Part shown: positions 1-64,000 of the stretch, in pieces | Layout of the letters: the number at the start of each line of letters is the position of its first letter | Numbering within the stretch: the first letter of the stretch is position 1 | Assembly (NCBI GenBank): GCA_016782885.1 | Contig: JADHXQ010000003.1 | Coordinates: 18,316 to 82,315 of the forward strand | DNA: 64,000 bases | Direction of reading: 5' to 3' | Source: Phycisphaerae bacterium | Lineage (GTDB): Bacteria; Planctomycetota; Phycisphaerae; SM23-33 | The notes under the pieces: model-generated | Told to the model about the DNA's origin: nothing | The model's input: only the letters and a program-made list of their open reading frames with translations | Databases searched by the model: none | Program-made: the position numbers and the translations under genes

Positions 1-37
1 GAGGTCGAAGGCGCCGGTATCCTCGCGGCGCCGGGGG

Positions 38-2059
38 TCAACGTCCGGGAGCGCTGATTCCAATTATCTCCGCGAAGAGGCCTTCGTCACTGCCTTTGAC
101 ATATACCACAGTCGAACCGAAGTACTTCCTGACCTGTTCGAAGTCGGGCAAAGCGGAAAAATCGACGAATTCCTTGAACTGGTTGACCACCATCAGCATT
201 GGAAGATTCGGGCCTGTAGATGTCCCCAAGCCAATTTCAATTTTACGCTGCGGGACACCGTTGATGCTATCGGAGCCCTTGACGTTGGGATCACGACGAG
301 GGTTCTTTGCGGCCTCTTTAGCCGCGGCACGCAATTGCGCCCACGACGCGGCGGAAGTAGTCTGCTCGTTCTGGTAGGCATACAGCCCCGCCTGCGCCGG
401 AATGTAGCGTGAAGCATGCTGATACATGGCGTCGGCGCCGATCGCCTCGATGTCTTTGCGCCCCAGGTCGCGAATGGACTGCTCGACGGCCTTGACGGGC
501 CCTACCACGAAATTGTCATCTGCAACCGCAAATGCCGCCACGGGCTCTTGTTTCACCTCCCCGCCCATCGCCATTCCCATCAGGGCCCCAAACAGATTCC
601 CGCCCAGCAGGTAGACGTTACGCTTTCGCAGTTGCCGGCGGAGTCTGGGGTCTCCTCCGGTAATGATAATGTTGTGGATGCGCCCCAACGCGCTATCCAG
701 AACCCTTCCGTTCCGCACTCCGACAGCCACCATCGTCCTGGACGAATCCGGATCGGTATAAGGTTTGGTCAGGCGTGAGGTGATAGTTATCGGACCGGTC
801 AGTTGCCCGAATACTTCCGTGCGGGCATTGACCGGTTCGCCGCCGATCGGCGGTTTGGTGGCTTTCATCGCTGTCTGCACGTACTTGTCGGCGTCTGTAT
901 TTCCGACCTTCCGAACCAGCAGGCATATCTGGTCATACATCTTGCCCATGTCGTAATTCGCGACGACAAAACCAGCCAGTCCCTTTGTCAGCAGGCGTCC
1001 TGGATTCGTGCTCGACATGCCCGGGGTGAGCAGCTTGACAAGGCCCCTGGGCTCACCGTTTATGCCCAGCAGTATCTTCGTCCTGAACTGTTCGTTCTTG
1101 CGCCGGGCAACCTGGACCACCACACCCAGACCAGTCAGCCCATCGGCGCCGAGGTTGCGGATCATCGCGGCGGCTTCGTCGCGACCATCGGCGCCCTGGT
1201 ACTCAAACGTAAACTTGATCAGAGACTTGATGTTGAGGTACATCGCCACGTCGGCCTTTCCGAGCTTGCGCATCGCCTTCCGGTATCCCTCGTCGCCCGA
1301 GAGCGTCCGGCGGTCTTCTCCGCCCATAAGGCCCAGAACTTCCCGCACCAGTTTGAAGTCCGTACTGAAGAACAGCGTGTTTCCCTTGAAGCCGTACATC
1401 GGAACTTCTCCGGTGATCTCGGCGTCATCGTCGGGGCGTTTTTTCCCCGAGGGCAGGAGTACAGAAAACCGCACGCCCCGGACGGTTCTTCGTATGCGCC
1501 TCCCGCCCTCCTCTATCATGCGATTGGTGAGTTTCTCGAACATCGCGCTGGCCGCCTCAGCGTTGTCGCCCATGTCCGCCATGACGATCACCTGCGGAGA
1601 ATTGATTTTGCGTTCCTGATGCCTGAGCACCTTCGGTTTGCCCTCCCCACTGTAATTCTCCCAGTCGAATACGGGAGTCTTGACGGTCTTCTTGCCCATT
1701 CGCATCGCAAACGTCACGCGTCCTTTGGGCCAGGGCAGCGAATCGAGCGAACTTTTTATTCCCGTGCCCTTGAGAGCACTCTTGAGTTCATCCTCAACGA
1801 GTTTGCGGATGTTCTTCTCGGCCGGTTCGATGAACTGGCGCATCGCCGGTTCCTTGTACAAACCGTAAACGCTGGTCTTTTTGAAGTTCGCGATCGTCTC
1901 GGTAACGCTCGGCACGGTTACCATCAGGAAGCAGTCGTCCGGTAGAATCCCGGCGGGGTCCTTGTCGACAGCGAGACCAACCGACGGACCGAACGCCAGA
2001 ACTGTCGAAACAACCACCGTCATCACAACGATACGCACTGCTTTCCCATGGTCAGTCAT
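38..2059 (-). CDS. hypothetical protein with an N-terminal TM/signal segment (673 aa). Its start overlaps the stop of the upstream protease gene by 4 bp, so the two are likely co-transcribed.
   Basis: Long uninterrupted ORF with a hydrophobic N-terminus (VVMTVVVSTVLAFGPSVGLA). ATGA overlap with the 2056..3129 gene. No recognisable catalytic motif. Confidence 0.55.
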   Translation of the reverse strand: MTDHGKAVRIVVMTVVVSTVLAFGPSVGLAVDKDPAGILPDDCFLMVTVPSVTETIANFKKTSVYGLYKEPAMRQFIEPAEKNIRKLVEDELKSALKGTGIKSSLDSLPWPKGRVTFAMRMGKKTVKTPVFDWENYSGEGKPKVLRHQERKINSPQVIVMADMGDNAEAASAMFEKLTNRMIEEGGRRIRRTVRGVRFSVLLPSGKKRPDDDAEITGEVPMYGFKGNTLFFSTDFKLVREVLGLMGGEDRRTLSGDEGYRKAMRKLGKADVAMYLNIKSLIKFTFEYQGADGRDEAAAMIRNLGADGLTGLGVVVQVARRKNEQFRTKILLGINGEPRGLVKLLTPGMSSTNPGRLLTKGLAGFVVANYDMGKMYDQICLLVRKVGNTDADKYVQTAMKATKPPIGGEPVNARTEVFGQLTGPITITSRLTKPYTDPDSSRTMVAVGVRNGRVLDSALGRIHNIIITGGDPRLRRQLRKRNVYLLGGNLFGALMGMAMGGEVKQEPVAAFAVADDNFVVGPVKAVEQSIRDLGRKDIEAIGADAMYQHASRYIPAQAGLYAYQNEQTTSAASWAQLRAAAKEAAKNPRRDPNVKGSDSINGVPQRKIEIGLGTSTGPNLPMLMVVNQFKEFVDFSALPDFEQVRKYFGSTVVYVKGSDEGLFAEIIGISAPGR

Positions 2060-3129
2060 TTTCTGCTCCCGGTCTTTGCTGAGGATTCGCCCGCACTATT
2101 GTCATCGAGCGTCGGTATCTTGCCCTTGGGCGGGGCTTTTCTGCTGAGGCGTCGGGCCGGCTGGAGATAGCGGACACCCGAATTGGGGTTATCTTCGTCG
2201 TATGCGAAGGCTTCGCGATTCTCGATAAAACGCTTTACGACGTCGACCGGGATGGCGAAGTTCAAACCACCGAGGTGGATATACCCCATCGAAGTTACGC
2301 CGATTATCTCGCCCTTCAGGTTGAAAAGCGGTCCGCCGGAGTTGCCCGGGTTGATGTCAGCGGTGGTCTGGATATAAAGCTGCCCCTGGAAATTGCGGTT
2401 CCTGGTCGAGACTATTCCCTGGCTGACCGTACGCGTCAGGCCCATCGGATTACCTATGGCGAAAACCTGGCGCCCGACCGTAACTTCCTTGATATTACCG
2501 AGGTAGGCGTATGCGAACGGTTTGTCGGCTTTTTCGATTTTCAGGAGCGCCAGATCCGCAAACGGATTGAGCGCGATAATCTTGACCTTCTTGTAGTGCT
2601 CCTGCCCGAATCCGCGATCGCCCCGCCGGAAAACCGTGATCTTGATGCGTGTCTCTCCGGCTATCACGTGATAGTTCGTGATCAGGTATCCGTCGGGGCT
2701 GATCAGGAAGCCCGACCCCTGCCCGCCGGGCGAGTTGACCATCACGACCGCCTGTCCGAAAGCTTTTGCCTTGGCCTCGATCGTACCGCCCTTGAGGTCC
2801 GCGGTGCGATATATCCGGCCTTTGACCGCGACCTCTCTGGCCGGACGCGTGTCCGCCCCGCCGGACGGTTGACTCGCCGCGACGCCCTTCAGTATCTGCG
2901 CGACATCGGACCGCCTGAGGCGAACGACCTCCGCCCCGAGATCGACAACCACCATTCGGGCGTCGGACTTGAGTACGCGGCCCTTGATCTCGGCGCCCCC
3001 TTTGAGGATGACACGGTCGGAGGCAAACGCCGCGCCGCACAGGAAAACCACGCCCAGACACGCCGGAAGCAGCCCCATACACACCACTGCCCCGCGACGC
3101 GTCGAATCGAAACAACCCCTTGTTATCAT
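2056..3129 (-). CDS. trypsin-like (S1 family, HtrA/DegP-like catalytic domain) serine protease
   Basis: His (ITNYHVI), Asp (DLALLKI) and Ser (GNSGGPLFN) catalytic-triad motifs appear in the canonical order. N-terminal signal/TM segment. No obvious PDZ domain. Confidence 0.8.
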   Translation of the reverse strand: MITRGCFDSTRRGAVVCMGLLPACLGVVFLCGAAFASDRVILKGGAEIKGRVLKSDARMVVVDLGAEVVRLRRSDVAQILKGVAASQPSGGADTRPAREVAVKGRIYRTADLKGGTIEAKAKAFGQAVVMVNSPGGQGSGFLISPDGYLITNYHVIAGETRIKITVFRRGDRGFGQEHYKKVKIIALNPFADLALLKIEKADKPFAYAYLGNIKEVTVGRQVFAIGNPMGLTRTVSQGIVSTRNRNFQGQLYIQTTADINPGNSGGPLFNLKGEIIGVTSMGYIHLGGLNFAIPVDVVKRFIENREAFAYDEDNPNSGVRYLQPARRLSRKAPPKGKIPTLDDNSAGESSAKTGSRK

Positions 3130-3280
3130 TTCCGACTCCCTTCGCTGGCGTCACATAGCACGTTAGTTTCGCTTCATCGCCTCGGTATCTTCCGGCCTCG
3201 ATCGGCTACATCGTAAGTGTTTGCAATTTATCGCACAAGTGCTTACCTTGATGGAGAATTCCAACCGACAGGAAGCAAAC

Positions 3281-5746
3281 ATGAATCAAGGCAAGAGATA
3301 TTCGATTTTCGCGGTATTGGCAGTTGCGGTGTCACTGGTTTGTTTGTCCGTCTCGCCGTCTTCAACCGCACCGGGGGCAGTCGAAACCAAGCGGTCGGCG
3401 ACGACCGGAAAATCGAGTAATCTCGACCAGTACTACGGTTTTGGTCCGATGGAGATACTCAAGCTCGAGTGGAGCCTGGGCGCCCCCCGGATAACCGACA
3501 TCAATCACGACGGGCTCAACGATATCATCGTGGTCAACAACACCAAGGCCCGCATCGAACTGCTGCTGCAGAAGAAGGGTTTCGACCCGGACGCCAAAGT
3601 GACAGTTGAGGTTCGCAACGACGACGTTAACGATGTTTTCGGCAGGGAGCGCAGGTGGCGGTTCCATCGCGCATCGTATGATCTGGACGTCAGCGCTTCG
3701 GCGGTGGTTGTTGCGGATTTGAATGGCGACGGCAGGGACGACCTGGCCTACAACACGAAGGAAGCACTCTACGTAACGCTCCAGAAAGCCCCGGGCAAAT
3801 CCTCGCCCCCCACGAAAAAACGCCTGAACAAGCCCGCCGCCAGGCCCGGCGAGCCAACGGGCCAAACGCCTGGCGAACCGCAATGGTTGACCGCCAGGCG
3901 CATTTCCATCAGCGGCGGTCTCCATATGCCCCACGCGCTGGCCGGCGGAGACCTCAACGGTGACAAGCGAACAGACCTGGCGTTGCTCGGCGGGAACGGA
4001 ACGTTTGTGCTCCTGCAGTCAGGCGACGGGACAATGGGCCAACCGCGGAAACTCTACTCGTCCAGCGAACGGGCGCGCAAGCTCATGATCGGCGACATTA
4101 ACAACGACGGGCTTGACGACATGGTGGTCCTGACGACTGAAAGCGCCTTTCCCCTGCGAGTTCGGTTCCAGACGCACGATGGTAAGCTCGGTCCGGAAGT
4201 CCGCCTGGCAATGAAGGCGCCGGTCGCCATGGAACTGGTGAAACTGGGCAAGCGGACCTGTCTTGCCACAATCTCCGCCCACAGCGGTCGCGTGCAGATT
4301 TGGGCGTTGGGTCAACATAAGGGGAAAGAAGCCTACCCCGTATTCACCTATCCCCTGCCCTCCGCTGAGTCGGCCGACAAGCGCGACATTGTAACCGCCG
4401 ATGTCGATGGCGACTCACTGAGCGACGTGATTGTCTCCGATCCGTCGGCGGCCGAATTCCTGCTGTATCGAGCGTCGAAAAAAACATCGCTGACCCCGGT
4501 GAAGCGATTTCCCGGTCTGACGGACATGCAGAAGCTTTGCTCCGGTGATATCGACGGTCTCGGTAAGGATTCGATAGTCTCCCTGAGCATCAAGGAGAAA
4601 CTCGTCGCCATAACGCGTTTCGAGTCCGGACGCCTGACGTTTCCCAAGTCCATCTCCGTAAAGGACGAACCGGTCGCAATCGATCTGGCCGACATCGACG
4701 GTGATTCAAAACTCGATTTGCTCTACATTGCCCGCGACAAGAAGGCCGACAAGTTCGTTCTCCGCACGGTCATGAGCGTCGGACGAAAAGACGCCAAACC
4801 CGGAAACCAGGTCGAGCTTTCCCAAGTCGCCGACCGCCCTCTGGACCTCCGCGCCGCGGACATCGACAATGACGGACAATGCGACGCGATTATCATAAAG
4901 TCGTACGGACCGCTGCTGCTGGTGCGCCAGGCGAAGGCGGGAAAGTTCGAGGAGATCGCCAAAGGCGATATTCACTCCGGACTGGTCAACAACGTGCTGG
5001 CCAATTCGATGTCGTTCGGCCCGCTCGGTCCCAAAGGCGCCACCGCCCTGCTGCTGGCACGAAAGAAATTCGCCAGATCCCTCATCTTCGCCTCCAAAGG
5101 CGGATGGCAGGTTGTCGATCAGTACCAGGCGGTCAATCAGCAGAGCAATGTCGTTGCGGCTGCGGCGTGCCGCATGCCCGGAAAAAAAGACATGACCATC
5201 GTGACCTACGACGCCGCACGCGAGCGGCTGGGCATACTCGCACGCAAAGGCGACGGTACATATCGCACCGACAAGGAACTGGAAATCGGGTCCGTAAACG
5301 TCCGCAAGATACTGGCGGGCAATTTCGGAGGCCCCTCGCCCCTGAGCCTGCTGGTCTGCGGGGCTCACAAGCTCATTCGCATACCACTGACCGGTCAGAC
5401 ACACCAGTTGTCGAAGATCGCTTCGTTTGAACCGGATATCAAGTCCGGACGGTATGGCGCGCTGACCGCGGGCGATGTCAATTCCGACAACCGACCCGAC
5501 ATCGTTCTCTGCGAACGGAGAACCCAACACGTGGAAATCCTCACATTCAATCCCCAAGCCAGGCTCGTGGCGGCCACAAAGTTCAAAGTCTTCGAACAGG
5601 CCCAGGCGCCGCGGCGCAACAAGTGGAACAACGAGGAATCCGGCGGTGAACCGAAAACCGCCGTCGTCGGCGACGTGACCGGTGACGGTAAGAACGACCT
5701 GATCCTCCTGGTCCACGACCGCCTCATAATCTATCCTCAGGACTGA
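3281..5746 (+). CDS. FG-GAP/VCBS repeat beta-propeller protein, secreted
   Basis: At least nine Ca-binding-like repeats of the form D-x-(N/D)-x-D-G-x-x-D (DINHDGLNDIIV, DLNGDGRDDLA, DINNDGLDDMVV, DVDGDSLSDVIV, DIDGDSKLDLLY, DIDNDGQCDAII, DVNSDNRPDIVL, DVTGDGKNDLIL). The start is placed at the ATG at 3281, which precedes a signal peptide and has an AGGAAG ribosome-binding site 6 nt upstream. The ORF track begins 60 nt earlier. Confidence 0.75.
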   Translation: MNQGKRYSIFAVLAVAVSLVCLSVSPSSTAPGAVETKRSATTGKSSNLDQYYGFGPMEILKLEWSLGAPRITDINHDGLNDIIVVNNTKARIELLLQKKGFDPDAKVTVEVRNDDVNDVFGRERRWRFHRASYDLDVSASAVVVADLNGDGRDDLAYNTKEALYVTLQKAPGKSSPPTKKRLNKPAARPGEPTGQTPGEPQWLTARRISISGGLHMPHALAGGDLNGDKRTDLALLGGNGTFVLLQSGDGTMGQPRKLYSSSERARKLMIGDINNDGLDDMVVLTTESAFPLRVRFQTHDGKLGPEVRLAMKAPVAMELVKLGKRTCLATISAHSGRVQIWALGQHKGKEAYPVFTYPLPSAESADKRDIVTADVDGDSLSDVIVSDPSAAEFLLYRASKKTSLTPVKRFPGLTDMQKLCSGDIDGLGKDSIVSLSIKEKLVAITRFESGRLTFPKSISVKDEPVAIDLADIDGDSKLDLLYIARDKKADKFVLRTVMSVGRKDAKPGNQVELSQVADRPLDLRAADIDNDGQCDAIIIKSYGPLLLVRQAKAGKFEEIAKGDIHSGLVNNVLANSMSFGPLGPKGATALLLARKKFARSLIFASKGGWQVVDQYQAVNQQSNVVAAAACRMPGKKDMTIVTYDAARERLGILARKGDGTYRTDKELEIGSVNVRKILAGNFGGPSPLSLLVCGAHKLIRIPLTGQTHQLSKIASFEPDIKSGRYGALTAGDVNSDNRPDIVLCERRTQHVEILTFNPQARLVAATKFKVFEQAQAPRRNKWNNEESGGEPKTAVVGDVTGDGKNDLILLVHDRLIIYPQD

Positions 5747-5846
5747 TCGCCGGTCTCGCCCCGGAAAAAATCCCTTTATTTGCGGGCCGGGGTTATGCAT
5801 CATCTCCTAAACTGAAGTGAAGTAACTTCCAAATTGGAGATATCAG

Positions 5847-7424
5847 ATGAAAACTATCGGTATGGCCGCCCTCGTTATCGCCGGTCTGCTCAGTAGTGTC
5901 GCATTGGCCGGAGACTGGCCCGATTGGGGTGGCGGACCGAATCGGAACATGGCCTCGGAGGAAAAGAACATCCCCATGTCGTTCGGGCCGGGCAAACCCA
6001 AAGGCGACAGCCGCCAGATCGACATGTCCACAACTCACAACGTCAAATGGACACTCGTACTCGGCAGCCAGACGTATGGTAACCCGGTGATCTCGGGCGG
6101 AAAAATCATCGTGGGCACAAATGACGGAATGCTCAAGGACGACCGCTTCAAGCGGACCAGGGGCGGGCTGGTGATCTGCTGCGACGCCGAAACGGGCAAG
6201 ATTCTCTGGCAGCTTGTCGTTCCGCGATTCAGAACCAACGACAGAAAGTTCAACTACGACGACCTGAATCTCGGCATCTGCAACTCCGCGGCGATCGAAG
6301 GCGACAGGGCGTATATGGTGTCAAACCGCGGCGACGTGCTCTGCCTGGACATGAACGGACAGGCCGACGGAAACGACGGGGCGTTCAAGGACGAAGGGAA
6401 GTACATGGTCGACGTGGGCAAGAAGCCCGCAAAGATAAACAAGTTCGACGCCGACATCATCTGGCGGTATAACATGATAACCGAACTGCCCATGAACCCG
6501 CAGGACGCTTCGAGCTGCGCGGTGCTCGTGGATGGGGATTTTGTCTACGCGGGCACTTCAAACGGCGTCGACCGCGGACACGTCAAATGCAAATACCCCG
6601 ACGCGCCGAGCGTGATCGTACTGGACAAGAAGACCGGAAGGCTGTTGGCTAAAGACGATGAGAAGACCAGCAGGAACATACTGCACGGACAGTGGTCGTC
6701 ACCGTCGATGGTTACCGTTGGCGGAAAGAAACTGCTCCTCTACGGCTGCGGCGACGGCGTGCTCCATGCGTTCGAGGCCCTGACCAAAACGCCACAGGAC
6801 GGAAAGGTACTCACGCTCAAGGTCGCGTGGAAATACGACTGCAGCCCCAAGGAATACCGGTTCGACACCAAGGGCAAGAAGCGCAAATACGAAAAGAGAC
6901 ACGCCAGCTACAAGAGCGGAAAACGCGGTGGAGGACCATCCGAAATCATCGCCACGCCCAATGTCTATAAGGGGCGAATCTACGTGGCCATCGGGCAGGA
7001 CTCACGCCATGGAATGGGCGACGGGGCGCTGTCGTGCGTCGATGCGGCCACCGGAAAAAGAGTCTGGATATCGAAACTGGTCGACCGGACAATGTCGACC
7101 TGTTCGATCCTGGATTCTCTGCTCTACGTGTCCGACTACACGGGCAACCTGCACTGCTTCGATCCGGACACCGGAAAACGCCATTGGGTCCACGAGACCA
7201 AGTCGCCGCTGTGGAGTTCGACATTCGCGGTTGACGGAAAGGTCTTCCTGGGCACGGAGAACAGTGAACTGTGGGTGCTCAAGGCCGGTAAGGAAAAGAA
7301 AGTACTCAACAAGATACGCCTTCTGGAGAAGATGGCCAACACTCCGACCGTCGCAAACGGCGTGCTGTATATCGCCACGGGACGATACCTCTACGCCATA
7401 GCCTCCGACGACAGGAGCAAATAG
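5847..7424 (+). CDS. PQQ-like repeat beta-propeller protein (BamB/YncE-like), secreted; paralog A of a tandem triplication
   Basis: Signal peptide followed by a DWPxWGG motif, then repeated beta-strand/turn motifs typical of PQQ-enzyme-repeat propellers. About 75% identical to the next two genes. GGAGA ribosome-binding site upstream. Confidence 0.7.
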   Translation: MKTIGMAALVIAGLLSSVALAGDWPDWGGGPNRNMASEEKNIPMSFGPGKPKGDSRQIDMSTTHNVKWTLVLGSQTYGNPVISGGKIIVGTNDGMLKDDRFKRTRGGLVICCDAETGKILWQLVVPRFRTNDRKFNYDDLNLGICNSAAIEGDRAYMVSNRGDVLCLDMNGQADGNDGAFKDEGKYMVDVGKKPAKINKFDADIIWRYNMITELPMNPQDASSCAVLVDGDFVYAGTSNGVDRGHVKCKYPDAPSVIVLDKKTGRLLAKDDEKTSRNILHGQWSSPSMVTVGGKKLLLYGCGDGVLHAFEALTKTPQDGKVLTLKVAWKYDCSPKEYRFDTKGKKRKYEKRHASYKSGKRGGGPSEIIATPNVYKGRIYVAIGQDSRHGMGDGALSCVDAATGKRVWISKLVDRTMSTCSILDSLLYVSDYTGNLHCFDPDTGKRHWVHETKSPLWSSTFAVDGKVFLGTENSELWVLKAGKEKKVLNKIRLLEKMANTPTVANGVLYIATGRYLYAIASDDRSK

Positions 7425-7447
7425 CATCCCAAACCAGGAGAGGTCGC

Positions 7448-9058
7448 ATGCGACTCGCCGATATTCTTGTAACAGTTGCCCTCGGACTGTCGAGCAGCAT
7501 CGCCTCCGCCGAAGACTGGCCCCAGTGGGGATATGGCCCGAGTCGAAACATGGCCTCGGATGCGAGGAATCTGCCCCTTTTGTTCGGACCGGGCAGGCCC
7601 AAAGATGGCAGCCGCCAGATCGATATGTCCACAACCCGCAACGTCAAGTGGGCCCTCGTCCTGGGCAGCCAGACGTACGGTAACCCGGTAATCTCGGGCG
7701 GGAAGATCATCGTTGGCACGAACGACGCGATGCTAAAAGACAACCGTTTCAAGAGGACCCGGGGCGGGCTGGTCATCTGCTGCGACGCCGATACGGGAAA
7801 AAGGCTCTGGCAACTCGTCACACCGCGATTCGAAACAAAGGACAAGAAACTCAACCTGGACCACCTGAACCTCGGCATCTGCAACTCCGCCGCAATCGAA
7901 GGCGACAGGGCATACATCATCTCCAACCGCGGCGAAGTGCTCTGCCTCGACATGAACGGACAGGCCGACGGGAACGACGGACCGTTCCAAGACGAAGGCG
8001 AGTTCATGGTCGCCAAAGGCCGCCCGCCCGCGAAGATCAACAAGTCCGACGCCGACATCATCTGGCGATACGACACGATCACCGCCCTGCCGGTCTGGCC
8101 CCATGACGCGGTGAGCTGTGCCGTGCTGATTCACGGAGATTTCCTATATGCCGGAACTTCAAACGGGGTCGACCTGTCCCATATCAACGTGCCGTATCCC
8201 GATGCGCCAAGCCTGATAGTACTGAACAAGAAAACCGGCAGGCTGCTGGCCAAAGACGACGCGAGAATCGGCAGGCGGATGCTGCACGGGCAGTGGTCAT
8301 CACCGTCCATGGGCCGCGTAAACGGCAAGACACTTATCTTCTACGGCGGAGGCGACGGGCTGCTCTATGCCTTCGAGGCGTTGAGCGAGGCGCCCGGCGG
8401 CGAAAAACCCGCCACGCTCAAGGAAGTATGGCGATACGACTGCAATCCACGCGACTACCGCTTCCGACCGAACGGCGAAAAAATCCTCTACCAGAGACTC
8501 TTCGGACCGGCGAGGAACAATACACGCGGCGAGGGGCCCGGCGAGATCATCGCGACACCTGTGTTCCACAAGGGGCGCCTCTACGTAGCCATCGGCCACG
8601 ACCCGCGCCACGGAACCGGGAAAGGGTGCCTCTCGTGCGTGGACGCCGCCACCGGAAAGAAAATATGGGAATCGCGCGACGTCGAGCGATCGCTGTCGAC
8701 CTGTTCGATCTACAACGGACTACTCTACATCGCCGACTATACGGGCAACGTGCATTGCTTCGATCCGGACACCGGCAAGCGCCACTGGGTCCACCACACC
8801 GACGGGGAATATGGAAAGTGGATCCTCAAGACCAACTCGCCCCTGTGGAGTTCGACGTTCGCGGCCGACGGGAAAGTCTATCTCGGCACGGAAAAGAAAG
8901 AACTGTGGGTCTTCCAGGCCGGAAGAAAAAAGAAGGTCCTCAACAAGATCCGCCTCCTGGAAAAGATGTCCAACACCCCGATCGCGGCAAATGGTATATT
9001 GTATGTCGCCACCGGACGATACCTCTACGCCGTAACCGATGACGCCAAGAGCAGGTAG
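7448..9058 (+). CDS. PQQ-like repeat beta-propeller protein, paralog B
   Basis: Highly similar to 5847..7424 and 9082..10851. A 23-bp spacer before it carries AGGAGA. Confidence 0.7.
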   Translation: MRLADILVTVALGLSSSIASAEDWPQWGYGPSRNMASDARNLPLLFGPGRPKDGSRQIDMSTTRNVKWALVLGSQTYGNPVISGGKIIVGTNDAMLKDNRFKRTRGGLVICCDADTGKRLWQLVTPRFETKDKKLNLDHLNLGICNSAAIEGDRAYIISNRGEVLCLDMNGQADGNDGPFQDEGEFMVAKGRPPAKINKSDADIIWRYDTITALPVWPHDAVSCAVLIHGDFLYAGTSNGVDLSHINVPYPDAPSLIVLNKKTGRLLAKDDARIGRRMLHGQWSSPSMGRVNGKTLIFYGGGDGLLYAFEALSEAPGGEKPATLKEVWRYDCNPRDYRFRPNGEKILYQRLFGPARNNTRGEGPGEIIATPVFHKGRLYVAIGHDPRHGTGKGCLSCVDAATGKKIWESRDVERSLSTCSIYNGLLYIADYTGNVHCFDPDTGKRHWVHHTDGEYGKWILKTNSPLWSSTFAADGKVYLGTEKKELWVFQAGRKKKVLNKIRLLEKMSNTPIAANGILYVATGRYLYAVTDDAKSR

Positions 9059-9081
9059 CGCCCAAAGCCAGGAAAGATTGC

Positions 9082-10851
9082 ATGAGACTCACCTGTGTCC
9101 TCATAACAGTTGCCCTCGCCCTGTCGGGCGATGTCGCTTCGGCGGAAGACTGGCCCCAGTGGGGAGGCCGGCCGGATCGGAACATGGCCTCGGATGCGAG
9201 GAATCTGCCCCTTTTGTTCGGACCGGGCAGGCCCAAAGATGGCAGCCGCCAGATCGATATGTCCACAACCCGCAACGTCAAGTGGGCGATCGTCCTGGGC
9301 AGCCAGACGTACGGTAACCCGGTAGTTTCAGGCGGGAAGCTCATTGTCGGCACGAACGACGCCATGCTCGACGACAGGCGATTCAAGCGGACCCGGGGCG
9401 GAATAGTTATCTGCTGCGACGCCGAAACGGGCAAAACTCTCTGGACGCTCGTCGTACCGCGACACGAAAACAGGGAGGAGGGTTTCTACATGGACCAGAT
9501 GAACCTGGGCATCTGCAACTCGGCTACCATCGAAGGCGACAGGGCGTACGTTGTAACCGGGCGCGGCGAAGTGCTCTGCCTCGACATGAACGGACAGGCC
9601 GACGGAAACGACGGGGCCTTTCAGGACGAAGGTAAGTTCATGGTCCCCAAACGCCACCCGCCCGCGAAACTCAACAAGTCGGACGCTGACATCATCTGGC
9701 GATACGACATGGTCACCGAGTTGCCCGTTCGCCCGCACGACGCGGTAAGCTGCGCCGCGCTGATACACGGCGACTTCATCTACGCCGGCACGTCAAACGG
9801 TCCGGACCTGTCCCACATCAACCTGCCGTATCCCGATGCGGCGAGCCTGATCGTGCTGAACAAGAAAACCGGCAAGCTCGTCGCAAAAGACGAAGAGAAA
9901 ATAGGCAGGCGGATGTTTCACGGGCAGTGGTCCTCCCCGTCCATGGCTCGCGCAGGCGGCAAGATGCTGGTGTTCTACGGCGCCGGCGACGGGCTGATCT
10001 ACGCGTTCGAGGCCTTGAGCGAAGCGCCCGACGGGGACAAGGTCGCCACACTCAAGAAAGTATGGGCCTACGACTGCAACCCCCGCGACTACCGCTTCCG
10101 TCCCAGCGGTAAGAAAATCCTTTACACGCGCCTGACCGGTCCGGCCAGGAACAAGATCCGCGGCGAGGGGCCCAGCGAGATCATCGCAACGCCGGTGTTC
10201 TACAACCGGAGAGTCTATGTAGCCACCGGTCGCGACCCGCACCACGGGACGGGCCCGGGAATGCTGTCGTGCGTGGACGCCGCCACCGGAAAGAAGGTTT
10301 GGGAATCGCGCGACGTCGAGCGGTCGCTGTCGACCTGTTCGATCTACGACTCCCTGCTCTACATCGCCGACCATTCAGGCAACCTGCACTGCTTCGACGC
10401 CGATACCGGAAAGCGGCACTGGGTCCACCGCACCGATCCGGAATACGGAAAATATCCATTCCGGACCAACTCGCCGCTGTGGAGTTCGACATTCGCAGCC
10501 GACGGAAAAATCTATCTCGGCACGGAGAAGAAGGAACTGTGGGTCTTTGAAGCCTCTAAGAAAAAGAAGATACTCAACAAGATTCCCCTCCTGGAAAAGA
10601 TGTCTAACACGCCGATCACCGCAAACGGTATACTGTACGTCACCACCGGACGATACCTTTACGCCGTAACCGGCAAAGCCAAAGTGTCAGCTAACCAGCA
10701 ACCCCTGGGAGTCAATAATGAAATCATCGCTTGTCCGTATTATCGCATTCCTCGCCGTCACAGTCGCCTTCGCCTCGACCGCCCGCACCGCGGATGTCGC
10801 ACACAAGTTCCTCGGCGTGGACAACAAAGCCAACAACCTGATCTACGTTGA
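9082..10851 (+). CDS. PQQ-like repeat beta-propeller protein, paralog C. Its stop codon is lost, giving a ~55-aa C-terminal extension that overlaps the next gene.
   Basis: Paralogs A and B end at ...YAI/V..D..K/R-stop. Here the frame reads through (YAVTGKAKVSANQQ...) for a further 165 nt until 10851. Confidence 0.65.
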   Translation: MRLTCVLITVALALSGDVASAEDWPQWGGRPDRNMASDARNLPLLFGPGRPKDGSRQIDMSTTRNVKWAIVLGSQTYGNPVVSGGKLIVGTNDAMLDDRRFKRTRGGIVICCDAETGKTLWTLVVPRHENREEGFYMDQMNLGICNSATIEGDRAYVVTGRGEVLCLDMNGQADGNDGAFQDEGKFMVPKRHPPAKLNKSDADIIWRYDMVTELPVRPHDAVSCAALIHGDFIYAGTSNGPDLSHINLPYPDAASLIVLNKKTGKLVAKDEEKIGRRMFHGQWSSPSMARAGGKMLVFYGAGDGLIYAFEALSEAPDGDKVATLKKVWAYDCNPRDYRFRPSGKKILYTRLTGPARNKIRGEGPSEIIATPVFYNRRVYVATGRDPHHGTGPGMLSCVDAATGKKVWESRDVERSLSTCSIYDSLLYIADHSGNLHCFDADTGKRHWVHRTDPEYGKYPFRTNSPLWSSTFAADGKIYLGTEKKELWVFEASKKKKILNKIPLLEKMSNTPITANGILYVTTGRYLYAVTGKAKVSANQQPLGVNNEIIACPYYRIPRRHSRLRLDRPHRGCRTQVPRRGQQSQQPDLR

Positions 10852-12214
10852 CCAGACAGACACAAAGAAAAGCTGGACCGCCGCCATCCCCGGCGGGTCG
10901 CGCGATCTGCAGGTCATCGATGGCAATAAGGTCCTCGTCAGCCACGGTAACGGCGCGGGCGAATACGATCTGGCTACGGGCAAGAAGCTATGGGCGATCG
11001 ATTCGTTTACAGGCATCAACTCCGCCCGTCGCCTGGACGACGGAAACACGCTGCTCGGCGGGAGCGGGAAGGGTGGAATAACCATCTACACCGCAGACCG
11101 CACGGGCAAGACGCTCGGCGAGTTGGTCCTCAAGGGCCTGCGGGACCTTCGCCTGATGCGGCGCCTGAAGAACGGAAACATCCTGCTGACCGTCGGCGGA
11201 CCCTATCGGGTTATCGAAGTCGACACCAGGGGGAAGATCGTCTGGCAGGCTAAGATTCCGGGCAAGGGATACAAAGCCGTCCGCCTTCCGTGCGGTAATA
11301 CTTTGGTATCGACAGCCAGCGCCGCGGTGATCGTCGAACTCGACGCAGATGGCAAGATCGTATTCTCGGTGGGCGGAAAGAAGGAACATCCGAATATTCT
11401 GCTGGACTGCTTCTCCGGTTTCGACACACTGCCTAACGGTAACGTGGTCGTCGCCAACTGGCTGGGACACGGTAATATGGGCAAGGGCGGCCAGCACCTC
11501 ATCGAGTTCGATCGCAAGAACAAAGTGGTCTGGACATGGGGCGACAACAAGACAGCAAAGGTGCTCACCAACCTGCTGATCGTGGACGATGTGAAGCAAT
11601 CAACACCCGCCGCCGCCACCCCCGCCGTCGCTGGTGAATGGACCGCCCTGTTCGACGGTAAGACGCTCGAGGGCTGGACCAACCCCTACAAGTGGGGCAA
11701 GGCGTCGGTCGTCGACGGAGAAATCCACCTCACGACCACCAGGTCCAAGTTCTTCCTGACCACCGCCAAACAGTACGCCGACTTCATATTCGAAGTTGAA
11801 GTCAAGATGCCCGAAGGCAAGAGCAACTCCGGATTCATGTTCCGCTGCCACCAGCAGCCCAACAAGGTCTTCGGGTACCAGGCCGAGGTCGACCCGTCAG
11901 ACCGCAAGTGGTCCGGCGGCCTGTACGATGAGGGACGGCGCGGATGGCTTTATCCCGACAAGAAGAAGAAAGAAACGATTGGGGCCTTCCGCAAGAACGC
12001 GGGCGACAGCTTCAAACGCGACGACTGGAACAAGTACCGTATCGAATGCGTCGGTGACAGCCTGAAGATATCCGTCAACGGCGTCCAGACAACCGACTTC
12101 AAGGACTCCACCGACGCCCAGGGATATCTCGCCCTGCAGCATCACGGCGAGAGGGGCAAGATTTACCGATTCAGGAACATCCGCGTAAAGGTCCTCAAAG
12201 CCGCCAAGGAGTAG
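10718..12214 (+). CDS. secreted two-domain protein with an N-terminal beta-propeller-like domain and a C-terminal DUF1080 (3-keto-disaccharide hydrolase-like, LamG fold) domain
   Basis: Signal peptide MKSSLVRIIAFLAVTVAFA with a GGGAG ribosome-binding site 8 nt upstream. The C-terminal region (EWTALFDGKTLEGW...NSGFMFR...GYQAEVD...WNKYRIECVGDSLKISVNGVQT...GYLALQHHG...IRFRNIRVK) matches the DUF1080 signature. Confidence 0.75.
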   Translation: MKSSLVRIIAFLAVTVAFASTARTADVAHKFLGVDNKANNLIYVDQTDTKKSWTAAIPGGSRDLQVIDGNKVLVSHGNGAGEYDLATGKKLWAIDSFTGINSARRLDDGNTLLGGSGKGGITIYTADRTGKTLGELVLKGLRDLRLMRRLKNGNILLTVGGPYRVIEVDTRGKIVWQAKIPGKGYKAVRLPCGNTLVSTASAAVIVELDADGKIVFSVGGKKEHPNILLDCFSGFDTLPNGNVVVANWLGHGNMGKGGQHLIEFDRKNKVVWTWGDNKTAKVLTNLLIVDDVKQSTPAAATPAVAGEWTALFDGKTLEGWTNPYKWGKASVVDGEIHLTTTRSKFFLTTAKQYADFIFEVEVKMPEGKSNSGFMFRCHQQPNKVFGYQAEVDPSDRKWSGGLYDEGRRGWLYPDKKKKETIGAFRKNAGDSFKRDDWNKYRIECVGDSLKISVNGVQTTDFKDSTDAQGYLALQHHGERGKIYRFRNIRVKVLKAAKE

Positions 12215-12217
12215 AAA

Positions 12218-13246
12218 ATGATGAATATTCGCAAGATAGCGATCCCGTGCGTACTCGTAACGTTCGTTTGCCTGTGCGCAGGCCTCGCCGAAGACACCAC
12301 CAAGAACCCGATAGCCATCCGCGCACACAACGTAGTCGTACCGCCGGCGACCGGTCCGGTCAGCGGATTTACCGTCAAGAACCTCCTGGACGCCCCGTAC
12401 ACGGGCAAGGTCACGGTGAAACTCCCCGACGGATGGAAAGCCGACAAGACCCGGTTCGATGTCTCGCTCAAAGCGCGTGAAACGAAACACATCGCATTCG
12501 CGATCGAGAAAGCAGTAGACAGCAAGGTCAATGCGTACCCGTACAAGATCACAGCCGTCGGCAGCGGCAAGACCGTCACGGTCGACCAGAAGGTGATCTG
12601 CGCTACCACGCCATACGTCAAACCGAAGATCGACGGCGATATCTCCGAGTGGTTAAACGATGCAGTCCCCGTAACGTTCATTTGCAAGGACAAGAAGACC
12701 GTTGTCCGGACGTTTTGGAACAAGCGAAACTTCTGCCTCTGCGTCGAAGTGCAGGAGGACAAGTTCATCGCGGACGCAGACGCGATCCAGTTCGCCCTGG
12801 CCTCGGGCAAGGCGTCGACGGGCGATTCCCCAGACGACAAGACCGCCCGGTACGAATTTCTGATCGTCGGCGGGAGGTGCTACCAGTTAGTCAAGCCGGG
12901 AACCCCGCTGGGCGACACCCAAAAAGCTAATCCCCTGCCCGCGGAGACCGTCGCAAAATCCGTGGTGGCCGTCAAGCGGGAAAAAGACATCACGCGATAT
13001 GAAATATCCGTACCGATGCGCCCCATGCAGGAACTCCGGGCCACTACCGGACGCGAGTACCGCTTCTCCGTGCTGGTCCACGACCCCGACTCTACGGGTA
13101 TTCGGGATCTCGCCGAAGCGGCCAGCCCGCTGCCCGGAAGCCGCAACAAGTATGCCTGGTGCAAATGGCCCGGCGCAAAGTGGCCCAGTGAAAAGCCCCT
13201 GCTCGACAGCAAAGTCGAATGGGGCTTCTGTACATCGATACACTGA
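12218..13246 (+). CDS. secreted hypothetical protein, possibly with a CBM9/DOMON-like carbohydrate-binding domain
   Basis: Signal peptide. The KPKIDGDISEWLNDAVPVTF segment resembles the start of CBM9-like domains. It begins 3 nt after the stop of the upstream gene. Confidence 0.5.
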   Translation: MMNIRKIAIPCVLVTFVCLCAGLAEDTTKNPIAIRAHNVVVPPATGPVSGFTVKNLLDAPYTGKVTVKLPDGWKADKTRFDVSLKARETKHIAFAIEKAVDSKVNAYPYKITAVGSGKTVTVDQKVICATTPYVKPKIDGDISEWLNDAVPVTFICKDKKTVVRTFWNKRNFCLCVEVQEDKFIADADAIQFALASGKASTGDSPDDKTARYEFLIVGGRCYQLVKPGTPLGDTQKANPLPAETVAKSVVAVKREKDITRYEISVPMRPMQELRATTGREYRFSVLVHDPDSTGIRDLAEAASPLPGSRNKYAWCKWPGAKWPSEKPLLDSKVEWGFCTSIH

Positions 13247-13324
13247 TCGACTACAGTACTTTTTACAGGCGTTGTTTAGATCGTCCCCCCAGGGCACGTT
13301 AACTTTTTCAGACAGGAGAATGCA

Positions 13325-14374
13325 ATGAATCGTGAAATGAAAGTTCCAGCCAGGTTGGTTTTCGCATTGGTGTTCGCAGCCGTTCTTGTCTCGGGCTGCG
13401 CCGAGCCCTTGAAGTCAGGTCGCGCGGCGAAAAAAGGCGCCATCGTGATTCAGTCGGCGTTGGCGGAGAATGAAGACGCCCTGAAGGCGGGCAAGATCGC
13501 GGCAGAATCGCTCAAGAAGGCCTTGGGCAGCACCGCTCCCAAGGTCGTCCTCGTCACCGACTGTTTCGATGACAAAGCCCTCAAGACCAGCGCCCTCAAG
13601 GGTGTGACCTCCGTATTCTCCAAGGACATTGTCGTGGGTTTCGCCGGGTATGGTTCGTTTACCCAGGGCGGGGCACAGGACACCGATACGGTCGGCGTGC
13701 TGGGAATCGGCGGCGACGGGATCGACGTCCAGATAGCGTTCCAGAAGAACATGGGCGCCAAGGGCCTGTCGTTCGATACCGACAAGGCCAAACTCACCAA
13801 GGTACTGGGAGATGCCGGGCGGACCCTGGCGAAGAAACTGACCCAAAAGGCCGATTCACGCCTGCTGATCGCCATTCCCGACGCCCACTCGCCCAAGAAC
13901 CAGTTGTTCATGGACGGGCTGCAGGAAGTGGTCGGCAAGGACTTCCCGATAACCGGCGGTTCGATCTCCAAGAACGACGGCGAAACGTTCCTCTCCTACC
14001 AGGGCCAGCTCCACAGTGACAGCGCTATCGCGATAATGCTCTCGGGCGATTTCAAGGTCGCGATGGCGGGCAGGCAGGCGAAAACCAACGACGCCGTAAT
14101 CGCCACAGCCAAGGATGGAGCGGCAGAGGCCCTCAAGAACCTCGGCGCCAAGCCGATCGCCATGATCGCCTTCGACTGCGCAGGACGAAAGGGCAAGCTC
14201 GACAACCTCGGAGACGAACTCAAAGCGTTCCAGGGAGTCACGGGCAAGGATATCACGGTGTTCGGAGCCTACTGCGCCGGCGAGTTCGGACCGGCCGATG
14301 TTAAAGAGAAGAAACCCGGCGTCGTATCCAGCGGGATGGGCTGGCACGCCATGATCACGTTCATCGGGCGCTGA
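13325..14374 (+). CDS. lipoprotein, possibly with FIST-like N and C sensory domains
   Basis: Signal peptide ending in the lipobox L-V-S-G-C. Internal segments (VVLVTDCFDD..., GAYCAGEFGP) loosely resemble FIST_N/FIST_C. Confidence 0.45.
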   Translation: MNREMKVPARLVFALVFAAVLVSGCAEPLKSGRAAKKGAIVIQSALAENEDALKAGKIAAESLKKALGSTAPKVVLVTDCFDDKALKTSALKGVTSVFSKDIVVGFAGYGSFTQGGAQDTDTVGVLGIGGDGIDVQIAFQKNMGAKGLSFDTDKAKLTKVLGDAGRTLAKKLTQKADSRLLIAIPDAHSPKNQLFMDGLQEVVGKDFPITGGSISKNDGETFLSYQGQLHSDSAIAIMLSGDFKVAMAGRQAKTNDAVIATAKDGAAEALKNLGAKPIAMIAFDCAGRKGKLDNLGDELKAFQGVTGKDITVFGAYCAGEFGPADVKEKKPGVVSSGMGWHAMITFIGR

Positions 14375-14376
14375 GG

Positions 14377-15387
14377 ATGAACCTGCAATCGCGACGTGAT
14401 TTTCTCAGGACCGTCTCGCTGGCGGGCGCAGTTGTCCTGACCGATTCGGCTTCGGTCAAGGCGGCGCCCCCCGCCGGCGAAACGGTTCGTGCAATCCGCT
14501 ATCGCAGCGCCGCCGATTCGACGGAGCAGGCGGCGATATTCTACGCGCCGGAATCAAAATCCAAAACGCCTGTCCCACTGCTGGTCGGTCTGCACACATG
14601 GAGCGCTAACTACAGGCAGGTCGGCGGGCGATGCCCGTATGGACCATGGTGCATCAAGAACAAGTGGGCGTTTATCGGACCGGACTTCCGCGGATCGAAC
14701 AAGCGCCCGCAGGCCTGCGGGTCGCAACTGGCGGTAGACGACATAATCAGCGCGGTAAAGTACGCCCAAAAAGTCGCCAACATCGATGCTAATCGCATCT
14801 ATCTCATCGGCGCTTCGGGCGGAGGGCATATGGCGATGCTGATGGCCGGGCGGGCTCCGGAAATATGGGCCGGCGTCTCGGCGTGGGCGGGAATATCGGA
14901 CCTCAAGGCATGGCACGCCGAGTGCAAAAAGTCCAAACGCAGATACGCCGGGGAAATCGAGAAATCCTGCGGCGGACCGCCCGGGAAGAGCGACGCGGTG
15001 GACCTCGAATACAAAAACCGCTCACCGCTCACCTGGCTGCATCGGGCAAGAAAGACGGGCGTCCGCCTGGACATCAACGCGGGAATAAACGACGGGCACA
15101 GCGGCTCGGTGCCGATCAGCCATTCCCTGCGAGCGTTCAACGCGGTGGCCGATCCCGCCGACCGCATCTCCGACGCCGATATCGTCCACATGGTCGAAAA
15201 GGCCGAAGTCCCCACGCATCTGCGGAAGAAACTTTCCGATCGAACCTACGGGCCAAAGATACCATTGCTGCGAAAGATATCCGGCCCGGCGCGCATTACG
15301 ATATTCCAGGGCGGACACGAGATCGTACCGACCGCCGCACTGACCTGGTTGTCCCTGCAGAAAAAGTCTGCCCCGAAGCCGAAGTAG
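14377..15387 (+). CDS. Tat-secreted alpha/beta-hydrolase (esterase/peptidase S9-like)
   Basis: Twin-arginine motif SRRDFLR. GxSxG nucleophile elbow LIGASGGGH. It starts 2 nt after the stop of the upstream gene. Confidence 0.65.
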   Translation: MNLQSRRDFLRTVSLAGAVVLTDSASVKAAPPAGETVRAIRYRSAADSTEQAAIFYAPESKSKTPVPLLVGLHTWSANYRQVGGRCPYGPWCIKNKWAFIGPDFRGSNKRPQACGSQLAVDDIISAVKYAQKVANIDANRIYLIGASGGGHMAMLMAGRAPEIWAGVSAWAGISDLKAWHAECKKSKRRYAGEIEKSCGGPPGKSDAVDLEYKNRSPLTWLHRARKTGVRLDINAGINDGHSGSVPISHSLRAFNAVADPADRISDADIVHMVEKAEVPTHLRKKLSDRTYGPKIPLLRKISGPARITIFQGGHEIVPTAALTWLSLQKKSAPKPK

Positions 15388-15393
15388 CTACTG

Positions 15394-17286
15394 TCATTTC
15401 TTTACGGGCGTGATCTTCAGCGTGACCGTCGCTTCGGTCACTGGGGCTTTTAGTGCAATGCCTATTCGCGTCGGGAGCGTCTTGGTCCTGACGTCTTCCT
15501 TGATTTGTTCGGACTTAATATCAAACGCGACGCCGCCGGTGTCGATCTCGACGCGGAGGCTCTGCCCGCCATCGCTGACGATTATCGCGTTACGACCGCT
15601 GCGTTCCCACTTGCCCAGCGTAATCATGGCCGTTTCGAAGGACGTTGGCTTGCTGAAGGCGGCATCATCGCGAACCGTCAGCGACCCCGCGGCCGCACGG
15701 GAATAGACAAACGTCCTGTTTAGTTTGGTTAGCTGCGGTACTCTCTTGGCGTATGCCGAACGGATGTCCAGAACCAGCGTGTCGGCGTCGTCGGTGAATT
15801 TCGTTTTGACGACAACTCCTTTGGCGCCCGACCCGCTCTGCTGGAGCTTACCGGCGATGCGGGGCACGGGATGGCCCAGCGAATTCAGCACGCCGCTGAC
15901 ATAGCGTTTGGAACTGAACGTCCGCGCGGTATACACCTCGGCACCGGGGTCGACGAGTACCGGCGTCTTGCCGGCGACTACCACGTACGATCCGACATCG
16001 TTGTGATTGTGATGCTCGCCATTGTGCCCGCCCTTGAGCGCGACGCCTACGACGCATTTCGACTTGGGCGTCGGGCGACAGATGAGCACGCCGGCCTTGT
16101 CGAACCACGTTCGCACGCCCGGACCGGCGGCGGCATGGCCTCTATGGATGGCGCTGATCGAACTGGGGAATGAGAATATCATCGATATGGGCAATCGCCC
16201 TTTGAAGCTTATCAGCATCTTATCGCCGTCCGGGTCAGCGCCGAGCGAGTATCGGCGCGACAGAAAATGCACCATATCCAACGACGCCCGGGCGCTAACC
16301 GAGCAGTCGGCAAACGCGGGCGACACGCCGTTGATGATTTCGATACGCCGGGGGAACATCGCCGGGGTCCGGACGTTCTGTGCCTCCATCATGTCTATCC
16401 GCCCGCCGGTGGCCTGCCAGATCGTTTCAGCCAACTGCACGTAATTCCCAAACCCGTACGACCAGTAGCCCAGCCCCTCGCTGCAGTATCCGTCGGACGT
16501 GAAACCGGCCAGGAAGCTCTTGGAGTATTTCATCGCCGCCGCCACGTATTTTGCCCGCTCCGCCCGCGATTCGATCGTCGCCAGGGCGGCGCCGGTGACG
16601 CCGGCGAGGCACACCGCGTTCCAGTTGTTCGTGGTCGACATCCACCAGTTCGCCCGCCGTTTACCGCTGACCATCCCCATGTACGGATCGAATATCCGCT
16701 TGCGGAGGTTCTCGTCGATCAGTTTCCGCGTCCTGGCGTCGAGTTTGTCGCCTAGCAGATACCTCGCCGTCGCCAGTTCCCAACCCACATACGAAGACGC
16801 CAGGTCGATGTCGACGGTGCGTCCCTTGAAGTTCGCCAGCGACCTGTCGTGAGCGGGATAAACCCACGTCGGCTCGCTACAGATCGCGGCGATGACCTTC
16901 TGGAGATCGGTGATGAATCGCCCGTGGTTTTCGAGGCACTCAGCCACGGTCAGCAGGCCTATCCGCCCTCGCCGCCGCCCCGCTACCCTCTGCCATCTGT
17001 TCCGATTGCCCGTTCGCGAGAAGTCCAGGTACAGGTCGTCGCTCTGATCCGGCAGAGGCGCGCCGATCAGCTTGGCGGCTGTATCGACGATATCGCGATA
17101 TCCCTCGGTTTTCGCCAGAGCCTTCCAGGCCGTCCGATCGGCGGCCGGTCGCCCGAGACCGGCAGGCTTTGCCGGAAGGAACTCGGCGATGTTGGGCGCC
17201 TCAGCCGCCAACACACCAGCAGACGTAACCGCCAACACCGCCGCCATAATGCCTGTTATCCGTAAGATACGCTTGATCTTCCGCAT
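15394..17286 (-). CDS. heparinase II/III-like polysaccharide lyase family protein, secreted
   Basis: The C-terminal GGHNGEHHNHNDVGSYVV motif is typical of heparinase II/III-like domains. The start is placed at the internal ATG (17286) that precedes the signal peptide MRKIKRILRITGIMAAVLAVTSAGVLA. The ORF track extends it to 17388. Confidence 0.6.
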   Translation of the reverse strand: MRKIKRILRITGIMAAVLAVTSAGVLAAEAPNIAEFLPAKPAGLGRPAADRTAWKALAKTEGYRDIVDTAAKLIGAPLPDQSDDLYLDFSRTGNRNRWQRVAGRRRGRIGLLTVAECLENHGRFITDLQKVIAAICSEPTWVYPAHDRSLANFKGRTVDIDLASSYVGWELATARYLLGDKLDARTRKLIDENLRKRIFDPYMGMVSGKRRANWWMSTTNNWNAVCLAGVTGAALATIESRAERAKYVAAAMKYSKSFLAGFTSDGYCSEGLGYWSYGFGNYVQLAETIWQATGGRIDMMEAQNVRTPAMFPRRIEIINGVSPAFADCSVSARASLDMVHFLSRRYSLGADPDGDKMLISFKGRLPISMIFSFPSSISAIHRGHAAAGPGVRTWFDKAGVLICRPTPKSKCVVGVALKGGHNGEHHNHNDVGSYVVVAGKTPVLVDPGAEVYTARTFSSKRYVSGVLNSLGHPVPRIAGKLQQSGSGAKGVVVKTKFTDDADTLVLDIRSAYAKRVPQLTKLNRTFVYSRAAAGSLTVRDDAAFSKPTSFETAMITLGKWERSGRNAIIVSDGGQSLRVEIDTGGVAFDIKSEQIKEDVRTKTLPTRIGIALKAPVTEATVTLKITPVKK

Positions 17287-17361
17287 TTCTGTGTCTCCCG
17301 GTAAGCCCGCAGCGGACCTCTGAGATGATAATAGCCATTTTCCCCGCAGGAGCAAGACTAC

Positions 17362-17410
17362 CATTGCCAATGCGTTATCTGTTATCATAGGTACATTGCA
17401 ATTGCAATAG
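17362..17410. promoter_or_regulatory. ATTGC(N)AAT palindromic motifs in a divergent promoter region
   Basis: cattgccaatg at 17362..17372 and cattgcaattgcaat at 17394..17408, where ATTGCAAT is a perfect palindrome. They lie in the 144-bp AT-richer gap between divergently transcribed genes with starts at 17286 and 17431. Confidence 0.25.
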
Positions 17411-17430
17411 TATAGATTGGGAGTTGAGCT

Positions 17431-20229
17431 ATGATTGCTTGTAGGTTTATGCTGCTGTCATTGGCGACGTTGGTCATGCTGGTCTCGACCGGGAAGGCAG
17501 CCCCTGTTGCTTCGAATACCGCGACGGTGTCGATCTCGGCGCGAGGACCGCTGGCCGCGGGCGCCCTGGGCGAAAACGCCGCAATACACACCAACCGAAC
17601 CTACACGTTCACCAAAGTGCCCAAATTCCTGCAAGGGCTGAAGTTCACCTCGCATCAGCATAATGCCCCTGCGCGTTATACATGCAGCATTAAAACGGCC
17701 GGACGCCTGTATCTCTGCCTGCAGAAACCGTTGACACCCAAGGCGGTCAAACTCACCGGCGACTGGAAGCAGTGCGGAAAGATGGACACCGTTATCAACG
17801 GGAAGAACTATCCGTGGACGGTCTTCAGCATCGACGCCGGGACCGGCCAGACGCTGGCCCTCCCGGCGTCCGACAGGTGGGGCGCCGTTATCGCCGTCGG
17901 AAAGATCGACAACCTCAAAACCGCACCCGCCCGGACCCGCCGTCCCGCGGCCAGAAAATCGGCGCCCGCAAACGACGAATACGGATACCTGCAAAACGAT
18001 ATCAGCAACCGAAAATGGTTCGACCGCATCGCCGATCAGGCCCTTGCCAAAGAAGCATTGATACTGGAATCAGACCGCACTCCGCTCGACGTAGTGCTGC
18101 GGCGAACAGAGGCGCTTGCGACGCGAATCTCCTCGATGGACGGTGCCCCGGATATCACCAGACTCGTCACCGAACTCAAGAGCCTGCGGTCCGAAGCCCC
18201 CGGTCGCGAACTGTTCGACAAGGTCTGCAAACTCCGCCGCAAAATCGCGTTTTCCAACCCGCTGCTGAATTTCGACAAGCTGCTGTTCATCACGCGCCGA
18301 GACCCGGGCGGACCGTTCCACATGTGCGACCAGTTCTACGGCTGCAACGCCAAACCCGGCGGCGGACTGTACGTCCTTTCCGACCCGTTTGGCGCCGAAC
18401 CGAAAGTAACGAACCTGCTGGAAAACTCCGTGGTCCAATCAGGCCGCCTGAAAGGCCAAAAGCTAACCGGCGGTTCGTTCCTCTCGCCCGAACTCTCTTA
18501 CGACGGTAAGACGATCATGTTCGCCTGGACGCAGGCCAAAGCAAAGAAGACCTACACCTGGGGACCCGAGATCAGCTATCATATTTTCAAGTGCAACGCC
18601 GACGGAAGCGGTCTGGTGCAGATCACCGACGGCGACGCCGACGACTTCGACCCGTGCTTCCTGCCCGGCGGGCGGATCGCTTTCATCTCGCTGCGCCGAG
18701 GCGGATACCTTCGTTGCGGACGCCACTGCCCCGTTTACACGATGTTCTCGATGAAGCCCGACGGCTCGGACATCGCCCCGCTGAGCCACCACGAAACGCA
18801 CGAATGGCACCCAAGCGTCGACAACGACGGAATGATCGTCTACACGCGATGGGACTACATCGACCGCGACACCAACGTCGCGCACCATATATGGATATCG
18901 TATCCCGACGGGCGCGACCCGCGGAGCATGCACGGCAACTATCCCATAGACCGCAAGAAACGCCCGTGGATGGAAATGGAAATCCGGGCGATTCCCGGCT
19001 CGCACAGATACGTCGCCGTCACCGGAGCGCATCACGGTAACGCGATCGGCTCGCTTGTGCTGATCGATCAGCGCATCGAAGACGACAACGCCATGAGCCA
19101 GGTCAAACGCCTCACGCCCGAGGCGCCCTTCCCCGAATCGGAAACCAACACCAAAACAGGCATGCGATACGGTACGCCCTGGCCCCTCAACAAAGATTTT
19201 TATCTCTGCGTCCACGATCCGGCCGCCAGGAACCGCGGAATCCACCTGATCGACCGATTCGGTAACCGCGAGTTGATCTACCGAGACCCGTCGATACCGT
19301 GCCTGAGCCCCATCCCGCTGAGGGCGCGACCAAAACCGCCGGTCATCCCCGACCAGACGCAAGATTCCCGCCCGGCCACCGTGGCGGTTATGAACGTATA
19401 CGATGCAGACTTCGAGTGGCCTAAGGATACGAAGATCAAGTCGCTGCGAATCATACAACTGCTTCCGAAATCCACCGCCCCGCCGAACAAGCCTCGAATC
19501 GGGGTAGCCGCCCAAACCAACGCGCGCGCGGTGCTCGGCGACGTACCGGTAGAAGCTGACGGTAGCTGCTACTTCGAGGCCCCGGTCGGAATCCCCATCT
19601 ACTTCCAGGCCCTCGACGCCCGCGGTCTGGCGGTCCAGTCGATGCGGTCATTGACTTACGTTCATCCCGGCGAGCGTCTGACCTGCCTGGGATGCCACGA
19701 ACGCAAGCTCGCCACCCCCAAGGCCAACAAAGCCCCGAGAATGCCGCTGGCGATGAAACGTACGCCATCGAAGATACGCCCTGAAGTCGACGGAGCCAAC
19801 CCGTTCAACTATCCGCGACTCGTCCAACCGGTGCTCGATAAGCATTGCGTAAAATGTCACACCGAGAATAACGCCAAGAAGGACAAGAAGAAAACCGCCC
19901 CCGACCTTCGTAATACCATCACGCGAAACAACGGGTGGACCCAATCGTATGTCTCGCTGGCGAGCAAGTACGGATTCTACTTCCACGTCACCAACGGTTC
20001 GATCAAGAGCGGCGTACACGGCGGGAGCAGATCCATCCCCGGTAAGTTCGGAGCAAAGGCCTCGAAACTCTTCGAGATGCTCGAAAAGGGGCACCACAAG
20101 CTCAAGCTGCCGCCCAAAGACCTCTACCGCCTGACGCTCTGGATCGACTGCAACTCGGAGTTCTACGGCGCCTACTACGACACGCAAAAACAAGCAGCCG
20201 GTGAAATAGTACTCCCCGACCTCCAATAG
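17431..20229 (+). CDS. family member 1: secreted beta-propeller protein with two CxxCH motifs (putative c-type heme) and an N-terminal beta-sandwich module of unknown type
   Basis: Signal peptide. Conserved core blocks include DPCFLPGGRIAFIS, HETHEWHPSVDNDGMIVYTRWDYIDRD and two CxxCH motifs (CLGCHERK; HCVKCHTENNAKKDKK). The N-terminal ~170 aa are homologous to the N-terminus of member 4. Confidence 0.7.
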   Translation: MIACRFMLLSLATLVMLVSTGKAAPVASNTATVSISARGPLAAGALGENAAIHTNRTYTFTKVPKFLQGLKFTSHQHNAPARYTCSIKTAGRLYLCLQKPLTPKAVKLTGDWKQCGKMDTVINGKNYPWTVFSIDAGTGQTLALPASDRWGAVIAVGKIDNLKTAPARTRRPAARKSAPANDEYGYLQNDISNRKWFDRIADQALAKEALILESDRTPLDVVLRRTEALATRISSMDGAPDITRLVTELKSLRSEAPGRELFDKVCKLRRKIAFSNPLLNFDKLLFITRRDPGGPFHMCDQFYGCNAKPGGGLYVLSDPFGAEPKVTNLLENSVVQSGRLKGQKLTGGSFLSPELSYDGKTIMFAWTQAKAKKTYTWGPEISYHIFKCNADGSGLVQITDGDADDFDPCFLPGGRIAFISLRRGGYLRCGRHCPVYTMFSMKPDGSDIAPLSHHETHEWHPSVDNDGMIVYTRWDYIDRDTNVAHHIWISYPDGRDPRSMHGNYPIDRKKRPWMEMEIRAIPGSHRYVAVTGAHHGNAIGSLVLIDQRIEDDNAMSQVKRLTPEAPFPESETNTKTGMRYGTPWPLNKDFYLCVHDPAARNRGIHLIDRFGNRELIYRDPSIPCLSPIPLRARPKPPVIPDQTQDSRPATVAVMNVYDADFEWPKDTKIKSLRIIQLLPKSTAPPNKPRIGVAAQTNARAVLGDVPVEADGSCYFEAPVGIPIYFQALDARGLAVQSMRSLTYVHPGERLTCLGCHERKLATPKANKAPRMPLAMKRTPSKIRPEVDGANPFNYPRLVQPVLDKHCVKCHTENNAKKDKKKTAPDLRNTITRNNGWTQSYVSLASKYGFYFHVTNGSIKSGVHGGSRSIPGKFGAKASKLFEMLEKGHHKLKLPPKDLYRLTLWIDCNSEFYGAYYDTQKQAAGEIVLPDLQ

Positions 20230-20279
20230 CCACCACAAACCAAAACCCACAGCTACCTCATTCGAAAGCAAGAGAATAT

Positions 20280-22607
20280 ATGTACACGGTCCCTGTCATG
20301 CATCACAGAGAGGCTATCGCCCTGGCTTTACTTGCAGCCGCCGTAATGCTGCTCCAGCCCGCCCGGGTCGCCGACGCAAAACGGCCGAAAGCCGGGAAGA
20401 GCGTTCCGCAAGCGCGACACAACGCGGCGATCAAAGACAATCCGCTGATGAACTTCAAGAAGCTCCTGTTCGTCAAGCGGTTCAAGTTCCAGTCGAACCA
20501 CTACTACACCGACTACATCAACGGGTGCAGGAAATTCGGGGGCAACCTGTGCGTCCTGGACATGAAAAGCGGAGATGTAATCGACCTCTGCCCTGAAATG
20601 AAGGAAGGCATCTTCGGACGATTCGACCTGCACTTCGACGCCAGGAAGATAGTGTTCGCCTGGAAGAAACAGCTCGGAGAAGGCTTCCGCCTGTACGAGA
20701 TCGGCATCGACCCCGCGACAGGCAAACGATCCGGAAAAATCCGCCAGGTCACCTTCCCCGCCGACAATGAAGAACAACTGCACAAACTCTACAAGCTCGG
20801 TTACCACCACGGCACCGACGACATGGACCCGTGTTATCTGCCCGACGGCGGCGTGCTCTTCATCTCGACGCGATGCCAATACGGGATCCTCTGTAATGGC
20901 GCAGACGTTCTGACCACCACGCTGCTTTACCGCGTCGACGCCGACGGTAAGAACATGCAGAAGCTCACCAACTCAGCGGTCAGCGAAGCCACGCCGTCGA
21001 TCCTCAACGACGGGCGAATCATGTACACGCGTTGGGAATACGTCGACAAGGGCGCGGTGGCCAACAAGTGCTTGTGGGCGGTCCGACCCGACGGGACCGG
21101 GCAGGTCGAAATCTACGGAAACGCCATCACACTGCCCCCTACGTTCCACCAGGGAAGAGCGATACCCGGTACAAACACCAAGTTCGTTTTCCTGGGCGTA
21201 CCGCACTACCCGCAAAACGGCGTGGGTACGGTTATCCGCATCGACATGACCAAGAACATCCGCACCCGCGAACCGATGACATACATCACCCCCGACGTCG
21301 ACATCCGAGGCGAGGGCGGGTTCTGGCACGATCGCAACTCCAAGTGGGGCGCAAGACGCCTGTTCAAGGAACCGTTCCCGCTGAGCGAAAACCTCTTCCT
21401 GGTCTCCATGAACGTCGACAAGAACTGGAAGCACCCCACCGCCTGGGATATCTGCCTGCTCGACGAATCCGGAGACACCGCGCTGATCCACTCAGATCCG
21501 GATATCGGCCTGTTCCAGCCCATCCCGCTCCGTCCTCGAAAAACACCGCCCATCCTGAAAGGATCTCTCGATCCGAAGCTGGCCAGGCAGAATCTCGCAC
21601 GCTGTGTAGTGACCGACATATACCACGGCATGGAAAATACCCCGCGAGGTTCAATAAAGTACATCCGCATTAACGAACAGGTTCCGCGCCCTTGGGCCGC
21701 ACGACGCAGATGGGGCGGGGACTGCTACGACCAGCAGCACGCCGTTATCAGCAAAGACACCAACCTCGCACTGCGCGTCCAGGTCGGGGTGGTCCCGGTA
21801 GAAAAAGACGGTTCGGCTCACTTCACAGTACCGGCAGACCGGAACATCTTCTTCCAGGCGCTCGATGAAAACTACATGGAAGTGCAACGCGAACGAACGT
21901 GCGTTAACTATCGCCCGGGCGAGTCGCGATCGTGTATCGGATGCCACGAAACGCCAAACGACATCGTCGCGGCGAAAACCAGCGTTGTGATCGCCCTGAA
22001 ACGCCCGCCCTCCAAGCCCGGTCCGCAACCGGGCGAAAAGTCCGGGGCGCGACCCATTGACTACGCCGTAGACGTCCAGCCGGTGCTCGACAAGCACTGC
22101 ATCAAGTGTCACGGCCCCAAGGACGGCAAGAAACCCAAGGGCGGCCTGGACCTGTCGGGAACGCTGACGAGCCTGTTCAGCATCTCGTATGAAAACCTTC
22201 TCCGCGAGCGACGAAGGGGCAAGGGTCGCAGGCGATTCGACCTGTTCCCCACGATCGGCGAGAACCATCCAAAGGCCGGGAACATTAAATACCTGCCCGC
22301 GAGATCGCTCGGTTCACACGCAAGCATCCTGATCGCCATGCACTCGAGGGGAAAGGTCAAACTCAAGGACCCCAAAGCCGCCGAGATCGCCGCCAAACTC
22401 GCCAAGGTACACGAGAAAGGGAAAGTCAACCTGCCGCTCGAAGACATGATCCGCCTGACGACATGGGTGGATGCCAACGGGCAATACTACGGAACCTACT
22501 ACGGGCGAAAGAACCTGAAGTACAAGGACCATCCGAATTTCCGCCCGGTCCCAACGTTCGAAAACGCAAGATCAACCACCGCCCCACTACCCGAAGACAA
22601 GAGATAA
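20280..22607 (+). CDS. family member 2: core-only beta-propeller/di-CxxCH protein with no N-terminal lectin module
   Basis: The signal peptide leads directly into the core (NPLMNFKKLLFVKRFKFQSNHYYTD...). CIGCHETP and HCIKCHGPKDGKKPKGGLDLSG are present. Its core is about 80% identical to member 3. Confidence 0.75.
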   Translation: MYTVPVMHHREAIALALLAAAVMLLQPARVADAKRPKAGKSVPQARHNAAIKDNPLMNFKKLLFVKRFKFQSNHYYTDYINGCRKFGGNLCVLDMKSGDVIDLCPEMKEGIFGRFDLHFDARKIVFAWKKQLGEGFRLYEIGIDPATGKRSGKIRQVTFPADNEEQLHKLYKLGYHHGTDDMDPCYLPDGGVLFISTRCQYGILCNGADVLTTTLLYRVDADGKNMQKLTNSAVSEATPSILNDGRIMYTRWEYVDKGAVANKCLWAVRPDGTGQVEIYGNAITLPPTFHQGRAIPGTNTKFVFLGVPHYPQNGVGTVIRIDMTKNIRTREPMTYITPDVDIRGEGGFWHDRNSKWGARRLFKEPFPLSENLFLVSMNVDKNWKHPTAWDICLLDESGDTALIHSDPDIGLFQPIPLRPRKTPPILKGSLDPKLARQNLARCVVTDIYHGMENTPRGSIKYIRINEQVPRPWAARRRWGGDCYDQQHAVISKDTNLALRVQVGVVPVEKDGSAHFTVPADRNIFFQALDENYMEVQRERTCVNYRPGESRSCIGCHETPNDIVAAKTSVVIALKRPPSKPGPQPGEKSGARPIDYAVDVQPVLDKHCIKCHGPKDGKKPKGGLDLSGTLTSLFSISYENLLRERRRGKGRRRFDLFPTIGENHPKAGNIKYLPARSLGSHASILIAMHSRGKVKLKDPKAAEIAAKLAKVHEKGKVNLPLEDMIRLTTWVDANGQYYGTYYGRKNLKYKDHPNFRPVPTFENARSTTAPLPEDKR

Positions 22608-22642
22608 ACCACGCCAGAAAAGCCCCACAGGAGCAACAACCG

Positions 22643-25600
22643 ATGTCCAAGACAACGATCAGACATATTACCCCACTCGTATTCGTGGTCGTCATTGGCG
22701 CCATGTTCACCGGCGCTGTGGGCGCCGACTACGTCAAAAAGGCCACCTGGGTCGAGTCCATGATCGCCACGCGCGAGGCGATGGTCGGAAAACGCCCCCC
22801 TTCCAAGGCTCCGACCGGCCTGCCGAATCTGGCGAAAGACTCATACACTATCGCCGCGTGGATTTGCACCAAAAGCGGCGGGACGATCTTCGCCAAATGC
22901 CAGCCGAACAGGGGCTGGCAGCGCTTCGGTAAGACCCTTTTCGTCGCCGGCGGGCGAGTCAACATGGATGTACACTCGGCTGGCGTATTCCGAGGAACTT
23001 CAAATGTAGCCGACGGAAAATGGCATCACGTGGCGGTGGCCGGAACGAAAAAGGGACAGACAATCTACGTCGACGGAAAAGCCGAAGCCAAAGGCAATCT
23101 CCGCGGCGATTACGATCCCAAGGGCGCCGTGGGAAAGATCGGGTATACCTCGCCGAACTTCCCGGGGCGAAACTCGTACTTCACCGGCCTGATCGACGAT
23201 ATGCGAATATACAACCGGGCGCTGGGCGAAAAGGAACTCAAGGGCGTCATGACCAAACCCCACTCGCTCGGAGCCAACGGCCTGGCGGGACACTGGCCTT
23301 TCGACTCAGGCGTCCTGGATGCATCGGGCAACAACAACCACGCAACGAGCATGAAAGGCGCCAAGCTCTCTAACGGAAAGATCGGCAGGGCGTTGGACCT
23401 CAACGGGCAGGTTAAGATCCTCCTGGCCGCTCCCGGGCAGAAGCAGAACCCCAACATCCCAATCTGGTCGTTTCTGAGAAAAGCATTCACCGACGACGCG
23501 GCTCGCAATGAAATGACCTGGGAAATCCAGGACGGTATCTGGCGGAACGATTGGAAACCAGGCGATTACGCCGCACTGGCCAAACGCTATGCGACGGCTT
23601 CTCACCGCTCACCGAAACACGCCGAACAGGCCGCAAAACTCGCCAAGGGCGTAGAAGACGCCTCCGCCTTGGCGAAAGTCCGCCAGGCGTACCTGCGATC
23701 GCGAGCCTACGAAAGCGTTATGGAGAAACTCAAGGAACTCGATATCGTCGGCCTGCGGAGAATGCTGGCCAATCTGGCCAAAACGGGCGCAAAGATCGAC
23801 AAGAATCTCGCCCGACTCGATGCGATCGAAACCAGGGCGGTCAAGATGGCCGACACCGAGATCACTCCCGAAGCGATGATCGCGTTCAAAAGGGAAGTTC
23901 AGCAGATCCGCTACGACGCGCTGATAAAGGGCAACCCGCTGATGGATTTCGAGAAGCTCCTGTTCGTCAAGCGATTCAAGTACCAGTCGAACCACTACTA
24001 CACCGACTTCATCAACGGTTGCAGCAAGTTCGGCGGGAATCTGTGCGTCCTGGACCTCAAGAGCGGCGACGTTATCGACCTCATCCCGGAAATGAAGGAA
24101 GGCATCTTCGGACGATTCGACCTGCACTTCAACGCCGACAGAATCGTCTTCGCCTGGAAGGCCGAACGCGAAGAGGGCTTCCGCATCTACGAGGTCCCCA
24201 TCGATCCGAAGACGGGCAAGCGAACCGGCAATGTACGCCAGGTCCTCGCTGCACCGCACAACGAGAAGGATATTCAGAAGAAATACCGAGTCGGTTATCA
24301 CCACGGCACCGACGACATGAACCCGGTCTACCTGCCCGACGGAGGAATAGTGTTCATCTCGTCGCGATGCCAGTACGGCATCCTCTGCGACGGGCCCGAC
24401 ATCTTCTGCACCACGCTGCTTTACCGAATCGACGCCGACGGTAATAACCTGCAGAAGCTCACAAACTCCGCAGTCAGCGAAGCCACTCCCACCATCCTCA
24501 ACGACGGGCGGATCATGTACACCCGCTGGGAGTACCTCGACAAGGGCTCGGTCACCAACAAGTGCCTCTGGGCGGTCCGACCCGACGGTACCGGGCAGGC
24601 CGAAATCTACGGAAGCGACATCGCATACCCCGCATCGTTCCACCAGGGACGGGCGATTCCCGGAACGAACACCAAGTTCGTGTTCCTGGGCGTACCGCAC
24701 TATCCGCAGAACGGCGTGGGCACGGTTATCCGCATCGACATGACCAAGAACATCCGCACCCGCGAGCCGATGACCTACATCACCCCCGACGTAGACGTAC
24801 GCGGACAGGGCGGGTTCTGGCACGATCGTGAAGGCAAGTGGGGCCCCCACCGCCTGTTCAAAGAGCCCTTCCCGCTGAGCGAAGAGTTCTTCCTGGTCTC
24901 GATGAACGTCGAAAAGAACTGGAAGCACCCCACCGCCTGGGACATCTGCCTGCTCAGCGAATCGGGCGACACCGCCGTGATCCACTCGGACCCGGAGATC
25001 GGCGTGTTCCAGCCCATCCCGCTGAAGAAACGCAAAATGCCCGCCATCCTCAAAGGCGCCCTCAACCCCGAGTTGGCGAAAAAGGGCCTGGCGGTCTGCG
25101 TCGTAACCGACATCTACCACGGAATGGAAGACACACCCCGCGGATCGATCAAGTACATCCGCATCAACGAGCAGGTCCCGCGTCCCTGGGCGTCACGCAG
25201 GCGTTGGGGCGGCGACACCTCCGACCAGCAGCACGTGACGATCACGGGCGCAACCCACCTGGGGCTCAAGATCCAGGTCGGCGTGGTCCCGGTCGAGAAA
25301 GACGGATCGGCCCACTTCTACGTGCCGGCCGACAAAAACGTCTTCTTCCAGGCGCTGGATGAAAACTACATGGAAGTGCAGCGTGAACGGACGTGCGTGA
25401 ACTATCGTCCCGGCGAGTCGCGGTCGTGCATGGGCTGCCACGAAACGCCCAACGAGATCGTATCGGCCAGGCAGAAGGTCGTAACCGCCCTGAAGCGCAA
25501 GCCCTCATCGCCCGGACCGCAGCCGGGTGAGAAGTCAGGTTCAAAGCCGCTGTACTATCCCATCGACGTCCAGCCGGTGCTCGACAAGCACTGCATCAAG

Positions 25601-26074
25601 TGCCACAGCCCAAAGGACGGCAAGAAGCCCAAAGCCGATCTGGACCTGTCGGGCACGATGACAACGCTCTTCAGCGTATCCTACGAAAACCTCCTGAAGC
25701 GAAGGAGATACGGTCTGTTCCCAATGATCCGCGAGAACCATCCCAAAGCCGGCAATACGCATTATCTACCGGCAAGATCGCTCGGTTCGCACGCGAGCCT
25801 GCTGATCGCCATGCACTCCAAGGGCAAGGTCAAACTCAAGGACCCCAAACTGGCCGAAGATGCGAAAAAACTCGCAAAGGTGCATGAGAAGGTGAACCTC
25901 CCGCCGGAGGACATGGTCCGCCTGTCGACCTGGGTCGACTCCAACGGACAATACTACGGCAGCTACTACGGACGGCGGAACCTGAAGTACAAGGACCATC
26001 CGAACTTCCGCCCGATCCCGACATTCGAGAGCGCAAGATCGACCACCGCCCCCCTGCCCGAAGACCAGAGATAG
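22643..26074 (+). CDS. family member 3: LamG/concanavalin-like N-terminal domain plus the beta-propeller/di-CxxCH core
   Basis: The start is placed at the ATG at 22643, which has an AGGAG ribosome-binding site and a signal peptide MSKTTIRHITPLVFVVVIGAMFTGAVGA. The N-terminus has LamG-like features (DGKWHHVAV...TIYVDGK...IDDMRIYNRAL). CMGCHETP and HCIKCHSPKDGKKPKADLDLSG are present. Confidence 0.75.
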   Translation: MSKTTIRHITPLVFVVVIGAMFTGAVGADYVKKATWVESMIATREAMVGKRPPSKAPTGLPNLAKDSYTIAAWICTKSGGTIFAKCQPNRGWQRFGKTLFVAGGRVNMDVHSAGVFRGTSNVADGKWHHVAVAGTKKGQTIYVDGKAEAKGNLRGDYDPKGAVGKIGYTSPNFPGRNSYFTGLIDDMRIYNRALGEKELKGVMTKPHSLGANGLAGHWPFDSGVLDASGNNNHATSMKGAKLSNGKIGRALDLNGQVKILLAAPGQKQNPNIPIWSFLRKAFTDDAARNEMTWEIQDGIWRNDWKPGDYAALAKRYATASHRSPKHAEQAAKLAKGVEDASALAKVRQAYLRSRAYESVMEKLKELDIVGLRRMLANLAKTGAKIDKNLARLDAIETRAVKMADTEITPEAMIAFKREVQQIRYDALIKGNPLMDFEKLLFVKRFKYQSNHYYTDFINGCSKFGGNLCVLDLKSGDVIDLIPEMKEGIFGRFDLHFNADRIVFAWKAEREEGFRIYEVPIDPKTGKRTGNVRQVLAAPHNEKDIQKKYRVGYHHGTDDMNPVYLPDGGIVFISSRCQYGILCDGPDIFCTTLLYRIDADGNNLQKLTNSAVSEATPTILNDGRIMYTRWEYLDKGSVTNKCLWAVRPDGTGQAEIYGSDIAYPASFHQGRAIPGTNTKFVFLGVPHYPQNGVGTVIRIDMTKNIRTREPMTYITPDVDVRGQGGFWHDREGKWGPHRLFKEPFPLSEEFFLVSMNVEKNWKHPTAWDICLLSESGDTAVIHSDPEIGVFQPIPLKKRKMPAILKGALNPELAKKGLAVCVVTDIYHGMEDTPRGSIKYIRINEQVPRPWASRRRWGGDTSDQQHVTITGATHLGLKIQVGVVPVEKDGSAHFYVPADKNVFFQALDENYMEVQRERTCVNYRPGESRSCMGCHETPNEIVSARQKVVTALKRKPSSPGPQPGEKSGSKPLYYPIDVQPVLDKHCIKCHSPKDGKKPKADLDLSGTMTTLFSVSYENLLKRRRYGLFPMIRENHPKAGNTHYLPARSLGSHASLLIAMHSKGKVKLKDPKLAEDAKKLAKVHEKVNLPPEDMVRLSTWVDSNGQYYGSYYGRRNLKYKDHPNFRPIPTFESARSTTAPLPEDQR

Positions 26075-26082
26075 TTCGGGTG

Positions 26083-27165
26083 CTAATGGGCCCGGAGAAG
26101 GTCCAGCATTTTGCGGTCCAGTTTGTGGTTTTTGTAGTCTTCGTACTTGACGTCCGTTCGCCCGGAGTCGAGCAGGCCGAACGAGCCTCGGAAATTCCAC
26201 AGCGCCCATCCGAAGTCCGCTTCGGCCCATAGTTCAAGGAGATCGGTCATCCATCGCAGCACCACATCGTGAGGAGTGTATTTGTACGCCCCCCACTCGC
26301 CCACGTGTACGCCCACGCCGGCGGCTGCGAGCTTCTTCCAGGGCTTGATGCGGTTGTCATAAATCCACTGTCGCCCTTCGACGATATCCTTCTTGCCCTG
26401 GCGCCGTTTGAGAGGCCAGGTCGGCGGAGAGCCCCAGTCCTTCCTGCCGGCCCATCCGGCCTTGTAGTGCGAGACCTTGAATGAATCGTACCCGCGAGTG
26501 CTCTGGGCGACGCGGTCCTTGGCTAGTTCCCAGACGGGGTCGCGACCCCATTGGAGACCGTCGGAGATGACGAGGCGAGTCGGATCGATCTTGCGAATGG
26601 CTGCGATGGCGACCTTGGCAGCGGCGGCGTAAGTTTTGGAATCGATTTTGGCAGGCTCGTTCACCAGACCGAAGCTGAGGCGTTTGGACGGGATACCGCG
26701 ATAGCGCTTTGCAAATGCTGCCCACTGGAAGGCAAACTGCTTCTGTGCCTCGGGGTCCTTCCAAAGGTTCAGCTTCTCCGGCGGATGGGCCACAGTGTAG
26801 CCCGGCGCCCGGTGAAGGTTCAGCGATACATGCACGCCGTACTTCTTTCCGAACTCGACGGCCTGGTCGATGTGGGCGAGTATCTTCTCGTCCAGTTTGT
26901 AAGGGTCGGCCGCGCCGGTCCAACAGCGGTAGTCCATCGGCAGGCGGACGAAATCGAAGCCCCAGTCGCTAAGCCACTGAAAATCCGTCTCGACGAACTT
27001 GCGATTCTTGCCCTTGTTGAACTTTTCAAGGAGATTGAATCCTCGCCACCTGGGCAGTTTTGCATGGAGTGCTTTGGCGGCGGTCGGAGCCTTGGCCTGG
27101 GCGAAAACTCCGGCGCCGACCACGACCGCCCCGGCGGCTGACTGGACAAACTCTCGCCTGTTCAT
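26083..27165 (-). CDS. glycoside hydrolase family 5 (cellulase-like), Tat-secreted
   Basis: N-terminal NRREFVQSAAGAVVVGAG. Catalytic acid/base motif LVNEP and nucleophile motif VGEWG at typical GH5 spacing. Confidence 0.75.
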   Translation of the reverse strand: MNRREFVQSAAGAVVVGAGVFAQAKAPTAAKALHAKLPRWRGFNLLEKFNKGKNRKFVETDFQWLSDWGFDFVRLPMDYRCWTGAADPYKLDEKILAHIDQAVEFGKKYGVHVSLNLHRAPGYTVAHPPEKLNLWKDPEAQKQFAFQWAAFAKRYRGIPSKRLSFGLVNEPAKIDSKTYAAAAKVAIAAIRKIDPTRLVISDGLQWGRDPVWELAKDRVAQSTRGYDSFKVSHYKAGWAGRKDWGSPPTWPLKRRQGKKDIVEGRQWIYDNRIKPWKKLAAAGVGVHVGEWGAYKYTPHDVVLRWMTDLLELWAEADFGWALWNFRGSFGLLDSGRTDVKYEDYKNHKLDRKMLDLLRAH

Positions 27166-27185
27166 AAACGTCTCCTTCTTGTCCG

Positions 27186-29051
27186 CTACTCCCCGCCGCT
27201 CAAGTACGCCTCGATGGCCTGGATGAAATCGCCACCGTATTGCAGCAGTTTCTGGTCGCCCACACCGGTGATGTTTCGCATTTCGACCGGCGTGGTCGGC
27301 GTGTAGTGGGCCATCTCACGCAGCGTGCGGTCCGAGAAAATGATGAACGGGGCGAGATTTCGCTCCTGTGCGAGGCCCCGCCTTACCGTCCGCAACTGCT
27401 CGAAAAGCTCGCGGTCGAAATCGGTAATCTGCTGTTTGATCTGCTTGGCCTGTTTGCGGCGGGTCCGCGCGGGTTTGGGCACTTCGCGCTGGCGGAGAAC
27501 CTGGAACTCCCTCCGCCCGAACAGCACTTCTCGCCCCGCGGCGGTCAGGTGGAGCACGGGATACTCCCCGTCGGTTCGCACCACGCATCCCTGCGCCGTC
27601 AGATCGTCTATGATCCCCCGCCAGTACTGCTTGTCGCGGTCGGACCCGGCGCCATACGTTTTGAGCTGGTCGTGTTTCAGGTCGCGGATCTTCTGCGTGT
27701 TGGCGCCCATAACGACATCGGTAACATGGACGGCGCCAAACCGCTGTCCGGTCCGCATGATCGCCGACATGACGATCTGTGCCTCTCTGGTCGCATCAAT
27801 GCGGTCGACCGTGCCCGAGCAAACGTCGCATCCGGTGCAACCGCCGGCATCGAGCGTCTGGCCGAAATAACCGAGTATCTGGCTGCGGCGGCAGACGTTG
27901 ACCGTGGCGAAGTTCACCATCTCGTTGAGCTTGCCCGATGCGGTGGCACGCTGGGCGTCATCTTCCATCTGGTTGATGAAGTAGCGTATCTTTGGGATGT
28001 CGCCCCGCGAGTAGTACAGCACGCAGTGTGCCGGTTCTCCGTCGCGCCCGGACCGCCCGGTCTCCTGGTAATAACCTTCCATGTTCTTGGGCAGGTCGGC
28101 GTGGATCACAAACCGCACGTTGGACTTGTCAATCCCCATACCGAACGCCACCGTCGCGACAATCACCGTCACGTCGTCGCGATTGAAAGCCTCCTGGTTG
28201 GCCTTGCGGACTTCGTCTTCAAGCCCCGCGTGGTAAGGACGGGCGTTCACGCCGTTGCGCACCAACTCGCGGGCTGTCTCCTCGACCGATTTGCGGGTGG
28301 TTCGGTAGATGATCCCCGCCTCGTCCTTCCGGTCGGACAGGAAGGTGAGTATCTGGTCGTCCACGTCGCCTTTGGGCACTACCTGGTACGAGAGATTGGG
28401 ACGGTTAAACGACGCCCGCGTAACGTGCGGATCGCGCAGGGTGAGCCTGTCGATAATATCGTCCTGAACGCGCGGGGTGGCGGTGGCGGTGAATGCGGCC
28501 ACCGGAGAATCGCCGAATTCAGACACGATCCGCGAAAGCGAGAGGTAGTCCGGTCTGAAATCGTGCCCCCACTCGCTTATGCAGTGTGCCTCGTCGACGG
28601 CGAAGAGGCTGATTGGCACGGTTTTCAGGACGTCGAGAAAGCCCGGCGCAGCGAACCGCTCGGGCGCCACGTACAGCAGATCGAGTTTCCCGGCCGACAA
28701 CTCTCGCGAGACGCGCGTCCGCTCGGCGGAGTCCAAGGAACTGTTGAGGAACTCGGCGGCCAGACCGTTGACCTTCGCCGCATCGACCTGGTCCTTCATC
28801 AGCGAGATCAGCGGACTTATCACCACGCACGTGCCGTCGAGCAGGTACGCGGGCAACTGGTAGCACAACGACTTGCCCCCGCCAGTCGGCATGACGGCGA
28901 AGACGTCCCGCCCGGAGACGATCGCCCGAACGATATCCTCCTGGTTATCCCGAAAACCGTGAAACCCAAAGACGTTACTCAAAGCTTTGGTAAAATCGTT
29001 TTCGCCGTTCTCTGTTTGCGATGAATCAGTCATAACGCTCCAGCACAACAC
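27186..29051 (-). CDS. recQ: ATP-dependent DNA helicase RecQ
   Basis: FGFHGFRDNQEDIV...VMPTGGGKSLCYQLPA (Walker A), DEAHCISEWGHDFRPDY (DEAH box), zinc-binding C-x-C region and a C-terminal HRDC-like region. Confidence 0.9.
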   Translation of the reverse strand: MLCWSVMTDSSQTENGENDFTKALSNVFGFHGFRDNQEDIVRAIVSGRDVFAVMPTGGGKSLCYQLPAYLLDGTCVVISPLISLMKDQVDAAKVNGLAAEFLNSSLDSAERTRVSRELSAGKLDLLYVAPERFAAPGFLDVLKTVPISLFAVDEAHCISEWGHDFRPDYLSLSRIVSEFGDSPVAAFTATATPRVQDDIIDRLTLRDPHVTRASFNRPNLSYQVVPKGDVDDQILTFLSDRKDEAGIIYRTTRKSVEETARELVRNGVNARPYHAGLEDEVRKANQEAFNRDDVTVIVATVAFGMGIDKSNVRFVIHADLPKNMEGYYQETGRSGRDGEPAHCVLYYSRGDIPKIRYFINQMEDDAQRATASGKLNEMVNFATVNVCRRSQILGYFGQTLDAGGCTGCDVCSGTVDRIDATREAQIVMSAIMRTGQRFGAVHVTDVVMGANTQKIRDLKHDQLKTYGAGSDRDKQYWRGIIDDLTAQGCVVRTDGEYPVLHLTAAGREVLFGRREFQVLRQREVPKPARTRRKQAKQIKQQITDFDRELFEQLRTVRRGLAQERNLAPFIIFSDRTLREMAHYTPTTPVEMRNITGVGDQKLLQYGGDFIQAIEAYLSGGE

Positions 29052-29222
29052 CCTAACGCCATACGAACATTGGATATTTTACACACTCGGCGCCCCGCCG
29101 CAAGCACAAATCCGGAACAACTCGGCGTGATTTTTTTTCGATGCTGCCGAGTTGGCGGTTGTTCTGTAGAATGGGAGAATGAAGAATGAGGGCTGAGACA
29201 AGACCACAGCAGGAGACCCATC

Positions 29223-30416
29223 ATGAAGACAACTCATCTGAAATCTGCGACCGGGGCGGGCGTGATCACCGCATGGATGTTTCTGGCGGCGGTGACGGTT
29301 GATATATCAACTGGCGACAAGAAGCCCCCCGCCATGCCGCGCGGGTACACGATTCCGACGATAGACCTCTCCGCCCAGACCCATCGCCAGGTGATCGTCG
29401 ACCGCGAGGAGGGTCAATATCTGGGCCATCCGACGACCGTGCTGCTCGAGGATAACAAGACGATGATCTGTGTCTACCCCAAGGGCCACGGGCGCGGCGC
29501 GATCGTCATGAAACGCAGCACGGATGCGGGCAAGACCTGGTCTGAGCGCCTCAAGACGCCCAAGACCTGGGCGACCAGCAAAGAAGTGCCCACCCTCCAC
29601 CGCGTGATCGACGCCAAGGGCGTAAAGCGACTGATCATGTTCTCGGGGCTCTATCCCTGCCGGATGGCGGTCTCGGAAGATGACGGAAAGACGTGGAGCG
29701 AGCTGAAACCGCTTGGCGACTGGGGCGGTATCGTCTGCATGGGCGACGTGATGGCGCTCAAGAAGCCCGGATGCTACATGGCGATGTTCCACGACGACGG
29801 GCGATTCTTCACGAAGCCACCAAAGCGTTACAAACCGCGGAGAATGACCGTCTACACAACATTCTCGACCGATGGCGGGCTCACGTGGAGTTTTCCAACA
29901 GAGATCTTCCATCGATCGGATGTCGGTCTGTGCGAGCCGGGCATGATCCGCAGCCCTGACGGCAAGCAGATCGCCGCGCTGTTTCGCGAGAACTACCGCG
30001 TGCGAAACTGTCACGTTATCTTCTCGGACGACGAGGGCAAAACGTGGACGGCTCCGCGCGAACTGCCCGCGTCGTTCACCGGCGACCGCCACAAGCTTCG
30101 CTACGCGCCGGACGGGCGCCTGATCGCGACGTTCCGCGACAAGACGCTACAATCGCCGACGCCGGGAGATTGGGTAATGTGGGTCGGACGCTACGAGGAC
30201 ATCGTCAAAGGCCTCCCAGGCCAATACCGCGTGCGCCTGATGGACAACAAACGCGGTTCGGACTGCGCCTACCCGGGCCTGGAACTCCTGAGCGACGGTA
30301 CGTTTGTGGCGACCACGTACGGGCACTGGACCGCGGGGCAGAAACCGTACATCGTTTCGGTGCGATTCAAACTTGCCGAAATTGACGCCTTGGCACGCAA
30401 GCAGGCACCCAACTGA
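29223..30416 (+). CDS. BNR/Asp-box repeat protein (sialidase / GH33-like)
   Basis: Four Asp-box motifs S-x-D-x-G-x-T-W (STDAGKTWS, SEDDGKTWS, STDGGLTWS, SDDEGKTWT). N-terminal signal/TM segment. Confidence 0.7.
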   Translation: MKTTHLKSATGAGVITAWMFLAAVTVDISTGDKKPPAMPRGYTIPTIDLSAQTHRQVIVDREEGQYLGHPTTVLLEDNKTMICVYPKGHGRGAIVMKRSTDAGKTWSERLKTPKTWATSKEVPTLHRVIDAKGVKRLIMFSGLYPCRMAVSEDDGKTWSELKPLGDWGGIVCMGDVMALKKPGCYMAMFHDDGRFFTKPPKRYKPRRMTVYTTFSTDGGLTWSFPTEIFHRSDVGLCEPGMIRSPDGKQIAALFRENYRVRNCHVIFSDDEGKTWTAPRELPASFTGDRHKLRYAPDGRLIATFRDKTLQSPTPGDWVMWVGRYEDIVKGLPGQYRVRLMDNKRGSDCAYPGLELLSDGTFVATTYGHWTAGQKPYIVSVRFKLAEIDALARKQAPN

Positions 30417-30421
30417 AGCGA

Positions 30422-31051
30422 TCAGTGAGGATGTTCTTCCTTGATGTGGGCGAGTTGGTTCTTGATCGCGGCGATCTGCTCGGCCCGCGTCTCGCGCGAG
30501 GCCAGCGGATCGAACTTGAAGTATATCGCGGTGGCAGTCCCGATTGCCTCGTAGGCGTTACGACGGGTATCGGCGTCGGTATCACCCAGTGCTTCCACGA
30601 GCGAATTAATGGCTGCGGGGTTATGCAGGCGTTTGAGCCCTATTCCCGCCCCGGCCCGCGCCTTTGGGTCTTCGTCCTTCAGGAGGATATCGGTCAGCAG
30701 GCGATAATCTGCTTTCTCGAAATTGCCCAGTTCCGCGGCGGCCCTGCCGCGAAGCACACCGCTTTTGTTCCTGGCGACAATTTGCTCCAGTTTCCACCGA
30801 CTAACTTCGTCGGTCCTGCTTCCAATCGCACGTATCGCCGCTATGGCGACTCGCGGTTCGACATCGCCGACAAGTTTGGCGAGGGTTTCGAGAGACTCAC
30901 TGTCACTTCTACCGACCAACTCGCCTACAGCCCTCAGGCGTTCATGCATCTCGGGGGATTTCGGATCGGCATGAGCCGGCCACCACAGCACAACTAACCC
31001 GGCGACCAGGGCAAAAAAGGTAAGCAGTCCCACTCTAATTATTGGGGTCAT
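30422..31051 (-). CDS. HEAT (PBS-lyase-type) repeat protein with an N-terminal TM anchor
   Basis: Repeated alpha-helical HEAT-like units (VRWKLEQIVARNKSGVLRGRAAAELG..., PKARAGAGIGLKRL..., TDADTRRNAYEAIG). Confidence 0.55.
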   Translation of the reverse strand: MTPIIRVGLLTFFALVAGLVVLWWPAHADPKSPEMHERLRAVGELVGRSDSESLETLAKLVGDVEPRVAIAAIRAIGSRTDEVSRWKLEQIVARNKSGVLRGRAAAELGNFEKADYRLLTDILLKDEDPKARAGAGIGLKRLHNPAAINSLVEALGDTDADTRRNAYEAIGTATAIYFKFDPLASRETRAEQIAAIKNQLAHIKEEHPH

Positions 31052-31071
31052 AGTGGTTGCACCTGTCTCCC

Positions 31072-32100
31072 CTAGGGAGCCCAGAGTCCCGCGGGTACGT
31101 TAACTGTGTACTCGTCGTATTCATACTGCAACTGCTCGCGAGTCATCGACCTGACGCTTCCGTCGACCGTCACGAAATTGGCATGGTCGAAGTGGCGGGT
31201 CCGCAGGAATCCATTTTTGTCCTCGTTGCTGCTACCGAATTCGTCAGTGCGGTATCCCTGCCTGTTCACTTTGGCAACATCTTTGGTATACTCCACGAGC
31301 ATCAACTGCCCGGGGCGGGGAGCAGCGTTGGCGACCGCGTCGCTCATAGCATAAGAAGCTTTCTGGAACCCCACTGTATAGTCATCCCACTTCCTGGTGT
31401 ACCTCGGGCCCGACTGAAAACGCATGACAAAAATATTGGGATCGGGAGCAGGAGTGGCTTCTGCCGATGCACTGGCTCCTTCCAGCCCCGCTTCGACCCG
31501 GTTGCGCCAATCCGCAGACCCGTCGTCAAGGCACAACCAGTGTACGCTGGCGCAACCGTGTGTGGCATCGATGATCATCGACTCAAACGTGGCGACACCA
31601 CCACCGTACGTCACCCGCATCATGGCACATTCACTACCGACCTGGATAAGCGCCTGGCCCTCCTCAGCCGTTATTCCATGGGCGCTGCTGCTGCATCTGA
31701 CCTGTACGTCCTCGAATGAACTGCCCGTTTCCAGAATCTCCTTTATGTTCGAGAAGCGCACGTCGCTACCCTGCTTCTGCACCAGGTAGAGGTCTTCAAG
31801 GTCGGGCAAATTTTCGGGTTCGGCCTCAGAATCAGCATCGGGGTCCGACGGACAGGTCAGGACGCCACCCAAACCGCGATTCATCAGGAACCAACGCCAC
31901 CCCGACGGATAGGGACGCTGACCGGGAGCCGAGTTAATCCCCTGGGCCATCTCCTTGAGATTATTCCTGCAGGCGGTCGCCCGGGTGTGTTCCCGAAAGT
32001 TCTCGAACGTCGGAATCAGCAGCATCACTAACAGCACAAGAACTGCAAGAACAACAAGAAGTTCTACAAGAGTAAAACCGTATCTTCCGAGATTGTTCAT
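31072..32100 (-). CDS. DUF1559 protein with a prepilin-type N-terminal cleavage/methylation motif
   Basis: N-terminus GFTLVELLVVLAVLVLLV. C-terminal H-x9-DG-like motif RHFDHANFVTVDGSVRS. The start is placed at the ATG at 32100 (MNNLGRYGFTL...). Confidence 0.75.
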   Translation of the reverse strand: MNNLGRYGFTLVELLVVLAVLVLLVMLLIPTFENFREHTRATACRNNLKEMAQGINSAPGQRPYPSGWRWFLMNRGLGGVLTCPSDPDADSEAEPENLPDLEDLYLVQKQGSDVRFSNIKEILETGSSFEDVQVRCSSSAHGITAEEGQALIQVGSECAMMRVTYGGGVATFESMIIDATHGCASVHWLCLDDGSADWRNRVEAGLEGASASAEATPAPDPNIFVMRFQSGPRYTRKWDDYTVGFQKASYAMSDAVANAAPRPGQLMLVEYTKDVAKVNRQGYRTDEFGSSNEDKNGFLRTRHFDHANFVTVDGSVRSMTREQLQYEYDEYTVNVPAGLWAP

Positions 32101-32184
32101 GTCTTGCACCAAAACCCTGCCGCACACAACAATGCAACTACCCAACTCTCATAATGATATCAAACTCGACGGAGAACACAATAT

Positions 32185-33642
32185 TCACTTGTTGCGTTTG
32201 GTTCTGGACGGCCTGTGCGAACCGGGATGCCGGCCCCACTGGGCTGCTTTGTCCGAATCGTAGTTGGGATTCTTCTTCGGTAGGCGGGCGTTTACGGATT
32301 TCCGCCATGCGCTGAGTTTCTGCTGGAGTTCCTTGACCTTGCCGGGCATCCTGGCGGACAGATCGTTGGACTCGCCTATATCGTCTTTGAGATTGTACAA
32401 CTCGAAGCGGCTTGGCCCGGTGTCGAAAAACTCGATCAGCTTCCAGTGCCCCTGTCGAATCGCGCCGGCCGGCGTCGAATGATGGTACACCGGATAATGC
32501 CAGTAAACCGCGTCGCGCGTGAGCTTACCGCCGCGGTCCAGGAGCGGTGCGATGCTCTCGCCGTCCAGCACGTGATCGACCGGTCGCCTGGCGCCGGCGA
32601 TGTCCAGGAACGTCGGATAGAAGTCAACGCTGGTGACCGGCTCGCCGCAGGTGGCGCCCGCTTTTACTTTTCCAGGCCAGCGGACGATCAGCGGTTCGCG
32701 GATGCCCCCCTCGTAGAGCGTGCCCTTTTCGTCGCGGAGCGGTGCGTTGGTCGTGACGATCGGACCGATCTTCCTGAAATGCCGCCTCAGTCCGCCATTG
32801 TCGGAGAAGAATACCACCACGGTATTGTCGGCGAGTTTGAGTTCGTCGAGTTTGTCGAGGATGCCCCCCACGCTGTCGTCAACGTGTTCGATCATGGCCG
32901 CGTAGGTCGGGTTGTTGACGCCTCTGGGCGGTTTGGTTTTTTTCTCGTACTTGGCGATGAGTTTTTTGCGGGCCTGAAGCGGAATATGCACAGCGTAATG
33001 CATCACATACAGGAAGAACGGGCGGTCCCTGTTGGCTTCGATGAACTTGACGCCGCGAGCGGTAATCGCTTCGGCGAGGTAGTCATCTTTGGTCAACTTG
33101 ATATTCGGCGTGGTGGAGTTGCCGAAGTGCCTTCCCCCGCCGGCGACGACCATAGTATCGAAGCCCTGCGCGTCGGGCAGGCGCCCCTTACCGCCGAGAT
33201 GCCACTTGCCAAACGCGCCGCACGCATATCCGGCGGACTTCAGTGTTTCGGCCAGCGTTACCGATTTCAGTGGCAGGTACTGCTGGCGGTTGATCGGGAC
33301 GGTGAGTTTCTCGAACGGGCGCCAGTGTCCCGGGATGAAGTCGATTATCCCCACACGGGCGGGATACTGTCCCGATACGATGCTCGCTCGCGTCGGTGAG
33401 CATACCGGGCAGGCGGCGTAAGCGTCGGTGAACCGCATACCCTGGGCGGCAAGGCGGTCGATGTTGGGAGTCTCGTTGAACTTGTTCCCGTAGCACCCGA
33501 CGTCAGACCAGCCAAGATCGTCGATCAGGAAGAACACGAAGTTAGGCTTGCGCGCGGCGGTCTTGGCCTTTGCGCCAGATTCGATCGCCAGCGCAAGAGC
33601 GCCGGCGCCAATCGCCTTGAGAAACTCTCGCCTGTTTTTCAT
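32185..33642 (-). CDS. sulfatase (formylglycine-dependent arylsulfatase family), Tat signal
   Basis: CSPTRASIVSG is the C-x-P-x-R formylglycine motif. Metal-binding FFLIDDLGWSD follows a twin-arginine leader MKNRREFLKAIGAGALA. The start is placed at the internal ATG at 33642. Confidence 0.85.
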   Translation of the reverse strand: MKNRREFLKAIGAGALALAIESGAKAKTAARKPNFVFFLIDDLGWSDVGCYGNKFNETPNIDRLAAQGMRFTDAYAACPVCSPTRASIVSGQYPARVGIIDFIPGHWRPFEKLTVPINRQQYLPLKSVTLAETLKSAGYACGAFGKWHLGGKGRLPDAQGFDTMVVAGGGRHFGNSTTPNIKLTKDDYLAEAITARGVKFIEANRDRPFFLYVMHYAVHIPLQARKKLIAKYEKKTKPPRGVNNPTYAAMIEHVDDSVGGILDKLDELKLADNTVVVFFSDNGGLRRHFRKIGPIVTTNAPLRDEKGTLYEGGIREPLIVRWPGKVKAGATCGEPVTSVDFYPTFLDIAGARRPVDHVLDGESIAPLLDRGGKLTRDAVYWHYPVYHHSTPAGAIRQGHWKLIEFFDTGPSRFELYNLKDDIGESNDLSARMPGKVKELQQKLSAWRKSVNARLPKKNPNYDSDKAAQWGRHPGSHRPSRTKRNK

Positions 33643-33650
33643 AGCGTCAA

Positions 33651-36572
33651 TTACTCGACCGAAGGCATCACCAGCCCGCCTCGGGCCTGTTTTTCGGTCT
33701 CCAGGTATGCGCCGTAGAAGTTCGTGTTGCAGTCGATCCACAGCGTGATGCGGTAAAGCTCTTCGGGGGTGAGTTTCAGGTCGTGGTGCCCTTTGGGGCC
33801 GGTCAGGTGCGCCAGCAGCCTGGAGGCCTTGGCGCCGATCTTGCCCGGAACCGAACGAGAGTTACCGTTCTTGAAGAGCGCTCCGTTTCCGCCCGACTTG
33901 CCCCATCCGTATTTGTGGAGCGTCTCGAACGCCTTGGACCAACCGCCTCGCCCGAACTGCTTGCCGGAAAGGTTGGGAGCCTTTTTCTTCGCATTCTTCA
34001 CGTGGCATGGGAGGCACTTCTTGTCGATCACGGGCTGGACAAGGCGAGGGAACGTCAGCGGGAACGAACCTTCGACGTCAGGCTTGATCTTCGACGGAGG
34101 CCGCTTCAACGCCTGAGCCACCGTCATCTTTCTCTTCGCGCCGGACATGCGCAGCTTGGGCTCGTGGCAGCCCTGGCAGGCGAGCTGTTCGCTTTCGTGA
34201 ACGTAGGTGTTTGACTTCATCGACTGGATGGCCTGTCCCTGGGCATCGAGGGCCTGGAAGTAGATCGGAACACCGACCGGGGCTTCGAAGTATACGCTTC
34301 CGTCGGACTCGACGGGCACGGTCCCCAGCACACCGCGAGCCAGCGACTGTGCGGCAAGTCCGATCGCCGGTTGATTGGCGTTGTGGGTGGCCTTGGGGAA
34401 CAGTTGCACAATACGCATGGAAGTCACTTTCGCCCCTTCAGGCCACTTGAAATCGCTGTCGTAAATGTTCATCACCGAAATAGTGGCCGGACGCTTGGGC
34501 ATCAGGGCCTTGTCCTCGACCGCCTGGGTAGTCATTGACGGAATGATCCTCGGTTTGGTTCGCGGACGAAGCGGGATCGGGTCGAGGCACGGTACGCTCG
34601 GATCGCGATAGAGTATCTCCCTGTTACCGAAGCTGTCCATCAGGCACAGCGCGTAATGCCTCTGTCCCGGATCGTAGACGCACAGGTAGTAGTCTTCGCT
34701 GAGAGGCCAGGGCTGGCCGTAAACTTCACCGCCGTTGTTCCTGCCTCTGCCCAGGGCAATACCGGGGATCTTCTCGGATTCAGTGAGTTGCACGTCGGGC
34801 GTGATTCGTTTGAGCTGGCTCATGGCGTTGTCGTCCGGGATCTGGTGGTCGATGAGCACCATCGATCCGTAGTTCTGCCCGTGGTGCGGCGCCGAGACGC
34901 CGATGTAACGGTGCGATCCGGGGATGGCGCGGTTCGCCAACTCCATCCACGGGCGCATTTCGCGCCTGATGGGATAGTTTCCGTGGTAGCTTCTGGCGTC
35001 GCGCCCGTCAGGATACGTCACCCATATATGGTGGGCGATGTCGCTGTCGCGGTCCACATAGTCCCATCGCGAATAGACGATCATCCCGTTGTTGTCGACG
35101 CTGGGATGCCACTCGTTGGTCTCGTGATAGCTGATGGGGATAATGTCGCTCCCGTCGTCCCTCATCGTGTGGAGCGTGTAGGTCGGCACGGGGCGCCCGT
35201 GACATCGCCCGAACCCGCCGCGGCGTTCGGAAATAAACACTATCCTCCCGCTCGGCAGGAAGCACGGGTCGAAATCGTTGGTCTTCCCGTCGGTCAGTTG
35301 CGTCAGGTTGACCGGCTTGCCGGGTGCTATGTTGGCTTTGAATATGTGATACGTGCTCTGCTCGGACCACTTGTACTTCGTGTTGAGAGCCTCGGTCCAC
35401 GCGAACAGGATGGTCTTTGCGTCGTAGCTCAACTCGAGCGACATGTGCGAACCTTCGGCCAGGGTCTTGCCCTTGAGGCGCCCGTTCCGGATCTTCTCTC
35501 CCTTCAGAAGGTCGCGAGCGACAGGCTTGTCGCTGAAGGCGTTTTCAAGGACGTAGATGCTCCCGCCCTTCCTGGCGTGAAAACCGAAGTACTGGTCGCA
35601 CATGTGCCCGTGCGTCTTGTGGTGCGTGGCGAAAATGATCTTGTCGAAATTGACCAGGGGATTCGAAAACGCGATCTGTCTGCGGACCTTGCAGATCTCG
35701 GCGAACAGTTTCTTGCGTGCGTCCGCGTCGTCAACCGGAACCTGGGCGGCCTGCGTTTTGAATCCCGCCAACTGCGCAGAGTGTTTCGACAGGTCCGGGG
35801 CGTCTTTCATCTTCTTGATATCTTCGAGAAGCGCCGCAGTTCTCCTCAGGACCACGTCTACCGGGTCGCGGTCTTCCATAAACAGGAGAGCAGGCTTGCG
35901 GAACACTTCCGCCGCCAGGCGGTCGTAATGATCTCCGCCGGCTTTGCGAACCCTGAGACGACCGGCGATCAGACCGAATTCATCGTCCAGGGAACCGCCC
36001 GGCGCACGCGAGTGCGATCGGGAGCGGGAAGCGGATTTGCGGGCCTTGGAGAGAGTCGGAAGCTTCGTTTTGCCCGCCTCGATCTTACCGGCGACCACAA
36101 CCGCTCCCCACTTGCCCGCCGAGCCGATAGCAAACTTCTGACCGTTCGTAAAATCACACTGGAAAACCGTCCAGGAGTTGCTTCCATTGGCGTCGCCGCC
36201 GGTCATCTTACCGGCCTCTTTCCACTCACCGGGCGCCTTGAGACTGGCCGGGGTCAGACCGTCGGTCAGGCAGACGTACATTCGCCCGCCGACCTTGACG
36301 GAACCCGAAACGCTCACGGACTCCTTGTGCGGGTGCGAGATGTAATTGAGACCCTGGAGACATTTGGGGACTTTCGTGAAAGCGTAATCGCGATTGGAGT
36401 TGACCAGCGCCCGTTCACCCATCTTTCCGGCGGCCAGTTTCTTGTTGCCCTGCACGGTGATTTCAGCGTGCGAGCAGGCGACTTCGGCCTGCACAAACAG
36501 CAACGGGGCAAGCCCCAGCAGTACGGCCGATATGACGATCAGTTTCCACTGGTTAATCCTGAGATAACTCAT
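33651..36572 (-). CDS. family member 4: N-terminal beta-sandwich (like member 1) plus the beta-propeller/di-CxxCH core
   Basis: The start is placed at the ATG at 36572, which has an AGGAGA ribosome-binding site and a signal peptide MSYLRINQWKLIVISAVLLGLAPLLFVQA. CQGCHEPK and KCLPCHVKNAKKKAPNLSG are present. It ends 8 bp before the sulfatase gene on the same strand. Confidence 0.7.
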   Translation of the reverse strand: MSYLRINQWKLIVISAVLLGLAPLLFVQAEVACSHAEITVQGNKKLAAGKMGERALVNSNRDYAFTKVPKCLQGLNYISHPHKESVSVSGSVKVGGRMYVCLTDGLTPASLKAPGEWKEAGKMTGGDANGSNSWTVFQCDFTNGQKFAIGSAGKWGAVVVAGKIEAGKTKLPTLSKARKSASRSRSHSRAPGGSLDDEFGLIAGRLRVRKAGGDHYDRLAAEVFRKPALLFMEDRDPVDVVLRRTAALLEDIKKMKDAPDLSKHSAQLAGFKTQAAQVPVDDADARKKLFAEICKVRRQIAFSNPLVNFDKIIFATHHKTHGHMCDQYFGFHARKGGSIYVLENAFSDKPVARDLLKGEKIRNGRLKGKTLAEGSHMSLELSYDAKTILFAWTEALNTKYKWSEQSTYHIFKANIAPGKPVNLTQLTDGKTNDFDPCFLPSGRIVFISERRGGFGRCHGRPVPTYTLHTMRDDGSDIIPISYHETNEWHPSVDNNGMIVYSRWDYVDRDSDIAHHIWVTYPDGRDARSYHGNYPIRREMRPWMELANRAIPGSHRYIGVSAPHHGQNYGSMVLIDHQIPDDNAMSQLKRITPDVQLTESEKIPGIALGRGRNNGGEVYGQPWPLSEDYYLCVYDPGQRHYALCLMDSFGNREILYRDPSVPCLDPIPLRPRTKPRIIPSMTTQAVEDKALMPKRPATISVMNIYDSDFKWPEGAKVTSMRIVQLFPKATHNANQPAIGLAAQSLARGVLGTVPVESDGSVYFEAPVGVPIYFQALDAQGQAIQSMKSNTYVHESEQLACQGCHEPKLRMSGAKRKMTVAQALKRPPSKIKPDVEGSFPLTFPRLVQPVIDKKCLPCHVKNAKKKAPNLSGKQFGRGGWSKAFETLHKYGWGKSGGNGALFKNGNSRSVPGKIGAKASRLLAHLTGPKGHHDLKLTPEELYRITLWIDCNTNFYGAYLETEKQARGGLVMPSVE

Positions 36573-36808
36573 GCATGACTCTCCTGGTAGGTTCGGTTCG
36601 CATAATAACAAGCGTATTATACTCCTATCATAACGTTTATTGAAACCTATTCCTTGCCTGTTACTGTAATATCGCCCGTTCTGGGAATACAGAATAGGGA
36701 ATACGGAGTCTTGCGAAACGTTACACTATGCGTATGATGCACGGACTGTCGAAAGACGAATAAACAACCGTAGCCCATTCGGACTGCACTGCACAAGGAG
36801 ACTCACCC

Positions 36809-37840
36809 ATGAAGCGTATCGTATTATCTCTGATCGCCGCAATCACGCTGACCTCGACCATCACCAGTATCTCCATGGCGGCCCCCAAAAAGGCTCCCGC
36901 CGCCCCGCCGAAACCGCCGGTCCTGGACCCGTCCAAAGTGGACAAATACACCGGCGAATATGCCGGCGAGTTTGTGGTCGACGGGAAGAAAGGCGAAGGG
37001 CTCGCCCAGGTCATCGCCGAAGGCAAAGGGCAATACCGCGCCGTGCTGATGCGCGGTCTGTGGAAAACCGCCAAGGACGCCAGGCAGGTTCGCATCGAAC
37101 TGACCGGAAAAGTCGACGCCGACGGGAACGTTCCGCTGGAAGGCAAGGGGTGGAAAGGCACGCTGATCGGGCGTAAAACTCTTGTCGCCAAAGCGGACAA
37201 AGGCTCGTTCGATGGCAAGTGGACCGTCCGCAAGAGCCCCACGCTCGCCGCCAAACCGCCCAAGGGCGCCATCGTCCTCCTGCCGTTTGAGCCCGCCAAA
37301 GAGCCCAATATGGACGAATGGGCCAACAAGAAATGGATCCCCCTGACCAACGGCGCGATGCGGGTCGGGCGAGGATCGAACTTCACCAACCGAAAGTTCG
37401 GATCGGTCACACTGCACATCGAGTTCCGCTGCCCCTACGAACCGACCAGGCGCGGACAGGGACGCGGAAACAGCGGCGTGTATCTCCAGAAACGCTACGA
37501 AGTGCAGGTGCTCGAATCGTTCGGGCTGGCGAGCAAGTCAAACGATTGCGGTTCAATCTACAAAGTGGCGAACACCAAAATCAACGCCTGCCTGCCCCCG
37601 CTGCAGTGGCAGACGTACGACATAGAATTCAGCAACGCGGTGATCGGACCCGACGGGAAAGCCAAGACCCCTCCGATGATGTCCGTCAAGCACAATGGTA
37701 TCGAGACGCACAAAGACCAGGTGCTGCCCGGAAAGACAACCGCAGCGGCCGCCAGCGGACTGACCGTCAAGGACTCGCTGATGCTGCAGGACCACGGTAA
37801 CAAGGTCGAGTATCGGAACATCTGGATCGTGGAAAAATGA
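36809..37840 (+). CDS. secreted DUF1080 (3-keto-disaccharide hydrolase-like) domain protein
   Basis: Signal peptide. The C-terminal half matches DUF1080 (RKFGSVTLHIEFR...NSGVYLQKRYEVQVLES...WQTYDIEF...PMMSVKHNGIETH...LMLQDHGNKVEYRNIWI). Confidence 0.75.
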   Translation: MKRIVLSLIAAITLTSTITSISMAAPKKAPAAPPKPPVLDPSKVDKYTGEYAGEFVVDGKKGEGLAQVIAEGKGQYRAVLMRGLWKTAKDARQVRIELTGKVDADGNVPLEGKGWKGTLIGRKTLVAKADKGSFDGKWTVRKSPTLAAKPPKGAIVLLPFEPAKEPNMDEWANKKWIPLTNGAMRVGRGSNFTNRKFGSVTLHIEFRCPYEPTRRGQGRGNSGVYLQKRYEVQVLESFGLASKSNDCGSIYKVANTKINACLPPLQWQTYDIEFSNAVIGPDGKAKTPPMMSVKHNGIETHKDQVLPGKTTAAAASGLTVKDSLMLQDHGNKVEYRNIWIVEK

Positions 37841-37892
37841 CGCATCCGGTGAAAACCGGCAAATAGAATACCGCCGCACGAGGAGAACTATC

Positions 37893-39389
37893 ATGATTCG
37901 CAGAATACGCCTGTCCGTGATGTTCCTTATTCTCACTGCCGCTTCGATGAATGTCTGTCTCAGCGCCGATAAGACCGCGGATGGATGGCCCGGATGGCGA
38001 GGGGCTAATCGTGACGGCAAATCAAGCGACTCCGGGCTGCTGAAAAGCTGGCCCGAAGACGGGCCCGGGCGGCTCTGGTCGCTGTCGGGCATAGGCACCG
38101 GTTACTCCAGCGTGTCGGCAGGCGGCGGGATGATCTATACCGCCGGGCACAAGGGCGGGCAGTTGTATCTGACGGCGGTCGGTATGGACGGTAAGGTCAA
38201 GTGGAGCAAGGGTGTAACGTCCGCCACCGGTAAGGGGCCCAAAGGGGCTCGCGCCACACCCACCTACGATGGCGGTAATTTGTACATGGAGTCGGGCGAC
38301 GGCGTCGTCGGGTGCTACGACGCAAAGACCGGCAGGCAGAAATGGACGCATGAATTCAAGGAGTTCGGCGGGCGCACGCCGGGATGGGCGTTCTCCGAAT
38401 CGGTGCTGATCGTCGGTAATCTGGCGATAGTCAGCCCCGGTGGCACGAACTTCATGGTCGCGTTCAACAAAACCACCGGCGCGGTGGTTTGGAAGTCGGG
38501 GCAGTACGGTTCGGCGCACTATTGTTCGCCGATCTACGTGGTCTACCTCGACGTCCCGATGATCATCAACGGAGGCCGCAACGGACTGATCGGCGTCAGC
38601 GCAAAGACCGGAAAGATTCTCTGGACGCAGGATTTCGCCACGGGCAACACCGCCAACTGCCCCACACCGGCGTTCTCGGACGGATATGTGTTCTGGTCGG
38701 TCGGTTACGGTAAGGGTGCAATCTGCGTGAAACTGTCGGTCTCGGGTACTCGCGTGTCAGCCGCCACCGCATGGAAAACCCGCGACATGGTCTGTCACCA
38801 CGGCGGATACGTTATCCTTGACGGATATATTTACGGTAATCACAGCGGAGGATGGACCTGCCTGGACCTCAAGACCGGACGCAAGCAATGGTACGAGCGA
38901 GGTGTGGGCAAAGGTTCGCTATGCTACGCCGACGGTATGCTGTATACATTCGGTGAAAAGGGCGGAAAAGCCGGTCTGGCCGCGGTATCGCCAAAGGGCT
39001 TCGAGCTTACGGGCACGGTCTCAGTCAGAGGAAGCGGACCAAGCTGGGCTCATCCGGTGGTCACCGGCGGAAGGCTCTACCTGCGATACGACGACAACCT
39101 CTACTGCTTCGATGTAAAGGACCCGGCGAAATTTGTCGCAAAACTCCCCGTCGCCATCAAAACGCTGACAACGAAAGACCCAATTGTCAGAACCAAACCC
39201 AAGCCCCCAGCCGCCACCGACGCCAATACAAAAGCTGCAAGGCAACTCAAACTGGCCGAAGCATATCTCATCGCCGGTCTGAAAGCCAAAGCCGCAGACA
39301 TACTGAAGAAACTCGTCGCCGATTTCCCGAACACCAAAGCCGCCAAGGCGGCAACAAAGAAACTCCAGGAACTCACCGGCGGAAAATAA
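37893..39389 (+). CDS. PQQ-like repeat beta-propeller protein (BamB-family-like), secreted
   Basis: Signal peptide followed by a WPGWRGANRDGKS motif, then repeated propeller-blade motifs. Confidence 0.65.
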   Translation: MIRRIRLSVMFLILTAASMNVCLSADKTADGWPGWRGANRDGKSSDSGLLKSWPEDGPGRLWSLSGIGTGYSSVSAGGGMIYTAGHKGGQLYLTAVGMDGKVKWSKGVTSATGKGPKGARATPTYDGGNLYMESGDGVVGCYDAKTGRQKWTHEFKEFGGRTPGWAFSESVLIVGNLAIVSPGGTNFMVAFNKTTGAVVWKSGQYGSAHYCSPIYVVYLDVPMIINGGRNGLIGVSAKTGKILWTQDFATGNTANCPTPAFSDGYVFWSVGYGKGAICVKLSVSGTRVSAATAWKTRDMVCHHGGYVILDGYIYGNHSGGWTCLDLKTGRKQWYERGVGKGSLCYADGMLYTFGEKGGKAGLAAVSPKGFELTGTVSVRGSGPSWAHPVVTGGRLYLRYDDNLYCFDVKDPAKFVAKLPVAIKTLTTKDPIVRTKPKPPAATDANTKAARQLKLAEAYLIAGLKAKAADILKKLVADFPNTKAAKAATKKLQELTGGK

Positions 39390-39576
39390 GCTTTGACTGC
39401 CGAAGCAACACACGCGATCGGTAGAACAGTGTGGAGAAAACCGAACAGTTCAGGCGTCTGCCCGCAAAACACCGGCCAGACCGGACCGCTCGGATGTCGA
39501 GGCGTTTTGGAACTATGCGGCCGGAACAATAACGCCTTGCTGAACGCAAACGAATCGGCCGCGGGAGCGTAACACC

Positions 39577-40236
39577 ATGAAGACCATGAAGATCCTCGTA
39601 CTTGCGGCAGTTCTGACGGGGCTGGCCGGTGGAGCACTGGCCGCTAAGGACGGCAACAAAGGGCGACGCAGGGGAAGGAAACCCCAAGAGAGTCTCCTGG
39701 AGGAGCTTGTCCGCGAATGCAAACTCACCGACAAGCAGCAAACCGCCGTTAAGGAGAAGATCAAGGCCCGCGACGCCGCACTGGCGGCCTGGGATAAAAC
39801 CAACGCCGAGAAAGTCCAAGCCGCCGAAACCGCCGCCAAAGACGCCCGCGGCAAGCAGGACGCCGATGCAAAGAAAACTACCGGCGCCCAACTCCGAGAG
39901 TTGAAGAACGCGCGCAATGAGGCGGGCGCCCAAACAACCGCCGCTGTCATGGCGGTGCTGACGCCCAAGCAGAAGACCGACTGGGATACCTACCAACTCT
40001 ACAAGTCCACCATCGCCCGCTACCGCAAAGCCGAACTGACCGAAGAGCAACTGGCCAGGGTCAAGCTCGCCTGCGCCGCGGCCGCAAAAGAGATCGGCGA
40101 ACTCGACGACAGCGACTCCAAATACAAGAAGGTCGCAGGCCAGATCAACAAGCAGCTCCGGTGGGCCATCGACGTGCTCGTACTGACACCCCCGCAGCGC
40201 GAAGCTCTCGCCAGGAAACCAGCGCCAAAGAAGTAA
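39577..40236 (+). CDS. periplasmic LTXXQ-motif (Spy/CpxP-like) protein
   Basis: Signal peptide. Repeated LT(D/P/E)xQ motifs (LTDKQQ, LTPKQK, LTEEQL, LTPPQREAL). Lys/Ala-rich helical composition. Confidence 0.55.
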   Translation: MKTMKILVLAAVLTGLAGGALAAKDGNKGRRRGRKPQESLLEELVRECKLTDKQQTAVKEKIKARDAALAAWDKTNAEKVQAAETAAKDARGKQDADAKKTTGAQLRELKNARNEAGAQTTAAVMAVLTPKQKTDWDTYQLYKSTIARYRKAELTEEQLARVKLACAAAAKEIGELDDSDSKYKKVAGQINKQLRWAIDVLVLTPPQREALARKPAPKK

Positions 40237-40240
40237 GGAG

Positions 40241-40398
40241 ATAGCTATCAGCTTTTAGCTATCAGCTAACGGCAACAGCAACAGCGACGACTAACCGCGA
40301 ACGGCAACAGTTTTTGGTCATTGGTTGTTAGTCGTTGGTCGTTGGCTGATAGCTGATAGCTAAAAGCTGATAGCTGATAGCTAAAAGCTGATAGCTGC
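40241..40398. repeat. large imperfect palindrome (long hairpin) between convergent genes; probable bidirectional terminator or palindromic repeat element
   Basis: The left arm gatagctatcagcttttagctatcagctaacggcaacagcaacagcgacgactaac pairs with the right arm gttagtcgttggtcgttggctgatagctgatagctaaaagctgatagct. The right arm carries a tandem duplication of gctgatagctaaaa. Confidence 0.6.
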
Positions 40399-40402
40399 CG
40401 TC

Positions 40403-41407
40403 TCACGGCCGCCATGCTTTGGGATGCAAACGCGGGCTGATTTCCAGTGGTGTGGCGGTCTTTACCGATCCGTCAGACAGCAGGTAGTTGACCTTGTCGA
40501 AGTGCCGGGCGCTCTGCAGCAGCAGTCCCTCTGACTCCAGCGGAATGTCGACGTCGACCATCGACTCCTGGTAGTCCACCAGCACTATGCAACCGCCGCC
40601 CGTTGAATATTGGAACGCGTAGGTGTTGATTCCGTAATTGGTCAACCTCTCGCCCCAGTTTGCCAGGGTGAACGACTGTCCGCGAGCGTCCTGCATCCTT
40701 CCGTTTCCGGTAAGAGAGGGCTCACCGTTATACCATATCTGGTTCATGTTGGGGCACGTGTTGATACGATCGGGCCAACCGGGACCATGATTGGGTCCCC
40801 ATGCAGGCACGCACCCGACCGTGTCTTCTCTCAGATCCTTGAAGATATATATCCGACCCGAATCGTAAATGCGTCCACTGCCGTCAGAGTCAACCCAGCC
40901 ATTGAAGTTCATCAGCGCGTACTGCCCGTTGCTGTTCGTATCGTCCTGCATCATGTACTCGGTGTAAGGCCCTTGCGAGTTGCGCCCACGCCTGGATTTG
41001 TAGCAGTTGCCATCTCCTATCGTGTCCAGCGGGTAATGCCCGTTCGGGCTGACGTATTCGACAGTCACCAACGACCCTGATACGGAAGACTGCTTGACCT
41101 CATCCTCGGGACATTGGAACAACTCAAGCTCCGTCACAACGTTGTTGGGAACGCTCGGCCACATCAGGCCCGTTGGATATAAACCGGCCGAATCCTTAGC
41201 CCCGGTGGAAAGGACACCCTCGCCGGATGTCGCGGTATCGCTGGCCAGAACGAAGCCTTGCCAGAGGCGATTGAGATTATTGCGACACTGCGTGGCGCGG
41301 TATATGGACATCACGGGGGTGAACGAGGGAATCAGCAGTACCGCCAGGAGTGCGATCAGCACGACCACCACAAGCAATTCGATCAATGTAAATGCGCCGC
41401 GTCTCAT
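40403..41407 (-). CDS. DUF1559 protein with a prepilin-type N-terminal cleavage/methylation motif
   Basis: N-terminus MRRGAFTLIELLVVVVLIALLAVLLIPSF. C-terminal HFDKVNYLLSDGSVKT, the H-x9-DG motif. Confidence 0.8.
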   Translation of the reverse strand: MRRGAFTLIELLVVVVLIALLAVLLIPSFTPVMSIYRATQCRNNLNRLWQGFVLASDTATSGEGVLSTGAKDSAGLYPTGLMWPSVPNNVVTELELFQCPEDEVKQSSVSGSLVTVEYVSPNGHYPLDTIGDGNCYKSRRGRNSQGPYTEYMMQDDTNSNGQYALMNFNGWVDSDGSGRIYDSGRIYIFKDLREDTVGCVPAWGPNHGPGWPDRINTCPNMNQIWYNGEPSLTGNGRMQDARGQSFTLANWGERLTNYGINTYAFQYSTGGGCIVLVDYQESMVDVDIPLESEGLLLQSARHFDKVNYLLSDGSVKTATPLEISPRLHPKAWRP

Positions 41408-41427
41408 GAGTAATTCCTCGAACGACT

Positions 41428-42156
41428 CTACCGCATGCCTCTCCGCTCAGGGTGCCAGTCTTTGCCCAGGATATCCTGCGGACGCATGACCAACTTCGCA
41501 CCCGCGGCGGCGTAAGCATCTCGCACTCGCCAACTCTGCTTCCACCGTTGGATCAGGTCGCGCCAACCGGGACCGTCCTTGGGATCGCGGTCCCTGGATA
41601 TCCTGACCCCAAACTTCCGCAGCAGGCCTTTCATCGCGATCAGCTTGGTCTCCCTGCTGGCGCCGTGCTCCGCCCGGTCCAGAAGCGCAACGATCGCTTT
41701 GGGATCGTCGCATCTGACCAGCCCGCGAAGAGCGGCCTGGCGAACCTTCTCCTCGGGCTCTTTCTTGACTATTTCGATCAGATCGGCGGTCGCGGTATTG
41801 TCGGCGTACAGGCCCATAACGTCAACCGCAATCGCCCGGACACCGGCGTTGGCGTCTTTAGTGCTCTTGCGGACAACTTCGCGGTGCTCAGGTTTCAGAA
41901 AGTGCGACAGACCCGCCAGCGCCTCGCGCCGAACTTTCGGCGACGGATCGGAAGCGGCCCGTGACAACATCTCGCCCGCACCCGGGGAACGATTGACCGC
42001 AATCTCACGAATCGCGTCGATACGCTGTGAAGGATCCCCGCTGGATACGTCGGGCGAACCGGCGGGAAGATACCTGACGGCGATCAGCGCGATAAGAACC
42101 ACCGCCACCACAACTGCCGCTACAGCCTTTCCGGAAATCCCATACATTGTCACCAC
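41428..42156 (-). CDS. HEAT (PBS-lyase-type) repeat protein with an N-terminal TM anchor
   Basis: Repeats such as PKVRREALAGLSHF, AGVRAIAVDVMG and EKVRQAALRGLVRCDDP. N-terminal hydrophobic helix. Confidence 0.6.
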   Translation of the reverse strand: MVTMYGISGKAVAAVVVAVVLIALIAVRYLPAGSPDVSSGDPSQRIDAIREIAVNRSPGAGEMLSRAASDPSPKVRREALAGLSHFLKPEHREVVRKSTKDANAGVRAIAVDVMGLYADNTATADLIEIVKKEPEEKVRQAALRGLVRCDDPKAIVALLDRAEHGASRETKLIAMKGLLRKFGVRISRDRDPKDGPGWRDLIQRWKQSWRVRDAYAAAGAKLVMRPQDILGKDWHPERRGMR

Positions 42157-42290
42157 AACTCACAATGAAAACTGTACAGCAGGACACCCCCGTAAACCCT
42201 GCCGCCATACTCACATTTCATTTTAGACTTATCCTGCAGCCGGTTCAATCAGAAAACGCCTTTCTCTATATCGGGAATCCGGGACCAGTA

Positions 42291-43400
42291 TTAAAGGAAA
42301 TAGTTCAACAGCGTATCGGAACCGACGCGTGTTTCGGTCGCGTCTGGCAGCGAGAAGCGTCCGGCCAGTTTGGCGATATCTAAGGCGGGCAGCGCCTGGG
42401 AAGCTGCCTGGCGGCCCGCGGTTTGCGGCGAGACGAATACGAGCAGCTCATCGGCCAGACCGGATTCAATGAAGTTCGACAACACTCTGGCGCCGCCTTC
42501 GACCAGGAGGTTCGTGTATTGTCGGCGGCCTAGTTCGTCCAGGAGCGCCGCGATATCCACTCCGGCGTCGCAAGCGGGCAGTTCGAGCAGTTCTGCGCCG
42601 GCAGCCGACAAGGCGCCGGCGGCTCGCATCTCGGCACCGGTGATAGTAGCAACGATAACGGGCGTCTCGGCGGCGGTTGCGATCAGTTGGGAATCGGCGG
42701 GCAATCGCAGGTGCGAGTCGAGCACGATACGCGTCAAAGGCCCGCGGTCCCTTGGCCTGCCGCTTCGGTCGGTCAACAGCGGATCGTCCGCCAGCACCGT
42801 CGAAATACCCACAAGGACCCCGTCGCACCACGAACGTATCTCATGCACGCGCCGGCGCGATTCGGGGCAACTGACCCACCGCCCGCAACCGGGCGCCAGC
42901 GCGAGGTATCCGTCGGAAGTTTGCGCCCACTTGCAGATGACCCACGGGCGCTTGGTCTTGCGGAGTTTGCAGTAGGCCCGCAGCAGATGCTCGGCCTGTC
43001 GCCCGCGGACGCCCACGTCGACCTGCACGCCGGCGCGGCGGAGCGTCTCGATTCCGCCCCCTGACACTTGCTCATCGGGATCGACCATGGCGAGAACCAC
43101 GCGGGCGATCCCGGCGGCGATAATCGCGTCGGTGCATGGCGGGGTCTTGCCCTGGTGGCTGCACGGCTCGAGCGTCACGTACATCGTGGCGCCGGTGATA
43201 TCGACACCGTTCCGCCGCGCCGCGGCGATGGCGTTGACCTCGGCGTGCGGACCCCCGAACCGCTCGTGGTATCCGCGCCCCAGTTCGAGGTCCCCGCGAG
43301 CGATCACCGCGCCGACCATCGGGTTGGGCTCGACCGCCCCGCGCCCTGAGGCGGCGATTTCCAGGGCGATATTCATAAAGTGCGCGTCAAAATCTGCCAT
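42291..43400 (-). CDS. ribD: bifunctional riboflavin biosynthesis protein RibD (pyrimidine deaminase/reductase)
   Basis: CMP/dCMP-deaminase zinc motif HAE...PCSHQGKTPPC, followed by a reductase domain. Confidence 0.85.
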   Translation of the reverse strand: MADFDAHFMNIALEIAASGRGAVEPNPMVGAVIARGDLELGRGYHERFGGPHAEVNAIAAARRNGVDITGATMYVTLEPCSHQGKTPPCTDAIIAAGIARVVLAMVDPDEQVSGGGIETLRRAGVQVDVGVRGRQAEHLLRAYCKLRKTKRPWVICKWAQTSDGYLALAPGCGRWVSCPESRRRVHEIRSWCDGVLVGISTVLADDPLLTDRSGRPRDRGPLTRIVLDSHLRLPADSQLIATAAETPVIVATITGAEMRAAGALSAAGAELLELPACDAGVDIAALLDELGRRQYTNLLVEGGARVLSNFIESGLADELLVFVSPQTAGRQAASQALPALDIAKLAGRFSLPDATETRVGSDTLLNYFL

Positions 43401-43459
43401 GGGAGCATTATATAGATATCAGTGCAAATGGCGAGGGCGTGCGGTAGGATGAAAGCGAT

Positions 43460-44734
43460 ATGCTACGCAGATTCTGCCTCTACGGATTCGTCAAGAATCA
43501 GAAATACTTCGAGCCGTTCCTGTATCTGGCGCTGCTCGACAAGCTCTCGTTCGCCGGCGTGGGAATGCTGATCGGATTTCGCGAACTGTGCGTAGTAGTG
43601 ATGGAGGTCCCCAGCGGAGCGGTCGCCGACGTGCTCGGGCGGCGGCGGGCAATGATCGTCAGCCACGCCTGCTATATCGCCGCGTTCGTGACGTTCGCCC
43701 TGGCCGCCGAAGCGTGGTGGTTGTTCGCCGCGATGTTCCTCTTCAGCATCGGGGAGGCGTTTCGCACTGGCACGCACAAGGCGATGATCTTCGCGTGGTT
43801 GGCCCGTGAGGGTCGCAGCGACGAGAAGACCAGCATATACGGACAGACGCGCAGTTGGAGCCAACTCGGTTCGGCGCTGAGCATTGCTATCGGCGCGACC
43901 CTGGTGTTCGCCACGCAGCGATACGATATCGTCTTCCTGCTGAGCACCGTGCCCTATGCGATCAACATCGCCAACTTTCTGAGTTATCCCGACGACCTCG
44001 ACGCCGCGCGGAGCGGCGGCGTCAAACCGGGGCAGATGCTGCAAACAATGGTCCGGGCGGTGCGCCAGGCGCTGGGTAATCGTCCGCTGAGGCGGGCGCT
44101 GGCAGAGGCGATGACCTTCAACGGCCTGCATAAATCATCGAAGGACTGGCTTGGCCCGCTGCTGCATGTTGTCGCATTGCAGATCCCGCTCTTTGCTTTC
44201 CTGACCGACCGGCGGCGCGAGGCGATTCTCATTGGAGGCGTTTACATAGTGCTGCATATCCTCAGCAGTTACGCCTCGCGGCACGCTAATCTGATTGTGC
44301 GGCAGGCCGGATCGACGCGGCGCGGGAGCAGACTGCTTTGGTGGATTAACCTTGCGGTATTCCTGCTGCTCGGCGCCGGGGTTCTCGCGGGGTTCGGGGC
44401 GGTCGCCGTCGTCGCATTCGTCGCGCTGGCTGTGCTTCAGAATTTCTGGCGTCCGATCATCGTCGGGCGCGTCGCCGAATACGCGGACGAATCACAGACC
44501 GCGACGATACTCAGTATCGAATCGCAGACCAAAACGCTGTTCACCGCAGTGGCCGCTCCGCTGCTGGGGTGGACTATCGGAATGATGAGCCGGGAATTGC
44601 GGTTCCTGCCCCTGGCGATTCTCGGTGTCATAATCACAGGCATAATGCTGGCTACAGATAAGAACGATGAACGATCGCCCCCACCCGGACAAAAAAGGGA
44701 AACCGCTCGGAAAACCCCGCCTCCAACGACCTGA
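43460..44734 (+). CDS. MFS transporter
   Basis: About 12 predicted hydrophobic helices. MFS-like motif in loop 2-3 (GAVADVLGRRRAM). Confidence 0.65.
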   Translation: MLRRFCLYGFVKNQKYFEPFLYLALLDKLSFAGVGMLIGFRELCVVVMEVPSGAVADVLGRRRAMIVSHACYIAAFVTFALAAEAWWLFAAMFLFSIGEAFRTGTHKAMIFAWLAREGRSDEKTSIYGQTRSWSQLGSALSIAIGATLVFATQRYDIVFLLSTVPYAINIANFLSYPDDLDAARSGGVKPGQMLQTMVRAVRQALGNRPLRRALAEAMTFNGLHKSSKDWLGPLLHVVALQIPLFAFLTDRRREAILIGGVYIVLHILSSYASRHANLIVRQAGSTRRGSRLLWWINLAVFLLLGAGVLAGFGAVAVVAFVALAVLQNFWRPIIVGRVAEYADESQTATILSIESQTKTLFTAVAAPLLGWTIGMMSRELRFLPLAILGVIITGIMLATDKNDERSPPPGQKRETARKTPPPTT

Positions 44735-44755
44735 GTAAACACCAGACACGTCAAC

Positions 44756-44828
44756 CACGCCCGACAGGATTCGAACCTGTAACCCTCGGTTCCGAAGACC
44801 GATGCGCTATCCATTGCGCCACGGGCGC
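44756..44828 (-). tRNA. tRNA-Arg (anticodon UCG)
   Basis: The reverse complement folds as a cloverleaf. The acceptor stem is GCGCCCG paired with CGGGCGU. The D-arm is GCGCAATGGATAGCGC. The anticodon stem-loop is TCGGT-CTTCGGA-ACCGA. The T-arm is ACAGGTTCGAATCCTGT. The discriminator is G. CCA is not encoded. Confidence 0.85.
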
Positions 44829-44891
44829 GTGGGCAACATTATCACGACGAGTCATCCTACCGTCACCGGACCGTTTTGCAAGCGTTTTGCG

Positions 44892-47800
44892 TTAGTGAGG
44901 TTTCGCCACGCCGTCGGAGGTATTGATTATCCGCTGTCCGTCGGGCCCGAAGGTCACTGACGGGAGGATCTTCCCATTGGCGTCCTTCGGCAGGCGGGAT
45001 TCCGTGCTCGGGAATTCGTCCTGGCGGTATGCGCGGTTGACTATCGGCGCGGTGGCCATCCGCGGGCGGTAAGGCGACTGGGCGTACACGTCCGTGATCG
45101 TCACGTCAGACGGCGGGTAGTTCGATCGCGCGAACATCGGGTCTTTCGGATCGGGATCGGCCATCGCGCGGAGTTCCTGCTCGCCGCGATACGGGCACAG
45201 CAGGTCCACCCACATGATCAGCTTCAGCGCGCTGAGCGAATCGACCTTGACCTTGTTGTGCTTACCGCTCATCGCATTGGCGACCAGTTTGGACTTGTAC
45301 GAAAGCGTCGTCATCGGAGCGATGGTTTTGTATGTCTCAGGCCGCCACGGCAGGGGTTGGGCCAGGATCGTACCTGCCGCCCCGCCGCTGCAATCCCTGA
45401 CGAAACTGCCCCCCCGCCGCTTCTTACCGAGCACCAGCGTCACGTACGGTTCGGGGAATACGCCCATGTCTTTGCTCGCCCGGAGTGTCATATCGAGCTT
45501 TTCGCGTCCCTTGCCCTTGCCCTGGTGACATTTTCCGCAATTCTTGTCGAGTATCGGCTGGATGTCGCGCTCGTATCCGAAGCTGTAGCCCGCGCCCCAG
45601 GGATACGCAGTGAGCCTGGATGGGGCGCCCTTCATCGCCGGGCCCGAACGGGCGGTCGGGGCGAGATCCTGGTCTTCATGGCAGCCGACACAACCCCTGA
45701 CCTCACCGGGCATGACATTGGTGAACGACCGCATGGTCTGCAGCGTGCGATGGTGCTCGTCGAGCAGTTGAAAATGCAGCGACCGGCACGGAGGGGCCTC
45801 GAAATAGACCGACCCGTCTTTCTTGATCGGCACGGTTCCCAGAACGTGCTTGACCCCGTCATTCACCGCCAGCGACACCACCGGTCCGACGTGCAGGTGC
45901 GGCTGGGCCCGGGGATGGTCGACGTCCTGAAGCTTCTTGCCCAGCGTGGCGGTGTTCCAGTCGAGCTGGATTACCCGGAGGTATTTGGCCTTGTCTTTCA
46001 GTATCTTCGGCGCGCCCTGGTAGACGTCGGCGCAGAAGAACACGCCGGGCCTGATCTCGGCGCGGTCCTTCTGGGCGCCCGCCCAGGCGACGCGGTCGGG
46101 AATCACCGGCGGGACTTTGCGAGAGCGGATGGGCAGACCGTAGAGGGCATGAAACGCACTTTCGTAGATCAATTCGCGATTCCCGTAGACGTCCATCAGG
46201 AAGAGCTTGAATTTGCTCGACCGCCCGCTCGCGCGTGCCGAGACCAGAAACACTTCCTCGCTGAGCGGGTAAGGCGACTTGTAACCTCGGTAGGCGCCCG
46301 ATGTGTGGTATTTGGCGGTCTCGGGGCGTTCGGCCGGCCCGTTACCCACCTCGCACCACGGGACGTCCCAGGTGACCTTGGTCAGCCCGTCGGGATAGTT
46401 GCGCCCCTTCTTTGGATCGACGATCCCGATGCTGCCCCAGTAGACGTTGTGGTGTCCCTGCCCGGAGAACATCGCGCGCCCCGAGCCTGGTATCACACGG
46501 GCCTCGACGAGCATGTCCGGCCAGTAGCTCTGATTACCCCAGAACGCGTTTGTGCCCGTACCGTCGGGGTTGACCGTCCACAAGCTCTGGATGCGCATCA
46601 GTTCCTTGTCGGTGTATTCCCAGCGAGTGTAGAGAATCTGCCCGTTTGGCATGAGAGCGGGGGTGTATTCCGGCTCGTTTCCGCCGGAGATCAGGTAGAT
46701 ATTCTTCCCGTCGGCGTCGCAGCGGGCGACTACCGTGCTCGGATGCCCCACAGTGCAGCGGGCGTGGCTGGCGCCGCGGTTGGATACGAACACGATGTGC
46801 CCCGAGGGCATGTAGATAGGATCGAGGTCGTCGTAGCTGCCCGAAGTCAGTTGCCTGGGGGCGGTGGTCGAAGCGTCCAGCGATGTCTCGTACAGGTGGA
46901 ATGTCCGATCGCTCTTCGGGCGGAAGCAGAACAGCACTCTCTTACCGTCGAACGACAGGTCGGGGCGCCAGTACCAGCCCGCCGGGAGCTTGTCGGTGAG
47001 TTTGCGGAGCTTGCCCGCGGGGCTCAGACCGTCGAGCACCAGCAGGCGGACGCAGTTCAACTGGGCCTGCGGATAGACGCGATGCATCGATTCATGCGGG
47101 TACCGCTCGGGAACGTCGACGAACAGCATGCTCGAGAAGTCCACCAGCGGGTCGGCGAACATGATCTTACGCTTTGCCTGGCGAACGGCGAAATAGAGTT
47201 CTTCGCAGACCTTCGTATCCACCTTTGCGGGCAGACTGTTGAGTTTCTTCTCCAGTGCGTCGAGCGTCGCGAGGTCGGCGGTCAGTTTCGGAGGCTTGGC
47301 GGTTTCGGCGAGCCTTGCGGCGATATCTCTGGCCCATACGATCTCCTGGATCGCTCGTTGGGCCGGCGGCTTGCCTTCGGCCTGGAACAACCATTCGGCG
47401 TGGAGTTGGGCTTTGGCCTCTTCGGCGGTCAGGCTGCGGGTCTCGGGTTCAACCGGTCCGGTTCTCGGGGCAGGCGGTAGCGAGGGGGCTTTTGCGAGCG
47501 GTTTCTGGCGTCGAATCTGCTCGGAGATATACACATCCTTGCCGCCAATCATTGCGATCCGGGCGTCGGCCCAATCCGCGTGGTCGCCGGTGAATCCCTT
47601 GATCGACACGTCGGTTATCAGTTCGAGCTTTCGGGCCTTGGACAGGTCGACCGAGACGGCGAGGGGCTCATCGCCGGGCTTGAGTATCTTCGATCGATAC
47701 CGCTCCCTGCCGTCGGTCCTGACGATGAAAACAACCGACCCGCCGGCGGCGCGGGTGGGCCCGTTGAGGTCGGCGCCTACCTGGCATTTAAACAATTTGC

Positions 47801-48029
47801 AGCCCTTGCCCAATTCGATGACGGTCAGGCTGTTGGCGTGCGTGCCCAGCCCGCGTTTAAACGTTTTCGATCCGATCCGCATCGGTTGGGACATGAAGCT
47901 CTTGTCCAGTTGGAGAGTCCGGTGGTCCTGGCGGTGTGCGACAACCTTGAACGGCGCGGGGTCCGCTGCATCGGCAGCGATGCTCGCGACAAGGAGCAGA
48001 CCAAGACAAATGTATCGCAGCATGTCCAT
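44892..48029 (-). CDS. family member 5: NPCBM-like N-terminal domain plus the beta-propeller/di-CxxCH core
   Basis: Signal peptide MDMLRYICLGLLLVASIAADA. NPCBM hallmarks GLGTHANS...GSVVFIV...GDHADWADARI. Core motifs CVGCHEDQ and NCGKCHQGKGKGREKLDMT. Confidence 0.75.
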   Translation of the reverse strand: MDMLRYICLGLLLVASIAADAADPAPFKVVAHRQDHRTLQLDKSFMSQPMRIGSKTFKRGLGTHANSLTVIELGKGCKLFKCQVGADLNGPTRAAGGSVVFIVRTDGRERYRSKILKPGDEPLAVSVDLSKARKLELITDVSIKGFTGDHADWADARIAMIGGKDVYISEQIRRQKPLAKAPSLPPAPRTGPVEPETRSLTAEEAKAQLHAEWLFQAEGKPPAQRAIQEIVWARDIAARLAETAKPPKLTADLATLDALEKKLNSLPAKVDTKVCEELYFAVRQAKRKIMFADPLVDFSSMLFVDVPERYPHESMHRVYPQAQLNCVRLLVLDGLSPAGKLRKLTDKLPAGWYWRPDLSFDGKRVLFCFRPKSDRTFHLYETSLDASTTAPRQLTSGSYDDLDPIYMPSGHIVFVSNRGASHARCTVGHPSTVVARCDADGKNIYLISGGNEPEYTPALMPNGQILYTRWEYTDKELMRIQSLWTVNPDGTGTNAFWGNQSYWPDMLVEARVIPGSGRAMFSGQGHHNVYWGSIGIVDPKKGRNYPDGLTKVTWDVPWCEVGNGPAERPETAKYHTSGAYRGYKSPYPLSEEVFLVSARASGRSSKFKLFLMDVYGNRELIYESAFHALYGLPIRSRKVPPVIPDRVAWAGAQKDRAEIRPGVFFCADVYQGAPKILKDKAKYLRVIQLDWNTATLGKKLQDVDHPRAQPHLHVGPVVSLAVNDGVKHVLGTVPIKKDGSVYFEAPPCRSLHFQLLDEHHRTLQTMRSFTNVMPGEVRGCVGCHEDQDLAPTARSGPAMKGAPSRLTAYPWGAGYSFGYERDIQPILDKNCGKCHQGKGKGREKLDMTLRASKDMGVFPEPYVTLVLGKKRRGGSFVRDCSGGAAGTILAQPLPWRPETYKTIAPMTTLSYKSKLVANAMSGKHNKVKVDSLSALKLIMWVDLLCPYRGEQELRAMADPDPKDPMFARSNYPPSDVTITDVYAQSPYRPRMATAPIVNRAYRQDEFPSTESRLPKDANGKILPSVTFGPDGQRIINTSDGVAKPH

Positions 48030-48266
48030 TCTCCTCTTTCCAACCGGTTCGCTATAGTATCATACCATAGCATAATCGGCCCGGTTCAACAATTCGGATA
48101 ATCAATTCAACAGCATCGAACCGGTGCTGCGATGAGTTGTGGTAATTGGCGATGACATAGGGCATGATATTGACAGCGGCGGCGAACATTCTCGGCACAG
48201 AAAGGGAATCGGCATGAACCACAAGTTCGGACATGACCTGATACGGCGCTACGAGAGAAAACACAT

Positions 48267-49298
48267 GTGAGACGCATAATGAAAAAATCAGTATTGCCCG
48301 CGATCGCGATGTCGTGTCTGATCGGTGCGAGTTTCTGCGCCGATCGACCGGCTTACAGCGTCACCGAAACCGACAACGATATCCGCATCGACACGCCCGG
48401 TCTCCATGCCGCCGTCCGAAAGAAGGGATACGTCTCCGGCGTGGCGGCAGGATCGCTGATCGATAAGAAAACCGGCTTCGGCGATCCGGGCTACGGACTG
48501 GACATCGCCGACTGGATCATGGAACCCGGAAGCGACAAGGCCTACCGCGACCGCCTGGATAAGGAACTGATCTACAATTACGGTAATGCCTATCACGGGC
48601 GGCGGGCGAAGCGGTCCATCGAAGGCCCGCAGATATGCACCAAGGCGCGCGAGCTGAAGCCCGAGATCATTCGCGGAAAGGATTTCGTGGCGATCCGCCA
48701 GAAGTATCGCTATCGCACATCCGCTCCGGGCAAGAACGCCGGTTCGACGTGGGCGCAACTGCTGGTCTTCCCCGCGGGCAAGCGGTACTTCCTGTCGATG
48801 GACCGGATAGACTCCGTCAACGATTCGCCCGCGATGTTCCTGCGAATCGACATGCCGGGGCACGTCAAGCACAAGAACGGCGACACGTTTGCCAACATTT
48901 ACCTTAGCTATCACGGGACGATTGGCGCCTCTGAGTTCGCCAAAAACTTCGCACCCGACGAGAAGTTCAACTACCGTCGCGACAGCGTTAAGGAAGTCCC
49001 AAAGCGGTTCATCCGCGCGATACAGCTTCGCGACGCCAAGACGGGCAAGAAAGGCCCGTGGCTGGCGGGTATGACGCTCGACCCGTCGGTAGTCCACGAA
49101 GCGTGGTGCCACCAGCGCGGGTACATCTGCATGATCCTGGAGTTCGGCGGGCGGCCGATCAAGGCTGGGCAATCGTTCAGCGCAGCGCACATCGTGGGCT
49201 ACTTCGATTCGATCGAAGAGATGAACAAGGTCTACGACCTCCACAAAGGCCACACCACCCTGACCGCCAGCGACAAAGGCTGGAAGCTAGCCAGGTAA
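48267..49298 (+). CDS. secreted hypothetical protein
   Basis: Signal peptide MKKSVLPAIAMSCLIGASFCA. No recognisable motif. Confidence 0.5.
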   Translation: MRRIMKKSVLPAIAMSCLIGASFCADRPAYSVTETDNDIRIDTPGLHAAVRKKGYVSGVAAGSLIDKKTGFGDPGYGLDIADWIMEPGSDKAYRDRLDKELIYNYGNAYHGRRAKRSIEGPQICTKARELKPEIIRGKDFVAIRQKYRYRTSAPGKNAGSTWAQLLVFPAGKRYFLSMDRIDSVNDSPAMFLRIDMPGHVKHKNGDTFANIYLSYHGTIGASEFAKNFAPDEKFNYRRDSVKEVPKRFIRAIQLRDAKTGKKGPWLAGMTLDPSVVHEAWCHQRGYICMILEFGGRPIKAGQSFSAAHIVGYFDSIEEMNKVYDLHKGHTTLTASDKGWKLAR

Positions 49299-49483
49299 CC
49301 GCCACAGGCCCGGGCGCATCACCCAAAACCACCGCCCAATTCCGCAAGCAAACCCATAAAGCAGCCTGTCCCCTTTTATTCTTGTTTCAACGACTCATCC
49401 TGAGCCCCTCAGCCGCCAAATCCAGTCGCTGAAATATCAAAAAACGACTAAACTGTTATGTTTGCTTCGCAAGGTACTTTCAC

Positions 49484-51148
49484 TTGTGGGCGATCTGGGG
49501 CATAATCTTGTGCGTGGGCGAAAACAGGACACAAAAAACGCAAGAAACACATGACCAGCGGCATTTCTTCCGCGGGGCGACGGTTATCGCGGTCTTGACG
49601 ATGCTGTCGCGAATATGCGGGCTGGTGCGGGAAGCGGCTATCAGTGCACTGGGCGCCACCCAAACGATGGGCGCGTTCCGCGTTGCGTTTTCGATTCCGA
49701 ATCTCTTTCGGAGACTCTTCGGCGAGGGCGCGGTGGCGGCGGCGTTCGTACCGATATTCACCGAGACCGCCCAAAAGGAAGGTTGGGACAAGGCCCGGGC
49801 CGTACTGGCGAATGTCGCGGGCCTGCTGGCTGTGCTGCTGGGCGCTATCGTTGTCATCGGCGAACTTATCCTGCTGGGTGTTCTCATGTTCGCCCCGCAA
49901 ACCGCACTGGACGCCCAGCACATGGGCCTGACGGTTCAACTGACGATGATCGTCCTGCCGTTTATGCTGACGATCTGCCTGCTTGCGATAGGCTCTGCCG
50001 CACTGAACTGCAAAGGACATTTCGCCTACCCCGCCTTCGCACCGATAATGCTGAACCTCTTCCTTATTGCAGCGGCGATGCTGGTCCACTACTTCGATCT
50101 GGGCCAAAACCGCGCGGGTCTGCACCTCCTGTGCGTATCGGTTCTGGCGGCCGGGGTGACCCAGCTTGTCGGCGTTATCTGGCTGCTCAAGCGGTTCGAC
50201 CTGGCTGCGATGCTTACGCTTCGCCCCGTGCTCGCGCCGAGCCGCCAGGTCGCGGCGCTGGCGCTTCCGATGCTCATCCCGCTCGGTATAATGCAGTTCA
50301 GCGCGTTTTTCGATCGGATTTACGCCCACATCCTCTCGGGCGGGGTGCTGGGCGCCGGCGTGGTGACCTGGTTCGAAAACGCCAACCGCCTCTACCAGTT
50401 TCCCATGGCGATTCTGGGGATATCGCTGGCGACCGCGGTATTCCCGCTGCTGTCCCGCCACGCCGCCGACGACGACCTCGATGGGCTCCGCAACACGGTA
50501 AACCGGGCGCTGCGATTGAGCCTGTTCATGGGCATACCGGCCGGTGCGGCGCTGTTCGTACTGGCCGAACCCACGATGGCTTTGATATTCCGCCGGGGCA
50601 AATTCCTCACCCCCGACGCCATCCAGGCCGCGTGGATCCTCCGAATGTACTGCCTGGGAATGTGGGCGTACTTCTGCAACCATATCCTGCTGCGGGCGTT
50701 CTTCGCGCAGAAAGACACGCGCACGCCCCTTCGGGTCTCTGTGATGCTCGCCGCTTTGAACGTGGCGATGGTGTGCGGACTGGTGTTCACCCCGCTCAAA
50801 GGCGGCGCGATGGGCCTGGCGACCGCGATCACCGCGAGCATAAGCACGCTGGTATTCACCCGAATCCTCAGGTTGCGCTGGGGGCGAATCGGCCTGACGA
50901 ACATCATCTCCTCGCTGGTGAGAATCCTTATCGCCTCGATCGCAATGTGCGCCGCAATCATCGGCACAATGGCTATGATGATGGGACCGCTGGATACCGC
51001 AACCAACACCCAGGCCGGGCTGACGCTGCTTGTATGTATTCCGGCGGGGATTATTGTATTCCTGGCGATCGCCTATGCACTAAGATGCACCGAACTCGGT
51101 GAACTCTGGGACGCCATAACTCACCGATCCGCAAAGAACGATAAATAA
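49484..51148 (+). CDS. murJ: lipid II flippase MurJ (MviN)
   Basis: LSRICGLVREAAISALGATQTMGAFRVAFSIPNLFRRLFGEGAVAAAFVPIF matches the conserved MurJ N-terminal block. Multiple TM helices follow. The exact start is uncertain because an in-frame GTG at 49514 is also possible. Confidence 0.8.
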   Translation: MWAIWGIILCVGENRTQKTQETHDQRHFFRGATVIAVLTMLSRICGLVREAAISALGATQTMGAFRVAFSIPNLFRRLFGEGAVAAAFVPIFTETAQKEGWDKARAVLANVAGLLAVLLGAIVVIGELILLGVLMFAPQTALDAQHMGLTVQLTMIVLPFMLTICLLAIGSAALNCKGHFAYPAFAPIMLNLFLIAAAMLVHYFDLGQNRAGLHLLCVSVLAAGVTQLVGVIWLLKRFDLAAMLTLRPVLAPSRQVAALALPMLIPLGIMQFSAFFDRIYAHILSGGVLGAGVVTWFENANRLYQFPMAILGISLATAVFPLLSRHAADDDLDGLRNTVNRALRLSLFMGIPAGAALFVLAEPTMALIFRRGKFLTPDAIQAAWILRMYCLGMWAYFCNHILLRAFFAQKDTRTPLRVSVMLAALNVAMVCGLVFTPLKGGAMGLATAITASISTLVFTRILRLRWGRIGLTNIISSLVRILIASIAMCAAIIGTMAMMMGPLDTATNTQAGLTLLVCIPAGIIVFLAIAYALRCTELGELWDAITHRSAKNDK

Positions 51149-51159
51149 AGCACAAAACA

Positions 51160-52296
51160 ATGGAAACCCAGATACCCCTGCCATCCGAATACACCCGCGC
51201 CGAAACCTCCGAACTCTCCAACCGCATCGCCGCACGCAAGGAACAGCTCGGAGCGAAGCTGTGTGTTCTCGGACATCACTACCAGCGCGACGAAGTGATC
51301 CGGTTCGCCGACTTCACCGGCGACAGCCTCGAACTCTCGCAACTGGCGGCCGGACAGAGCGGCGCGGAGTTCATCGTCTTCTGCGGAGTTCACTTCATGG
51401 CCGAGTCGGCGGATATCCTCTCGAGCCCCGGACAACAAGTCATCCTTCCGAATCTCCACGCCGGTTGCGCGATGGCGGAGATGGCGGACGTTGAAGACGT
51501 CGCCGCCGCCATCGAAGAAGTATCCGCCCTGACCGGAGCAGCGGTGATACCGGTCTCGTACGTCAACTCGACGGCCGACATCAAGGCGCTAACCGCACGG
51601 GCAGGAGGCGCCTGCTGCACATCGAGCAATGTGCGAAACGTCTTTGAATGGGCTCTGCGCCCCGCCGCCGAGGGCGGCGCCGGAGCGGAAAAAGTATTCT
51701 GTATACCCGATCAGCACCTCGGGAGGAATACCGCGATCGCCATGAGCCGCCGAGAGGATGAATGCCGCCTTTACGACCCCCACCTGCCCAACGGCGGACT
51801 GAGCGCCACGGACGTCGAACGGGCAACGTTTATACTCTGGAAAGGGCACTGCTACGTCCACCAGCTTTTCCGCCCCGAACACGTTACCGCCGTCCGGAAA
51901 GCCCACCGGGATATCCGCGTGATCGTGCATCCCGAATGCCCCCGTGAAGTAGTCGAACTGGCCGACGCGGAGGGCAGCACGTCGCAGATAATCACCGCCA
52001 TCGAAGCGGCCGAAGCAGGCAGCAAGTGGGCGATAGGCACCGAGTCGAACCTCGTCAATCGCCTCGCCAAACGTCACAAAGACAAGTTCATCTGCGTGCT
52101 GAACCAGGCCGGCGCCGCCTGCACCCAGATGTGCCGCATCGACCTGCCCCACCTCCTGTGGGCCCTCGACGGTATCGCGTCGGGACAGATCGTAAACCGC
52201 ATAACCGTCCCCCCCGAAACCGCCGCGGACGCACGAACAGCACTGCAGCGAATGATCGACATAAAGGCCGTGACTTCGGTTACGAGAAACCTATAG
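51160..52296 (+). CDS. nadA: quinolinate synthase NadA
   Basis: LCVLGHHYQRDEVIRFADFTGDSLELSQ...FIVFCGVHFMAESADIL and later conserved Cys residues. Confidence 0.85.
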   Translation: METQIPLPSEYTRAETSELSNRIAARKEQLGAKLCVLGHHYQRDEVIRFADFTGDSLELSQLAAGQSGAEFIVFCGVHFMAESADILSSPGQQVILPNLHAGCAMAEMADVEDVAAAIEEVSALTGAAVIPVSYVNSTADIKALTARAGGACCTSSNVRNVFEWALRPAAEGGAGAEKVFCIPDQHLGRNTAIAMSRREDECRLYDPHLPNGGLSATDVERATFILWKGHCYVHQLFRPEHVTAVRKAHRDIRVIVHPECPREVVELADAEGSTSQIITAIEAAEAGSKWAIGTESNLVNRLAKRHKDKFICVLNQAGAACTQMCRIDLPHLLWALDGIASGQIVNRITVPPETAADARTALQRMIDIKAVTSVTRNL

Positions 52297-52304
52297 CCAA
52301 CAGA

Positions 52305-54437
52305 ATGCGAGCGAAAGGAATCCCAATTCTCCGGCAAAGCTTCATAAGCCGTTTTTCGCATAGAGGAAACCTCCAGTTGCGAAGAATAATTGTCATCTTG
52401 TCAGGCATCGCAATCATCGCGTTGCTCGCCTTGGTCTTTGGACATGGTGTGTTTTGGGGAACCCGGGGCGCCATTGATGTGGTTTATCCCATCGACGGAT
52501 CGATCTTTCCTCCGGACCTTGTAGCCCCGACGTTTCTCTGGCGCGACAAAGACTCAGAAGCGAATCACTGGTCCATAGAAGTCGCCGGCGAGCAGGGCAG
52601 CGAGCCTCTGCGGTTCTACTGCGAGGGCGATCCCCCTCCGCCGGGCGAAATCGACAAGAGGTGCATTTCCGAAACGAACGAAATATATATACCGTACATC
52701 AAGGACGGACCCGTGCATAGTTGGACACCCAACGACAAAACATGGAAGCGCATCCAGCAGCGGTGCGGTGAGTCCGGGGCGACTGTTACGATCGTGGGCT
52801 ATCGCGACCAGAAACACAATGCCCTCTCCAGAGGGCGGATATCCATTTCCGTATCGAAGGATCCCGTGGGGGCGTCCATCTTCTATCGTGACGTACCGAT
52901 AATGCCCACGGAAGTTGAACACGATGTTTTCAAGGCCTTGATCAAGGAGGCGCTTCCGCTGATCTCCTGGCGCTTGCGAGATATTTCGAAACCGAAAAGC
53001 CGCGTCGTCATGACAGACATGCCAAGCTGCGCCAATTGCCACACGTTTTCCAGCGACGGAAAGATTCTGGGCATGGACGTTGACGGTCCGGATGGCGACA
53101 AGGGCGCCTATGCCTTCGCGCCGATAAAAAAGAAGATGGTGATCGAGAACAAGGACCTGATCACCTGGAATTCATTCCAGGATAAATTCGAGGGACACAA
53201 GACCATCGGTTTCATGTCCCAGGTTTCACCGGACGGGCGGTATGTCGCCACGACGGTCAATGAGTCCATTCATTTTGTGAATTTCCCGGACTACAAGTTC
53301 GTGCAGGTCTTCTATCCGACACGCGGTATCCTGGCGTATTACTCGCGCCGCACCGGGCGGATAGAAGCTCTTAAAGGCGCTGACAACCCCGAGTACGTTC
53401 ACTGCAATCCGACCTGGAGTCCGGATAATAAGTATCTTGTTTTCGCGCGGGCAAAGGCAAAAACAGCCTATATTGGAGGCGCCGCGCTCGCCAGGTGCGC
53501 CAACGACCCCAGGGAACGCCAGATTCAATACGACCTCTATCGAATTCCTTTCAACGACGGGAGGGGAGGGACGCCGGAACCTGTCCCGGGAGCGTCGAAA
53601 AACGGCATGAGCAATTCCTTTCCCAGGATATCCCCCGACGGGCGATGGCTCGTGTTCGTCAAGTGCCGCAACGGACTGCTCATGCGCCCCGACAGCCGCC
53701 TTTGGATCGTTCCAACCGCCGGCGGACAGGCCAGGGAGATGCGATGCAACACCTCGCTGATGAATTCGTGGCACAGTTTTTCGCCCAACGGCCGATGGAT
53801 GGTCTTTTCCTCCAAGACTAACACGCCATATACCCAGATGTTCCTCACGCACATCGACAAGCAGGGACGCGACAGCCCCGCCGTCCTGATACCCAACAGC
53901 ACGGCGGCAAACAGGGCGGTCAACCTGCCCGAGTTCGTCAACATCGCCTCTGACGAACTGATCGATATCGACATACCGGTTGTCGATTGGCGCAGGCCCC
54001 TCAACCGCGGAAACGATTTACTTAGAAGGGGCAAGCTCAAAGAGGCTCTCGAACAGTTCAGGGAAGCCCTTCATATTGATCCGAAACAGGCCCAAGCGCA
54101 CTTCCACGCGGGCCTCGCCCTCGACAAACTGAAGTTTCGCGATGAAGCTGTCAGGCATTACACCAAGACCATTGAACTGAATCCAAAACACGCTCCGGCT
54201 TACAACAATTTAGGCATCGTGCTGGGCCGACAGGGAAAATTCGAACAGGCGATAGAGTATTTCCGCAAAGCCATCGCCGCCGATCCGGTGCTTCATTCCG
54301 CTCACGGTAATTTGGGAAAGGCCCTGATGCACCTGGGTAAAGTCGATCAGGCCGTTCACCATTTTCGCAGGGCCCTCGAAATCGAACCCACATCCGCCAG
54401 CGCCCGCATTAATCTTAAGCATGCATTGCGCAAATGA
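52305..54437 (+). CDS. membrane-anchored TolB/PD40-like beta-propeller protein with C-terminal TPR repeats
   Basis: The start is placed at the ATG at 52305, 8 nt after the nadA stop. The ORF track extends upstream into nadA. TM helix IIVILSGIAIIALLALVF. PD40-like SPDGR(Y/W) repeats. Three or four C-terminal TPR units (AYNNLGIVLGRQGKFEQAIEYFRKAI...). Confidence 0.65.
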   Translation: MRAKGIPILRQSFISRFSHRGNLQLRRIIVILSGIAIIALLALVFGHGVFWGTRGAIDVVYPIDGSIFPPDLVAPTFLWRDKDSEANHWSIEVAGEQGSEPLRFYCEGDPPPPGEIDKRCISETNEIYIPYIKDGPVHSWTPNDKTWKRIQQRCGESGATVTIVGYRDQKHNALSRGRISISVSKDPVGASIFYRDVPIMPTEVEHDVFKALIKEALPLISWRLRDISKPKSRVVMTDMPSCANCHTFSSDGKILGMDVDGPDGDKGAYAFAPIKKKMVIENKDLITWNSFQDKFEGHKTIGFMSQVSPDGRYVATTVNESIHFVNFPDYKFVQVFYPTRGILAYYSRRTGRIEALKGADNPEYVHCNPTWSPDNKYLVFARAKAKTAYIGGAALARCANDPRERQIQYDLYRIPFNDGRGGTPEPVPGASKNGMSNSFPRISPDGRWLVFVKCRNGLLMRPDSRLWIVPTAGGQAREMRCNTSLMNSWHSFSPNGRWMVFSSKTNTPYTQMFLTHIDKQGRDSPAVLIPNSTAANRAVNLPEFVNIASDELIDIDIPVVDWRRPLNRGNDLLRRGKLKEALEQFREALHIDPKQAQAHFHAGLALDKLKFRDEAVRHYTKTIELNPKHAPAYNNLGIVLGRQGKFEQAIEYFRKAIAADPVLHSAHGNLGKALMHLGKVDQAVHHFRRALEIEPTSASARINLKHALRK

Positions 54438-54449
54438 AGAACATGTAAG

Positions 54450-55478
54450 CTAAACTTGGCGGGACCGGCGTCTGCGTCTGGCAAGGACGCCCGCGGCTCC
54501 AAACACCAGCAGCATAACCGTTGTCGGTTCCGGTACGACTACGTCGGAGGCTACGAAGTCCATGCCCTCGACGTCGCCCAAGCCGGATATCCGGCCAAGA
54601 AACGTATTGTTGCCATCTTCCAGCGTCACCAGGGCGAACTTGTCGTTGTAGTCATTAAAGGCGACCATGCGGCCGGCTTCATGGTCCCAGGCCATCGCCT
54701 CGAATTTGACCGAACCGCCCATGTTATTGTCAACCACTTCGATGATGTCGGCGGTGGCCGGGTCGACCCGGTAGAGGTGGTCGTCATCGTTGTCGGTAAC
54801 GTACAGGTTGCCCCAATCGTCAAACGCCATATCCTCACCGCTTTCCACCTTTTCGCCCAGCCCGCTGATCGTGCCGATATCCGTGATCACGGCGCCGGTG
54901 TTCGGATTGATGATGAACAGACGGTCGGTAGTGCTGTCGTGGTTGTCGCGGAGCAGGGCGTACAGGACGCCCGCACCGGGGCTGAATGAAAGGCCGGTAA
55001 TGTTGTCGTTGCTGTCATCGAACCTCACGCCCATCTGCCCGATTACCGTCACGACGTTGGGCCCGGTGGTGCTCGCGGCGTTTGTGTCGAACTTCATCAG
55101 CACCGGCTCTTCGATACCGGTCCTGCGAAGGTCATGGTTGCTGGCCATGTATGCCACACCGTCTGAATCGAGACCGACGGCCTCAATGTGCGGGCCGACA
55201 TCCCTGAGCCTGCCGCCGTAACTGTACTTCAGCTTACCGTACGAGGTAAATCCCGACAACGTGCTGTAACTGTCTAAGGAAAAGAGTTCGCCATCGTTCT
55301 CGTCCACGCCCCAGAGCTTCATATCCGCCGAGGCGGTTGCGGTGGAGATCGACACAACCAGCGCGCAGATTAGAAGCAAAACAGCGCGCAAGTGGGGGCG
55401 GGTAATGGGTTCATTGGAAGTGCTACGGATTGTCTTTTTTCTGTCGATCACTTTCTGCCTCCTTGGGCTGAAGGACAT
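54450..55478 (-). CDS. PEP-CTERM sorting-domain protein with a beta-propeller-like ectodomain
   Basis: The C-terminus VPEPTTVMLLVFGAAGVLARRRRRSRQV is the PEP motif followed by a TM helix and an Arg-rich tail. N-terminal signal peptide. Confidence 0.8.
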   Translation of the reverse strand: MSFSPRRQKVIDRKKTIRSTSNEPITRPHLRAVLLLICALVVSISTATASADMKLWGVDENDGELFSLDSYSTLSGFTSYGKLKYSYGGRLRDVGPHIEAVGLDSDGVAYMASNHDLRRTGIEEPVLMKFDTNAASTTGPNVVTVIGQMGVRFDDSNDNITGLSFSPGAGVLYALLRDNHDSTTDRLFIINPNTGAVITDIGTISGLGEKVESGEDMAFDDWGNLYVTDNDDDHLYRVDPATADIIEVVDNNMGGSVKFEAMAWDHEAGRMVAFNDYNDKFALVTLEDGNNTFLGRISGLGDVEGMDFVASDVVVPEPTTVMLLVFGAAGVLARRRRRSRQV

Positions 55479-55747
55479 CCCGGTTCAGGTTGTCTGCATT
55501 TGGACCTCAACGCGAGGCACAATGCGACTTCTCAGTCAATTGGACATTACGATTCAAAAACTCCCCGTGCGGCGATGCGCGAATTTTTTTTTCCTCGCTG
55601 CTGTGACAGCGCGTGTGGCGGTCTGCTGCAGTGCATCATGGTTGCGAATTCGAATATCGAACAAGGGGTACGGAAGACACCGTGAAGTTGCTATAATGTC
55701 GTTCAGAGTTGGAATAGTTTTGAATCCCCGATTAGGACTTATCCGCC

Positions 55748-58700
55748 ATGAATCGCCGATTGACGCTTATGCTGCTTGCGTTTTCACTCATCGTGTCCTT
55801 TATCGCCGCCGCCGGCGCCGCGGACCCCGCCTGGTACGCAAAAAAGAGCACCTGGCGCGAAACACTGAAGACTTCGCTATACAACAAAACCAAGGGTATC
55901 GCGGCGGAAAAGGCTCGCCCCGTCGCCAGACCGTCCAAAGGCTTCAAACCTTTCGTGACGAAGGCGCTCAAGGGCGGAATGGCGCCGCTGAAAATCTCCG
56001 TACCGATCACCGGCGAGAAGGACCTGATCCTCGTGGCGGCCGACGGCGGCGACGGGATCGGTTGCGATCACTCGACATGGGCCGACGCGAAGCTGATCGG
56101 CGCGGCGGGCAAGGTCACATGGCTCGATACGATCAGACCGAAGGCGGTCAGTGTCGGATACGGTAATCTCCAAATCAAATCCAACGAAAAACGCCGGCCC
56201 GCGATCATCGGAAACCAGAAGTTTCCCCGCTACATCTGGGCTCACGCGGTCAGCACGCTTCACTACGAAATCGGTGGAAAATACGTACGGTTCGAGGCGA
56301 GCGTCGGCGTGGACCGGCGAGAACATCGCAACGCGGGCAGCGTCTCCTTCATCGTAACCAACGACCGCAAATCCATACCCAGGGGCGCCAAATCATCTTC
56401 CATGGCGCTGACCAGTCCGCTCTGGGGCGCACTGCTGCGGGACTTCCCCGAAAGTCAGGGGCTCATGGTCCTCAACGATTGGCTCAGGCAGGACAGCCTC
56501 GGGATCGAAGACGAAGCGGGCAAGTTCAAGGAACCCGCGGCAGCCGCACTGAAAGCGGCGGCCGATACGCTGGCGTACGTAAACAAGTCGGGCCCGCAGA
56601 CCAAACTCGCCGCAGAACTTGCGTCCCTGACCAGGAAGCACACAGCCGCAACCGATGACCAGTGGCGCGACATCTACATGGTGACCAAACAACTCCGGCG
56701 CCGCATTATCCTTTCGCATCCGGCGCTCGACTTCGAAAGAATCCTCATCAACCGCAATCCGCCCACGCTGTACTCTCACAATGGCGACCAGCATCTAGGG
56801 CGTCACAGCCGCGTCGGAAAAGGACTGGCGATCCTGACCGGCTGGAAGACCGACAACCTCAAAGCCACGCCCATGCTGAAGGCGGGCAAGCTGCCCGACG
56901 GCGCCGTTCGCAACCCCGACCTCCACTACGACGCCGAGAAGGTCGCCTTCGCCTTCTGCGACCACACGCGCCAGGGCCAGAAGCGATACTTCCTCTACGA
57001 AGCCGCCATCGACGGCTCGTGGGTGCGCCAATTGACGGGCACGAAACGCGACAAGTTCAACACGTGGGACAATCGCGCCACGGTGATCATCGAGGACAAC
57101 GACCCGTGCTACCTTCCCGATGACAATCTCGTCTTCATCACCACGCGCTGCCAGTCGTTCGGGCGCTGCCACGGCGGGCGCTACAACCCCGCATGGACCC
57201 TTCACCGCTGCGACAAGAACGGCGACAACATCAAGCAGTTGTCGTTCGGCAATGAAAACGAGTACGAACCGTCAGTGCTCAATGACGGGCGGATCGTCTT
57301 CACGCGATGGGAATACACCAACCGCCACGAGATGTTCTTCCACATGCTCTGGGCCTGCCGCCCCGACGGAACGAACGTAACGCACTTCTTCGGAAACGAC
57401 ATGCTCCACCCGATGATGATGGTCGAAGCGACCGCCATTCCCGGAACGCATCGCGTGATGACCACCGCCCAGGGACACCACAGCTACAACACCGGAACGA
57501 CCATCGTTCTCGACACCAACATCGGCGAAAACACCGAAAAGGCGATCACCCACCTGACGCCCGAGACGCCGTATTCCGAATCGCCGGGCGGCGGGTGGCC
57601 CAAGCCGCATTACTCTCACCCCCACCCGCTGACCGAGGACCTGTTCCTGGCCTCGAGGGCAAACCACAACGTGCATCCGCAGGGCAGGACGCCCCCGCCG
57701 GCCGACCGGGCGATATACCTGGTCGACCCGGCAGGCGGGCGCGAGCTGATCTACGAAGACCCGGACGTCGCGTCGTTTTCGCCGATCCCCATCCGCAAAC
57801 GCAAGCGCCCGCCGGTCATGCCGACAATGGTCCGACCCGACGCGCCGGACTACGGAACGGTATTCCTCCAGAACGCCTATCTCACCCGAAAGGAAAACGA
57901 TCCCAAAGGCATCATCAAGCCGGGCATGATCAAGGCTATCCGCGTCATCGCCATCGGCGTCCAACCACGGGCCGGACGTTCCGCATTACATATGCGCGTT
58001 CACGTTGAAATCCCCAGGAAAGTTATCGGAACCGTTCCGGTAGACGCAACCGGTTCGGCGTACTTCAAAGTACCGGCGAGAACGTCCCTGCAGGTCCAGA
58101 CGCTCGACGAAAACGGTATGGCCATCCTCACCGAAAAAAGCCTCTTCTACCTCCAGCCCGGAGAGAACAGGAGCTGCGTCGGATGCCACGAACCCGAAGG
58201 GTCCAGCCCGATCGTAAGCGCGATGGCCAAGCTCCGGCGACTCAGGCCAGTGGACCTCAAACCGGCCGCTGGTCCTGCTTACGAAGGCGGATTGAGCTTC
58301 ATGCGAACCGTCCAACCGGTGCTCGACCGCTACTGCATCAAGTGCCACGGTCTGGGCGAAGGCAAGGACCCCAAGAGCGAGAAGATCAAGCTGATCCACG
58401 ACGGGCAACTGACCTGGCCGCAATCGTACAAGGAACTGTTCGCACGCGGAGACCACCGCGTCGGCGACAAGGGATACATGCACGGGAACAAGAACCACCA
58501 GCCCGAAGACAGGAACATCAGCAAACCGCGCCGATTCTTCGCCTTCAGCAACAAGGTCGCACACATGCTCGTGAAGAATCACGGCAAGTGCAATATGGAC
58601 AGAGACAGCTACATGCGGATCATCGAGTGGATGGACGTCAACGCGCAGTGCTACGGCGACCTGTTCCCCTACAAACTCGAAGAACGCAGAATCGACGCCA

Positions 58701-59053
58701 AGGCCATGACCGCACTGCGGGCATACGTCAAGGAACTCTTCGGCGCCAAGATTGCCGCCCAGCCCGACCGCGCACTGATCAATACAGTCCAGATCGACGA
58801 ATCTCGCATCCTTATGGCGCCCCTGGCGACCCAGACCGGCGGATGGGGCCAGATCCCCGGATACGCCTCGAAAGACGATCCGAAGTACAAGAAGATGGCC
58901 GATCTCGTCGACAAGTGCATCGTAAGGAATCGTAACGAGAACACGCGAGGATGGCAGCCCACACTCGACGCCGGCGGTGGAGAGAAATGGGTGATGGAAG
59001 ATCGGGCGAAACTCATCAGCGGCCTGAAGGGCGCGACGCCCAAGTCGAAATAG
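55748..59053 (+). CDS. family member 6: permuted/partial NPCBM-like N-terminal region plus the beta-propeller/di-CxxCH core
   Basis: Signal peptide. GDGIGCDHSTWADAKL (NPCBM C-half motif) lies upstream of IWAHAVS...GSVSFIV (NPCBM N-half motifs). Core motifs CVGCHEPE and YCIKCHGLGEGKDPKSEKIKL. Confidence 0.75.
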   Translation: MNRRLTLMLLAFSLIVSFIAAAGAADPAWYAKKSTWRETLKTSLYNKTKGIAAEKARPVARPSKGFKPFVTKALKGGMAPLKISVPITGEKDLILVAADGGDGIGCDHSTWADAKLIGAAGKVTWLDTIRPKAVSVGYGNLQIKSNEKRRPAIIGNQKFPRYIWAHAVSTLHYEIGGKYVRFEASVGVDRREHRNAGSVSFIVTNDRKSIPRGAKSSSMALTSPLWGALLRDFPESQGLMVLNDWLRQDSLGIEDEAGKFKEPAAAALKAAADTLAYVNKSGPQTKLAAELASLTRKHTAATDDQWRDIYMVTKQLRRRIILSHPALDFERILINRNPPTLYSHNGDQHLGRHSRVGKGLAILTGWKTDNLKATPMLKAGKLPDGAVRNPDLHYDAEKVAFAFCDHTRQGQKRYFLYEAAIDGSWVRQLTGTKRDKFNTWDNRATVIIEDNDPCYLPDDNLVFITTRCQSFGRCHGGRYNPAWTLHRCDKNGDNIKQLSFGNENEYEPSVLNDGRIVFTRWEYTNRHEMFFHMLWACRPDGTNVTHFFGNDMLHPMMMVEATAIPGTHRVMTTAQGHHSYNTGTTIVLDTNIGENTEKAITHLTPETPYSESPGGGWPKPHYSHPHPLTEDLFLASRANHNVHPQGRTPPPADRAIYLVDPAGGRELIYEDPDVASFSPIPIRKRKRPPVMPTMVRPDAPDYGTVFLQNAYLTRKENDPKGIIKPGMIKAIRVIAIGVQPRAGRSALHMRVHVEIPRKVIGTVPVDATGSAYFKVPARTSLQVQTLDENGMAILTEKSLFYLQPGENRSCVGCHEPEGSSPIVSAMAKLRRLRPVDLKPAAGPAYEGGLSFMRTVQPVLDRYCIKCHGLGEGKDPKSEKIKLIHDGQLTWPQSYKELFARGDHRVGDKGYMHGNKNHQPEDRNISKPRRFFAFSNKVAHMLVKNHGKCNMDRDSYMRIIEWMDVNAQCYGDLFPYKLEERRIDAKAMTALRAYVKELFGAKIAAQPDRALINTVQIDESRILMAPLATQTGGWGQIPGYASKDDPKYKKMADLVDKCIVRNRNENTRGWQPTLDAGGGEKWVMEDRAKLISGLKGATPKSK

Positions 59054-59103
59054 GCGACAGCAGCCAATAAAGAGACGCATCCAACAAGGCCCCGAGGCCC
59101 ATG

Positions 59104-60342
59104 TGGGGTCAGAGCTTCGTTAGTCTTTAAGGTGATAGAAATACAATAGAACTCTTTGTATTAAATGCGGATAGCGGATGCAAAAGATCTTTTAAGGACT
59201 AACGAAGCTCTGACCCCAAGTTTTTCGATTGACGTTGAGATTGGGATTTGTTAGTTTTTCGGGTATGGCTAGACCTCTGAGAATACAGTTTCCTGGCGCC
59301 TTGTATCATGTCATGTCGCGGGGCAATGAGAAGCAACCGATCGTTCTTGACGACATCGACCGGGCCAAACGCGTCGATTGGTTGCGGCGGACGGTGGAGA
59401 TTTACGGGTGGCGGCTTCATGCGTTCGCGCTGATGACGAATCACGATCACCTGTTCGTCGAGACGCCCGAACCGAATCTGTCTGCCGGGATGCAGTATCT
59501 CGGCGGCAGCTACACGAGCTATTTCAATTGGCGCTACAAACGCAGCGGGCATCTGTTTCAAGGCCGCTTCAAGGCCCATCTAGTTCAGACCGAGGGTTAC
59601 TTCCGCGAAGTCAGCCGCTACATCCATCTGAACCCCGTGCGTGCCGGACTCGTCGCCCGCCCGCAAGATTACAACTGGAGCAGCTATCCCGGCTACGCCC
59701 AATCGCGGCGGGCCGTGGCGTGGGTCTGCTACGATCGCGTGTTGTCTGAGTTCGGATGCGATCCGGGCGACGCCAGGCGGGCCTATAACCGCTTCGTTCG
59801 CCACGGAATAAACACCCCGCCGCCTTCGCCGCTAGCCAAACCGGTCAGCGGATTGCTTGTCGGATCCGAAGCGTTTGTGGCGAAAATGCGTGGGATGCTC
59901 CAGAATCGCCCCGACGACGCCTCCCTACCCCAACTGCGCGAAATGCAGTTGCAGTCGCGTCCGGAATTGCAGCGGATAGTCGCCGCAGTCGCCGAGAAAT
60001 TCGGCAGCGACCCAGCCGACTGGCGTGCGGACAAACGAGTCAACGACGCCAGCCGCGCACTAGCGGCGTACCTCGCCAGACGACGCTTCGGATATTCGGG
60101 CAATCAGGTGGCCGAAGCGTTGGGATATCGAAGCGGCAGTTCGGTGTCGAGCGCTGTCGCCCGAATCGATTCAGCAGGTCCAGCACTCAGGAAAACCGCC
60201 GAAAAGATCGAACGAGAGCTTATGGGGTCAGAGCTTGGTTAGTCCTTAAGAAGCTGGCGGCTCGATACAAGTCCTTTGTGTGTAGGCCAATAGAGGATAC
60301 AGACAGACCCTTGAGGACTAACCAAGCTCTGACCCCATAAGC
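59104..60342 (+). mobile_element. IS200/IS605-like (or REP-associated) element consisting of a Y1 HUH transposase gene bracketed by two related long hairpin elements
   Basis: Upstream hairpin: 22-bp perfect stem 59104..59125 / 59197..59218 with a ~71-nt loop. Downstream hairpin: 28-bp perfect stem 60217..60245 / 60315..60342 with a ~69-nt loop. The two stems are nearly identical in sequence and lie in the same orientation. Confidence 0.65.
59265..60242 (+). CDS. tnpA: IS200-like Y1 (HUH) transposase with a C-terminal DnaA-C-like helix-turn-helix domain
   Basis: HVMSRGN, the HuH motif NHDHLFVE and the catalytic-Tyr region YIHLNPVRAGL. The C-terminal ALAAYLARRRFGYSGNQVAEALGYRSGSSVSSAVARI resembles the DnaA C-terminal HTH. 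The start is placed at the ATG at 59265. Confidence 0.75.
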   Translation: MARPLRIQFPGALYHVMSRGNEKQPIVLDDIDRAKRVDWLRRTVEIYGWRLHAFALMTNHDHLFVETPEPNLSAGMQYLGGSYTSYFNWRYKRSGHLFQGRFKAHLVQTEGYFREVSRYIHLNPVRAGLVARPQDYNWSSYPGYAQSRRAVAWVCYDRVLSEFGCDPGDARRAYNRFVRHGINTPPPSPLAKPVSGLLVGSEAFVAKMRGMLQNRPDDASLPQLREMQLQSRPELQRIVAAVAEKFGSDPADWRADKRVNDASRALAAYLARRRFGYSGNQVAEALGYRSGSSVSSAVARIDSAGPALRKTAEKIERELMGSELG

Positions 60343-60346
60343 TCAT

Positions 60347-61621
60347 CTACCGACTGCGGCGCAATTGACCGAACGCGATTCCGATCAGACCGCAGAGGCC
60401 CCCGCCTACCCCGGCGATCAGGTAGATCAGCGGAGGACCCCACGATGCACCCAGCGACTCGCTGACCAGGAATGCGTTGCCCAAAAGCCCCGTCGCCAGC
60501 AGCGAAAGCGACGTGCATCCGACGAACGTCAGGTTGATCAGAGAGAACACGCGCCCGTGCATCGCGTGGGGCACCTTCTCATGGATCAGCGTGGTGCGGC
60601 TGATCTGGATGAGCGGTATCCAGATACCGTGGAACGCGTGCGCACATAACAGCAGCGGGAAACTCCGGATCCAGAAGAACGGGATAAACGTCACGCCGTC
60701 CATCACCATGCCGATCAGGATCAGCCTGCCCTTGGGCCAGCGCCTCCCCCACCTGGCGACGATGACCGAACCGAGCAGCCAACCGGCGCCCAGCACGGCG
60801 TGGAATATCGCGACCTGACGCGCCCCCAGACCGCAGGTCTTGAAAATCAGCAGATTGCTGCCGATGATCGCCGGACCCATGATGAAGAAGTTGTCCACCG
60901 CCGTTATGAACAGCAGCCCGCGAAGCAGGCCCGACCGGCGAGCATAACCGAGCGCCTCCCGCACATCATGCCACGTGCCCATCTTCCGGCGGACGCCCGG
61001 GCCGCCCCTCCCCGCCGCGATGCCCAGCAGAAGCCCGAACGATACCACGAACGTCGCCCCGTCGACCCAATACAGGTTTACGATACGCGTAATCTCCGGA
61101 CCGATGTCCCCGCGCGCCAAGGCCGCCTTCGTCGAGGCCTCGTTTATCCCCAGCAACAGGGCGACACCAAGCGATCCGACAATCATCGCCATCTGCGCCG
61201 ACATCTGAAACCACGCGTTGACGCGAGTAAGCGATCGCCCCTCAGCCAAAAGCGGAAGCAGCGCGTCGCGGGCCGGATTGAACGCCGTGGACACCGTCGC
61301 CAGACAAAACGCCACGCACCCAACCAGCGGCCAGGACAGATAACCCCACGTCGCCGCAAAAGGAAGCGTAACGACCAGTACCGCCCGAATGATATCGGCC
61401 ACCAGCATCAACCGTTTTTTGCGCACGCGGTCGACCAGCGCGCCGGAAAACGGGCCTATCAGCAGGAACGGAAGGAAGTTCAGGAGCATGACGACCCCCG
61501 TCTTCATGGCCGCATCCTCGCCGCCGATCAACAGGATAAGAAACGGAAGCGTCACCATGAAGAACGCGTCGCCAACCTGGCTGACAAACTGCCCGATCCA
61601 GAGTAATACGAGGTTCTTCAT
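60347..61621 (-). CDS. MFS transporter
   Basis: Twelve hydrophobic segments. MFS signature region GALVDRVRKKRLML. Confidence 0.7.
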   Translation of the reverse strand: MKNLVLLWIGQFVSQVGDAFFMVTLPFLILLIGGEDAAMKTGVVMLLNFLPFLLIGPFSGALVDRVRKKRLMLVADIIRAVLVVTLPFAATWGYLSWPLVGCVAFCLATVSTAFNPARDALLPLLAEGRSLTRVNAWFQMSAQMAMIVGSLGVALLLGINEASTKAALARGDIGPEITRIVNLYWVDGATFVVSFGLLLGIAAGRGGPGVRRKMGTWHDVREALGYARRSGLLRGLLFITAVDNFFIMGPAIIGSNLLIFKTCGLGARQVAIFHAVLGAGWLLGSVIVARWGRRWPKGRLILIGMVMDGVTFIPFFWIRSFPLLLCAHAFHGIWIPLIQISRTTLIHEKVPHAMHGRVFSLINLTFVGCTSLSLLATGLLGNAFLVSESLGASWGPPLIYLIAGVGGGLCGLIGIAFGQLRRSR

Positions 61622-61867
61622 CCAGCCAACTGTCCTTTCGCACGTCCGGACATGATAGGGTTTTGCCTCGATTGGGACAATAAACCAGCGATTTGTTGAG
61701 ATGCCTTGCGTGCGACATAAAAGGGTGGCGGGTTAGGCAAAGGCCACAACAACGTCTTGAGCCACGGATTCCCGCGGATAGCACGGATGTGTTACGGCAA
61801 CGGCAACAACAACGGCTTGAGCCACGGAAAACACGGAAAGCACGGATATCCCCGGAATTGCAGGGGT

Positions 61868-63193
61868 TTACTTCTTCAGCATGATGTCCTTGAACTGGAC
61901 CTTCATCGGCGGGCCCGGGTGGACTTGCAGGGCGATGATACCGTCTAGGGCGGCTTTGCCCTTCTGGTGGTCGATGGCCTCGCACATCACGACGCCGTTG
62001 ATCATCAGCGTCATTTTCGGTCCCTTGGCGATGATGCGATACTCGTTCCAGCCGTTGAGCTTGACGCCCTTGAGCAGTTCGCCCGGGTCGCCGATCTTCG
62101 TGACCGTCTTCTTGCCCTTTTCGTCGATGACCGTCCGCGTGCCTCGCCCCGCCACCTTGCCGCGAGCGTGAGCGAACACGCATCCGGTCCACGTGCCGGC
62201 GGCGTCCATGTCGGCCTGGTATCCGAACGTGTCCCAATCCGGTCGGCGCTGGCTGCGAAACTGGATTCCCGAGTTTCCGCCGACCAGCTTGTACTTCAAC
62301 CGCAGTTCGAAGTCGCCCGGCTTGCCGCCCTTCCAGATCAGGTAGTTGCACTTCTTGCAGGGCTTCTCGCGCGTGGTCTGCGAGGTGATCGCGCCGTCCT
62401 CGACGTACCACCAGTTGGGCTTGGCGTCCCAACCGGTGAGATCCTTACCGTTGAACAACGAGACGAAACCGGCGGTATCGTCTGCTTTCGCCGTTTCGGA
62501 AGCGGTCAAACCAAAGGCCTTCAACACCCCTCTTGCCATCATGGCATTACCCAGGGCATTCATATGCACGCCATCGCTTGTCAGTTGCTTTCCCTTCGGC
62601 GCGTCTTTCGGGAATTTCTTCAGCGCCTCCCGCATGTCGGTATTGAGATCGGCCAGCAGGCACTTCTTATCCCTGGCCAGTTGCTTCAGGAACGCGTTGT
62701 AAGGCAGCAGCTTCTGGTTCAGAGCGTTGGACTGATCTTCCCTGATCATGGTCGAGGTGAGAATCATGACTTTTACTCCCGCGGCCTGGGCGCGGGTTAC
62801 GATCTCGGTGATGTTATTCTTGTACGGCTCGAGCGCCACGCCTCTGGCGCCGTGCCACACATCGTTCACTCCGCAGCTCAGGGTCATCCAGTCGGGCTTG
62901 TGTTTGAGAACGTCTTTTTCCAGGCGCGCCAGCATCTGGTTGGACTTGTGCCCGCTGACGCCCGCGAAAACACCGGTGACCTCCAGGCCCTGCTTATTCA
63001 GCGCGCTGAGAACCAGTTGGCAGTAACCTCCCTTTCTGCGCCCGGCGGCCGTGATGGAATCGCCCAGGAAGGCGATCTTCTGCCCCTTGGCCACAGCAAT
63101 CTTGCCCGACGACTTGTCTTCCGCCTGCAGCGGGAATGATGAACAACAAATCATCAGAACAACGCACGCCAGTACAAAATACTTTGTTTTCAC
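61868..63193 (-). CDS. secreted two-domain protein with an N-terminal SGNH/GDSL hydrolase domain and a C-terminal DUF1080 domain
   Basis: Signal peptide. Block I FLGDSIT (catalytic Ser) and block V DGVHMN (catalytic His). C-terminal DUF1080 motifs (NSGIQFR, GYQADMD, WNEYRIIAKG...INGVVM, IALQVHPG, VQFKDIMLK). Confidence 0.75.
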   Translation of the reverse strand: MKTKYFVLACVVLMICCSSFPLQAEDKSSGKIAVAKGQKIAFLGDSITAAGRRKGGYCQLVLSALNKQGLEVTGVFAGVSGHKSNQMLARLEKDVLKHKPDWMTLSCGVNDVWHGARGVALEPYKNNITEIVTRAQAAGVKVMILTSTMIREDQSNALNQKLLPYNAFLKQLARDKKCLLADLNTDMREALKKFPKDAPKGKQLTSDGVHMNALGNAMMARGVLKAFGLTASETAKADDTAGFVSLFNGKDLTGWDAKPNWWYVEDGAITSQTTREKPCKKCNYLIWKGGKPGDFELRLKYKLVGGNSGIQFRSQRRPDWDTFGYQADMDAAGTWTGCVFAHARGKVAGRGTRTVIDEKGKKTVTKIGDPGELLKGVKLNGWNEYRIIAKGPKMTLMINGVVMCEAIDHQKGKAALDGIIALQVHPGPPMKVQFKDIMLKK

Positions 63194-63249
63194 AAGAGAC
63201 TCCTTTAGTAATTCAGTGGTAACCGTGATGCAGATAAGGGGCTTAATCC

Positions 63250-63588
63250 TTGAGTATACCCTCTTTTTTCTCCTTTAGGAACCCATTTCAAATATCTGTA
63301 CAATCGGGGACAGTCGGAGTCGTATTGACTGGCGCTTTACGACTAAACTGGTACTTCGTACATGTCCGTCAATACTTGCAGGATGCGGGATTCCTCGACG
63401 AAGCGGAAAAGAAGAAACTCACGGACGGCGTCTACGGCTTTTTTAGCGGGGAAGGGTCACATCCAGGCATCTCCAAGCAGAGTACGGCGCGAGTTTGCAT
63501 GCACATCCTCTGGGCTTTCTCGTATTACCTACTTGAGAAATTCAAACACTGGAAAGCTACTTATGAAAAAAATCAACAGGCAGTTTAG
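63250..63588 (+). CDS. hypothetical small protein in a lower-GC segment
   Basis: ORF only. The composition differs from the rest of the window. Confidence 0.25.
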   Translation: MSIPSFFSFRNPFQISVQSGTVGVVLTGALRLNWYFVHVRQYLQDAGFLDEAEKKKLTDGVYGFFSGEGSHPGISKQSTARVCMHILWAFSYYLLEKFKHWKATYEKNQQAV

Positions 63589-63616
63589 TCCCGACAAGCC
63601 TGCATTGTCACCGTAG

Positions 63617-63892
63617 TCATTTCTCGTACCAAGCGGACGCATGGAGTCGACTACTGGGGATGGCCTCGTCTATGATCGGATGTTTTGCCACGGCGGGAAG
63701 CTTCTGGAAGTGCGTGAGGCAGGTTGTCATGAACTCGCGCCAGTGTTCCTCAGTCATATGATCCGCGGCCAATATAGCAAAGAGGCCTGCTAGATTAACG
63801 AAGGCAGACGGTATATGTACGCTCTGGCAACGCTTCCCAAGTGCGTCAGGCTTGACCTCATACCTGAACGATTCAGGCACGTCACTCAACAC
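63617..63892 (-). CDS. hypothetical small protein in a lower-GC segment
   Basis: ORF only. Confidence 0.25.
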   Translation of the reverse strand: MLSDVPESFRYEVKPDALGKRCQSVHIPSAFVNLAGLFAILAADHMTEEHWREFMTTCLTHFQKLPAVAKHPIIDEAIPSSRLHASAWYEK

Positions 63893-64000
63893 TTTGTTGC
63901 TGTTTTGGACATGGCAAATGGGATGTTTTATCTGAGGAGGAGACTTGTAGTCATAGTGAAGGCTCTCTGTGGGAATGGCCTCCTGTCCGGAAATTTGAAA

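Follow-up and report, generated by a model that had tools for sequence, protein, structure and literature searches.

In a Phycisphaerae bacterium, the third of three tandem beta-propeller genes (copy C) appears to have lost its stop codon by a point mutation, and its open reading frame now runs into the downstream gene D. We consider it likely that the array is old, that the stop of C was lost by a T>C transition at position 10696, that the tail so acquired is unselected, that D starts at the ATG at 10718, and that the change was neutral or mildly deleterious. All positions refer to the window, the whole stretch of 64,000 nt that was analyzed. The features of the gene row are the following.

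5847-7424, plus strand: copy A, PQQ_2/BamB-like beta-propeller protein with a signal peptide, 525 aa, TAG stop (ORF, Pfam)
7425-7447, plus strand: A-B spacer, 23 nt, Shine-Dalgarno-like AGGAG at 7436-7440
7448-9058, plus strand: copy B, 536 aa, TAG stop (ORF, Pfam, tree)
7547-7653, plus strand: B arm of the 107-nt identical tract, 100% identical to 9181-9287 in C
9059-9081, plus strand: B-C spacer, 23 nt, Shine-Dalgarno-like AGGAA at 9070-9074
9082-10851, plus strand: copy C, whole ORF, 589 aa
9082-10695, plus strand: ancestral coding part of C, 538 codons, the length of the ortholog in locus L054
9181-9287, plus strand: C arm of the 107-nt tract attributed to gene conversion
10696-10698, plus strand: former stop codon of C, now CAG (Gln539), mutated base 10696 (T>C; L054 alignment)
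10696-10851, plus strand: read-through extension of C, 51 codons plus TGA (10849-10851)
10699-10717, plus strand: former C-D spacer, 19 nt, now within the C ORF, with D's Shine-Dalgarno motif GGGAG at 10707-10711
10718-12214, plus strand: gene D, 498 aa, start ATG 10718 (Pfam, 9 orthologous loci)
10718-10851, plus strand: C/D overlap, 134 nt, D frame +1 relative to C

The ORF positions of A, B, C and D were exactly those given in a preliminary description of this locus, as were the overlap of 134 nt and the D start at 10718. The genes are packed on one strand in the order FG-GAP protein, A, B, C, D (propeller plus DUF1080) and E. The gaps are short, with 23, 23, 19 and 3 nt (19 nt being the ancestral C-D distance), and a Shine-Dalgarno motif precedes each of A to D. 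The two 23-nt spacers, each with its Shine-Dalgarno-like motif, are homologous as had been proposed; they are identical at 16/23 positions, about the same level as the identity of the coding DNA. Between 5600 and 13400 the terminator scan detected no plus-strand terminator-like sites and the promoter scan no promoter-like sites. The row from the FG-GAP gene to E is probably an operon. Also as described earlier, A and B end in YAIASDDRSK and YAVTDDAKSR, each directly followed by a stop, while C has no stop there and reads on.

The cause of the missing stop was seen in the closest syntenic ortholog, L054, which aligned to window positions 2158-15354 as one collinear 13.2-kb segment with 89% identity and whose genes follow the same order (Trypsin, FG-GAP, A, B, C, D, E, FIST, S9). 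In L054 the last codons of copy C are GCT AAC TAG, and a spacer of 19 nt separates them from the ATG of D; the window has GCT AAC CAG. This codon and one spacer base were the only differences at the junction, and the alignment had no indel across the surrounding 280 nt. In other relatives the same codon is TAG (L055, L032), TGA (L014) or TAA (L038), in all four followed by a spacer of 18-19 nt. Since L054 has TAG where the window has CAG, the alignment indicates that the stop of C was lost by a single TAG>CAG transition (T>C) at 10696. By this change the 538-aa ancestral C gains 51 residues and reaches 589 aa, compared to 532-542 aa in L054, L007, L022, L035, L013 and L014.

A deletion of ~97 bp between C and D was our first idea of the cause, when C and D were aligned only with L007 and L013. 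It was dropped because short-spacer relatives (L014, L038, L032) and then the syntenic L054 were found; the C-D junction of the window has the short spacer, and its stop is substituted. A frameshift at the 3' end, suggested by a TAA in the +2 frame just upstream, was rejected because the alignment to L054 has no gaps. In other relatives the C-D intergenic region has 113-126 nt, and with such a region the same stop mutation, read through hypothetically, would lengthen C by just 12-33 codons, without an overlap. The ~95-nt insert of these relatives, which is lacking in the window, occurs as one copy per locus, so a mobile or repeated nature of the insert was rejected; the long intergenic region matched no Rfam family.

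The CAG allele recurs. The exact 589-aa C protein was present in six ENA assemblies (ERZ24794654, ERZ24794656, ERZ24794666, ERZ24794671, ERZ24794676 and ERZ24794679; coverage 15-83x) that were 99.5-99.97% identical to the window and differed from one another by 1-60 SNPs outside the junction; at the junction (10600-10900) all six were identical. The same tail also occurred in a 589-aa variant, P0001 (one I>V change), and in the NCBI protein MBL7218645.1 from a metagenome-assembled genome (MAG). The allele was fixed in all sampled strains and restricted to one shallow lineage, with the stop kept in its relatives. The ENA accessions run consecutively, and a single study or environment is their probable source; therefore, they sample one population and are not independent fixations. 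The preliminary description had offered a genuine stop-loss as one reading, and this reading holds, with TAG in the closest ortholog and CAG in at least seven independent assemblies. Those assemblies carry CAG instead of the in-frame stop near 10685 that had been named as evidence against it. The ancestral stop had indeed been close to the predicted spot, but at 10696-10698, 11 nt off the guessed ~10685.

Because the stop of C has mutated to CAG, ribosomes would continue past the former spacer and into the D region. In the sequence of events proposed for the lineage of the window, the T>C transition at 10696 turned the TAG of C into CAG. Ribosomes on C would then run across the former 19-nt spacer, the Shine-Dalgarno motif and the AUG of D, read through the signal-peptide region of D out of its frame for the length of 44 codons, and end at the TGA at 10849-10851. 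D would still be made from ATG 10718, though it would have to initiate at its own Shine-Dalgarno motif and AUG while upstream ribosomes cross that site.

Gene D encodes a signal peptide and two domains, of which the N-terminal one is propeller-like and the C-terminal one is DUF1080/3-keto-disaccharide-hydrolase (PF06439, 151.6 bits). In 9 orthologous loci the start ATG, a GGAG motif and a signal-peptide N-terminus are all kept, and the length of D from ATG 10718 (498 aa) compares well with 492-498 aa in the orthologs. The earlier assignment as a DUF1080 gene with a signal peptide starting at 10718 was thus supported both by the PF06439 match and by the conservation of the start, and comparison of the orthologous sequences places the true start of D at ATG 10718. 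The public annotations differ from this start. The ENA/Prodigal record starts D at GTG 10817 (465 aa) and misses the signal peptide, while the NCBI record (MBL7218646.1) begins only at Met254 (245 aa), so that a whole domain is lost and ~625 nt stay unannotated. The C/D overlap is the cause of the truncation in both.

The tail of C is the peptide QQPLGVNNEIIACPYYRIPRRHSRLRLDRPHRGCRTQVPRRGQQSQQPDLR, with 11 Arg and a pI of 11.6. Its sequence is an off-frame reading of the signal-peptide region of D, and hypothetical read-through in relatives gives similar Arg-rich peptides. In the AlphaFold2 model of C (pLDDT 84.6) the propeller was confident up to approximately residue 533, while residues 534-589 had a pLDDT of ~30 and no predicted secondary structure. 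Past the last strand C carries 61 residues, compared to usually 3-27 among ~125 homologs. As modeled, the tail is probably disordered and hangs off the last propeller strand; it is presumably unselected.

The preliminary description had recognized A, B and C as PQQ-like beta-propeller genes, and all three exceeded the PQQ_2 gathering threshold of 27.6 bits in Pfam (76.8-78.3 bits, with 76.8 for A); the Pfam PQQ matches covered short stretches of the profile only. The model matched BamB and PQQ propellers, the top Foldseek matches being BamB (TM-score 0.73-0.81, normalized to BamB). The repeat type and the fold are common to A, B, C and the BamB/PQQ-repeat propellers (PF13360; PDB 3prw, 3q54). 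On the other hand, BamB has ~390 aa compared to 525-538 aa in A, B and C (C before its extension), at an identity of 13-15%. BamB is a lipoprotein with a lipobox, whereas by direct reading no lipobox Cys stands at the cleavage-site position in the N-termini of A, B and C (MKTIGMAALVIAGLLSSVALAGDWP, MRLADILVTVALGLSSSIASAEDWP, MRLTCVLITVALALSGDVASAEDWP). The cut-offs for BamB membership were missed (TIGR03300/NF008351, 56.7 vs 285.2 and 54.8 vs 423 bits), and the scores for PQQ-dependent dehydrogenases were likewise below cut-off (TIGR03075, 33.5 vs 480 bits; TIGR03074, 19.2 vs 833 bits). Judged by sequence, the three paralogs A, B and C encode secreted beta-propeller proteins of the PQQ_2 type that resemble BamB.

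Pairwise alignment gave amino acid identities of 69% (A-B), 65% (A-C) and 79% (B-C), and DNA identities of 75, 73 and 82.5%, respectively. The ~75-80% amino acid identity reported earlier is right for B-C only and too high for the two pairs with A. Pairwise alignment and blastn both showed the array; Tandem Repeats Finder did not return it, because the period of ~1.6 kb is above the 500-nt limit of that program. We observed that L054, L007, L022, L035 and L015 each have all three copies in place, and the bootstrap tree had an orthologous A clade (100%) and C clade (89-95%). Therefore, the array predates these lineages; by this comparison it is old and common to at least six lineages, and the triplication proposed earlier, taken as a recent event, is not borne out. 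The 107-nt tract shared by B and C carries window-specific derived bases, which are present in both copies and missing from L054, L007 and L022, where the longest identical B/C run is 29-44 nt compared to 107 nt in the window. The tract reflects lineage-specific gene conversion between B and C. The locus thus has the head-to-tail copies, the included spacer and the within-genome tract of a tandem paralog array with gene conversion.

Could the stop-loss mark the first step in the loss of C, which would be redundant beside two paralogs? Incipient pseudogenization had been suggested before, and we find it unlikely. A and B are same-family paralogs in the same gene row, copy number can drop, since one relative (L013) holds only two copies, and the basic 51-aa tail could impair folding or export. 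However, C has 538 uninterrupted codons collinear with those of L054 C, with no internal stop and no frameshift, and its dN/dS against L054 (0.19) is like that of A (0.14) and B (0.18), with 0.14 for D, although most of this divergence predates the stop-loss and the comparison has little power for the time after it. Carriers of the CAG allele differed by one synonymous SNP in C and by none in 10696-10851, which makes a selection test among them powerless. The C clade is kept in every other array-bearing lineage, the tail is attached past the last strand, at a place where the tails of homologs already vary (3-27 aa), and the CAG allele has persisted through strain diversification. Apart from the lost stop, the gene is intact and shows no measurable sign of decay.

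The overlap could also be adaptive, with read-through tuning the expression of D (its initiation site being occluded or unfolded) or giving C a useful new C-terminal tail, e.g., a basic envelope anchor. The allele has gone to fixation in all strains sampled and, from the sequence, ribosomes must cross the Shine-Dalgarno motif and AUG of D. Yet the allele occurs in one shallow lineage only and every relative keeps the stop. The tail is merely the off-frame D signal-peptide region, to which hypothetical read-through in relatives has an Arg-rich equivalent. The RNA fold around the ribosome-binding site of D was no different from that of shuffled sequences (z = 0.52) and so gave no sign of a significant structure whose unfolding could couple the genes. 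Adaptation by these routes is quite improbable, and the narrower version, an acquired role in which start-site occlusion sets the level of D or the Arg-rich tail distinguishes C from A and B, is slightly more so. If that version were true, the locus would show overprinting at an early stage within a bacterial operon, and the 134-nt overlap would be a long co-directional one that is fixed in nature and really translated.

Translational coupling, raised in the preliminary description, finds no support in the distances. Termination-reinitiation coupling needs a 4-nt or 1-nt overlap or a gap of a few nt, and when measured by Huber et al. (2023) it was almost gone at ~20 nt separation (PMC10666635). 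Their system and C/D both consist of adjacent same-strand genes in a packed operon, but the new stop of C lies 131 nt downstream of the AUG of D, on the wrong side of the start. Therefore, such coupling of C and D is unlikely; even the ancestral 19-nt gap is a distance where it is almost abolished (PMC10666635).

A sequencing or assembly artefact, with a stop at 10696-10698 in the true genome, is very improbable. The window does derive from a MAG, and most of the long co-directional overlaps recorded in databases are errors (PMC2478687). The change, however, is a base substitution and not a homopolymer indel, and the identical junction in independently assembled metagenomes with different SNPs (the six samples, besides the P0001 variant and the NCBI MAG) argues against an error. 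A C-D fusion protein, direct or via programmed frameshifting, has next to no probability: the C frame now enters D, and in L038, where the spacer has 18 nt, C and D are in frame with a single TAA between them, but in the window the frames differ (D is +1 relative to C, whose frame meets the TGA at 10849) and D retains its own signal peptide and Shine-Dalgarno motif. The fusion considered earlier is therefore set aside.

Among 715 candidate long co-directional overlaps surveyed previously, 68 (mean 121 bp) were attributed to a 3'-end frameshift or a point mutation in the stop codon, and no such case was accepted as real (PMC2478687). The C/D overlap belongs to this class, with a stop-codon point mutation as its cause and no indel, and its 134 nt are near the class mean. 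That survey had no means of separating real mutations from sequencing errors; at C/D, agreement among several independent assemblies verifies the mutation in DNA, and a syntenic ortholog supplies the ancestral codon (TAG). Of the conserved co-directional overlaps that the survey accepted as real, holD-rimI of Enterobacteria is the longest (32-56 bp; PMC2478687), and its same-strand genes likewise share coding sequence in different frames. It is conserved across genera, whereas the C/D overlap is confined to one shallow lineage with no sign of conservation. Fonseca, Harris and Posada (2013) modeled the origin of overlaps by stop-codon disruption as a genome-wide pattern, of which C/D is a single case, and argued that selection acts against very long overlaps (PMC3887535); therefore, the C/D overlap is expected to be short-lived.

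We infer that the stop-loss is effectively neutral or mildly deleterious, neutrality being assumed, and that it is no adaptation, no coupling device and no fusion. It is an ordinary event of a known class, and its biological weight is small. Its main practical effect is that gene callers are misled: users of the D records, in studies of the DUF1080 family or in secretome prediction for marine Phycisphaerae, get the wrong protein. For the evolution of overlaps, the locus offers a clean, well-dated case in which a single stop-codon transition was enough to make a long same-strand overlap out of an operon junction with a short spacer. It shows that such an allele can become fixed in a natural population, and that short-spacer junctions are those at risk of overlap by stop-loss.

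The three PQQ_2-type beta-propeller paralogs (A, B and C) and the adjacent DUF1080 gene (D) are arranged as follows.

Copy A: 5847-7424, same strand as B, C and D, ORF of 525 aa
A-B spacer: 7425-7447, 23 nt
Copy B: 7448-9058, same strand as A, C and D, ORF of 536 aa
B-C spacer: 9059-9081, 23 nt
Copy C: 9082-10851, same strand as A, B and D, ORF of 589 aa
Gene D: 10718-12214, same strand as A-C, ORF of 498 aa

The last 134 nt of C are shared with D, which lies in frame +1 relative to C. The Pfam PQQ_2 cut-off was passed by all the propeller proteins (3/3). The amino acid identity of about 75-80% given in the preliminary description held for B-C (79%); the values for A-B (69%) and A-C (65%) were lower. 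The two spacers were alike at 16 of 23 positions, and each had AGGAG or AGGAA 7 nt upstream of the ATG; therefore, the duplicated unit was a gene together with its spacer. Copies A and B end soon after the last propeller strand (YAIASDDRSK and YAVTDDAKSR, each followed by the stop), and C runs 61 residues past YLYAV.

A PDB profile search and Foldseek returned BamB, designed 'Cake' propellers, tetrathionate hydrolase and PQQ dehydrogenases, all at 12-15% identity. The NCBIfam BamB and PQQ dehydrogenase models scored the three proteins far below the cut-offs, and no lipobox was found in them. Therefore, these are PQQ_2-repeat propellers, neither BamB nor quinoproteins; 'BamB' and similar source names are domain-level labels.

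The claim that C lacks its stop codon was borne out. When the 589-aa protein was looked up by exact sequence, it turned up on six contigs, each of a different ENA assembly (SPAdes nodes, coverage 15-83x). The contigs were 99.5-99.97% identical to the window, with differing sets of 1-60 SNPs each, while positions 10600-10900 were unchanged in all six. Since the substitution recurs in independent assemblies, a sequencing artefact was rejected. The 90% cluster of C contained the window's own protein (NCBI MBL7218645.1, from a Phycisphaerae MAG) and a second 589-aa variant, P0001, with one I>V change. All six samples probably stem from a single environment and a single population, and the stop-loss is real, derived and fixed in the sampled population. 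We also observed that the SNPs distinguishing the six assemblies from the window were not evenly spread and formed dense tracts (4176-4330, 6867-7058, 11704-12091 and 16272-16381). This pattern suggests either that relatives living alongside took part in homologous recombination or that the assemblies contain mixed consensus sequence. The lineages of two relatives' loci, L007 and L013, were present in the same samples.

A 97-bp deletion was first suspected as the cause, because in L007 and L013, aligned to the window at about 88% nucleotide identity, C ends in a normal TAA that is followed by 113 nt of intergenic sequence. This was overturned by loci L014, L038 and L032, where the stop is followed by just 18-19 nt to the ATG of D, and then by L054, the closest syntenic ortholog. 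L054 matched the window in one collinear 13.2-kb segment at 89% identity, with a common gene order (trypsin-like protease, FG-GAP protein, A, B, C, D, the next gene E, FIST and S9 peptidase). Proteins P0124 and P0125 of the cluster, encoded on L054, terminate after ...AVTTKAKASAN, exactly where the window continues as ...AVTGKAKVSAN-QQPLG. The C-D junction is GCT AAC TAG CAACCCCCGGGAGTCAATA ATG in L054 versus GCT AAC CAG CAACCCTGGGAGTCAATA ATG in the window, which has one C more, i.e., CAACCCCTGGGAGTCAATA. Read from this alignment, the lesion is a single T>C transition, TAG>CAG, with the changed base at 10696. It lengthened C from an ancestral 538 residues by a further 51 (Q539-R589), up to the TGA at 10849-10851. 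In every other lineage compared, there was a stop at this codon position or upstream of the spacer; therefore, the CAG state is derived.

Three features of D were conserved in nine loci: its start at ATG 10718, the GGGAG located 6 nt before it, and an N-terminus resembling a signal peptide. The ENA/Prodigal gene calls on the six contigs start D at GTG 10817 (465 aa), and NCBI MBL7218646.1 covers residues 254-498 only (245 aa, starting from Met254 at about 11477). The signal peptide is missing from both calls, and the N-terminal domain from the NCBI call as well. Correctly annotated, D spans 10718-12214 and has 498 aa including the signal peptide.

Incipient pseudogenization of C, one of the readings offered initially, was not supported. 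No internal lesion was found in C, and its dN/dS against L054 was 0.19, compared to 0.14 for A, 0.18 for B and 0.14 for D, although these values also span the time before the stop-loss. Carriers of the CAG allele differed in C by one SNP in all, a synonymous one. AlphaFold2 (54-sequence alignment) gave a confident propeller (mean pLDDT 84.6, pTM 0.83), with residues 534-589 at pLDDT of about 30 and without secondary structure. The tail contains 11 Arg, 7 Gln and 6 Pro (pI 11.6); among about 125 homologs, the tail past the last strand mostly has 3-27 residues.

Another initial reading, translational coupling of C and D, was likewise not supported. As read from the sequence, ribosomes on C would now have to cross the Shine-Dalgarno motif and AUG of D, and translation of C would end 131 nt inside D. 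In E. coli and Haloferax, termination-reinitiation coupling is nearly gone at gaps of about 20 nt (PMC10666635). Even at the ancestral 19-nt junction, D was probably initiated mainly de novo from the Shine-Dalgarno motif preceding it, and with the arrangement that now exists, coupling of this kind cannot occur. The RNA fold around the ribosome-binding site of D was no different from that of shuffled sequence, so there is no structure that needs unfolding. The stop-loss would give C a floppy tail, and the start of D may be partly occluded.

The triplication itself is not recent. The three-copy array followed by D was also found in L054, L007, L022, L035 and L015. In a neighbor-joining tree, the A copies formed one clade and B + C another (both with 100% bootstrap), with the C copies grouped inside the latter (89-95%). 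Since the A and C clades span lineages, the triplication is older than these lineages (about 80-90% nucleotide identity). Positions 7547-7653 of B and 9181-9287 of C were 100% identical over 107 nt against a B/C background of 82%, and carried window-specific derived bases present in neither B nor C of L054, L007 and L022, which indicates recent gene conversion within the array. In L035, B and C share a different tract, of 90 nt, which lies elsewhere in the gene, close to the 3' end. These tracts point to continuing sequence exchange among the copies.

L013 (4400-7617) had two propeller copies only, A and a copy nearly equidistant from B (85.9% nt) and C (83.1% nt); B and C may have collapsed into one through unequal recombination, or the locus may show the state before the B/C duplication. 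Upstream of A, the window (about 2158-5746), L054, L035 and L015 had a trypsin-like protease and an FG-GAP/VCBS protein of 821-841 aa, while L007 and L013 had pyrimidine-synthesis genes, a PilZ-like gene and a T4-deiodinase-like gene. Therefore, a rearrangement breakpoint lies just 5' of A.

In some relatives, a conserved insert about 95 nt long lay between the C stop and the ribosome-binding site of D, in the following long C-D intergenic regions.

L007: 7621-7733
L013: 7618-7730
L035: 7888-8000
L015: 7875-8000

The insert, one copy per locus, followed the pattern CTTGCCAAACGC..CCGGCGG..TCTATAGGGGAAA..hairpin..GAGGATGAATCC; it had no Rfam match, and its consensus structure was weakly supported (4 sequences). 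Its presence was at odds with the C-gene tree, where short-spacer L014 grouped with long-spacer L015, and L054 and the window, both with the short spacer, grouped with long-spacer L007, which implies repeated deletion or recombination. The insert could serve D as a promoter of its own or as its 5' UTR. In L022 (7929-8000), the 69-nt C-D intergenic region consisted of short degenerate, stop-codon-rich repeats (TGATCGG TGATCGG TAAACAG TGATCAG TAACGG TAACGG), resembling neither the short nor the long form. In L038 (301-324), C and D were in the same frame, with an 18-nt spacer and a single TAA between them; a stop-loss there would join the two into a genuine fusion protein of about 1040 aa.

The C/D overlap fits class iii of Palleja et al. 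2008, in which a point mutation of the stop codon extends the 3' end (68 of the 715 long co-directional overlaps surveyed, with a mean of 121 bp; PMC2478687), as well as the overlap-origin model of Fonseca et al. 2013 (PMC3887535). We infer that the stop-loss is neutral to mildly deleterious and not an adaptation. It came about through the change of one base in an ancient array of three paralogous genes and is an event of a type already known, of low biological interest and modest value for annotation.

Follow-up and report, generated by a model that had tools for sequence, protein, structure and literature searches.

The question raised by this Phycisphaerae DNA, a stretch of 64,000 nucleotides (the window), is what six long, related genes lying among glycosidase- and sulfatase-like genes might do. 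All six open reading frames (ORFs) named in a preliminary description, which took them for secreted proteins with a beta-propeller and two c-type heme motifs, were present and paralogous, as follows.

Paralog A, 17431..20229, + strand: 932 aa; signal peptide, A/D-type beta-sandwich module at aa 24-164 (nt 17500-17922), helical linker, HzsA-like core at aa 264-932; HZS_alpha 75.4 bits; CLGCH at aa 752 (nt 19684-19698), CVKCH at aa 806 (nt 19846-19860).
Paralog B, 20280..22607, + strand: 775 aa; signal peptide followed by HzsA-like core; HZS_alpha 80.3 bits; CIGCH at aa 552 (nt 21933-21947), CIKCH at aa 607 (nt 22098-22112); conserved residues R198, C205, R251-W252-x-Y254, W266, H309, R463 and H711.
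Paralog C, 22643..26074, + strand: 1143 aa; signal peptide, Laminin_G_3 at aa 61-199 (nt 22823-23239; E 4.7e-20), long helical linker, core; HZS_alpha 77.6 bits; CMGCH at aa 929 (nt 25427-25441), CIKCH at aa 984 (nt 25592-25606).
Paralog D, 33651..36572, - strand: 973 aa; signal peptide, A/D-type beta-sandwich at aa 29-169, linker, core; HZS_alpha 66.8 bits; CQGCH at aa 799, CLPCH at aa 853.
Paralog E, 44892..48029, - strand: 1045 aa; signal peptide, NPCBM at aa 33-158 (nt 47556-47933; E 4.4e-29), linker, core, C-terminal tail of ~110 aa; HZS_alpha 73.5 bits; CVGCH at aa 780, CGKCH at aa 831.
Paralog F, 55748..59053, + strand: 1101 aa; signal peptide, NPCBM (best stretch aa 123-210, nt 56114-56377; E 1.4e-25), linker, core, C-terminal tail of ~120 aa; HZS_alpha 76.9 bits; CVGCH at aa 810, CIKCH at aa 863.

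Paralogs A, B and C run in the same direction with intergenic gaps of 50 and 35 nt. The starts originally chosen for C (22643) and D (36572) give signal-peptide-like N-termini, and the alternative C start at 22463, the beginning of the ORF, would produce a 145-nt overlap with B. A signal-peptide-like N-terminus was found in all six proteins, in agreement with the proposed export, and a scan of the six for hydrophobic segments revealed none besides it. The common core, put at ~650 aa before, was found to comprise about 680 aa in each ORF (669-790 aa from an NPL-x-(N/D)F motif to the stop; 678 HMM positions), and its pairwise identity was 79% for B and C, 53% for A and D, and 31-37% for the remaining pairs. 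Paralog C is 99.9% identical to P0010.

A resemblance to the general architecture of the hydrazine synthase alpha subunit (HzsA) had been pointed out, and profile and structure matches revealed that it goes beyond a common layout to full-length homology. Pfam HZS_alpha matched all six proteins at 67-80 bits (cutoff 26.6), each match ending at the first CxxCH, while family profiles matched Kuenenia stuttgartiensis HzsA (PDB 5C2V chain A, 5c2v_A) with an E value of 3.4e-28, or 5e-42 for a diverse family profile, in alignments spanning the propeller, middle and C-terminal domains. The AF2 model of B (pLDDT 84) was matched by Foldseek to 5c2v_A over its full length (E 3.4e-30, TM 0.60), and the expected beta-propeller is a six-bladed TolB/PD40-type fold; paralog E also matches Pfam PD40 at 24.3 bits, above the cutoff. 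Like HzsA, the six proteins combine a six-bladed propeller, an HZS_alpha middle domain with the heme I CxxCH and a C-terminal cytochrome c domain with the heme II site, and both the QxLD(D/E) motif and the position of the distal His772 can be aligned, at about 17% identity overall. No characterised enzyme besides HzsA was found to match the core. The best propeller match was TolB, with no enzyme ahead of it; however, TolB lacks heme domains, the six score 18-22 bits against TIGR02800 (cutoff 343), and a Tol-Pal context is absent around them.

The C-terminal domain had been likened to PSCyt1 (PF07635), an assignment that fails the Pfam threshold, the sole match being B with 17.2 bits (cutoff 22) over 17 of 59 profile positions. 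This domain aligns instead with the HzsA heme alphaII domain; its likeness to PSCyt1 lies in a short heme-binding helix motif, ...QP(V/I)LDxxCxxCH, followed by basic residues, and the PSCyt2 and PSD1 domains of PSCyt1-PSCyt2-PSD1 proteins are absent from the six paralogs.

Identity as hydrazine synthase was rejected, since the six reach 36-63 bits against the NCBIfam equivalog (cutoff 800), none has a Tyr at the HzsA Tyr591 position (His+4; 0/6), and no HzsBC-like gene occurs within the 64 kb. As no Tyr591-type ligand is present, heme I would be expected to keep normal His ligation. The paralogs further differ from HzsA in the shorter linker that leads from the heme I motif to the C-terminal domain (~32 versus ~80 aa), in their added signal-proximal lectin-type modules and helical linkers, in the lack of a nearby HzsB/HzsC partner gene, and in their glycan-degrading rather than anammox gene context.

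Exactly two CxxCH motifs occur in each of the six proteins, as claimed before. The first reads C-x-G-C-H-E throughout, although the preceding R.C of the preliminary description was seen in just 4/6; the second reads D(K/R)xCxKCH in five, while D has CLPCH, and the Lys-rich stretch that follows is present. The blocks HHGTDDM(D/N)P(C/V)YLPDGG and NDGRI(M/V)YTRWEY, presented as common to the core, occur verbatim in B and C but not in A, D, E and F, which carry diverged PD40-type versions such as ADDFDPCFLPGGR and NDGMIVYTRWDY. Conservation was evaluated in 150 family representatives with pairwise identity of no more than 50%, and this revealed CxGCH in 100% and the second CxxCH in 99%; thus, sharing of these motifs by the six paralogs is not a matter of chance. 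A His invariant in the six aligns with His772, the distal heme alphaII ligand of HzsA, and was found in 146 of the 150. In the propeller and core (B numbering), C205 and H309 were 99% conserved, and R251, Y254, W266 and R463 were 100% conserved.

Pfam bore out the N-terminal modules described earlier: NPCBM in E and F, Laminin_G_3 in C and none in B. The beta-sandwich common to A and D had no Pfam match, was modelled by AF2 as a 10-strand all-beta domain (pLDDT 88.7), and also occurs in GH2/GH138 enzymes. These modules proved swappable, with different ones on cores 61-86% identical and swaps inside core subfamilies: the F core is 86.5% identical to that of P0122, yet P0122 bears F5/8 type C in place of NPCBM, and LamG is present in C and absent from B at 79% core identity. 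Among 46 diverse members, LamG was found in 9, F5/8 type C in 5, NPCBM in 3 and CBM_AftD in 1.

The neighbouring genes considered were the following.

10718-12214, +: Mala_s_1/ASST-like propeller with DUF1080
12218-13246, +: unknown gene
13325-14374, +: FIST protein
14377-15387, +: S9/BD-FAE-type esterase
15394-17388, -: heparinase II/III-like protein
26083-27165, -: GH5, between C and D (as are the next five)
27186-29051, -: RecQ
29223-30416, +: BNR_2 sialidase-like
30422-31051, -: HEAT repeat
31072-32145, -: DUF1559/N-methyl pseudopilin-like
32185-33741, -: sulfatase
36809..37840, +: DUF1080 (3keto-disac_hyd; E 9.6e-29), divergent from and adjoining D

The GH5, sulfatase and sialidase-like neighbours reported before are thus all in place, while the heparinase-like lyase is a weak heparinase II/III-like match (22.5 bits, cutoff 24). 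The block 10718..17388 upstream of A-B-C is syntenic, in the same order, in four related MAGs (L001-L004). Neither a second diheme gene nor nitrogen-cycle genes were found in the 64-kb window.

We regard it as the best explanation, with a probability of roughly 55%, that the six are Sec-exported two-heme HzsA homologs serving as glycan-tethered accessory redox proteins of PVC polysaccharide-degradation loci, and not hydrazine synthases. All the evidence fits the earlier idea of secreted, glycan-targeted heme redox proteins, whose heme binding, redox activity and glycan binding are predictions. The middle HZS_alpha domain, with its C-x-G-C-H motif, would carry heme I, and a bis-His heme II would sit in the class-I-like cytochrome c domain, bound by its CxxCH and conserved distal His. 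Since near-invariant residues occupy equivalent loop positions of successive blades, they should share one propeller face and, as deduced from strand and loop positions only, should cluster beside heme I; R198, C205, R251-W252-x-Y254, W266 and H309 (B numbering) together with heme I would form the most likely reactive pocket. Heme II would relay electrons to or from an external partner, a role that might not hold. The helical linker of five paralogs joins the core to an interchangeable module (NPCBM, LamG or the GH2/GH138-type beta-sandwich), which would tether the protein to polysaccharide at the cell surface or within the periplasm. Many hosts of the family are anaerobes, so O2-dependent chemistries would be limited. 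Gene context speaks for this reading in the window itself and in relatives, several of which lie inside arrays, of co-directional GH127/arabinofuranosidase/GH43/GH106/GH97 genes (L086) or of sulfatase/chondroitinase B-like/esterase genes (L088); sulfatase, GH106, BNR_2 and DUF1080 genes accompany the member at L081, and GH29 and GH2 that at L083. Against it, glycan links are few or absent in two of six Pfam-labelled relative contexts, L087, where one of 17 neighbours is an esterase, and L084, with a single weak beta-helix match. Sulfatases and CAZymes abound in PVC genomes, and across 81 loci sulfatases were not commoner close to a family member (within 2 genes) than further off (6 versus 13 loci).

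The fungal pyranose dehydrogenase CcPDH consists of an AA8 cytochrome, an AA12 six-bladed PQQ propeller and CBM1, and RoxA is a secreted diheme c-type rubber oxygenase with a CCP/MauG fold. By analogy, both follow a similar logic, that of a secreted redox protein uniting a heme domain with a catalytic domain and, in the case of CcPDH, with a carbohydrate-binding module for docking on a polymer. Neither shows a sequence relationship to them: the heme is of type b in AA8 and would be c here, evidence for PQQ is absent in the six, and Pfam detects no CCP/MauG fold in them.

An unlikely alternative is that the proteins themselves lack a catalytic site, being either glycan-tethered periplasmic cytochromes that exchange electrons with redox enzymes of the same loci or alpha-type subunits whose HzsBC-like partner (propeller plus CCP/MauG-like diheme) is encoded elsewhere in the genome. 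Heme II resembles that of a plain bis-His class-I cytochrome, and in P0164 a family core is naturally fused to parts resembling HZS beta (5c2v_B, E 6e-33) and HZS gamma (5c2v_C, E 4e-22), which makes a partner elsewhere in the genome possible. An HzsBC-like gene also lies 3 kb from a family member at L013, and alpha-like and beta-gamma-like genes are co-located in other bacteria (Hagglund et al. 2025, PMC12758564). However, such a fusion was seen in just 1 of 150 representatives and such a neighbour at just 1 of 81 loci, the window has six copies and no beta-gamma-like gene, and the ~12 near-invariant polar or aromatic propeller residues, including the 99% conserved Cys, would be needless for a simple carrier.

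More doubtful is the view that the proteins act, like the HZS relatives, on NO, hydroxylamine, nitrite, peroxide or similar small N/O species, with modules that just fix them to particles or to glycans of the cell's own envelope. In HzsA, the sole homolog that has been characterised, hydroxylamine and ammonia are handled at heme alphaI, and a broad family of hydrazine-synthase-like enzymes with alternative substrates has been proposed (Dalcin Martins et al. 2023, PMC10732223). Some contexts, such as L087, are also devoid of CAZymes. Against this view, HzsA-specific active-site features are missing from the six, the window is devoid of nitrogen-cycle genes, and several relatives lie inside the co-directional glycoside hydrolase or sulfatase arrays named above (L086, L088). 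Several paralogs per genome with differing glycan-binding modules also suit substrate diversity better than anchoring.

That the propeller domain serves to bind or cleave glycans (lyase/hydrolase type), with the hemes as structural or regulatory remnants, is very unlikely: sialidases, oligogalacturonate lyase, arabinanase and arylsulfate sulfotransferases (six-bladed) are among its fold neighbours and the conserved Arg, Tyr and Glu/Asp could bind anionic sugars, but its top match TolB is not an enzyme, Pfam detects no GH or PL family in the six, and retention of both CxxCH motifs and the distal His at 97-100% in very divergent members argues for functional hemes.

Databases already cover the family, through a Pfam domain and under the name 'HzsA-related protein' at NCBI, and our literature search found no paper describing its glycan link. 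Related genes have been reported as non-anammox HzsA-like clades I-IV, chosen because they are co-located with HzsBC-like fusion genes (Hagglund et al. 2025, PMC12758564), and as hzs-like genes of Phycisphaerae UBA1845 (Dalcin Martins et al. 2023, PMC10732223). Like the six, these are distantly related to HzsA, come from anaerobes that include Planctomycetota, and do not conserve the HzsA catalytic residues; unlike them, the six keep both heme sites and the distal His, carry carbohydrate-binding-type modules and have no adjacent HzsBC-like gene, whereas heme II is missing from clades II and III and the His772 equivalent from clade I, and an FG-GAP gene often lies between the HzsA-like and HzsBC-like genes (PMC12758564). 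That study speaks of few alpha homologs, and the preliminary description of a six-member family; our searches place the family across the PVC superphylum, with 2,666 clusters at 50% identity (E<=1e-30).

All six long open reading frames described for this stretch were found, with exactly the coordinates first assigned to them, and G+C in the window is ~59%. They encode paralogs resembling HzsA, the hydrazine synthase alpha subunit:

17431-20229, + strand: A, with a Pfam-less beta-sandwich (A/D module)
20280-22607, + strand: B, without a module
22643-26074, + strand: C, with Laminin_G_3 (Pfam)
33651-36572, - strand: D, with the A/D module
44892-48029, - strand: E, with NPCBM (Pfam)
55748-59053, + strand: F, with NPCBM (Pfam)

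A, B and C lie on one strand, separated by gaps of 50 and 35 nt. The translations revealed two CxxCH motifs in each of the six proteins, as had been claimed, and none elsewhere in them. The earlier starts chosen for C (22643) and D (36572) proved sensible, since both give a signal-type N-terminus, in which one or two basic residues precede a 12-residue hydrophobic stretch; this pattern is common to all six, with no further membrane-like segment. A longer C frame would run 145 nt into B. The common core begins at an NPL-x-(N/D)F motif and extends over the rest of the protein (669-790 aa, 678 HMM positions); its identity is 79% between B and C, 53% between A and D, and 31-37% for every other pair. 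These values indicated that the six paralogs represent four old subfamilies rather than a recent burst. The core motif strings quoted in the preliminary description are literal in B and C, while A, D, E and F carry diverged PD40-type versions of them.

The suspected resemblance to hydrazine synthase alpha turned out to be homology over the whole length, as judged by Pfam, PDB profiles and Foldseek. The Pfam family HZS_alpha (PF18582, hydrazine synthase alpha middle domain) matched all six proteins at 66.8-80.3 bits, against a gathering threshold of 26.6, with the match ending at the first CxxCH in each, and the threshold was also passed by 46 of 46 diverse relatives. In a single-sequence search of the PDB, the sole match was hydrazine synthase alpha (5c2v_A, E 3e-10), and the same chain was recovered at E 3.4e-28 by a profile of the six cores and at E 5e-42 by a profile of the 46 relatives. 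The profile alignment covers residues 85-136, 216-247 and 294-402 of the HzsA chain in the propeller, 449-562 in the middle domain and 640-767 in the C-terminal domain. An AlphaFold2 model of B, built from 58 sequences (pLDDT 84, pTM 0.86), shows ~23 strands, which fits six blades, followed by a middle domain rich in beta structure and a C-terminal domain of helices, and Foldseek matched it to 5c2v_A over its full length (E 3.4e-30, TM 0.60). The six thus share the HzsA domain order of six-bladed propeller, HZS_alpha middle domain with heme I, and cytochrome c domain with heme II, and they are very probably HzsA-like exported diheme proteins. NCBI gives the name 'HzsA-related protein' to one close database homolog.

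A true hydrazine synthase or a hidden anammox organism was rejected on the equivalog score and on the lack of Tyr591 and, in the 64-kb window, of hzsBC. Scores against the HzsA equivalog NF052339 (NCBIfam, cutoff 800 bits) were 42.4 for A, 63.4 for B, 43.7 for C, 44.5 for D, 36.1 for E and 62.2 for F. At heme alphaI of HzsA, the CxxCH histidine is swung away to a zinc and Tyr591, four residues past it, ligates the iron. In contrast, this position is L in A and D, N in B and C, D in E and G in F, and heme I is therefore predicted to keep ordinary His ligation; the six agree in this with the two-residue gap reported for other homologs. Besides the six, no second frame with two CxxCH motifs occurs in the 64-kb window, and phmmer queries resembling HZS beta and gamma found no match there and matched only one of 81 loci. 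The likening of the second motif to PSCyt1 (PF07635) did not hold: among C-terminal fragments scanned at E<=10, B alone gave a match, of 17.2 bits against a threshold of 22 and spanning profile positions 1-17 of 59, and the other four fragments scanned yielded none, nor was PSCyt2 or PSD1 matched. TolB (TIGR02800) was likewise rejected, as only A and E scored (18.1 and 21.8 bits; equivalog cutoff 343) and the likeness of fold is confined to the propeller.

Conservation was assessed over 150 representatives with mutual identity <=50%, using B numbering. Both motifs are kept at 99-100% (CxGCH of heme I 100%, CxxCH of heme II 99%). R251, Y254, W266 and R463 each reach 100%, R198, C205, W252 and H309 each 99%, H74 95%, and the Glu after the first CxxCH 89%. 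HzsA chain His745 (= His772, distal ligand of heme alphaII) aligns with an invariant His of the six, so the distal position of a predicted bis-His heme alphaII is kept as in HzsA, and a His occurs in the equivalent stretch of 146 of the 150 representatives. Covalent attachment of heme to the CxxCH motifs after export is predicted from the motifs themselves, their conservation, the homology to heme sites seen in the crystal structure and the signal peptides.

In the B model, R198 and C205 follow the strand E192-196, R251, W252 and Y254 follow E247-252, and H309 follows E301-307, that is, the same strand position in three consecutive blades, which would place these residues on one propeller face around the axis. 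The zinc site of HzsA is formed by His587 and propeller Cys303, so that its propeller reaches the heme alphaI motif; we therefore infer that the conserved face and heme I together make up a reactive pocket. No profile aligned the stretch of HzsA near chain residue 276, which bears on the zinc-site question; the family has a 99% conserved propeller Cys of its own, C205, a candidate equivalent of Cys303. This near-invariant Cys is the most suggestive residue, with roles as heme ligand, as part of a cross-link or as catalytic thiol all conceivable.

Among the 46 diverse members, the modules counted were LamG (9), F5/8 type C (5), NPCBM (3) and CBM_AftD (1), and others have further propellers, an esterase or a T9SS tail. 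In the family, a module may stand at either end of the protein. Calling them 'swappable' is justified by closely related cores that differ in their modules: F (NPCBM) and the representative P0122 (F5/8 type C) have cores 86.5% identical, E (NPCBM) and the representative P0159 (LamG) are 61% identical, and B and C, without a module and with LamG, are 79% identical. For the A/D module, a word-indexed search gave one match only and a local iterative HMM found it in 6 of 156 sequences.

The six genes are interspersed in the window, as first described, with a heparinase-like protein, a GH5, a BNR sialidase-like protein and a sulfatase, and an esterase and several DUF1080 proteins also lie among them. 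Glycan-related genes surround several relatives:

Neighbours of family members at loci of relatives (Pfam labels)
L086: co-directional array of GH127, arabinofuranosidase, GH43, GH106 and GH97
L088: array of sulfatase, chondroitinase B-like gene, esterase and sulfatase
L081 (Kiritimatiellia MAG): sulfatase, GH106, BNR_2 and DUF1080
L083 (Verrucomicrobia MAG): GH29 and GH2
L084: beta-helix lyase-like gene

At locus L087, the Pfam-labelled neighbourhood had no glycan-gene link. Roughly 17 of 75 neighbour genes at Pfam-labelled loci are glycan-related, a share to be read against host genomes that are themselves very rich in such genes. When the frames of 81 loci were clustered, no cluster was consistently associated with the family; the biggest comprised sulfatases (23 genes), DUF1080 (13) and PQQ_2 (12), and sulfatases within these loci were not nearer family members than expected. 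Given this rich background, the lack of a conserved partner family and the placement of the sulfatases, the module fusions are the stronger argument for a glycan link.

An exhaustive HMM search over 1.84 billion cluster representatives retrieved 2,666 clusters at E<=1e-30 and 6,776 at E<=1e-10; all of the best 150 matched the whole core, and 140 of 148 had exactly two CxxCH motifs. Confirmed loci in the species genomes of GTDB numbered 194, and the 80 of them listed belong nearly all to PVC lineages (Phycisphaerae, Pirellulales, Thermoguttaceae, Kiritimatiellia, Victivallales/Lentisphaerae, Akkermansiaceae and other Verrucomicrobiota), with one Bacteroidota MAG; often a MAG holds more than one copy. 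The nearest relatives (79-86% identity) come from marine Phycisphaerae-type MAGs that keep the order PQQ_2 propeller, propeller + DUF1080, unknown, FIST, esterase, heparinase-like gene and tandem family genes. One of these MAGs has a single LamG-bearing gene in place of B and C; the pair is therefore the product of a recent duplication in which the module was lost or gained. The representative P0121 (1,774 aa) contains two complete HzsA-like cores in tandem in one polypeptide, with two HZS_alpha matches totalling 184 bits.

Taken together, we favour, with a probability of roughly 0.55, the reading that these are exported diheme HzsA-like proteins held by their modules on polysaccharide, with redox chemistry at the propeller face and heme I. 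The proteins would be exported by Sec and receive two c-type hemes, the N-terminal module, on a helical linker, would hold the protein on polysaccharide, the substrate would bind at the conserved face beside heme I, and electrons would be exchanged between heme II and a soluble partner. In HZS, the edges of heme I and heme II are well over 20 A apart, a distance that would speak against a relay between them. Direct action on glycans is possible, though we put it a little short of even odds. Many of the hosts are anaerobes, so an O2-independent redox step would be likelier than oxygenase-type cleavage.

Some members probably work with a beta-gamma-type partner, as two cases indicate. The representative P0164 (2,267 aa, outside the window) joins a family core, three PKD domains and PA14 to a C-terminal part matching HZS beta (5c2v_B, E 6e-33) and HZS gamma (5c2v_C, E 4e-22) and is, by these sequence matches, a natural alpha-beta-gamma fusion; and at locus L013 of a Kiritimatiellae MAG, an HzsBC-like gene (5096-6925, + strand; 609 aa, two CxxCH) lies 3 kb and three genes from a family member, the sole such gene within 10 kb of a member among 81 loci. 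Such links are uncommon, with one case among 150 representatives, one among 81 loci and none in the window. We consider it unlikely that the proteins are pure electron carriers or alpha subunits of a dispersed complex. Chemistry on small N/O species, with the lectin-type modules serving as anchors, appears less probable still, and a propeller with a non-redox function is the least probable of these readings.

Distant HzsA homologs are known in the literature with no function assigned, the focus being on those beside HzsBC-like genes, and the family is already catalogued but functionally uncharacterised. In the library searched, the literature contained nothing on fusions of HzsA-like proteins to lectin-type modules or on their presence in glycan loci, and no account of what HZS_alpha proteins do, how they are expressed or how they are linked to glycans. 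Three aspects appear to be undescribed: that members with both hemes stand alone, that their carbohydrate-binding-type modules are interchangeable, and that they are placed in glycan-degradation loci at this scale. Recalcitrant sulfated algal polysaccharides are degraded to a large extent by PVC bacteria, whose loci abound in unknown genes; a widespread two-heme protein with CBM-type modules in such loci would, if the favoured reading is true, be the first hint of c-type-heme redox in bacterial glycan breakdown. Should the hemes only transfer electrons, or the glycan link be background, the annotation would still be useful in preventing misreading as an anammox marker. Stand-alone genes could pass for hzsA in marker-gene surveys; one, at locus L033 (JADHXT010000191.1), 59% identical to B, lies in a MAG labelled 'Candidatus Brocadiia bacterium'.

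It has been debated whether hydrazine synthase, credited with few alpha-subunit homologs, arose de novo. Six full-length HzsA-like copies lie in one Phycisphaerae-like genome segment, and the thousands of clusters over Planctomycetota, Kiritimatiellia, Lentisphaerota and Verrucomicrobiota offer an abundant candidate ancestral pool with both heme sites intact. A wider proposal, which we hold only tentatively and regard as doubtful, is that the family forms a new PVC class of heme c-dependent accessory enzymes for polysaccharide breakdown, in which an active site of propeller and heme, with the invariant Cys serving as a ligand or in catalysis, would perform O2-independent redox on glycans or their sulfate/acid substituents, interchangeable CBM-type modules would set the target, and the same family would be the ancestral pool for anammox HzsA.

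Other genes and reading frames of the window are as follows.

3221-5746, + strand: FG-GAP repeat protein
5847-7424, 7448-9058 and 9082-10851, + strand: three tandem PQQ_2-type propeller paralogs
37893-39389: fourth PQQ_2-type propeller paralog
10718-12214, + strand: DUF1080 (3keto-disac_hyd) fused to a Mala_s_1/arylsulfotransferase-like propeller
36809-37840, + strand: DUF1080 (3keto-disac_hyd) after ~165 aa without a Pfam match
61868-63193, - strand: DUF1080 (3keto-disac_hyd) fused to a GDSL esterase
30422-32145 and 40403-42156, - strand: two pairs of a HEAT-repeat protein and a DUF1559/N-methyl pseudopilin-like protein
49448-50683 (- strand) and 49615-51102 (+ strand): two long overlapping opposite-strand frames, doubtful as genes, without a Pfam match
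52299-54437, + strand: PD40 + TPR protein with a single CANCH
59229-60242, + strand: IS200-like Y1 transposase domain with a DnaA_C-type helix-turn-helix, directly downstream of F

FG-GAP (CRTAC1-like) genes occur elsewhere between HzsA-like and HzsBC-like genes (Hagglund et al. 2025, PMC12758564), and FG-GAP and PQQ_2 genes lie near the family member at L084. HEAT repeats are fused C-terminal to the HzsA-like core in the representative P0176, and a Mala_s_1-like propeller is fused to it in P0173 and P0205. The PD40 + TPR protein was excluded from the family by HMM; with its listed start at 52026 the frame would overlap the terminal part of NadA, so that the real start probably lies further downstream. 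Frames similar to the transposase gene were observed in two related loci.

Follow-up and report, generated by a model that had tools for sequence, protein, structure and literature searches.

An old tandem pair of secreted HzsA-like proteins in a Phycisphaerae bacterium and the loss of a LamG-containing module from one copy

The window analysed here, a 64,000-nucleotide stretch of a contig assigned to a Phycisphaerae bacterium, carries a head-to-tail array of three genes on the forward strand, m1, m2 and m3, followed by a glycoside hydrolase gene on the reverse strand. The array has the following features (window coordinates):

17431..20229, forward: m1, a 932-aa HzsA-like paralog with an N-terminal module of another kind
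20230..20279, forward: 50-bp spacer between m1 and m2, with a ribosome-binding-site-like GAGAA/GGAG region
20280..22607, forward: m2, the short paralog (775 aa), a signal peptide plus HzsA-like core with neither LamG nor helical domain
21933..21947, forward: putative haem-c motif 1 of m2, CIGCH (aa 552-556), aligned with CSGCH of HzsA
22098..22112, forward: putative haem-c motif 2 of m2, CIKCH (aa 607-611), aligned with CAMCH of HzsA
22463..22642, forward: spurious 5' extension of the m3 open reading frame, overlapping the 3' end of m2 and outside the gene
22643..26074, forward: m3, the long paralog (1143 aa), with signal peptide, LamG, helical domain and HzsA-like core
22814..23437, forward: LamG-type beta-sandwich of m3 (aa about 58-265), the exact segment deleted in the "mid" paralogs of relatives
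23438..23929, forward: eight-helix domain of m3 (aa 266-429), described in the initial annotation as a coiled/helical linker
23891..26071, forward: core of m3 (aa 417-1143), with beta-propeller, HZS_alpha middle domain (aa 834-934) and C-terminal haem domain
25427-25441 and 25592-25606, forward: CxxCH motifs of m3 (aa 929-933 and 984-988), aligned with the HzsA motifs
26083..27165, reverse: GH5 glycoside hydrolase, which in relatives marks the conserved downstream limit of the array

The open reading frames found were 20280-22607 (forward, 775 aa) and 22463-26074 (forward). The start of the latter at 22463 was rejected as a mechanical extension of the frame; the true start of m3 is the ATG at 22643, with GGAG 9 nt upstream, and independent gene calls in public assemblies yield the same 1143-aa product. 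The gene m1, which is 27-30% identical to m2 and m3, is the upstream neighbor of the array in all related loci. As the spacers within m1-m2-m3 measure only 50 bp and 35 bp, m2 is probably co-transcribed with m1 and m3. A promoter and terminator scan of positions 17200-26400 returned no plus-strand sites, with counts at or below shuffle levels.

BLASTP aligned m2 aa 40-775 with m3 aa 417-1143 (the 727-aa core of m3) at 580 identities over 736 positions (79%) with 9 gaps, in agreement with the core identity of about 80% given by the initial annotation, and the two long peptide runs it had quoted are identical in both proteins. That annotation had also proposed aligning the genes at nucleotide level; a codon alignment of 726 codons gave 79.7% nucleotide identity, compared with 79% for the proteins, distributed over codon positions 1, 2 and 3 as 84%, 91% and 64%. 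Within the core, short and long forms have diverged most in the propeller segment aa 483-563 of m3, where identity is about 60%. The longest exact DNA run shared by the two genes is 44 bp, followed by runs of 42 and 38 bp, so that the earlier description of near-identical DNA stretches was overstated. As had been noticed, m2 and m3 are tandem paralogs, set apart by an N-terminal module that contains LamG: Pfam detects Laminin_G_3 (PF13385) at aa 61-199 of m3 (72.7 bits; gathering score 27.6) and no LamG match in m2. The size of the difference had been put at about 450 aa, whereas m3 has 416 aa ahead of the core and m2 has 39. The signal peptide of m2 (about aa 1-33, last residues PARVADA) is joined almost directly to the core, again as described, and of the eight-helix domain m2 retains the last half-helix alone (from m3 aa 417). 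A mis-called m2 start hiding an in-frame LamG region upstream is impossible, with the m1 stop codon (20227-20229) lying 50 bp before the m2 ATG.

For protein identity, m2, m3 and m1 score 80.3, 77.6 and 75.4 bits against PF18582 (HZS_alpha; gathering score 26.6 bits). The AlphaFold model of m3 (pLDDT 85) has as its best PDB match by Foldseek the hydrazine synthase subunit HzsA (5c2v_A; E = 2.7e-29, target-normalised TM-score 0.61, about 830 columns), and each CxxCH motif aligns with its counterpart in HzsA and shows no variation across 68 homologs, so that the HzsA-like three-domain fold and its two motifs are present. The LamG portion of the model comprises strands over aa 68-261 (pLDDT mostly 80-96) and matches pentraxin, LamG and BACOVA_03559 structures, a beta-sandwich in keeping with the PF13385 assignment. 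These features point to m2 and m3 as secreted HzsA-like beta-propeller proteins with two haems predicted from the attachment motifs. They are not hydrazine synthase. Against the equivalog model NF052339 (hydrazine_alpha, NCBIfam; cutoff 800 bits), m3, m2 and m1 reach 43.7, 63.4 and 42.4 bits, with matches confined to a stretch of the middle domain, and Pfam revealed no HzsB- or HzsC-type neighbors among the 36 window proteins scanned. The window proteins share with HzsA of anammox bacteria (PDB 5C2V) the order of folds, namely beta-propeller, HZS_alpha middle domain and C-terminal haem domain, but are only 15-16% identical to it, lie in a context of glycan degradation rather than anammox and, in m3, carry LamG and helical modules as extras. 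They belong instead, as do all of m1-m6 with PF18582 above the cutoff, with the "HZS_alpha domain-containing" or "HzsA-related" proteins of non-anammox PVC bacteria, whose relatives are spread over Planctomycetota, Verrucomicrobiota, Lentisphaerota and Kiritimatiellia. No essential difference separates the window proteins from this family, to which they add paralogs that lose or swap N-terminal modules. The non-anammox HzsA-related family is reported to be widespread and to lack experimental confirmation of its function (PMC12758564); a literature search for functional studies of non-anammox HzsA homologs found none.

The order 932-aa protein, 775-aa protein, 1143-aa protein and GH5 was recovered independently in four ENA metagenome assemblies, and the m2-m3 arrangement is therefore not an assembly artefact. 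That m2 might be a mis-called, chimeric or decaying fragment is scarcely credible: it lacks two domains that are present in its closest relatives, and a truncated, apparently non-functional LamG::core gene (P0039) comes from the same metagenome series, but the m2 reading frame is unbroken and has a signal peptide and ribosome-binding-site spacer of its own, an identical 775-aa product occurs on the four independently assembled contigs, orthologs from different genomes share 85-95% identity at a dN/dS of about 0.1, and both haem motifs are preserved.

Judged by synonymous divergence, the m2/m3 duplication is old. The paralogous cores differ by dS 0.75 and dN 0.128 (NG86), and this dS equals or exceeds values between orthologs of different species (0.46-0.92): compared with the relative L010, dS is 0.55 for m1, 0.60 for the short copy and 0.46 for the long/mid copy, and compared with L011 and L012 it is 0.77-0.92. 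Orthologs of the short copy hold the same position in three further Phycisphaerae-type MAG species; a short copy lies directly after the m1 ortholog in L004/L010, L011, L012 and a 105-kb JGI contig (JGI 3300072015). Because of this divergence and of the syntenic short copy in the genomes of other species, the view of the initial annotation that the duplication is very recent does not hold; neither a low dS nor the absence of a second copy from sister genomes, as expected of a recent tandem duplicate, was observed. Both copies are under purifying selection, with dN/dS of about 0.17 between the paralogs and 0.08-0.13 between orthologs. A very recent duplication, caught immediately after a domain was gained or lost and with near-identical DNA now promoting gene conversion, is thus highly unlikely. 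In its favor, m2 and m3 are adjacent on the same strand with 80% nucleotide identity and some identical runs of 38-44 bp, and pS in core aa 241-390 is slightly lower for the window pair (0.31) than for other short-long pairs (0.41-0.42). The dS value and the third-position identity of 64% nevertheless speak against a recent origin, as do the orthologs of both copies in other species-level genomes. The region of low synonymous divergence, considered as a conversion tract, was rejected, being low in comparisons between orthologs as well. At informative sites m2 is short-type in 52 cases and long-type in 14, and neither sliding-window identity nor the max-chi-square test on these sites (p = 0.21) gave significant evidence that the two window genes have undergone conversion.

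The initial annotation had left gain or loss of the LamG module open and suggested that synteny in related genomes would decide; comparison with these genomes, all of them MAGs or metagenome contigs, shows that the module was lost from m2 and not gained by m3. Single-copy syntenic relatives have m1 followed by a long form, and more than 45 full-length homologs with LamG and core (1104-1187 aa) were found, down to 41-52% identity. In a bootstrapped neighbor-joining tree built on 688 core columns, the short forms make up a clade of bootstrap 100 that is nested with long forms in another clade of bootstrap 100, and the successive outgroups (P0009, P0010/11, P0030/32/33 and P0013/16/31) are all long, with 416-460 aa before the core; the node joining P0005 with the short clade has a bootstrap of 54. 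The single-copy genomes L005 and L007 group with the long clade and not outside both clades; two readings fit this placement, a duplication that precedes those genomes with later loss of their short copy, or a higher rate of evolution in the short copy. The opposite direction, in which m3 would have gained the LamG and helical module by domain accretion after a core-only gene had been duplicated, is very improbable. Scattered members of the family, about 750 aa long, consist of the core only, and alternative N-terminal modules are many (NPCBM in m5 and m6, F5/8-C, FGE-sulfatase), but the LamG plus helical architecture can be aligned over its full length in homologs with as little as 41% identity, and the gain is further contradicted by the long outgroups and the long form of single-copy syntenic relatives.

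In the history we propose, the ancestral gene directly downstream of m1 would have been a long form comprising signal peptide, LamG, eight-helix domain and core, which was duplicated in tandem as a whole, including its ribosome-binding-site spacer. About 380 codons, corresponding to the whole stretch between the signal peptide and the last half-helix before the propeller, would then have been lost from the upstream copy by an internal in-frame deletion, giving rise to m2, and a third copy downstream of the long one would have lost LamG alone to become a "mid" form of 942 aa. The duplication and losses would predate the divergence of the four known short-copy genomes (dS about 0.6-0.9), and the two-gene state of the window would have arisen from a short, long, mid array through unequal crossover of the long core with the mid core. 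This history as a whole, from the long ancestor and the old tandem array through the losses to a crossover-derived m3, is considered likely. Internal in-frame deletion is the most likely route to m2, since the ancestral position and the ribosome-binding-site spacer are both retained in the short copy, whose signal peptide also ends in a similar way, and since a partial duplication with 5' truncation cannot account for the order of short before long. In other short-copy genomes, most clearly in L011, the spacer between m1 and the short gene aligns with that between m1 and the long gene of single-copy genomes, and the short signal peptide ends in PAR(V/A)AD, resembling the end of the long form. 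The spacer and signal-peptide homologies are short stretches. Smith-Waterman comparison of positions 20230-20400 with the N-terminal coding DNA of m3 revealed no module remnant in the 5' region of m2 (score 23; shuffles 20 ± 2.3), and no frameshifted LamG remnants were found upstream of P0047, an independent short form.

Close relatives have one, two or three copies of the gene. The 105-kb JGI contig encodes proteins of 758, 1147 and 942 aa in the order short, long and mid, and in the mid form the segment equivalent to m3 aa about 58-265 has been cleanly excised. P0005 and P0142 are hybrids, long-like over core aa 46-240 and short-like over aa 241-775; at 50 fixed nucleotide differences, P0005 has 5 short and 12 long states followed by 26 short and 7 long (max-chi-square permutation p = 0.006). 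The recombination potential raised by the initial annotation is thus borne out by the hybrids in relatives and by a hybrid-looking m3, although not by any significant conversion tract shared by m2 and m3 themselves. Hybrid genes produced by unequal crossover in tandem arrays are a textbook mechanism, and the present locus resembles such cases in its head-to-tail array, cores about 80-93% identical, variable copy number and genes whose 5' and 3' parts are closest to different relatives. It is unlike them in that the events are ancient and deduced from diverged metagenomic sequences, and in that the present genome shows no exchange of a recent or recurrent kind. Several candidates were set aside: the 795-aa gene after P0005 (L001-L003), considered as a positional short copy, has no similarity to the family, and those genomes are single-copy; P0008, a supposed fourth architecture, is a truncated call of the mid form; and P0039 (L090), a 709-aa LamG::short-core gene on a 3.8-kb contig, misses about half of the propeller and was excluded as evidence, being either a chimera or a dead gene.

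The short copy could also be a xenolog, inserted beside the long gene by recombination with DNA of a related genome. The short clade does lie outside the clade uniting all long and mid cores, those of single-copy genomes included, and the hybrid genes show that short and long sequences recombine. This origin is unlikely, however, as the short copy has the same position, orientation and flanking spacer in all four carrier genomes and its divergence follows that of the adjoining m1, while its basal placement can be explained if the short protein evolves faster (dN 0.075 vs 0.036 for the same genome pair).

Within the proposed history, m3 itself appears to be a long/mid hybrid, in which a long N-terminus would have been fused to a mid-type core by the crossover. 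All 21 diagnostic residues in aa 43-415 of m3 are long-type and all 8 in aa 661-1053 are mid-type, and m3 differs from the mid copy of L010 by a pS of 0.67 over the helical domain and of 0.32 over the distal core. The case is built on these 8 core residues and on dS heterogeneity in a fast-evolving segment, and the "species" order used for it derives from one gene, m1. The less probable, although quite possible, alternative is that m3 is no hybrid, the mid forms descending from an m3-like long gene with a helical domain that diverged fast after the loss of LamG. The diagnostic-site pattern would be equally expected if m3 were sister to the mid clade, and core bootstraps inside the long/mid clade are low (31-57). 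However, the same deletion is shared by the mid forms of the closest relative of the window (L010) and of a more distant P0015-type genome, so that the mid deletion predates the window lineage, and relaxed protein constraint alone does not predict a pS in the helical domain twice that of the core.

The neighbors of the array include GH5, sulfatase, heparinase-like and DUF1080 genes and PQQ-like propellers, and m5 and m6 carry NPCBM modules. The arrangement recalls carbohydrate-active enzymes bearing CBM or lectin domains, in which a constant core is combined with an exchangeable N-terminal beta-sandwich (LamG in m3; NPCBM in m5 and m6), although the core here is a dihaem HzsA-like unit and no glycoside hydrolase. 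The LamG domain of m3 may bind glycans, and a probable role of the LamG and helical modules is to direct or anchor the shared redox core to a ligand, either a glycan or a part of the cell envelope; m2 would be the untethered version of that core. The front end is an accessory module that probably serves in targeting. A bolder and rather doubtful reading is that HzsA-like dihaem propellers with exchangeable front ends form, in PVC bacteria, a class of secreted redox enzymes whose substrates are complex or sulfated polysaccharides, with short, long and mid forms as a deletion series tuning the site of delivery; the front-end states meant are LamG, NPCBM, helical-only and none. Such a role would provide the first functional handle on the large non-anammox HzsA family. 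The evolutionary event itself is ordinary, a set of old tandem paralogs of which one has lost a domain, and its modest value is that of a natural experiment, with the same core carrying LamG plus helical domain, helical domain only or nothing in close relatives, among which hybrid genes are also found. These three states, useful to anyone expressing or characterising the widespread non-anammox HzsA homologs, fix the module boundaries precisely and show that a core lacking the front end is viable and still subject to selection.

The short paralog m2 and the long paralog m3 are an old tandem pair in a dynamic array of genes resembling hydrazine synthase alpha (HzsA), and represent a new, well-resolved example of a known event type in a known but uncharacterised family. 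Six HzsA-like (PF18582) paralogs with varied N-terminal modules were identified within the 64-kb window:

m1, 17431-20229, 932 aa, same strand and family as m2 and m3; uncharacterised front-end module as in m4
m2, 20280-22607, 775 aa, short paralog, no front-end module
m3, 22643-26074, 1143 aa, long paralog, LamG front end; start ATG 22643, preceded by GGAG
m4, 33654-36611, minus strand, uncharacterised front-end module as in m1
m5, 44892-48029, minus strand, NPCBM/NEW2 front end
m6, 55748-59053, NPCBM/NEW2 front end

The m1 and m4 products are 50% identical. Identical proteins are annotated as being of Phycisphaerae MAG origin, and members of the family occur in Planctomycetota, Kiritimatiellia, Lentisphaerota, and Verrucomicrobiota. 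A 2025 study described hundreds of 'HZS_alpha domain-containing' homologs without experimentally confirmed function (PMC12758564).

The listed m3 ORF starts at 22463, with its 5' stretch overlapping the 3' end of m2; the true start is the ATG at 22643, which yields a product with an N-terminal signal peptide, and this 1143-aa product is also present in public gene calls. BLASTP alignment of m2 (aa 40-775) with m3 (aa 417-1143) revealed 79% identity (580/736, 9 gaps), bearing out the shared core of ~80% reported in the initial annotation, and both long peptide runs cited there are identical in the two proteins. Pfam searches detected the HZS_alpha middle domain in all of m1-m3, and confirmed that LamG is present in m3 (Laminin_G_3, aa 61-199) and absent from m2. 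The extra N-terminal region thus exists, but it was overestimated at ~450 aa, as 416 aa precede the core in m3 versus 39 aa in m2. Since m1 ends 50 bp ahead of the m2 start codon, a mis-called m2 start concealing an in-frame upstream LamG region is excluded. The gene order 932 aa/775 aa/1143 aa/GH5 glycoside hydrolase was found in four separate ENA assemblies.

The duplication had been considered very recent, which is refuted by both synonymous divergence and synteny. In a codon alignment, m2 and m3 share 79.7% nucleotide identity over 726 core codons; identity at third positions is only 64%, dS is about 0.75-0.76 and dN is 0.13 (NG86), and the longest stretches of identical DNA measure 44, 42, and 38 bp. 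The dS values of orthologous genes on related contigs served as an age scale. Between the window and L010, dS is 0.55 for m1, 0.60 for the short copy, and 0.46 for the long/mid copy; between the window and L011/L012, it is 0.77-0.79 for m1 and 0.82-0.92 for the short copy. Therefore, the m2-m3 split is at least as old as the split of these species-level genomes. Furthermore, a short copy lies directly after the m1 ortholog in L004/L010, L011, L012, and a JGI 105-kb contig. The dN/dS ratios (~0.17 between the paralogs and ~0.08-0.13 between orthologs) indicate that both m2 and m3 have been kept by selection.

Searching with m3 recovered over 45 full-length homologs (1104-1187 aa, identities down to 41-52%) that share its LamG, helical, and core architecture, together with scattered shorter forms. 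In a neighbour-joining tree (688 core columns, 95 proteins, 100 bootstraps), the short clade (m2, P0012, P0014, P0015; bootstrap 100) is nested in a bootstrap-100 clade with long and mid forms (the latter lacking LamG), and the successive outgroups (P0009; P0010/11; P0030/32/33; P0013/16/31) are all long. Syntenic relatives with one copy after m1 (L001-3, L005/6, L007) also carry the long form. The long outgroups and this comparison of synteny, on which the initial annotation had left the choice between gain and loss to depend, indicate that the LamG and helical module was lost from m2, not gained by m3. Other family members have been truncated independently: P0047 consists of a signal peptide and the core, and P0065, sister to the long P0025 (bootstrap 99), has 91 aa ahead of the core and keeps a Y-x-K-x-A-T-W motif and ~60 aa of helix. 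Their loci (L095 794-3037 and L096 8001-10403) both adjoin sulfatase genes, and each of the two proteins has a long form as its sister.

In other short-copy genomes, most clearly L011, the m1-short spacer aligns with the m1-long spacer of single-copy genomes, and both contain a GGAG(C/T)AA motif. The same motif occurs in the spacer ahead of the downstream long copy, indicating that the duplicated unit included the ribosome-binding site. The signal peptide of the short form ends in PAR(V/A)AD, as in long forms. A 5'-truncating partial duplication is rejected, because it would leave the truncated copy downstream and the short copy is upstream. We infer that the most economical origin of m2 would be a whole-gene tandem duplication, after which the upstream copy lost ~380 codons by an in-frame internal deletion. 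The similarity supporting this step is short, and no DNA remnant of the lost module was detectable in the m2 5' region.

In relatives, the array varies further. After m1, the 105-kb contig has a short form of 758 aa, a LamG-containing long form of 1147 aa, and a mid form of 942 aa, and then a GH5 gene; L004 and L010 carry a short and then a mid copy. In the mid form, m3 aa ~58-265, which make up the LamG domain, are cleanly excised; the signal peptide remains, as does a helical domain that has diverged. Recombination between copies, which the initial annotation had anticipated, is evident in relatives and probable for m3, but no significant m2-m3 exchange was found within the window. The long-form proteins P0005/P0142 are mosaic, being nearer long forms at core aa 46-240 (83-89% vs 75-80%) and nearer short forms at core aa 241-775 (85-90% vs 81-87%). 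At 50 fixed short/long nucleotide differences, P0005 shows 5 short/12 long, then 26 short/7 long states (permutation p = 0.006).

With respect to m3, a comparison of four mid with five long proteins gave 29 sites with fixed differences; m3 matches the long forms at 21/21 of these sites within aa 43-415 and the mid forms at 8/8 within aa 661-1053. Measured against the L010 mid gene, its synonymous difference (pS) falls from 0.67 (helical domain) through 0.40 (proximal core) to 0.32 (distal core); measured against true long orthologs, it is even along the gene. These patterns suggest that m3 itself was probably shaped by recombination, in which an unequal crossover would turn a short/long/mid array into short/long::mid. 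The main alternative, in which an m3-like gene gave rise to the mid forms and m3 is no crossover hybrid, fits less well because close and distant relatives alike carry the identical mid deletion. Separately, a gene at L090 821-2950, on a 3.8-kb contig (ENA ERZ24794679), encodes a 709-aa protein in which a diverged LamG is fused without a linker to a core of the short type; from aa 257 the protein is 91% identical to m2, and about half of the propeller is missing. This gene, which is followed by ParD/ParE genes, is a dead recombinant or else a chimera of assembly. At L004 17696-22250, just past the array, a very large gene (called at 4556 aa and extending beyond the locus) contains multiple Laminin_G_3 and L-type lectin domains.

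The AlphaFold model of m3 (mean pLDDT 85, pTM 0.71) opens with a signal helix, which is followed by a beta-sandwich spanning aa 68-261 and by eight helices at aa 271-429; the beta-propeller comes next, then the middle domain and finally a C-terminal helical domain. Its best PDB match is hydrazine synthase alpha (5c2v_A; E = 2.7e-29, target-normalised TM-score 0.61, 16% identity), and both CxxCH motifs, invariant across 68 homologs, align with the two HzsA haem motifs. Structural matches to the LamG part are pentraxin, LamG, and carbohydrate-binding structures. Identity as a hydrazine synthase is rejected, as the NCBIfam equivalog, with a cutoff of 800 bits, scores only 43-63, and the 36 window proteins scanned with Pfam include no beta/gamma subunit. 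The core may be a secreted dihaem redox module, the front ends may be glycan- or envelope-targeting modules, and m2 may be an untargeted version. The LamG domain (22814-23437, m3 aa 58-265) looks circularly permuted: the PF13385 match spans aa 61-199, and the usual opening segment (GLAGHWPFD...DASGNNNHA...GRALDLNG), with predicted beta-strands, comes after it at aa 210-261, an order kept in the family consensus. The most diverged part of the core (20595-20840, m2 aa ~106-186; 24089-24330 in m3) has ~60% amino acid identity versus 80-100% elsewhere, is common to all short-long pairs, and may be a propeller surface that contacted the lost module.

The paralogs are surrounded by GH5, sulfatase, heparinase-like, DUF1080, PQQ-propeller, and DUF1559 genes. 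An ORF adjoining m6 (59229-60242) carries both an IS200-like Y1 transposase domain and a DnaA C-terminal HTH domain. A further tandem family, kept in relatives, occupies 5847-12214: it consists of three PQQ_2-type beta-propeller genes (5847-7424, 7448-9058, 9082-10851) and, after them, a propeller fused to DUF1080 (3-keto-disaccharide hydrolase).

Follow-up and report, generated by a model that had tools for sequence, protein, structure and literature searches.

An HzsA-related di-haem c-type protein gene and the sulfatase gene that follows it on the same strand, beginning 8 nt past its stop codon, likely form an operon in an uncultured Phycisphaerae bacterium. The organism was assigned through NadA, which matches a protein of an NCBI "Phycisphaerae bacterium" MAG at 100% identity. 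The gene pair alone is ordinary operon biology. Its value lies in the sulfatase linkage, which tracks an N-terminal module (N4) and not the HzsA-related family as a whole; judged from gene neighborhoods, only the N4 subfamily can plausibly be connected in function with sulfated glycans. The stretch of DNA analyzed, called the window here, is 64 kb long and holds six paralogs of the family, of which the one beside the sulfatase is referred to as member 4.

The arrangement of the junction is as originally described. On the minus strand, the TAA of member 4 (33653–33651) is followed by the 8-nt spacer TTGACGCT (33650–33643) and then by the sulfatase ATG at 33642. No Shine-Dalgarno (SD) sequence was found upstream of this ATG; member 4 itself has one. 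A promoter or terminator in the gap had been named beforehand as one observation that would count against the operon, and consensus scans found neither promoter-like nor terminator-like sites on the minus strand in or beside these 8 nt. RNA folding at the junction is not unusual (z = -1.57). Counted from the first base of the member 4 stop codon, the sulfatase ATG begins 11 nt further on and in another frame, and a read-through fusion of the two was rejected for this reason. Since the sulfatase starts just past a stop codon and lacks its own ribosome binding site, its translation is probably coupled to that of member 4, by termination and reinitiation. The claim of co-transcription is well supported from sequence, by the shared strand, the short spacing, the lack of a terminator or a separate SD, and the retention of the junction in four related contigs.

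The downstream gene (32185..33642, minus strand) encodes a 485-aa protein, classed from its Pfam matches and solved relatives as a Cys-type formylglycine-dependent S1 sulfatase closest to S1_16. It combines the Sulfatase domain (PF00884, E = 3.4e-63; also SGSH_C, E = 7.6e-23), the C/S-x-P-x-R signature, here a CSPTR motif at 33388–33402 with C81 as the formylglycine cysteine (C81-S-P-T-R), and the divalent-metal ligands of the DD...DN motifs (D41-D42 and D281-N282), the features by which S1 sulfatases are recognized; the initial reading of this gene as a formylglycine sulfatase was therefore correct. The frame is open back to a GTG at 33741. The ATG at 33642 is taken as the start because a twin-arginine (Tat) signal, RREFLK (33616–33633), comes directly after it and because the genes called in four related contigs agree with it. 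The best solved relative is 9fo1_A, a kappa-carrageenan sulfatase of S1_16 (E = 5.8e-148, 55% identity over 432 positions), and the matches also include 6UST and 7OZA, both described as S1_16 (PMC11760155). The closest characterized relatives belong to this subfamily, and the protein is best described as S1_16-like. The window has no other sulfatase. Its GC3 (0.767) is typical of the genome, with member 4 at 0.775 and most other measured window genes between 0.75 and 0.80, and a compositionally foreign insertion was rejected on this basis.

Member 4 occupies 36572..33651 on the minus strand. An alternative start at TTG 36611 would give a protein of 986 aa, compared with 973 aa from ATG 36572. 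The latter is the better start, because orthologs are 969–974 aa long and align over 100% of the 973-aa version, and because an SD-like AGGAGA lies upstream of it at a spacing of 6 nt (TCATGC). The protein has a Sec-type signal peptide. Its match to PF18582 (HZS_alpha; E = 2.7e-18) scores 66.8 bits, above the Pfam gathering score of 26.6, and places it in the HzsA-related family of PF18582-containing, non-anammox proteins. There are 2053 homologs at E ≤ 1e-10; PF18582 is found in all of the matches listed, two of which carry the NCBI name "HzsA-related protein." The family spans the PVC phyla, Hydrogenedentota and KSB1, and among species-representative genomes the nearest relative of member 4 is only 65% identical.

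The AlphaFold2 model (pLDDT 90.3, pTM 0.82) has HzsA (5c2v_A) as its best Foldseek match (E = 5e-25 over 814 columns, target-normalized TM 0.60, 17% identity) and as its sole multi-domain solved one. Following N4 is a helical domain (aa 174–302; 35667..36053, from the secondary structure of the model), then a six-bladed TolB/YWTD-like beta-propeller (aa 312–667; 34572..35639), an HZS_alpha middle domain (34161..34484) that ends in the first haem motif, C799-Q-G-C-H803 (34164–34178), and a C-terminal helical cytochrome-c-like domain (33684..34115) with the second, C853-L-P-C-H857 (34002–34016), all encoded on the minus strand. Two otherwise identical strains differ in a tract made up of the helical domain, the linker next to it and propeller blade 1, as mapped by mismatches against L082. 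Conservation across the family is highest in the propeller, in the motifs HETNEWHP, RWDYVDRD and APHHG, and C457 is invariant. The propeller is rich in invariant His, Asp, Arg, Trp and Cys positions, as would be expected of an active site, and H563 is also conserved. The haem-motif residues C799, C802, H803, C853, C856 and H857 are invariant in 78 sequences; together with the match to the HzsA fold, this bears out the description of member 4 as a haem protein. In the alignment, His930 takes the place of the distal ligand of haem alpha-II in HzsA, and the second haem is probably bis-His ligated and involved in electron transfer. The first is predicted to be His-ligated, at the junction of the propeller and the middle domain.

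N4 itself (aa 35–166; 36075..36470, minus strand) is an unclassified beta-sandwich that lies outside the HzsA structural match, as an extra module. It is similar to accessory domains of CAZymes and in other proteins is fused to CE4 and BNR enzymes, an accessory behavior of the carbohydrate-binding module (CBM) type, and by analogy it is plausibly a CBM-like module and a putative glycan binder. Pfam, including its CBM families, gave no match to the isolated N4 or helical domains even at E ≤ 10. Homologs of N4 were taken from an exhaustive HMMER search; a word-indexed search with the N4 alignment was discarded, having returned only two proteins and missed obvious full-length homologs.

The original prediction called for the pair to be sought in related genomes, and the outcome was mixed. 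A junction of 7–8 nt between the two genes recurs in L082, L084, L004 and the P0004 contig (82–95% identity), so it is real and inherited rather than a chance product of one assembly. L003 and L006 (83–84% identity), however, have no sulfatase, and a prepilin-type (N_methyl) and a HEAT-repeat gene directly follow the HzsA-related gene; the pairing is likewise missing from every relative examined at 60–74% identity. The exact pair is restricted to a narrow clade. In a neighbor-joining tree, L003 and L006 are nested within the sulfatase-bearing clade, which suggests a single recent gain of the sulfatase at this locus and a single loss. This pattern of gain and loss at ≥82% identity, with absence from more distant relatives, fits an alternative in which the sulfatase landed behind member 4 by chance and shares nothing with it except a promoter. 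A genome rich in HzsA-related genes and exported glycan enzymes would provide the setting for such a neutral adjacency.

The wider family also gave some support to this alternative. Across the whole family, sulfatases are only weakly enriched at the position adjacent to the HzsA-related gene (odds ratio 2.6, p = 0.02); the signal is lost when orthologs are collapsed (p = 0.13), and it was rejected as evidence. A sulfatase neighbor is found for just one of the six window paralogs, and neighborhoods in the family are extremely variable. The broader expectation, that the pairing would support a role for the family in processing sulfated polysaccharides, is thus not supported for the family as a whole. 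For the members with N4 it fares better. At their loci, sulfatases occupy 7 of 41 adjacent slots, against 2 of 147 other slots (p = 3.8e-4), and after collapsing by lineage, an adjacent sulfatase is found in 4 of 14 N4-containing lineages vs. 4 of 90 others (p = 0.011), in a small N4 sample picked by similarity to member 4. Ten of the 14 lack an adjacent sulfatase, and loci without N4 show no sulfatase enrichment.

The concentration of these sulfatases at the adjacent slot means that a general richness in sulfatases does not explain the pattern, which also weighs against chance placement. The sulfatases beside other N4-containing members are of different subfamilies, on either side of the gene and in differing gene orders, so that the adjacencies appear to have arisen independently. 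They are 25–36% identical to the window sulfatase and have different best solved relatives; orthology to it was rejected. This excludes co-evolution of one specific protein pair and supports independent acquisition, which a neutral adjacency does not readily account for when the other 90 lineages are unenriched. The tight junction without an SD, pointing to coupled expression, is a further argument against it. On this evidence, chance adjacency is possible but rather unlikely. Other neighbors of N4-containing members also fit a sulfated-glycan theme: a gene with an FGE-sulfatase domain (L085), and heparinase II/III-like genes in the window (15394–17388), L090 and L001. Nothing relevant was found in the literature linking hydrazine-synthase homologs to sulfatases or polysaccharides, and no mention of the N4 module or its sulfatase link, including in the two papers that treat HzsA-related proteins (PMC12758564; PMC10732223).

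The preferred reading, a co-expressed pair with a recently arrived sulfatase and an N4-linked role on sulfated glycans, is held as a whole with moderate confidence. Transcription of both genes would begin in the 236-bp divergent intergenic region upstream of member 4 (36573..36808), which by consensus matching contains predicted promoter-like hexamers, including a perfect TATAAT. The sulfatase would then be translated by the termination-reinitiation coupling described above. Its gene may have arrived in the ancestor of the clade whose HzsA-related proteins share 82% identity or more, with one sub-lineage losing it later. Member 4 would be an exported modular protein made up of the CBM-like N4, the propeller, a His-ligated haem and a second, probably bis-His haem. 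N4 could target it to an anionic, sulfated glycan containing galactose or uronate, from which the co-exported exo-sulfatase would strip terminal Gal or GalNAc O-sulfate, while the haem-propeller core might act on the same substrate in a redox or binding step. The export routes differ (Sec for member 4, Tat for the sulfatase), and the two proteins would meet outside the cytoplasm.

The flanking genes bear on a second alternative. On the other side of the divergent region is a DUF1080 gene (36809..37840, plus strand; Pfam E = 9.6e-29), 3-keto-disaccharide hydrolase-like, which is conserved immediately upstream of member 4 orthologs (rank -1) in five loci (L003, L004, L006, L082 and L084). Downstream, the sulfatase is followed after 84 nt by the ATG (32100) of a gene for a protein with a prepilin-type N-terminal methylation motif and a DUF1559-like C-terminal H-X9-DG (31072..32100, minus strand). 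A HEAT-repeat protein of 209 aa (30422..31051, minus strand), which has a hydrophobic segment at its N terminus, begins 20 nt after that gene; its gene is retained in this position in L003, L082, L084 and the P0004 contig. It closes the co-directional block of four genes (30422–36572, minus strand), and the next gene is convergent.

Member 4 could accordingly be pictured as a non-catalytic cytochrome, capturing glycans or shuttling electrons in an envelope complex with the H-X9-DG and HEAT proteins, to which the sulfatase would be optional. The HzsA-related, N_methyl and HEAT genes do stay together throughout the ≥82% clade, with or without the sulfatase, the window contains another HEAT and N_methyl pair not far away, and the second haem resembles a bis-His electron-transfer haem. 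Against this, N_methyl neighbors are rare in the family (6 of 159 loci) and absent from the 60–74% relatives, and the many invariant propeller residues look more like those of an active site. GC3 is lower in the N_methyl and HEAT genes, and the 84-nt gap that precedes them contains promoter-like, AT-rich sequence, so they may be a separate unit. Such a complex seems improbable.

The association of N4 with sulfatases offers a modest clue, open to testing, to what a very large uncharacterized family does. HZS_alpha-domain proteins number in the thousands in Planctomycetota, Verrucomicrobiota and neighboring phyla, and interest in them has centered on a possible ancestry of the anammox enzyme; no member of the HzsA-related family has an experimentally known function (PMC12758564). 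A much wider proposal, doubtful when all its parts are taken together, is that these proteins make up a large, so far unrecognized group of carbohydrate-active redox enzymes in PVC-type bacteria, exported, modular and dependent on haem. Their glycan specificity would then be set by N-terminal modules that can be exchanged (N4, NPCBM, LamG), the N4 subfamily would act on sulfated anionic polysaccharides together with sulfatases and heparinase-like lyases, and anammox HzsA would be a specialized offshoot of a glycan-processing scaffold. The results also call for caution in taking HzsA-like matches in metagenomes as markers of nitrogen cycling.

The closest known system by fold is HzsA (PDB 5C2V chain A), with which member 4 shares the six-bladed propeller, the HZS_alpha middle domain with the first CXXCH and the cytochrome-c-like domain with the second. 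Against the HzsA equivalog model NF052339, though, it scores just 44.5 bits, over residues 746–813 only, where the cut-off is 800 bits. In HzsA haem alpha-I, Tyr591 is the proximal iron ligand and the CXXCH histidine binds zinc; aligning CQGCHEPKLR of member 4 with CSGCHYGSYR of HzsA puts Leu807 in place of Tyr591; no aligned position was obtained for the zinc-site Cys303. The surroundings differ as well, with glycan enzymes around member 4 instead of anammox genes, and no gene for a beta/gamma partner: the large window ORFs scanned include no CCP_MauG or propeller-dihaem (HzsB/HzsC-like) gene, and of the 159 family loci surveyed just 7 have such a neighbor. By these sequence comparisons, member 4 is not a hydrazine synthase. 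Published analyses likewise judged non-anammox HzsA homologs to be without residues key to HZS function (PMC12758564; PMC10732223). That HzsA is the only solved multi-domain relative and both haem motifs are kept might still suggest a nitrogen-cycle enzyme, hydrazine-synthase-like or converting hydroxylamine or NO, with the sulfatase irrelevant, but the differences just listed, and the presence in 64 kb of six paralogs, several with NPCBM, LamG or N4, make this very improbable. The published HzsA-related clades I–IV were chosen by an adjacent HzsBC-like gene (PMC12758564; PMC10732223); unlike them, member 4 has no such partner and retains the two haem motifs along with the distal-His position.

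For the sulfatase, the nearest comparison is AMOR_S1_16A (PDB 9FO1), an exo-acting kappa-carrageenan (Gal-4-sulfate) sulfatase of S1_16, a subfamily that also covers GalNAc-6S and GalNAc-4S enzymes; it comes from a Bryobacteraceae MAG, where its reported neighbors are GH genes (PMC11760155). The two proteins are alike in the CSPTRAS signature, the DD...DN ligands, the length of 485 aa and the presence of an N-terminal signal. The window sulfatase differs in that its signal is of the twin-arginine type and in having Phe in place of the conserved S1_16 tryptophan (W79 of AMOR_S1_16A; IIDFIPGH vs. LTDWIPGR).

The pairing as such has a parallel in PVC planctomycetes, where PSCyt/PSD proteins (DUF1549/DUF1553, with a c-type haem motif) are paired with DUF1501 proteins of the sulfatase superfamily. 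There too, an exported multidomain protein with a haem motif and no assigned function is conserved beside a partner with a sulfatase fold. No PSCyt, PSD or DUF1501 matches to Pfam were found in the window genes scanned. The haem protein described here has a different fold, and its partner is a bona fide S1 sulfatase.

Member 4, the HzsA-related gene at 33651-36572 on the minus strand, ends with a TAA at 33653-33651, followed by 8 nt (TTGACGCT) and the ATG at 33642 of a sulfatase gene (32185-33642, minus strand). These coordinates bear out the 8-bp same-strand gap of the original prediction, whose choice of start for member 4 (ATG 36572, giving 973 aa) was also kept. The longest possible ORF begins at TTG 36611, but ATG 36572 was preferred because the orthologues are 969–974 aa long and align with 100% of the 973-aa protein, and because a Shine-Dalgarno-like AGGAGA lies 6 nt ahead of it. 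A fusion of the two genes was ruled out, since their reading frames differ.

Same-strand genes this close together are nearly always co-transcribed in bacterial operons. Consensus scans of the minus strand found no promoter-like or terminator-like sites in or beside the gap, where the original prediction had counted either as evidence against an operon, and RNA folding at the junction is not unusual (z = -1.57). Consensus matches to promoter hexamers, including one perfect TATAAT, are found in the 236-bp divergent region upstream of 36572. The GC3 values of the two genes are nearly equal, at 0.775 for member 4 and 0.767 for the sulfatase, and lie in the range usual for the window. A Shine-Dalgarno sequence is present before the start of member 4 and absent before that of the sulfatase; an 8-nt gap without a ribosome binding site suggests that translation of the sulfatase is coupled to that of member 4 by termination and reinitiation. 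Overall, the genes are very likely a co-transcribed pair, and probably a translationally coupled one. Two more minus-strand genes follow: one of prepilin-type H-X9-DG (DUF1559-like) character, with its real start at ATG 32100, 84 nt after the sulfatase, and, another 20 nt on, one encoding HEAT repeats. Their GC3 is lower (about 0.64–0.65), so they may or may not share the pair's transcript. A second pair of HEAT and prepilin N_methyl genes, with HEAT first and so in the opposite order, is found at 40403-42156 (minus strand) and is kept in contigs L003, L083, and L084.

The sulfatase, the only one in the 64-kb window, is a 485-aa protein with a twin-arginine signal (N-terminus MKNRREFLK), the Cys-type formylglycine signature C81-SPTR, the DD...DN metal-ligand motifs, and a Pfam Sulfatase match of 3.4e-63. 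Its best solved relative is AMOR_S1_16A (9fo1_A; E 5.8e-148, 55% identity over 432 positions), an exo-acting enzyme which takes the 4-O-sulfate off the non-reducing-end galactose of kappa-carrageenan oligomers, and whose subfamily, S1_16, also holds GalNAc-6S and Gal/GalNAc-4S enzymes (PMC11760155).

The window comes from an uncultured Phycisphaerae bacterium: its NadA matches, with 100% identity, a protein from an NCBI metagenome-assembled genome listed as "Phycisphaerae bacterium". When relatives were ranked by identity of their HzsA-related protein to member 4, the expectation that the gene pair would be conserved held only at shallow depth. The pair is found in the same order, with a 7–8 nt junction and then N_methyl-like and HEAT genes, in L082 (95%), L084 (87%), and the P0004 contig (84%); in L004 (82%) a sulfatase follows after 7 nt, and the contig ends inside it or just past it. 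In contrast, L003 (84%) and L006 (83%) are syntenic without the sulfatase, with the N_methyl gene after about 150 nt, followed by the HEAT gene in L003 and cut by the contig end in L006. None of the 60–74% relatives examined has the pair: no sulfatase starts past the stop codon in L166 (74%) or L167 (71%), the latter with a GC-rich hairpin there, and none adjoins the gene in L085 (68%), L001/L005 (64%), or L002 (60%). Because L003 and L006 are nested inside the sulfatase-bearing group in a neighbor-joining tree, the simplest history would be that the sulfatase was gained once, by the ancestor of all relatives with at least 82% identity, and later lost once.

Comparison with these relatives also showed some local differences. 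The window and L082 are 100% identical over 12.6 kb (26001-38667) save for one tract within member 4 (35300-36100, aa 164–362; 149 mismatches, with 61 synonymous and 52 non-synonymous codons), set in a 1.1-kb stretch of 86.7% identity and spanning the linker past the N-terminal beta-sandwich, the helical domain, and the first propeller blade. The tract resembles either a recombination import or a between-strain assembly chimera; neither allele is clearly nearer the other relatives. The gene that converges on the HEAT gene encodes a BNR-repeat protein of 397 aa (29223-30416, plus strand). In the same position, L084 has a 1242-aa HZS_alpha and BNR_2 fusion (15599-19327) and the P0004 contig an 889-aa HZS_alpha protein (15236-17905), and the BNR-repeat gene of the window may have been left over or split off from another member of the family.

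For the family as a whole, ORFs were called and neighbors clustered at 159 non-redundant loci, drawn from collections of metagenomes and of species-representative genomes. Immediate neighbors are most often other HzsA-related genes (29 of the 279 adjacent slots), followed by sulfatases (11), DUF1080/3-keto-disaccharide-hydrolase-like proteins (7), and GFO/IDH/MocA oxidoreductases (6); PQQ_2 propellers, HzsBC-like proteins, and N_methyl proteins are each neighbors in a few loci. Sulfatases are 2.6-fold more common at adjacent slots than elsewhere in the flanks (p = 0.02), but only 1.9-fold once orthologous loci are collapsed (p = 0.13), so the proposal that the whole family takes part in processing sulfated polysaccharides is left unsupported.

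A narrower association is seen with the N-terminal module of member 4, a beta-sandwich (aa 35–166, here N4) without a Pfam match. N-terminal modules vary among the six paralogues in the window, with NPCBM in members 5 and 6 and Laminin_G_3 in member 3; N4 is common to 21 of the 159 loci, plus member 1. A sulfatase adjoins the gene in seven of these 21 loci, as against 4 of the 138 without the module (p = 6e-5). Within the N4 loci, sulfatases occupy 7/41 adjacent slots compared with 2/147 others (p = 3.8e-4), a concentration not found in the remaining loci (4/238 vs. 11/629). With lineages collapsed at 75% identity the figures are 4/14 and 4/90 (p = 0.011). Among the four positive lineages the sulfatase is not always on the same side of the HzsA-related gene, and the sulfatases of the others are only 25–36% identical to that of the window. 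Those of L008 and L053 have as best solved relatives 7an1 and 7ana, which we take to be S1_20 3-O-Gal sulfatases; that of L101 is closest to yidJ- and choline-sulfatase-like proteins. The 7an1 and 7ana entries are part of the mucin-sulfatase study of Luis et al. Given these differences in side, identity, and best solved relative, the adjacencies are judged to be independent acquisitions. As the N4 sample is small and was picked by similarity to member 4, the link between module and sulfatase is a lead rather than proof.

Other neighbors of N4 genes include an FGE-sulfatase (PF03781) domain protein of 593 aa, the convergent immediate neighbor in L085 (12877-14658, minus strand); the same domain family includes the formylglycine-generating enzymes by which Cys-type sulfatases are matured. 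Heparinase II/III-like genes are found near N4 members at rank -1 in L090, at rank -3 in L001/L005, and beside member 1 in the window. Member 1 (17431-20229, plus strand) shares the module with member 4 (E 2.4e-36), appears about 52% identical to it overall, and has no sulfatase neighbor; its divergent partner encodes a protein with weak resemblance to heparinase II/III (15394-17388, minus strand), a homolog of which adjoins the N4-type member in L090.

Elsewhere in the window, members 1–3 lie in tandem (17431-26074, plus strand), and after them comes a convergent GH5 gene; as called, the ORFs of members 2 and 3 share 145 nt, and member 3 therefore probably starts further downstream. There is a tandem array of PQQ_2/BamB-like propellers as well as several domains of the DUF1080 (3-keto-disaccharide hydrolase-like) type, of which one is joined to a PQQ_2-like propeller and another to a GDSL lipase (5847-12214 and 37893-39389, both plus strand; 10718-12214, 36809-37840, and 61868-63193); both families recur beside HzsA-related genes elsewhere. 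A tRNA gene (44756-44828, minus strand), the only Rfam match in the window, comes immediately after member 5. Member 6 is directly followed by the gene of a 337-aa protein with an IS200-like Y1 transposase domain and a C-terminal DnaA-type helix-turn-helix (59229-60242, plus strand), and a PEP-CTERM-anchored DUF6923 protein is encoded at 54450-55478 (minus strand).

The chances are about even that the pairing reflects a real functional theme of the N4 subfamily, the processing of sulfated anionic glycans. The main rival is neutral adjacency of the two genes; the recurrence of sulfatases beside N4 genes speaks against it, and the shallow conservation of this particular pair for it. The haem-propeller core might carry out a redox reaction on this glycan or on products derived from it, with electrons passed on by haem 2, but this step, proposed from the architecture and the invariant polar residues of the propeller, is rather unlikely. 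Member 4 could instead be non-catalytic, with a binding or electron-shuttle role alongside the H-X9-DG and HEAT proteins, whose genes follow the pair here and in several relatives. Both kinds of gene are already known, and as an operon the pair is unremarkable. The apparently new element is that linkage to a sulfatase follows a specific unclassified N-terminal module; no mention of this link was found in the literature searched, and it offers a testable way into a very large family.

Member 4 has more than 2000 homologs at E <= 1e-10, a few of them named "HzsA-related protein", from metagenome-assembled genomes of Planctomycetota, Kiritimatiellia, Lentisphaeria, Verrucomicrobia, Hydrogenedentota, and Sumerlaeota; family members also occur in the cultured Pontiella sulfatireligans and Persicirhabdus sediminis. 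Two analyses report that HzsA homologs differ at key residues and that none has an experimentally confirmed function (PMC12758564; PMC10732223). Pfam recognizes only the HZS_alpha middle domain of member 4 (PF18582, E 2.7e-18). A confident AlphaFold2 model from a 78-sequence alignment (pLDDT 90.3, pTM 0.82) has a signal peptide, N4, a helical domain (aa 174–302), a six-bladed propeller (aa 312–667), a beta-rich middle domain ending in C799-QGC-H803, and a helical C-terminal domain with C853-LPC-H857; both CXXCH motifs, C457, H563, W945, and D947 are invariant in the family alignment. C457, H563, and the likewise invariant H483, E487, H514/H515, H564, and D504/D507/D509 are candidates for lining a pocket that faces haem 1. 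The sole multi-domain Foldseek match is HzsA itself (5c2v_A; E 5e-25, 814 columns, TM 0.60, 17% identity), followed by TolB-like propellers. A nitrogen-cycle function is nonetheless effectively excluded: with the NCBIfam equivalog model for hydrazine synthase alpha, member 4 reaches 44.5 bits where the cut-off is 800, and a scan of large ORFs in the window turned up no gene resembling HzsB/HzsC. The paired sulfatase has Phe (around aa 101, IIDFIPGH, about 33330-33350) in place of a tryptophan reported as conserved in S1_16 (W79 of AMOR_S1_16A). Aligned pairwise with HzsA, member 4 has His930 at the position of the distal His772 of haem alpha-II, whereas Tyr591, the unusual proximal ligand of haem alpha-I, is replaced by Leu807. 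Member 4 is almost certainly an exported HzsA-related protein with two haems rather than a hydrazine synthase.
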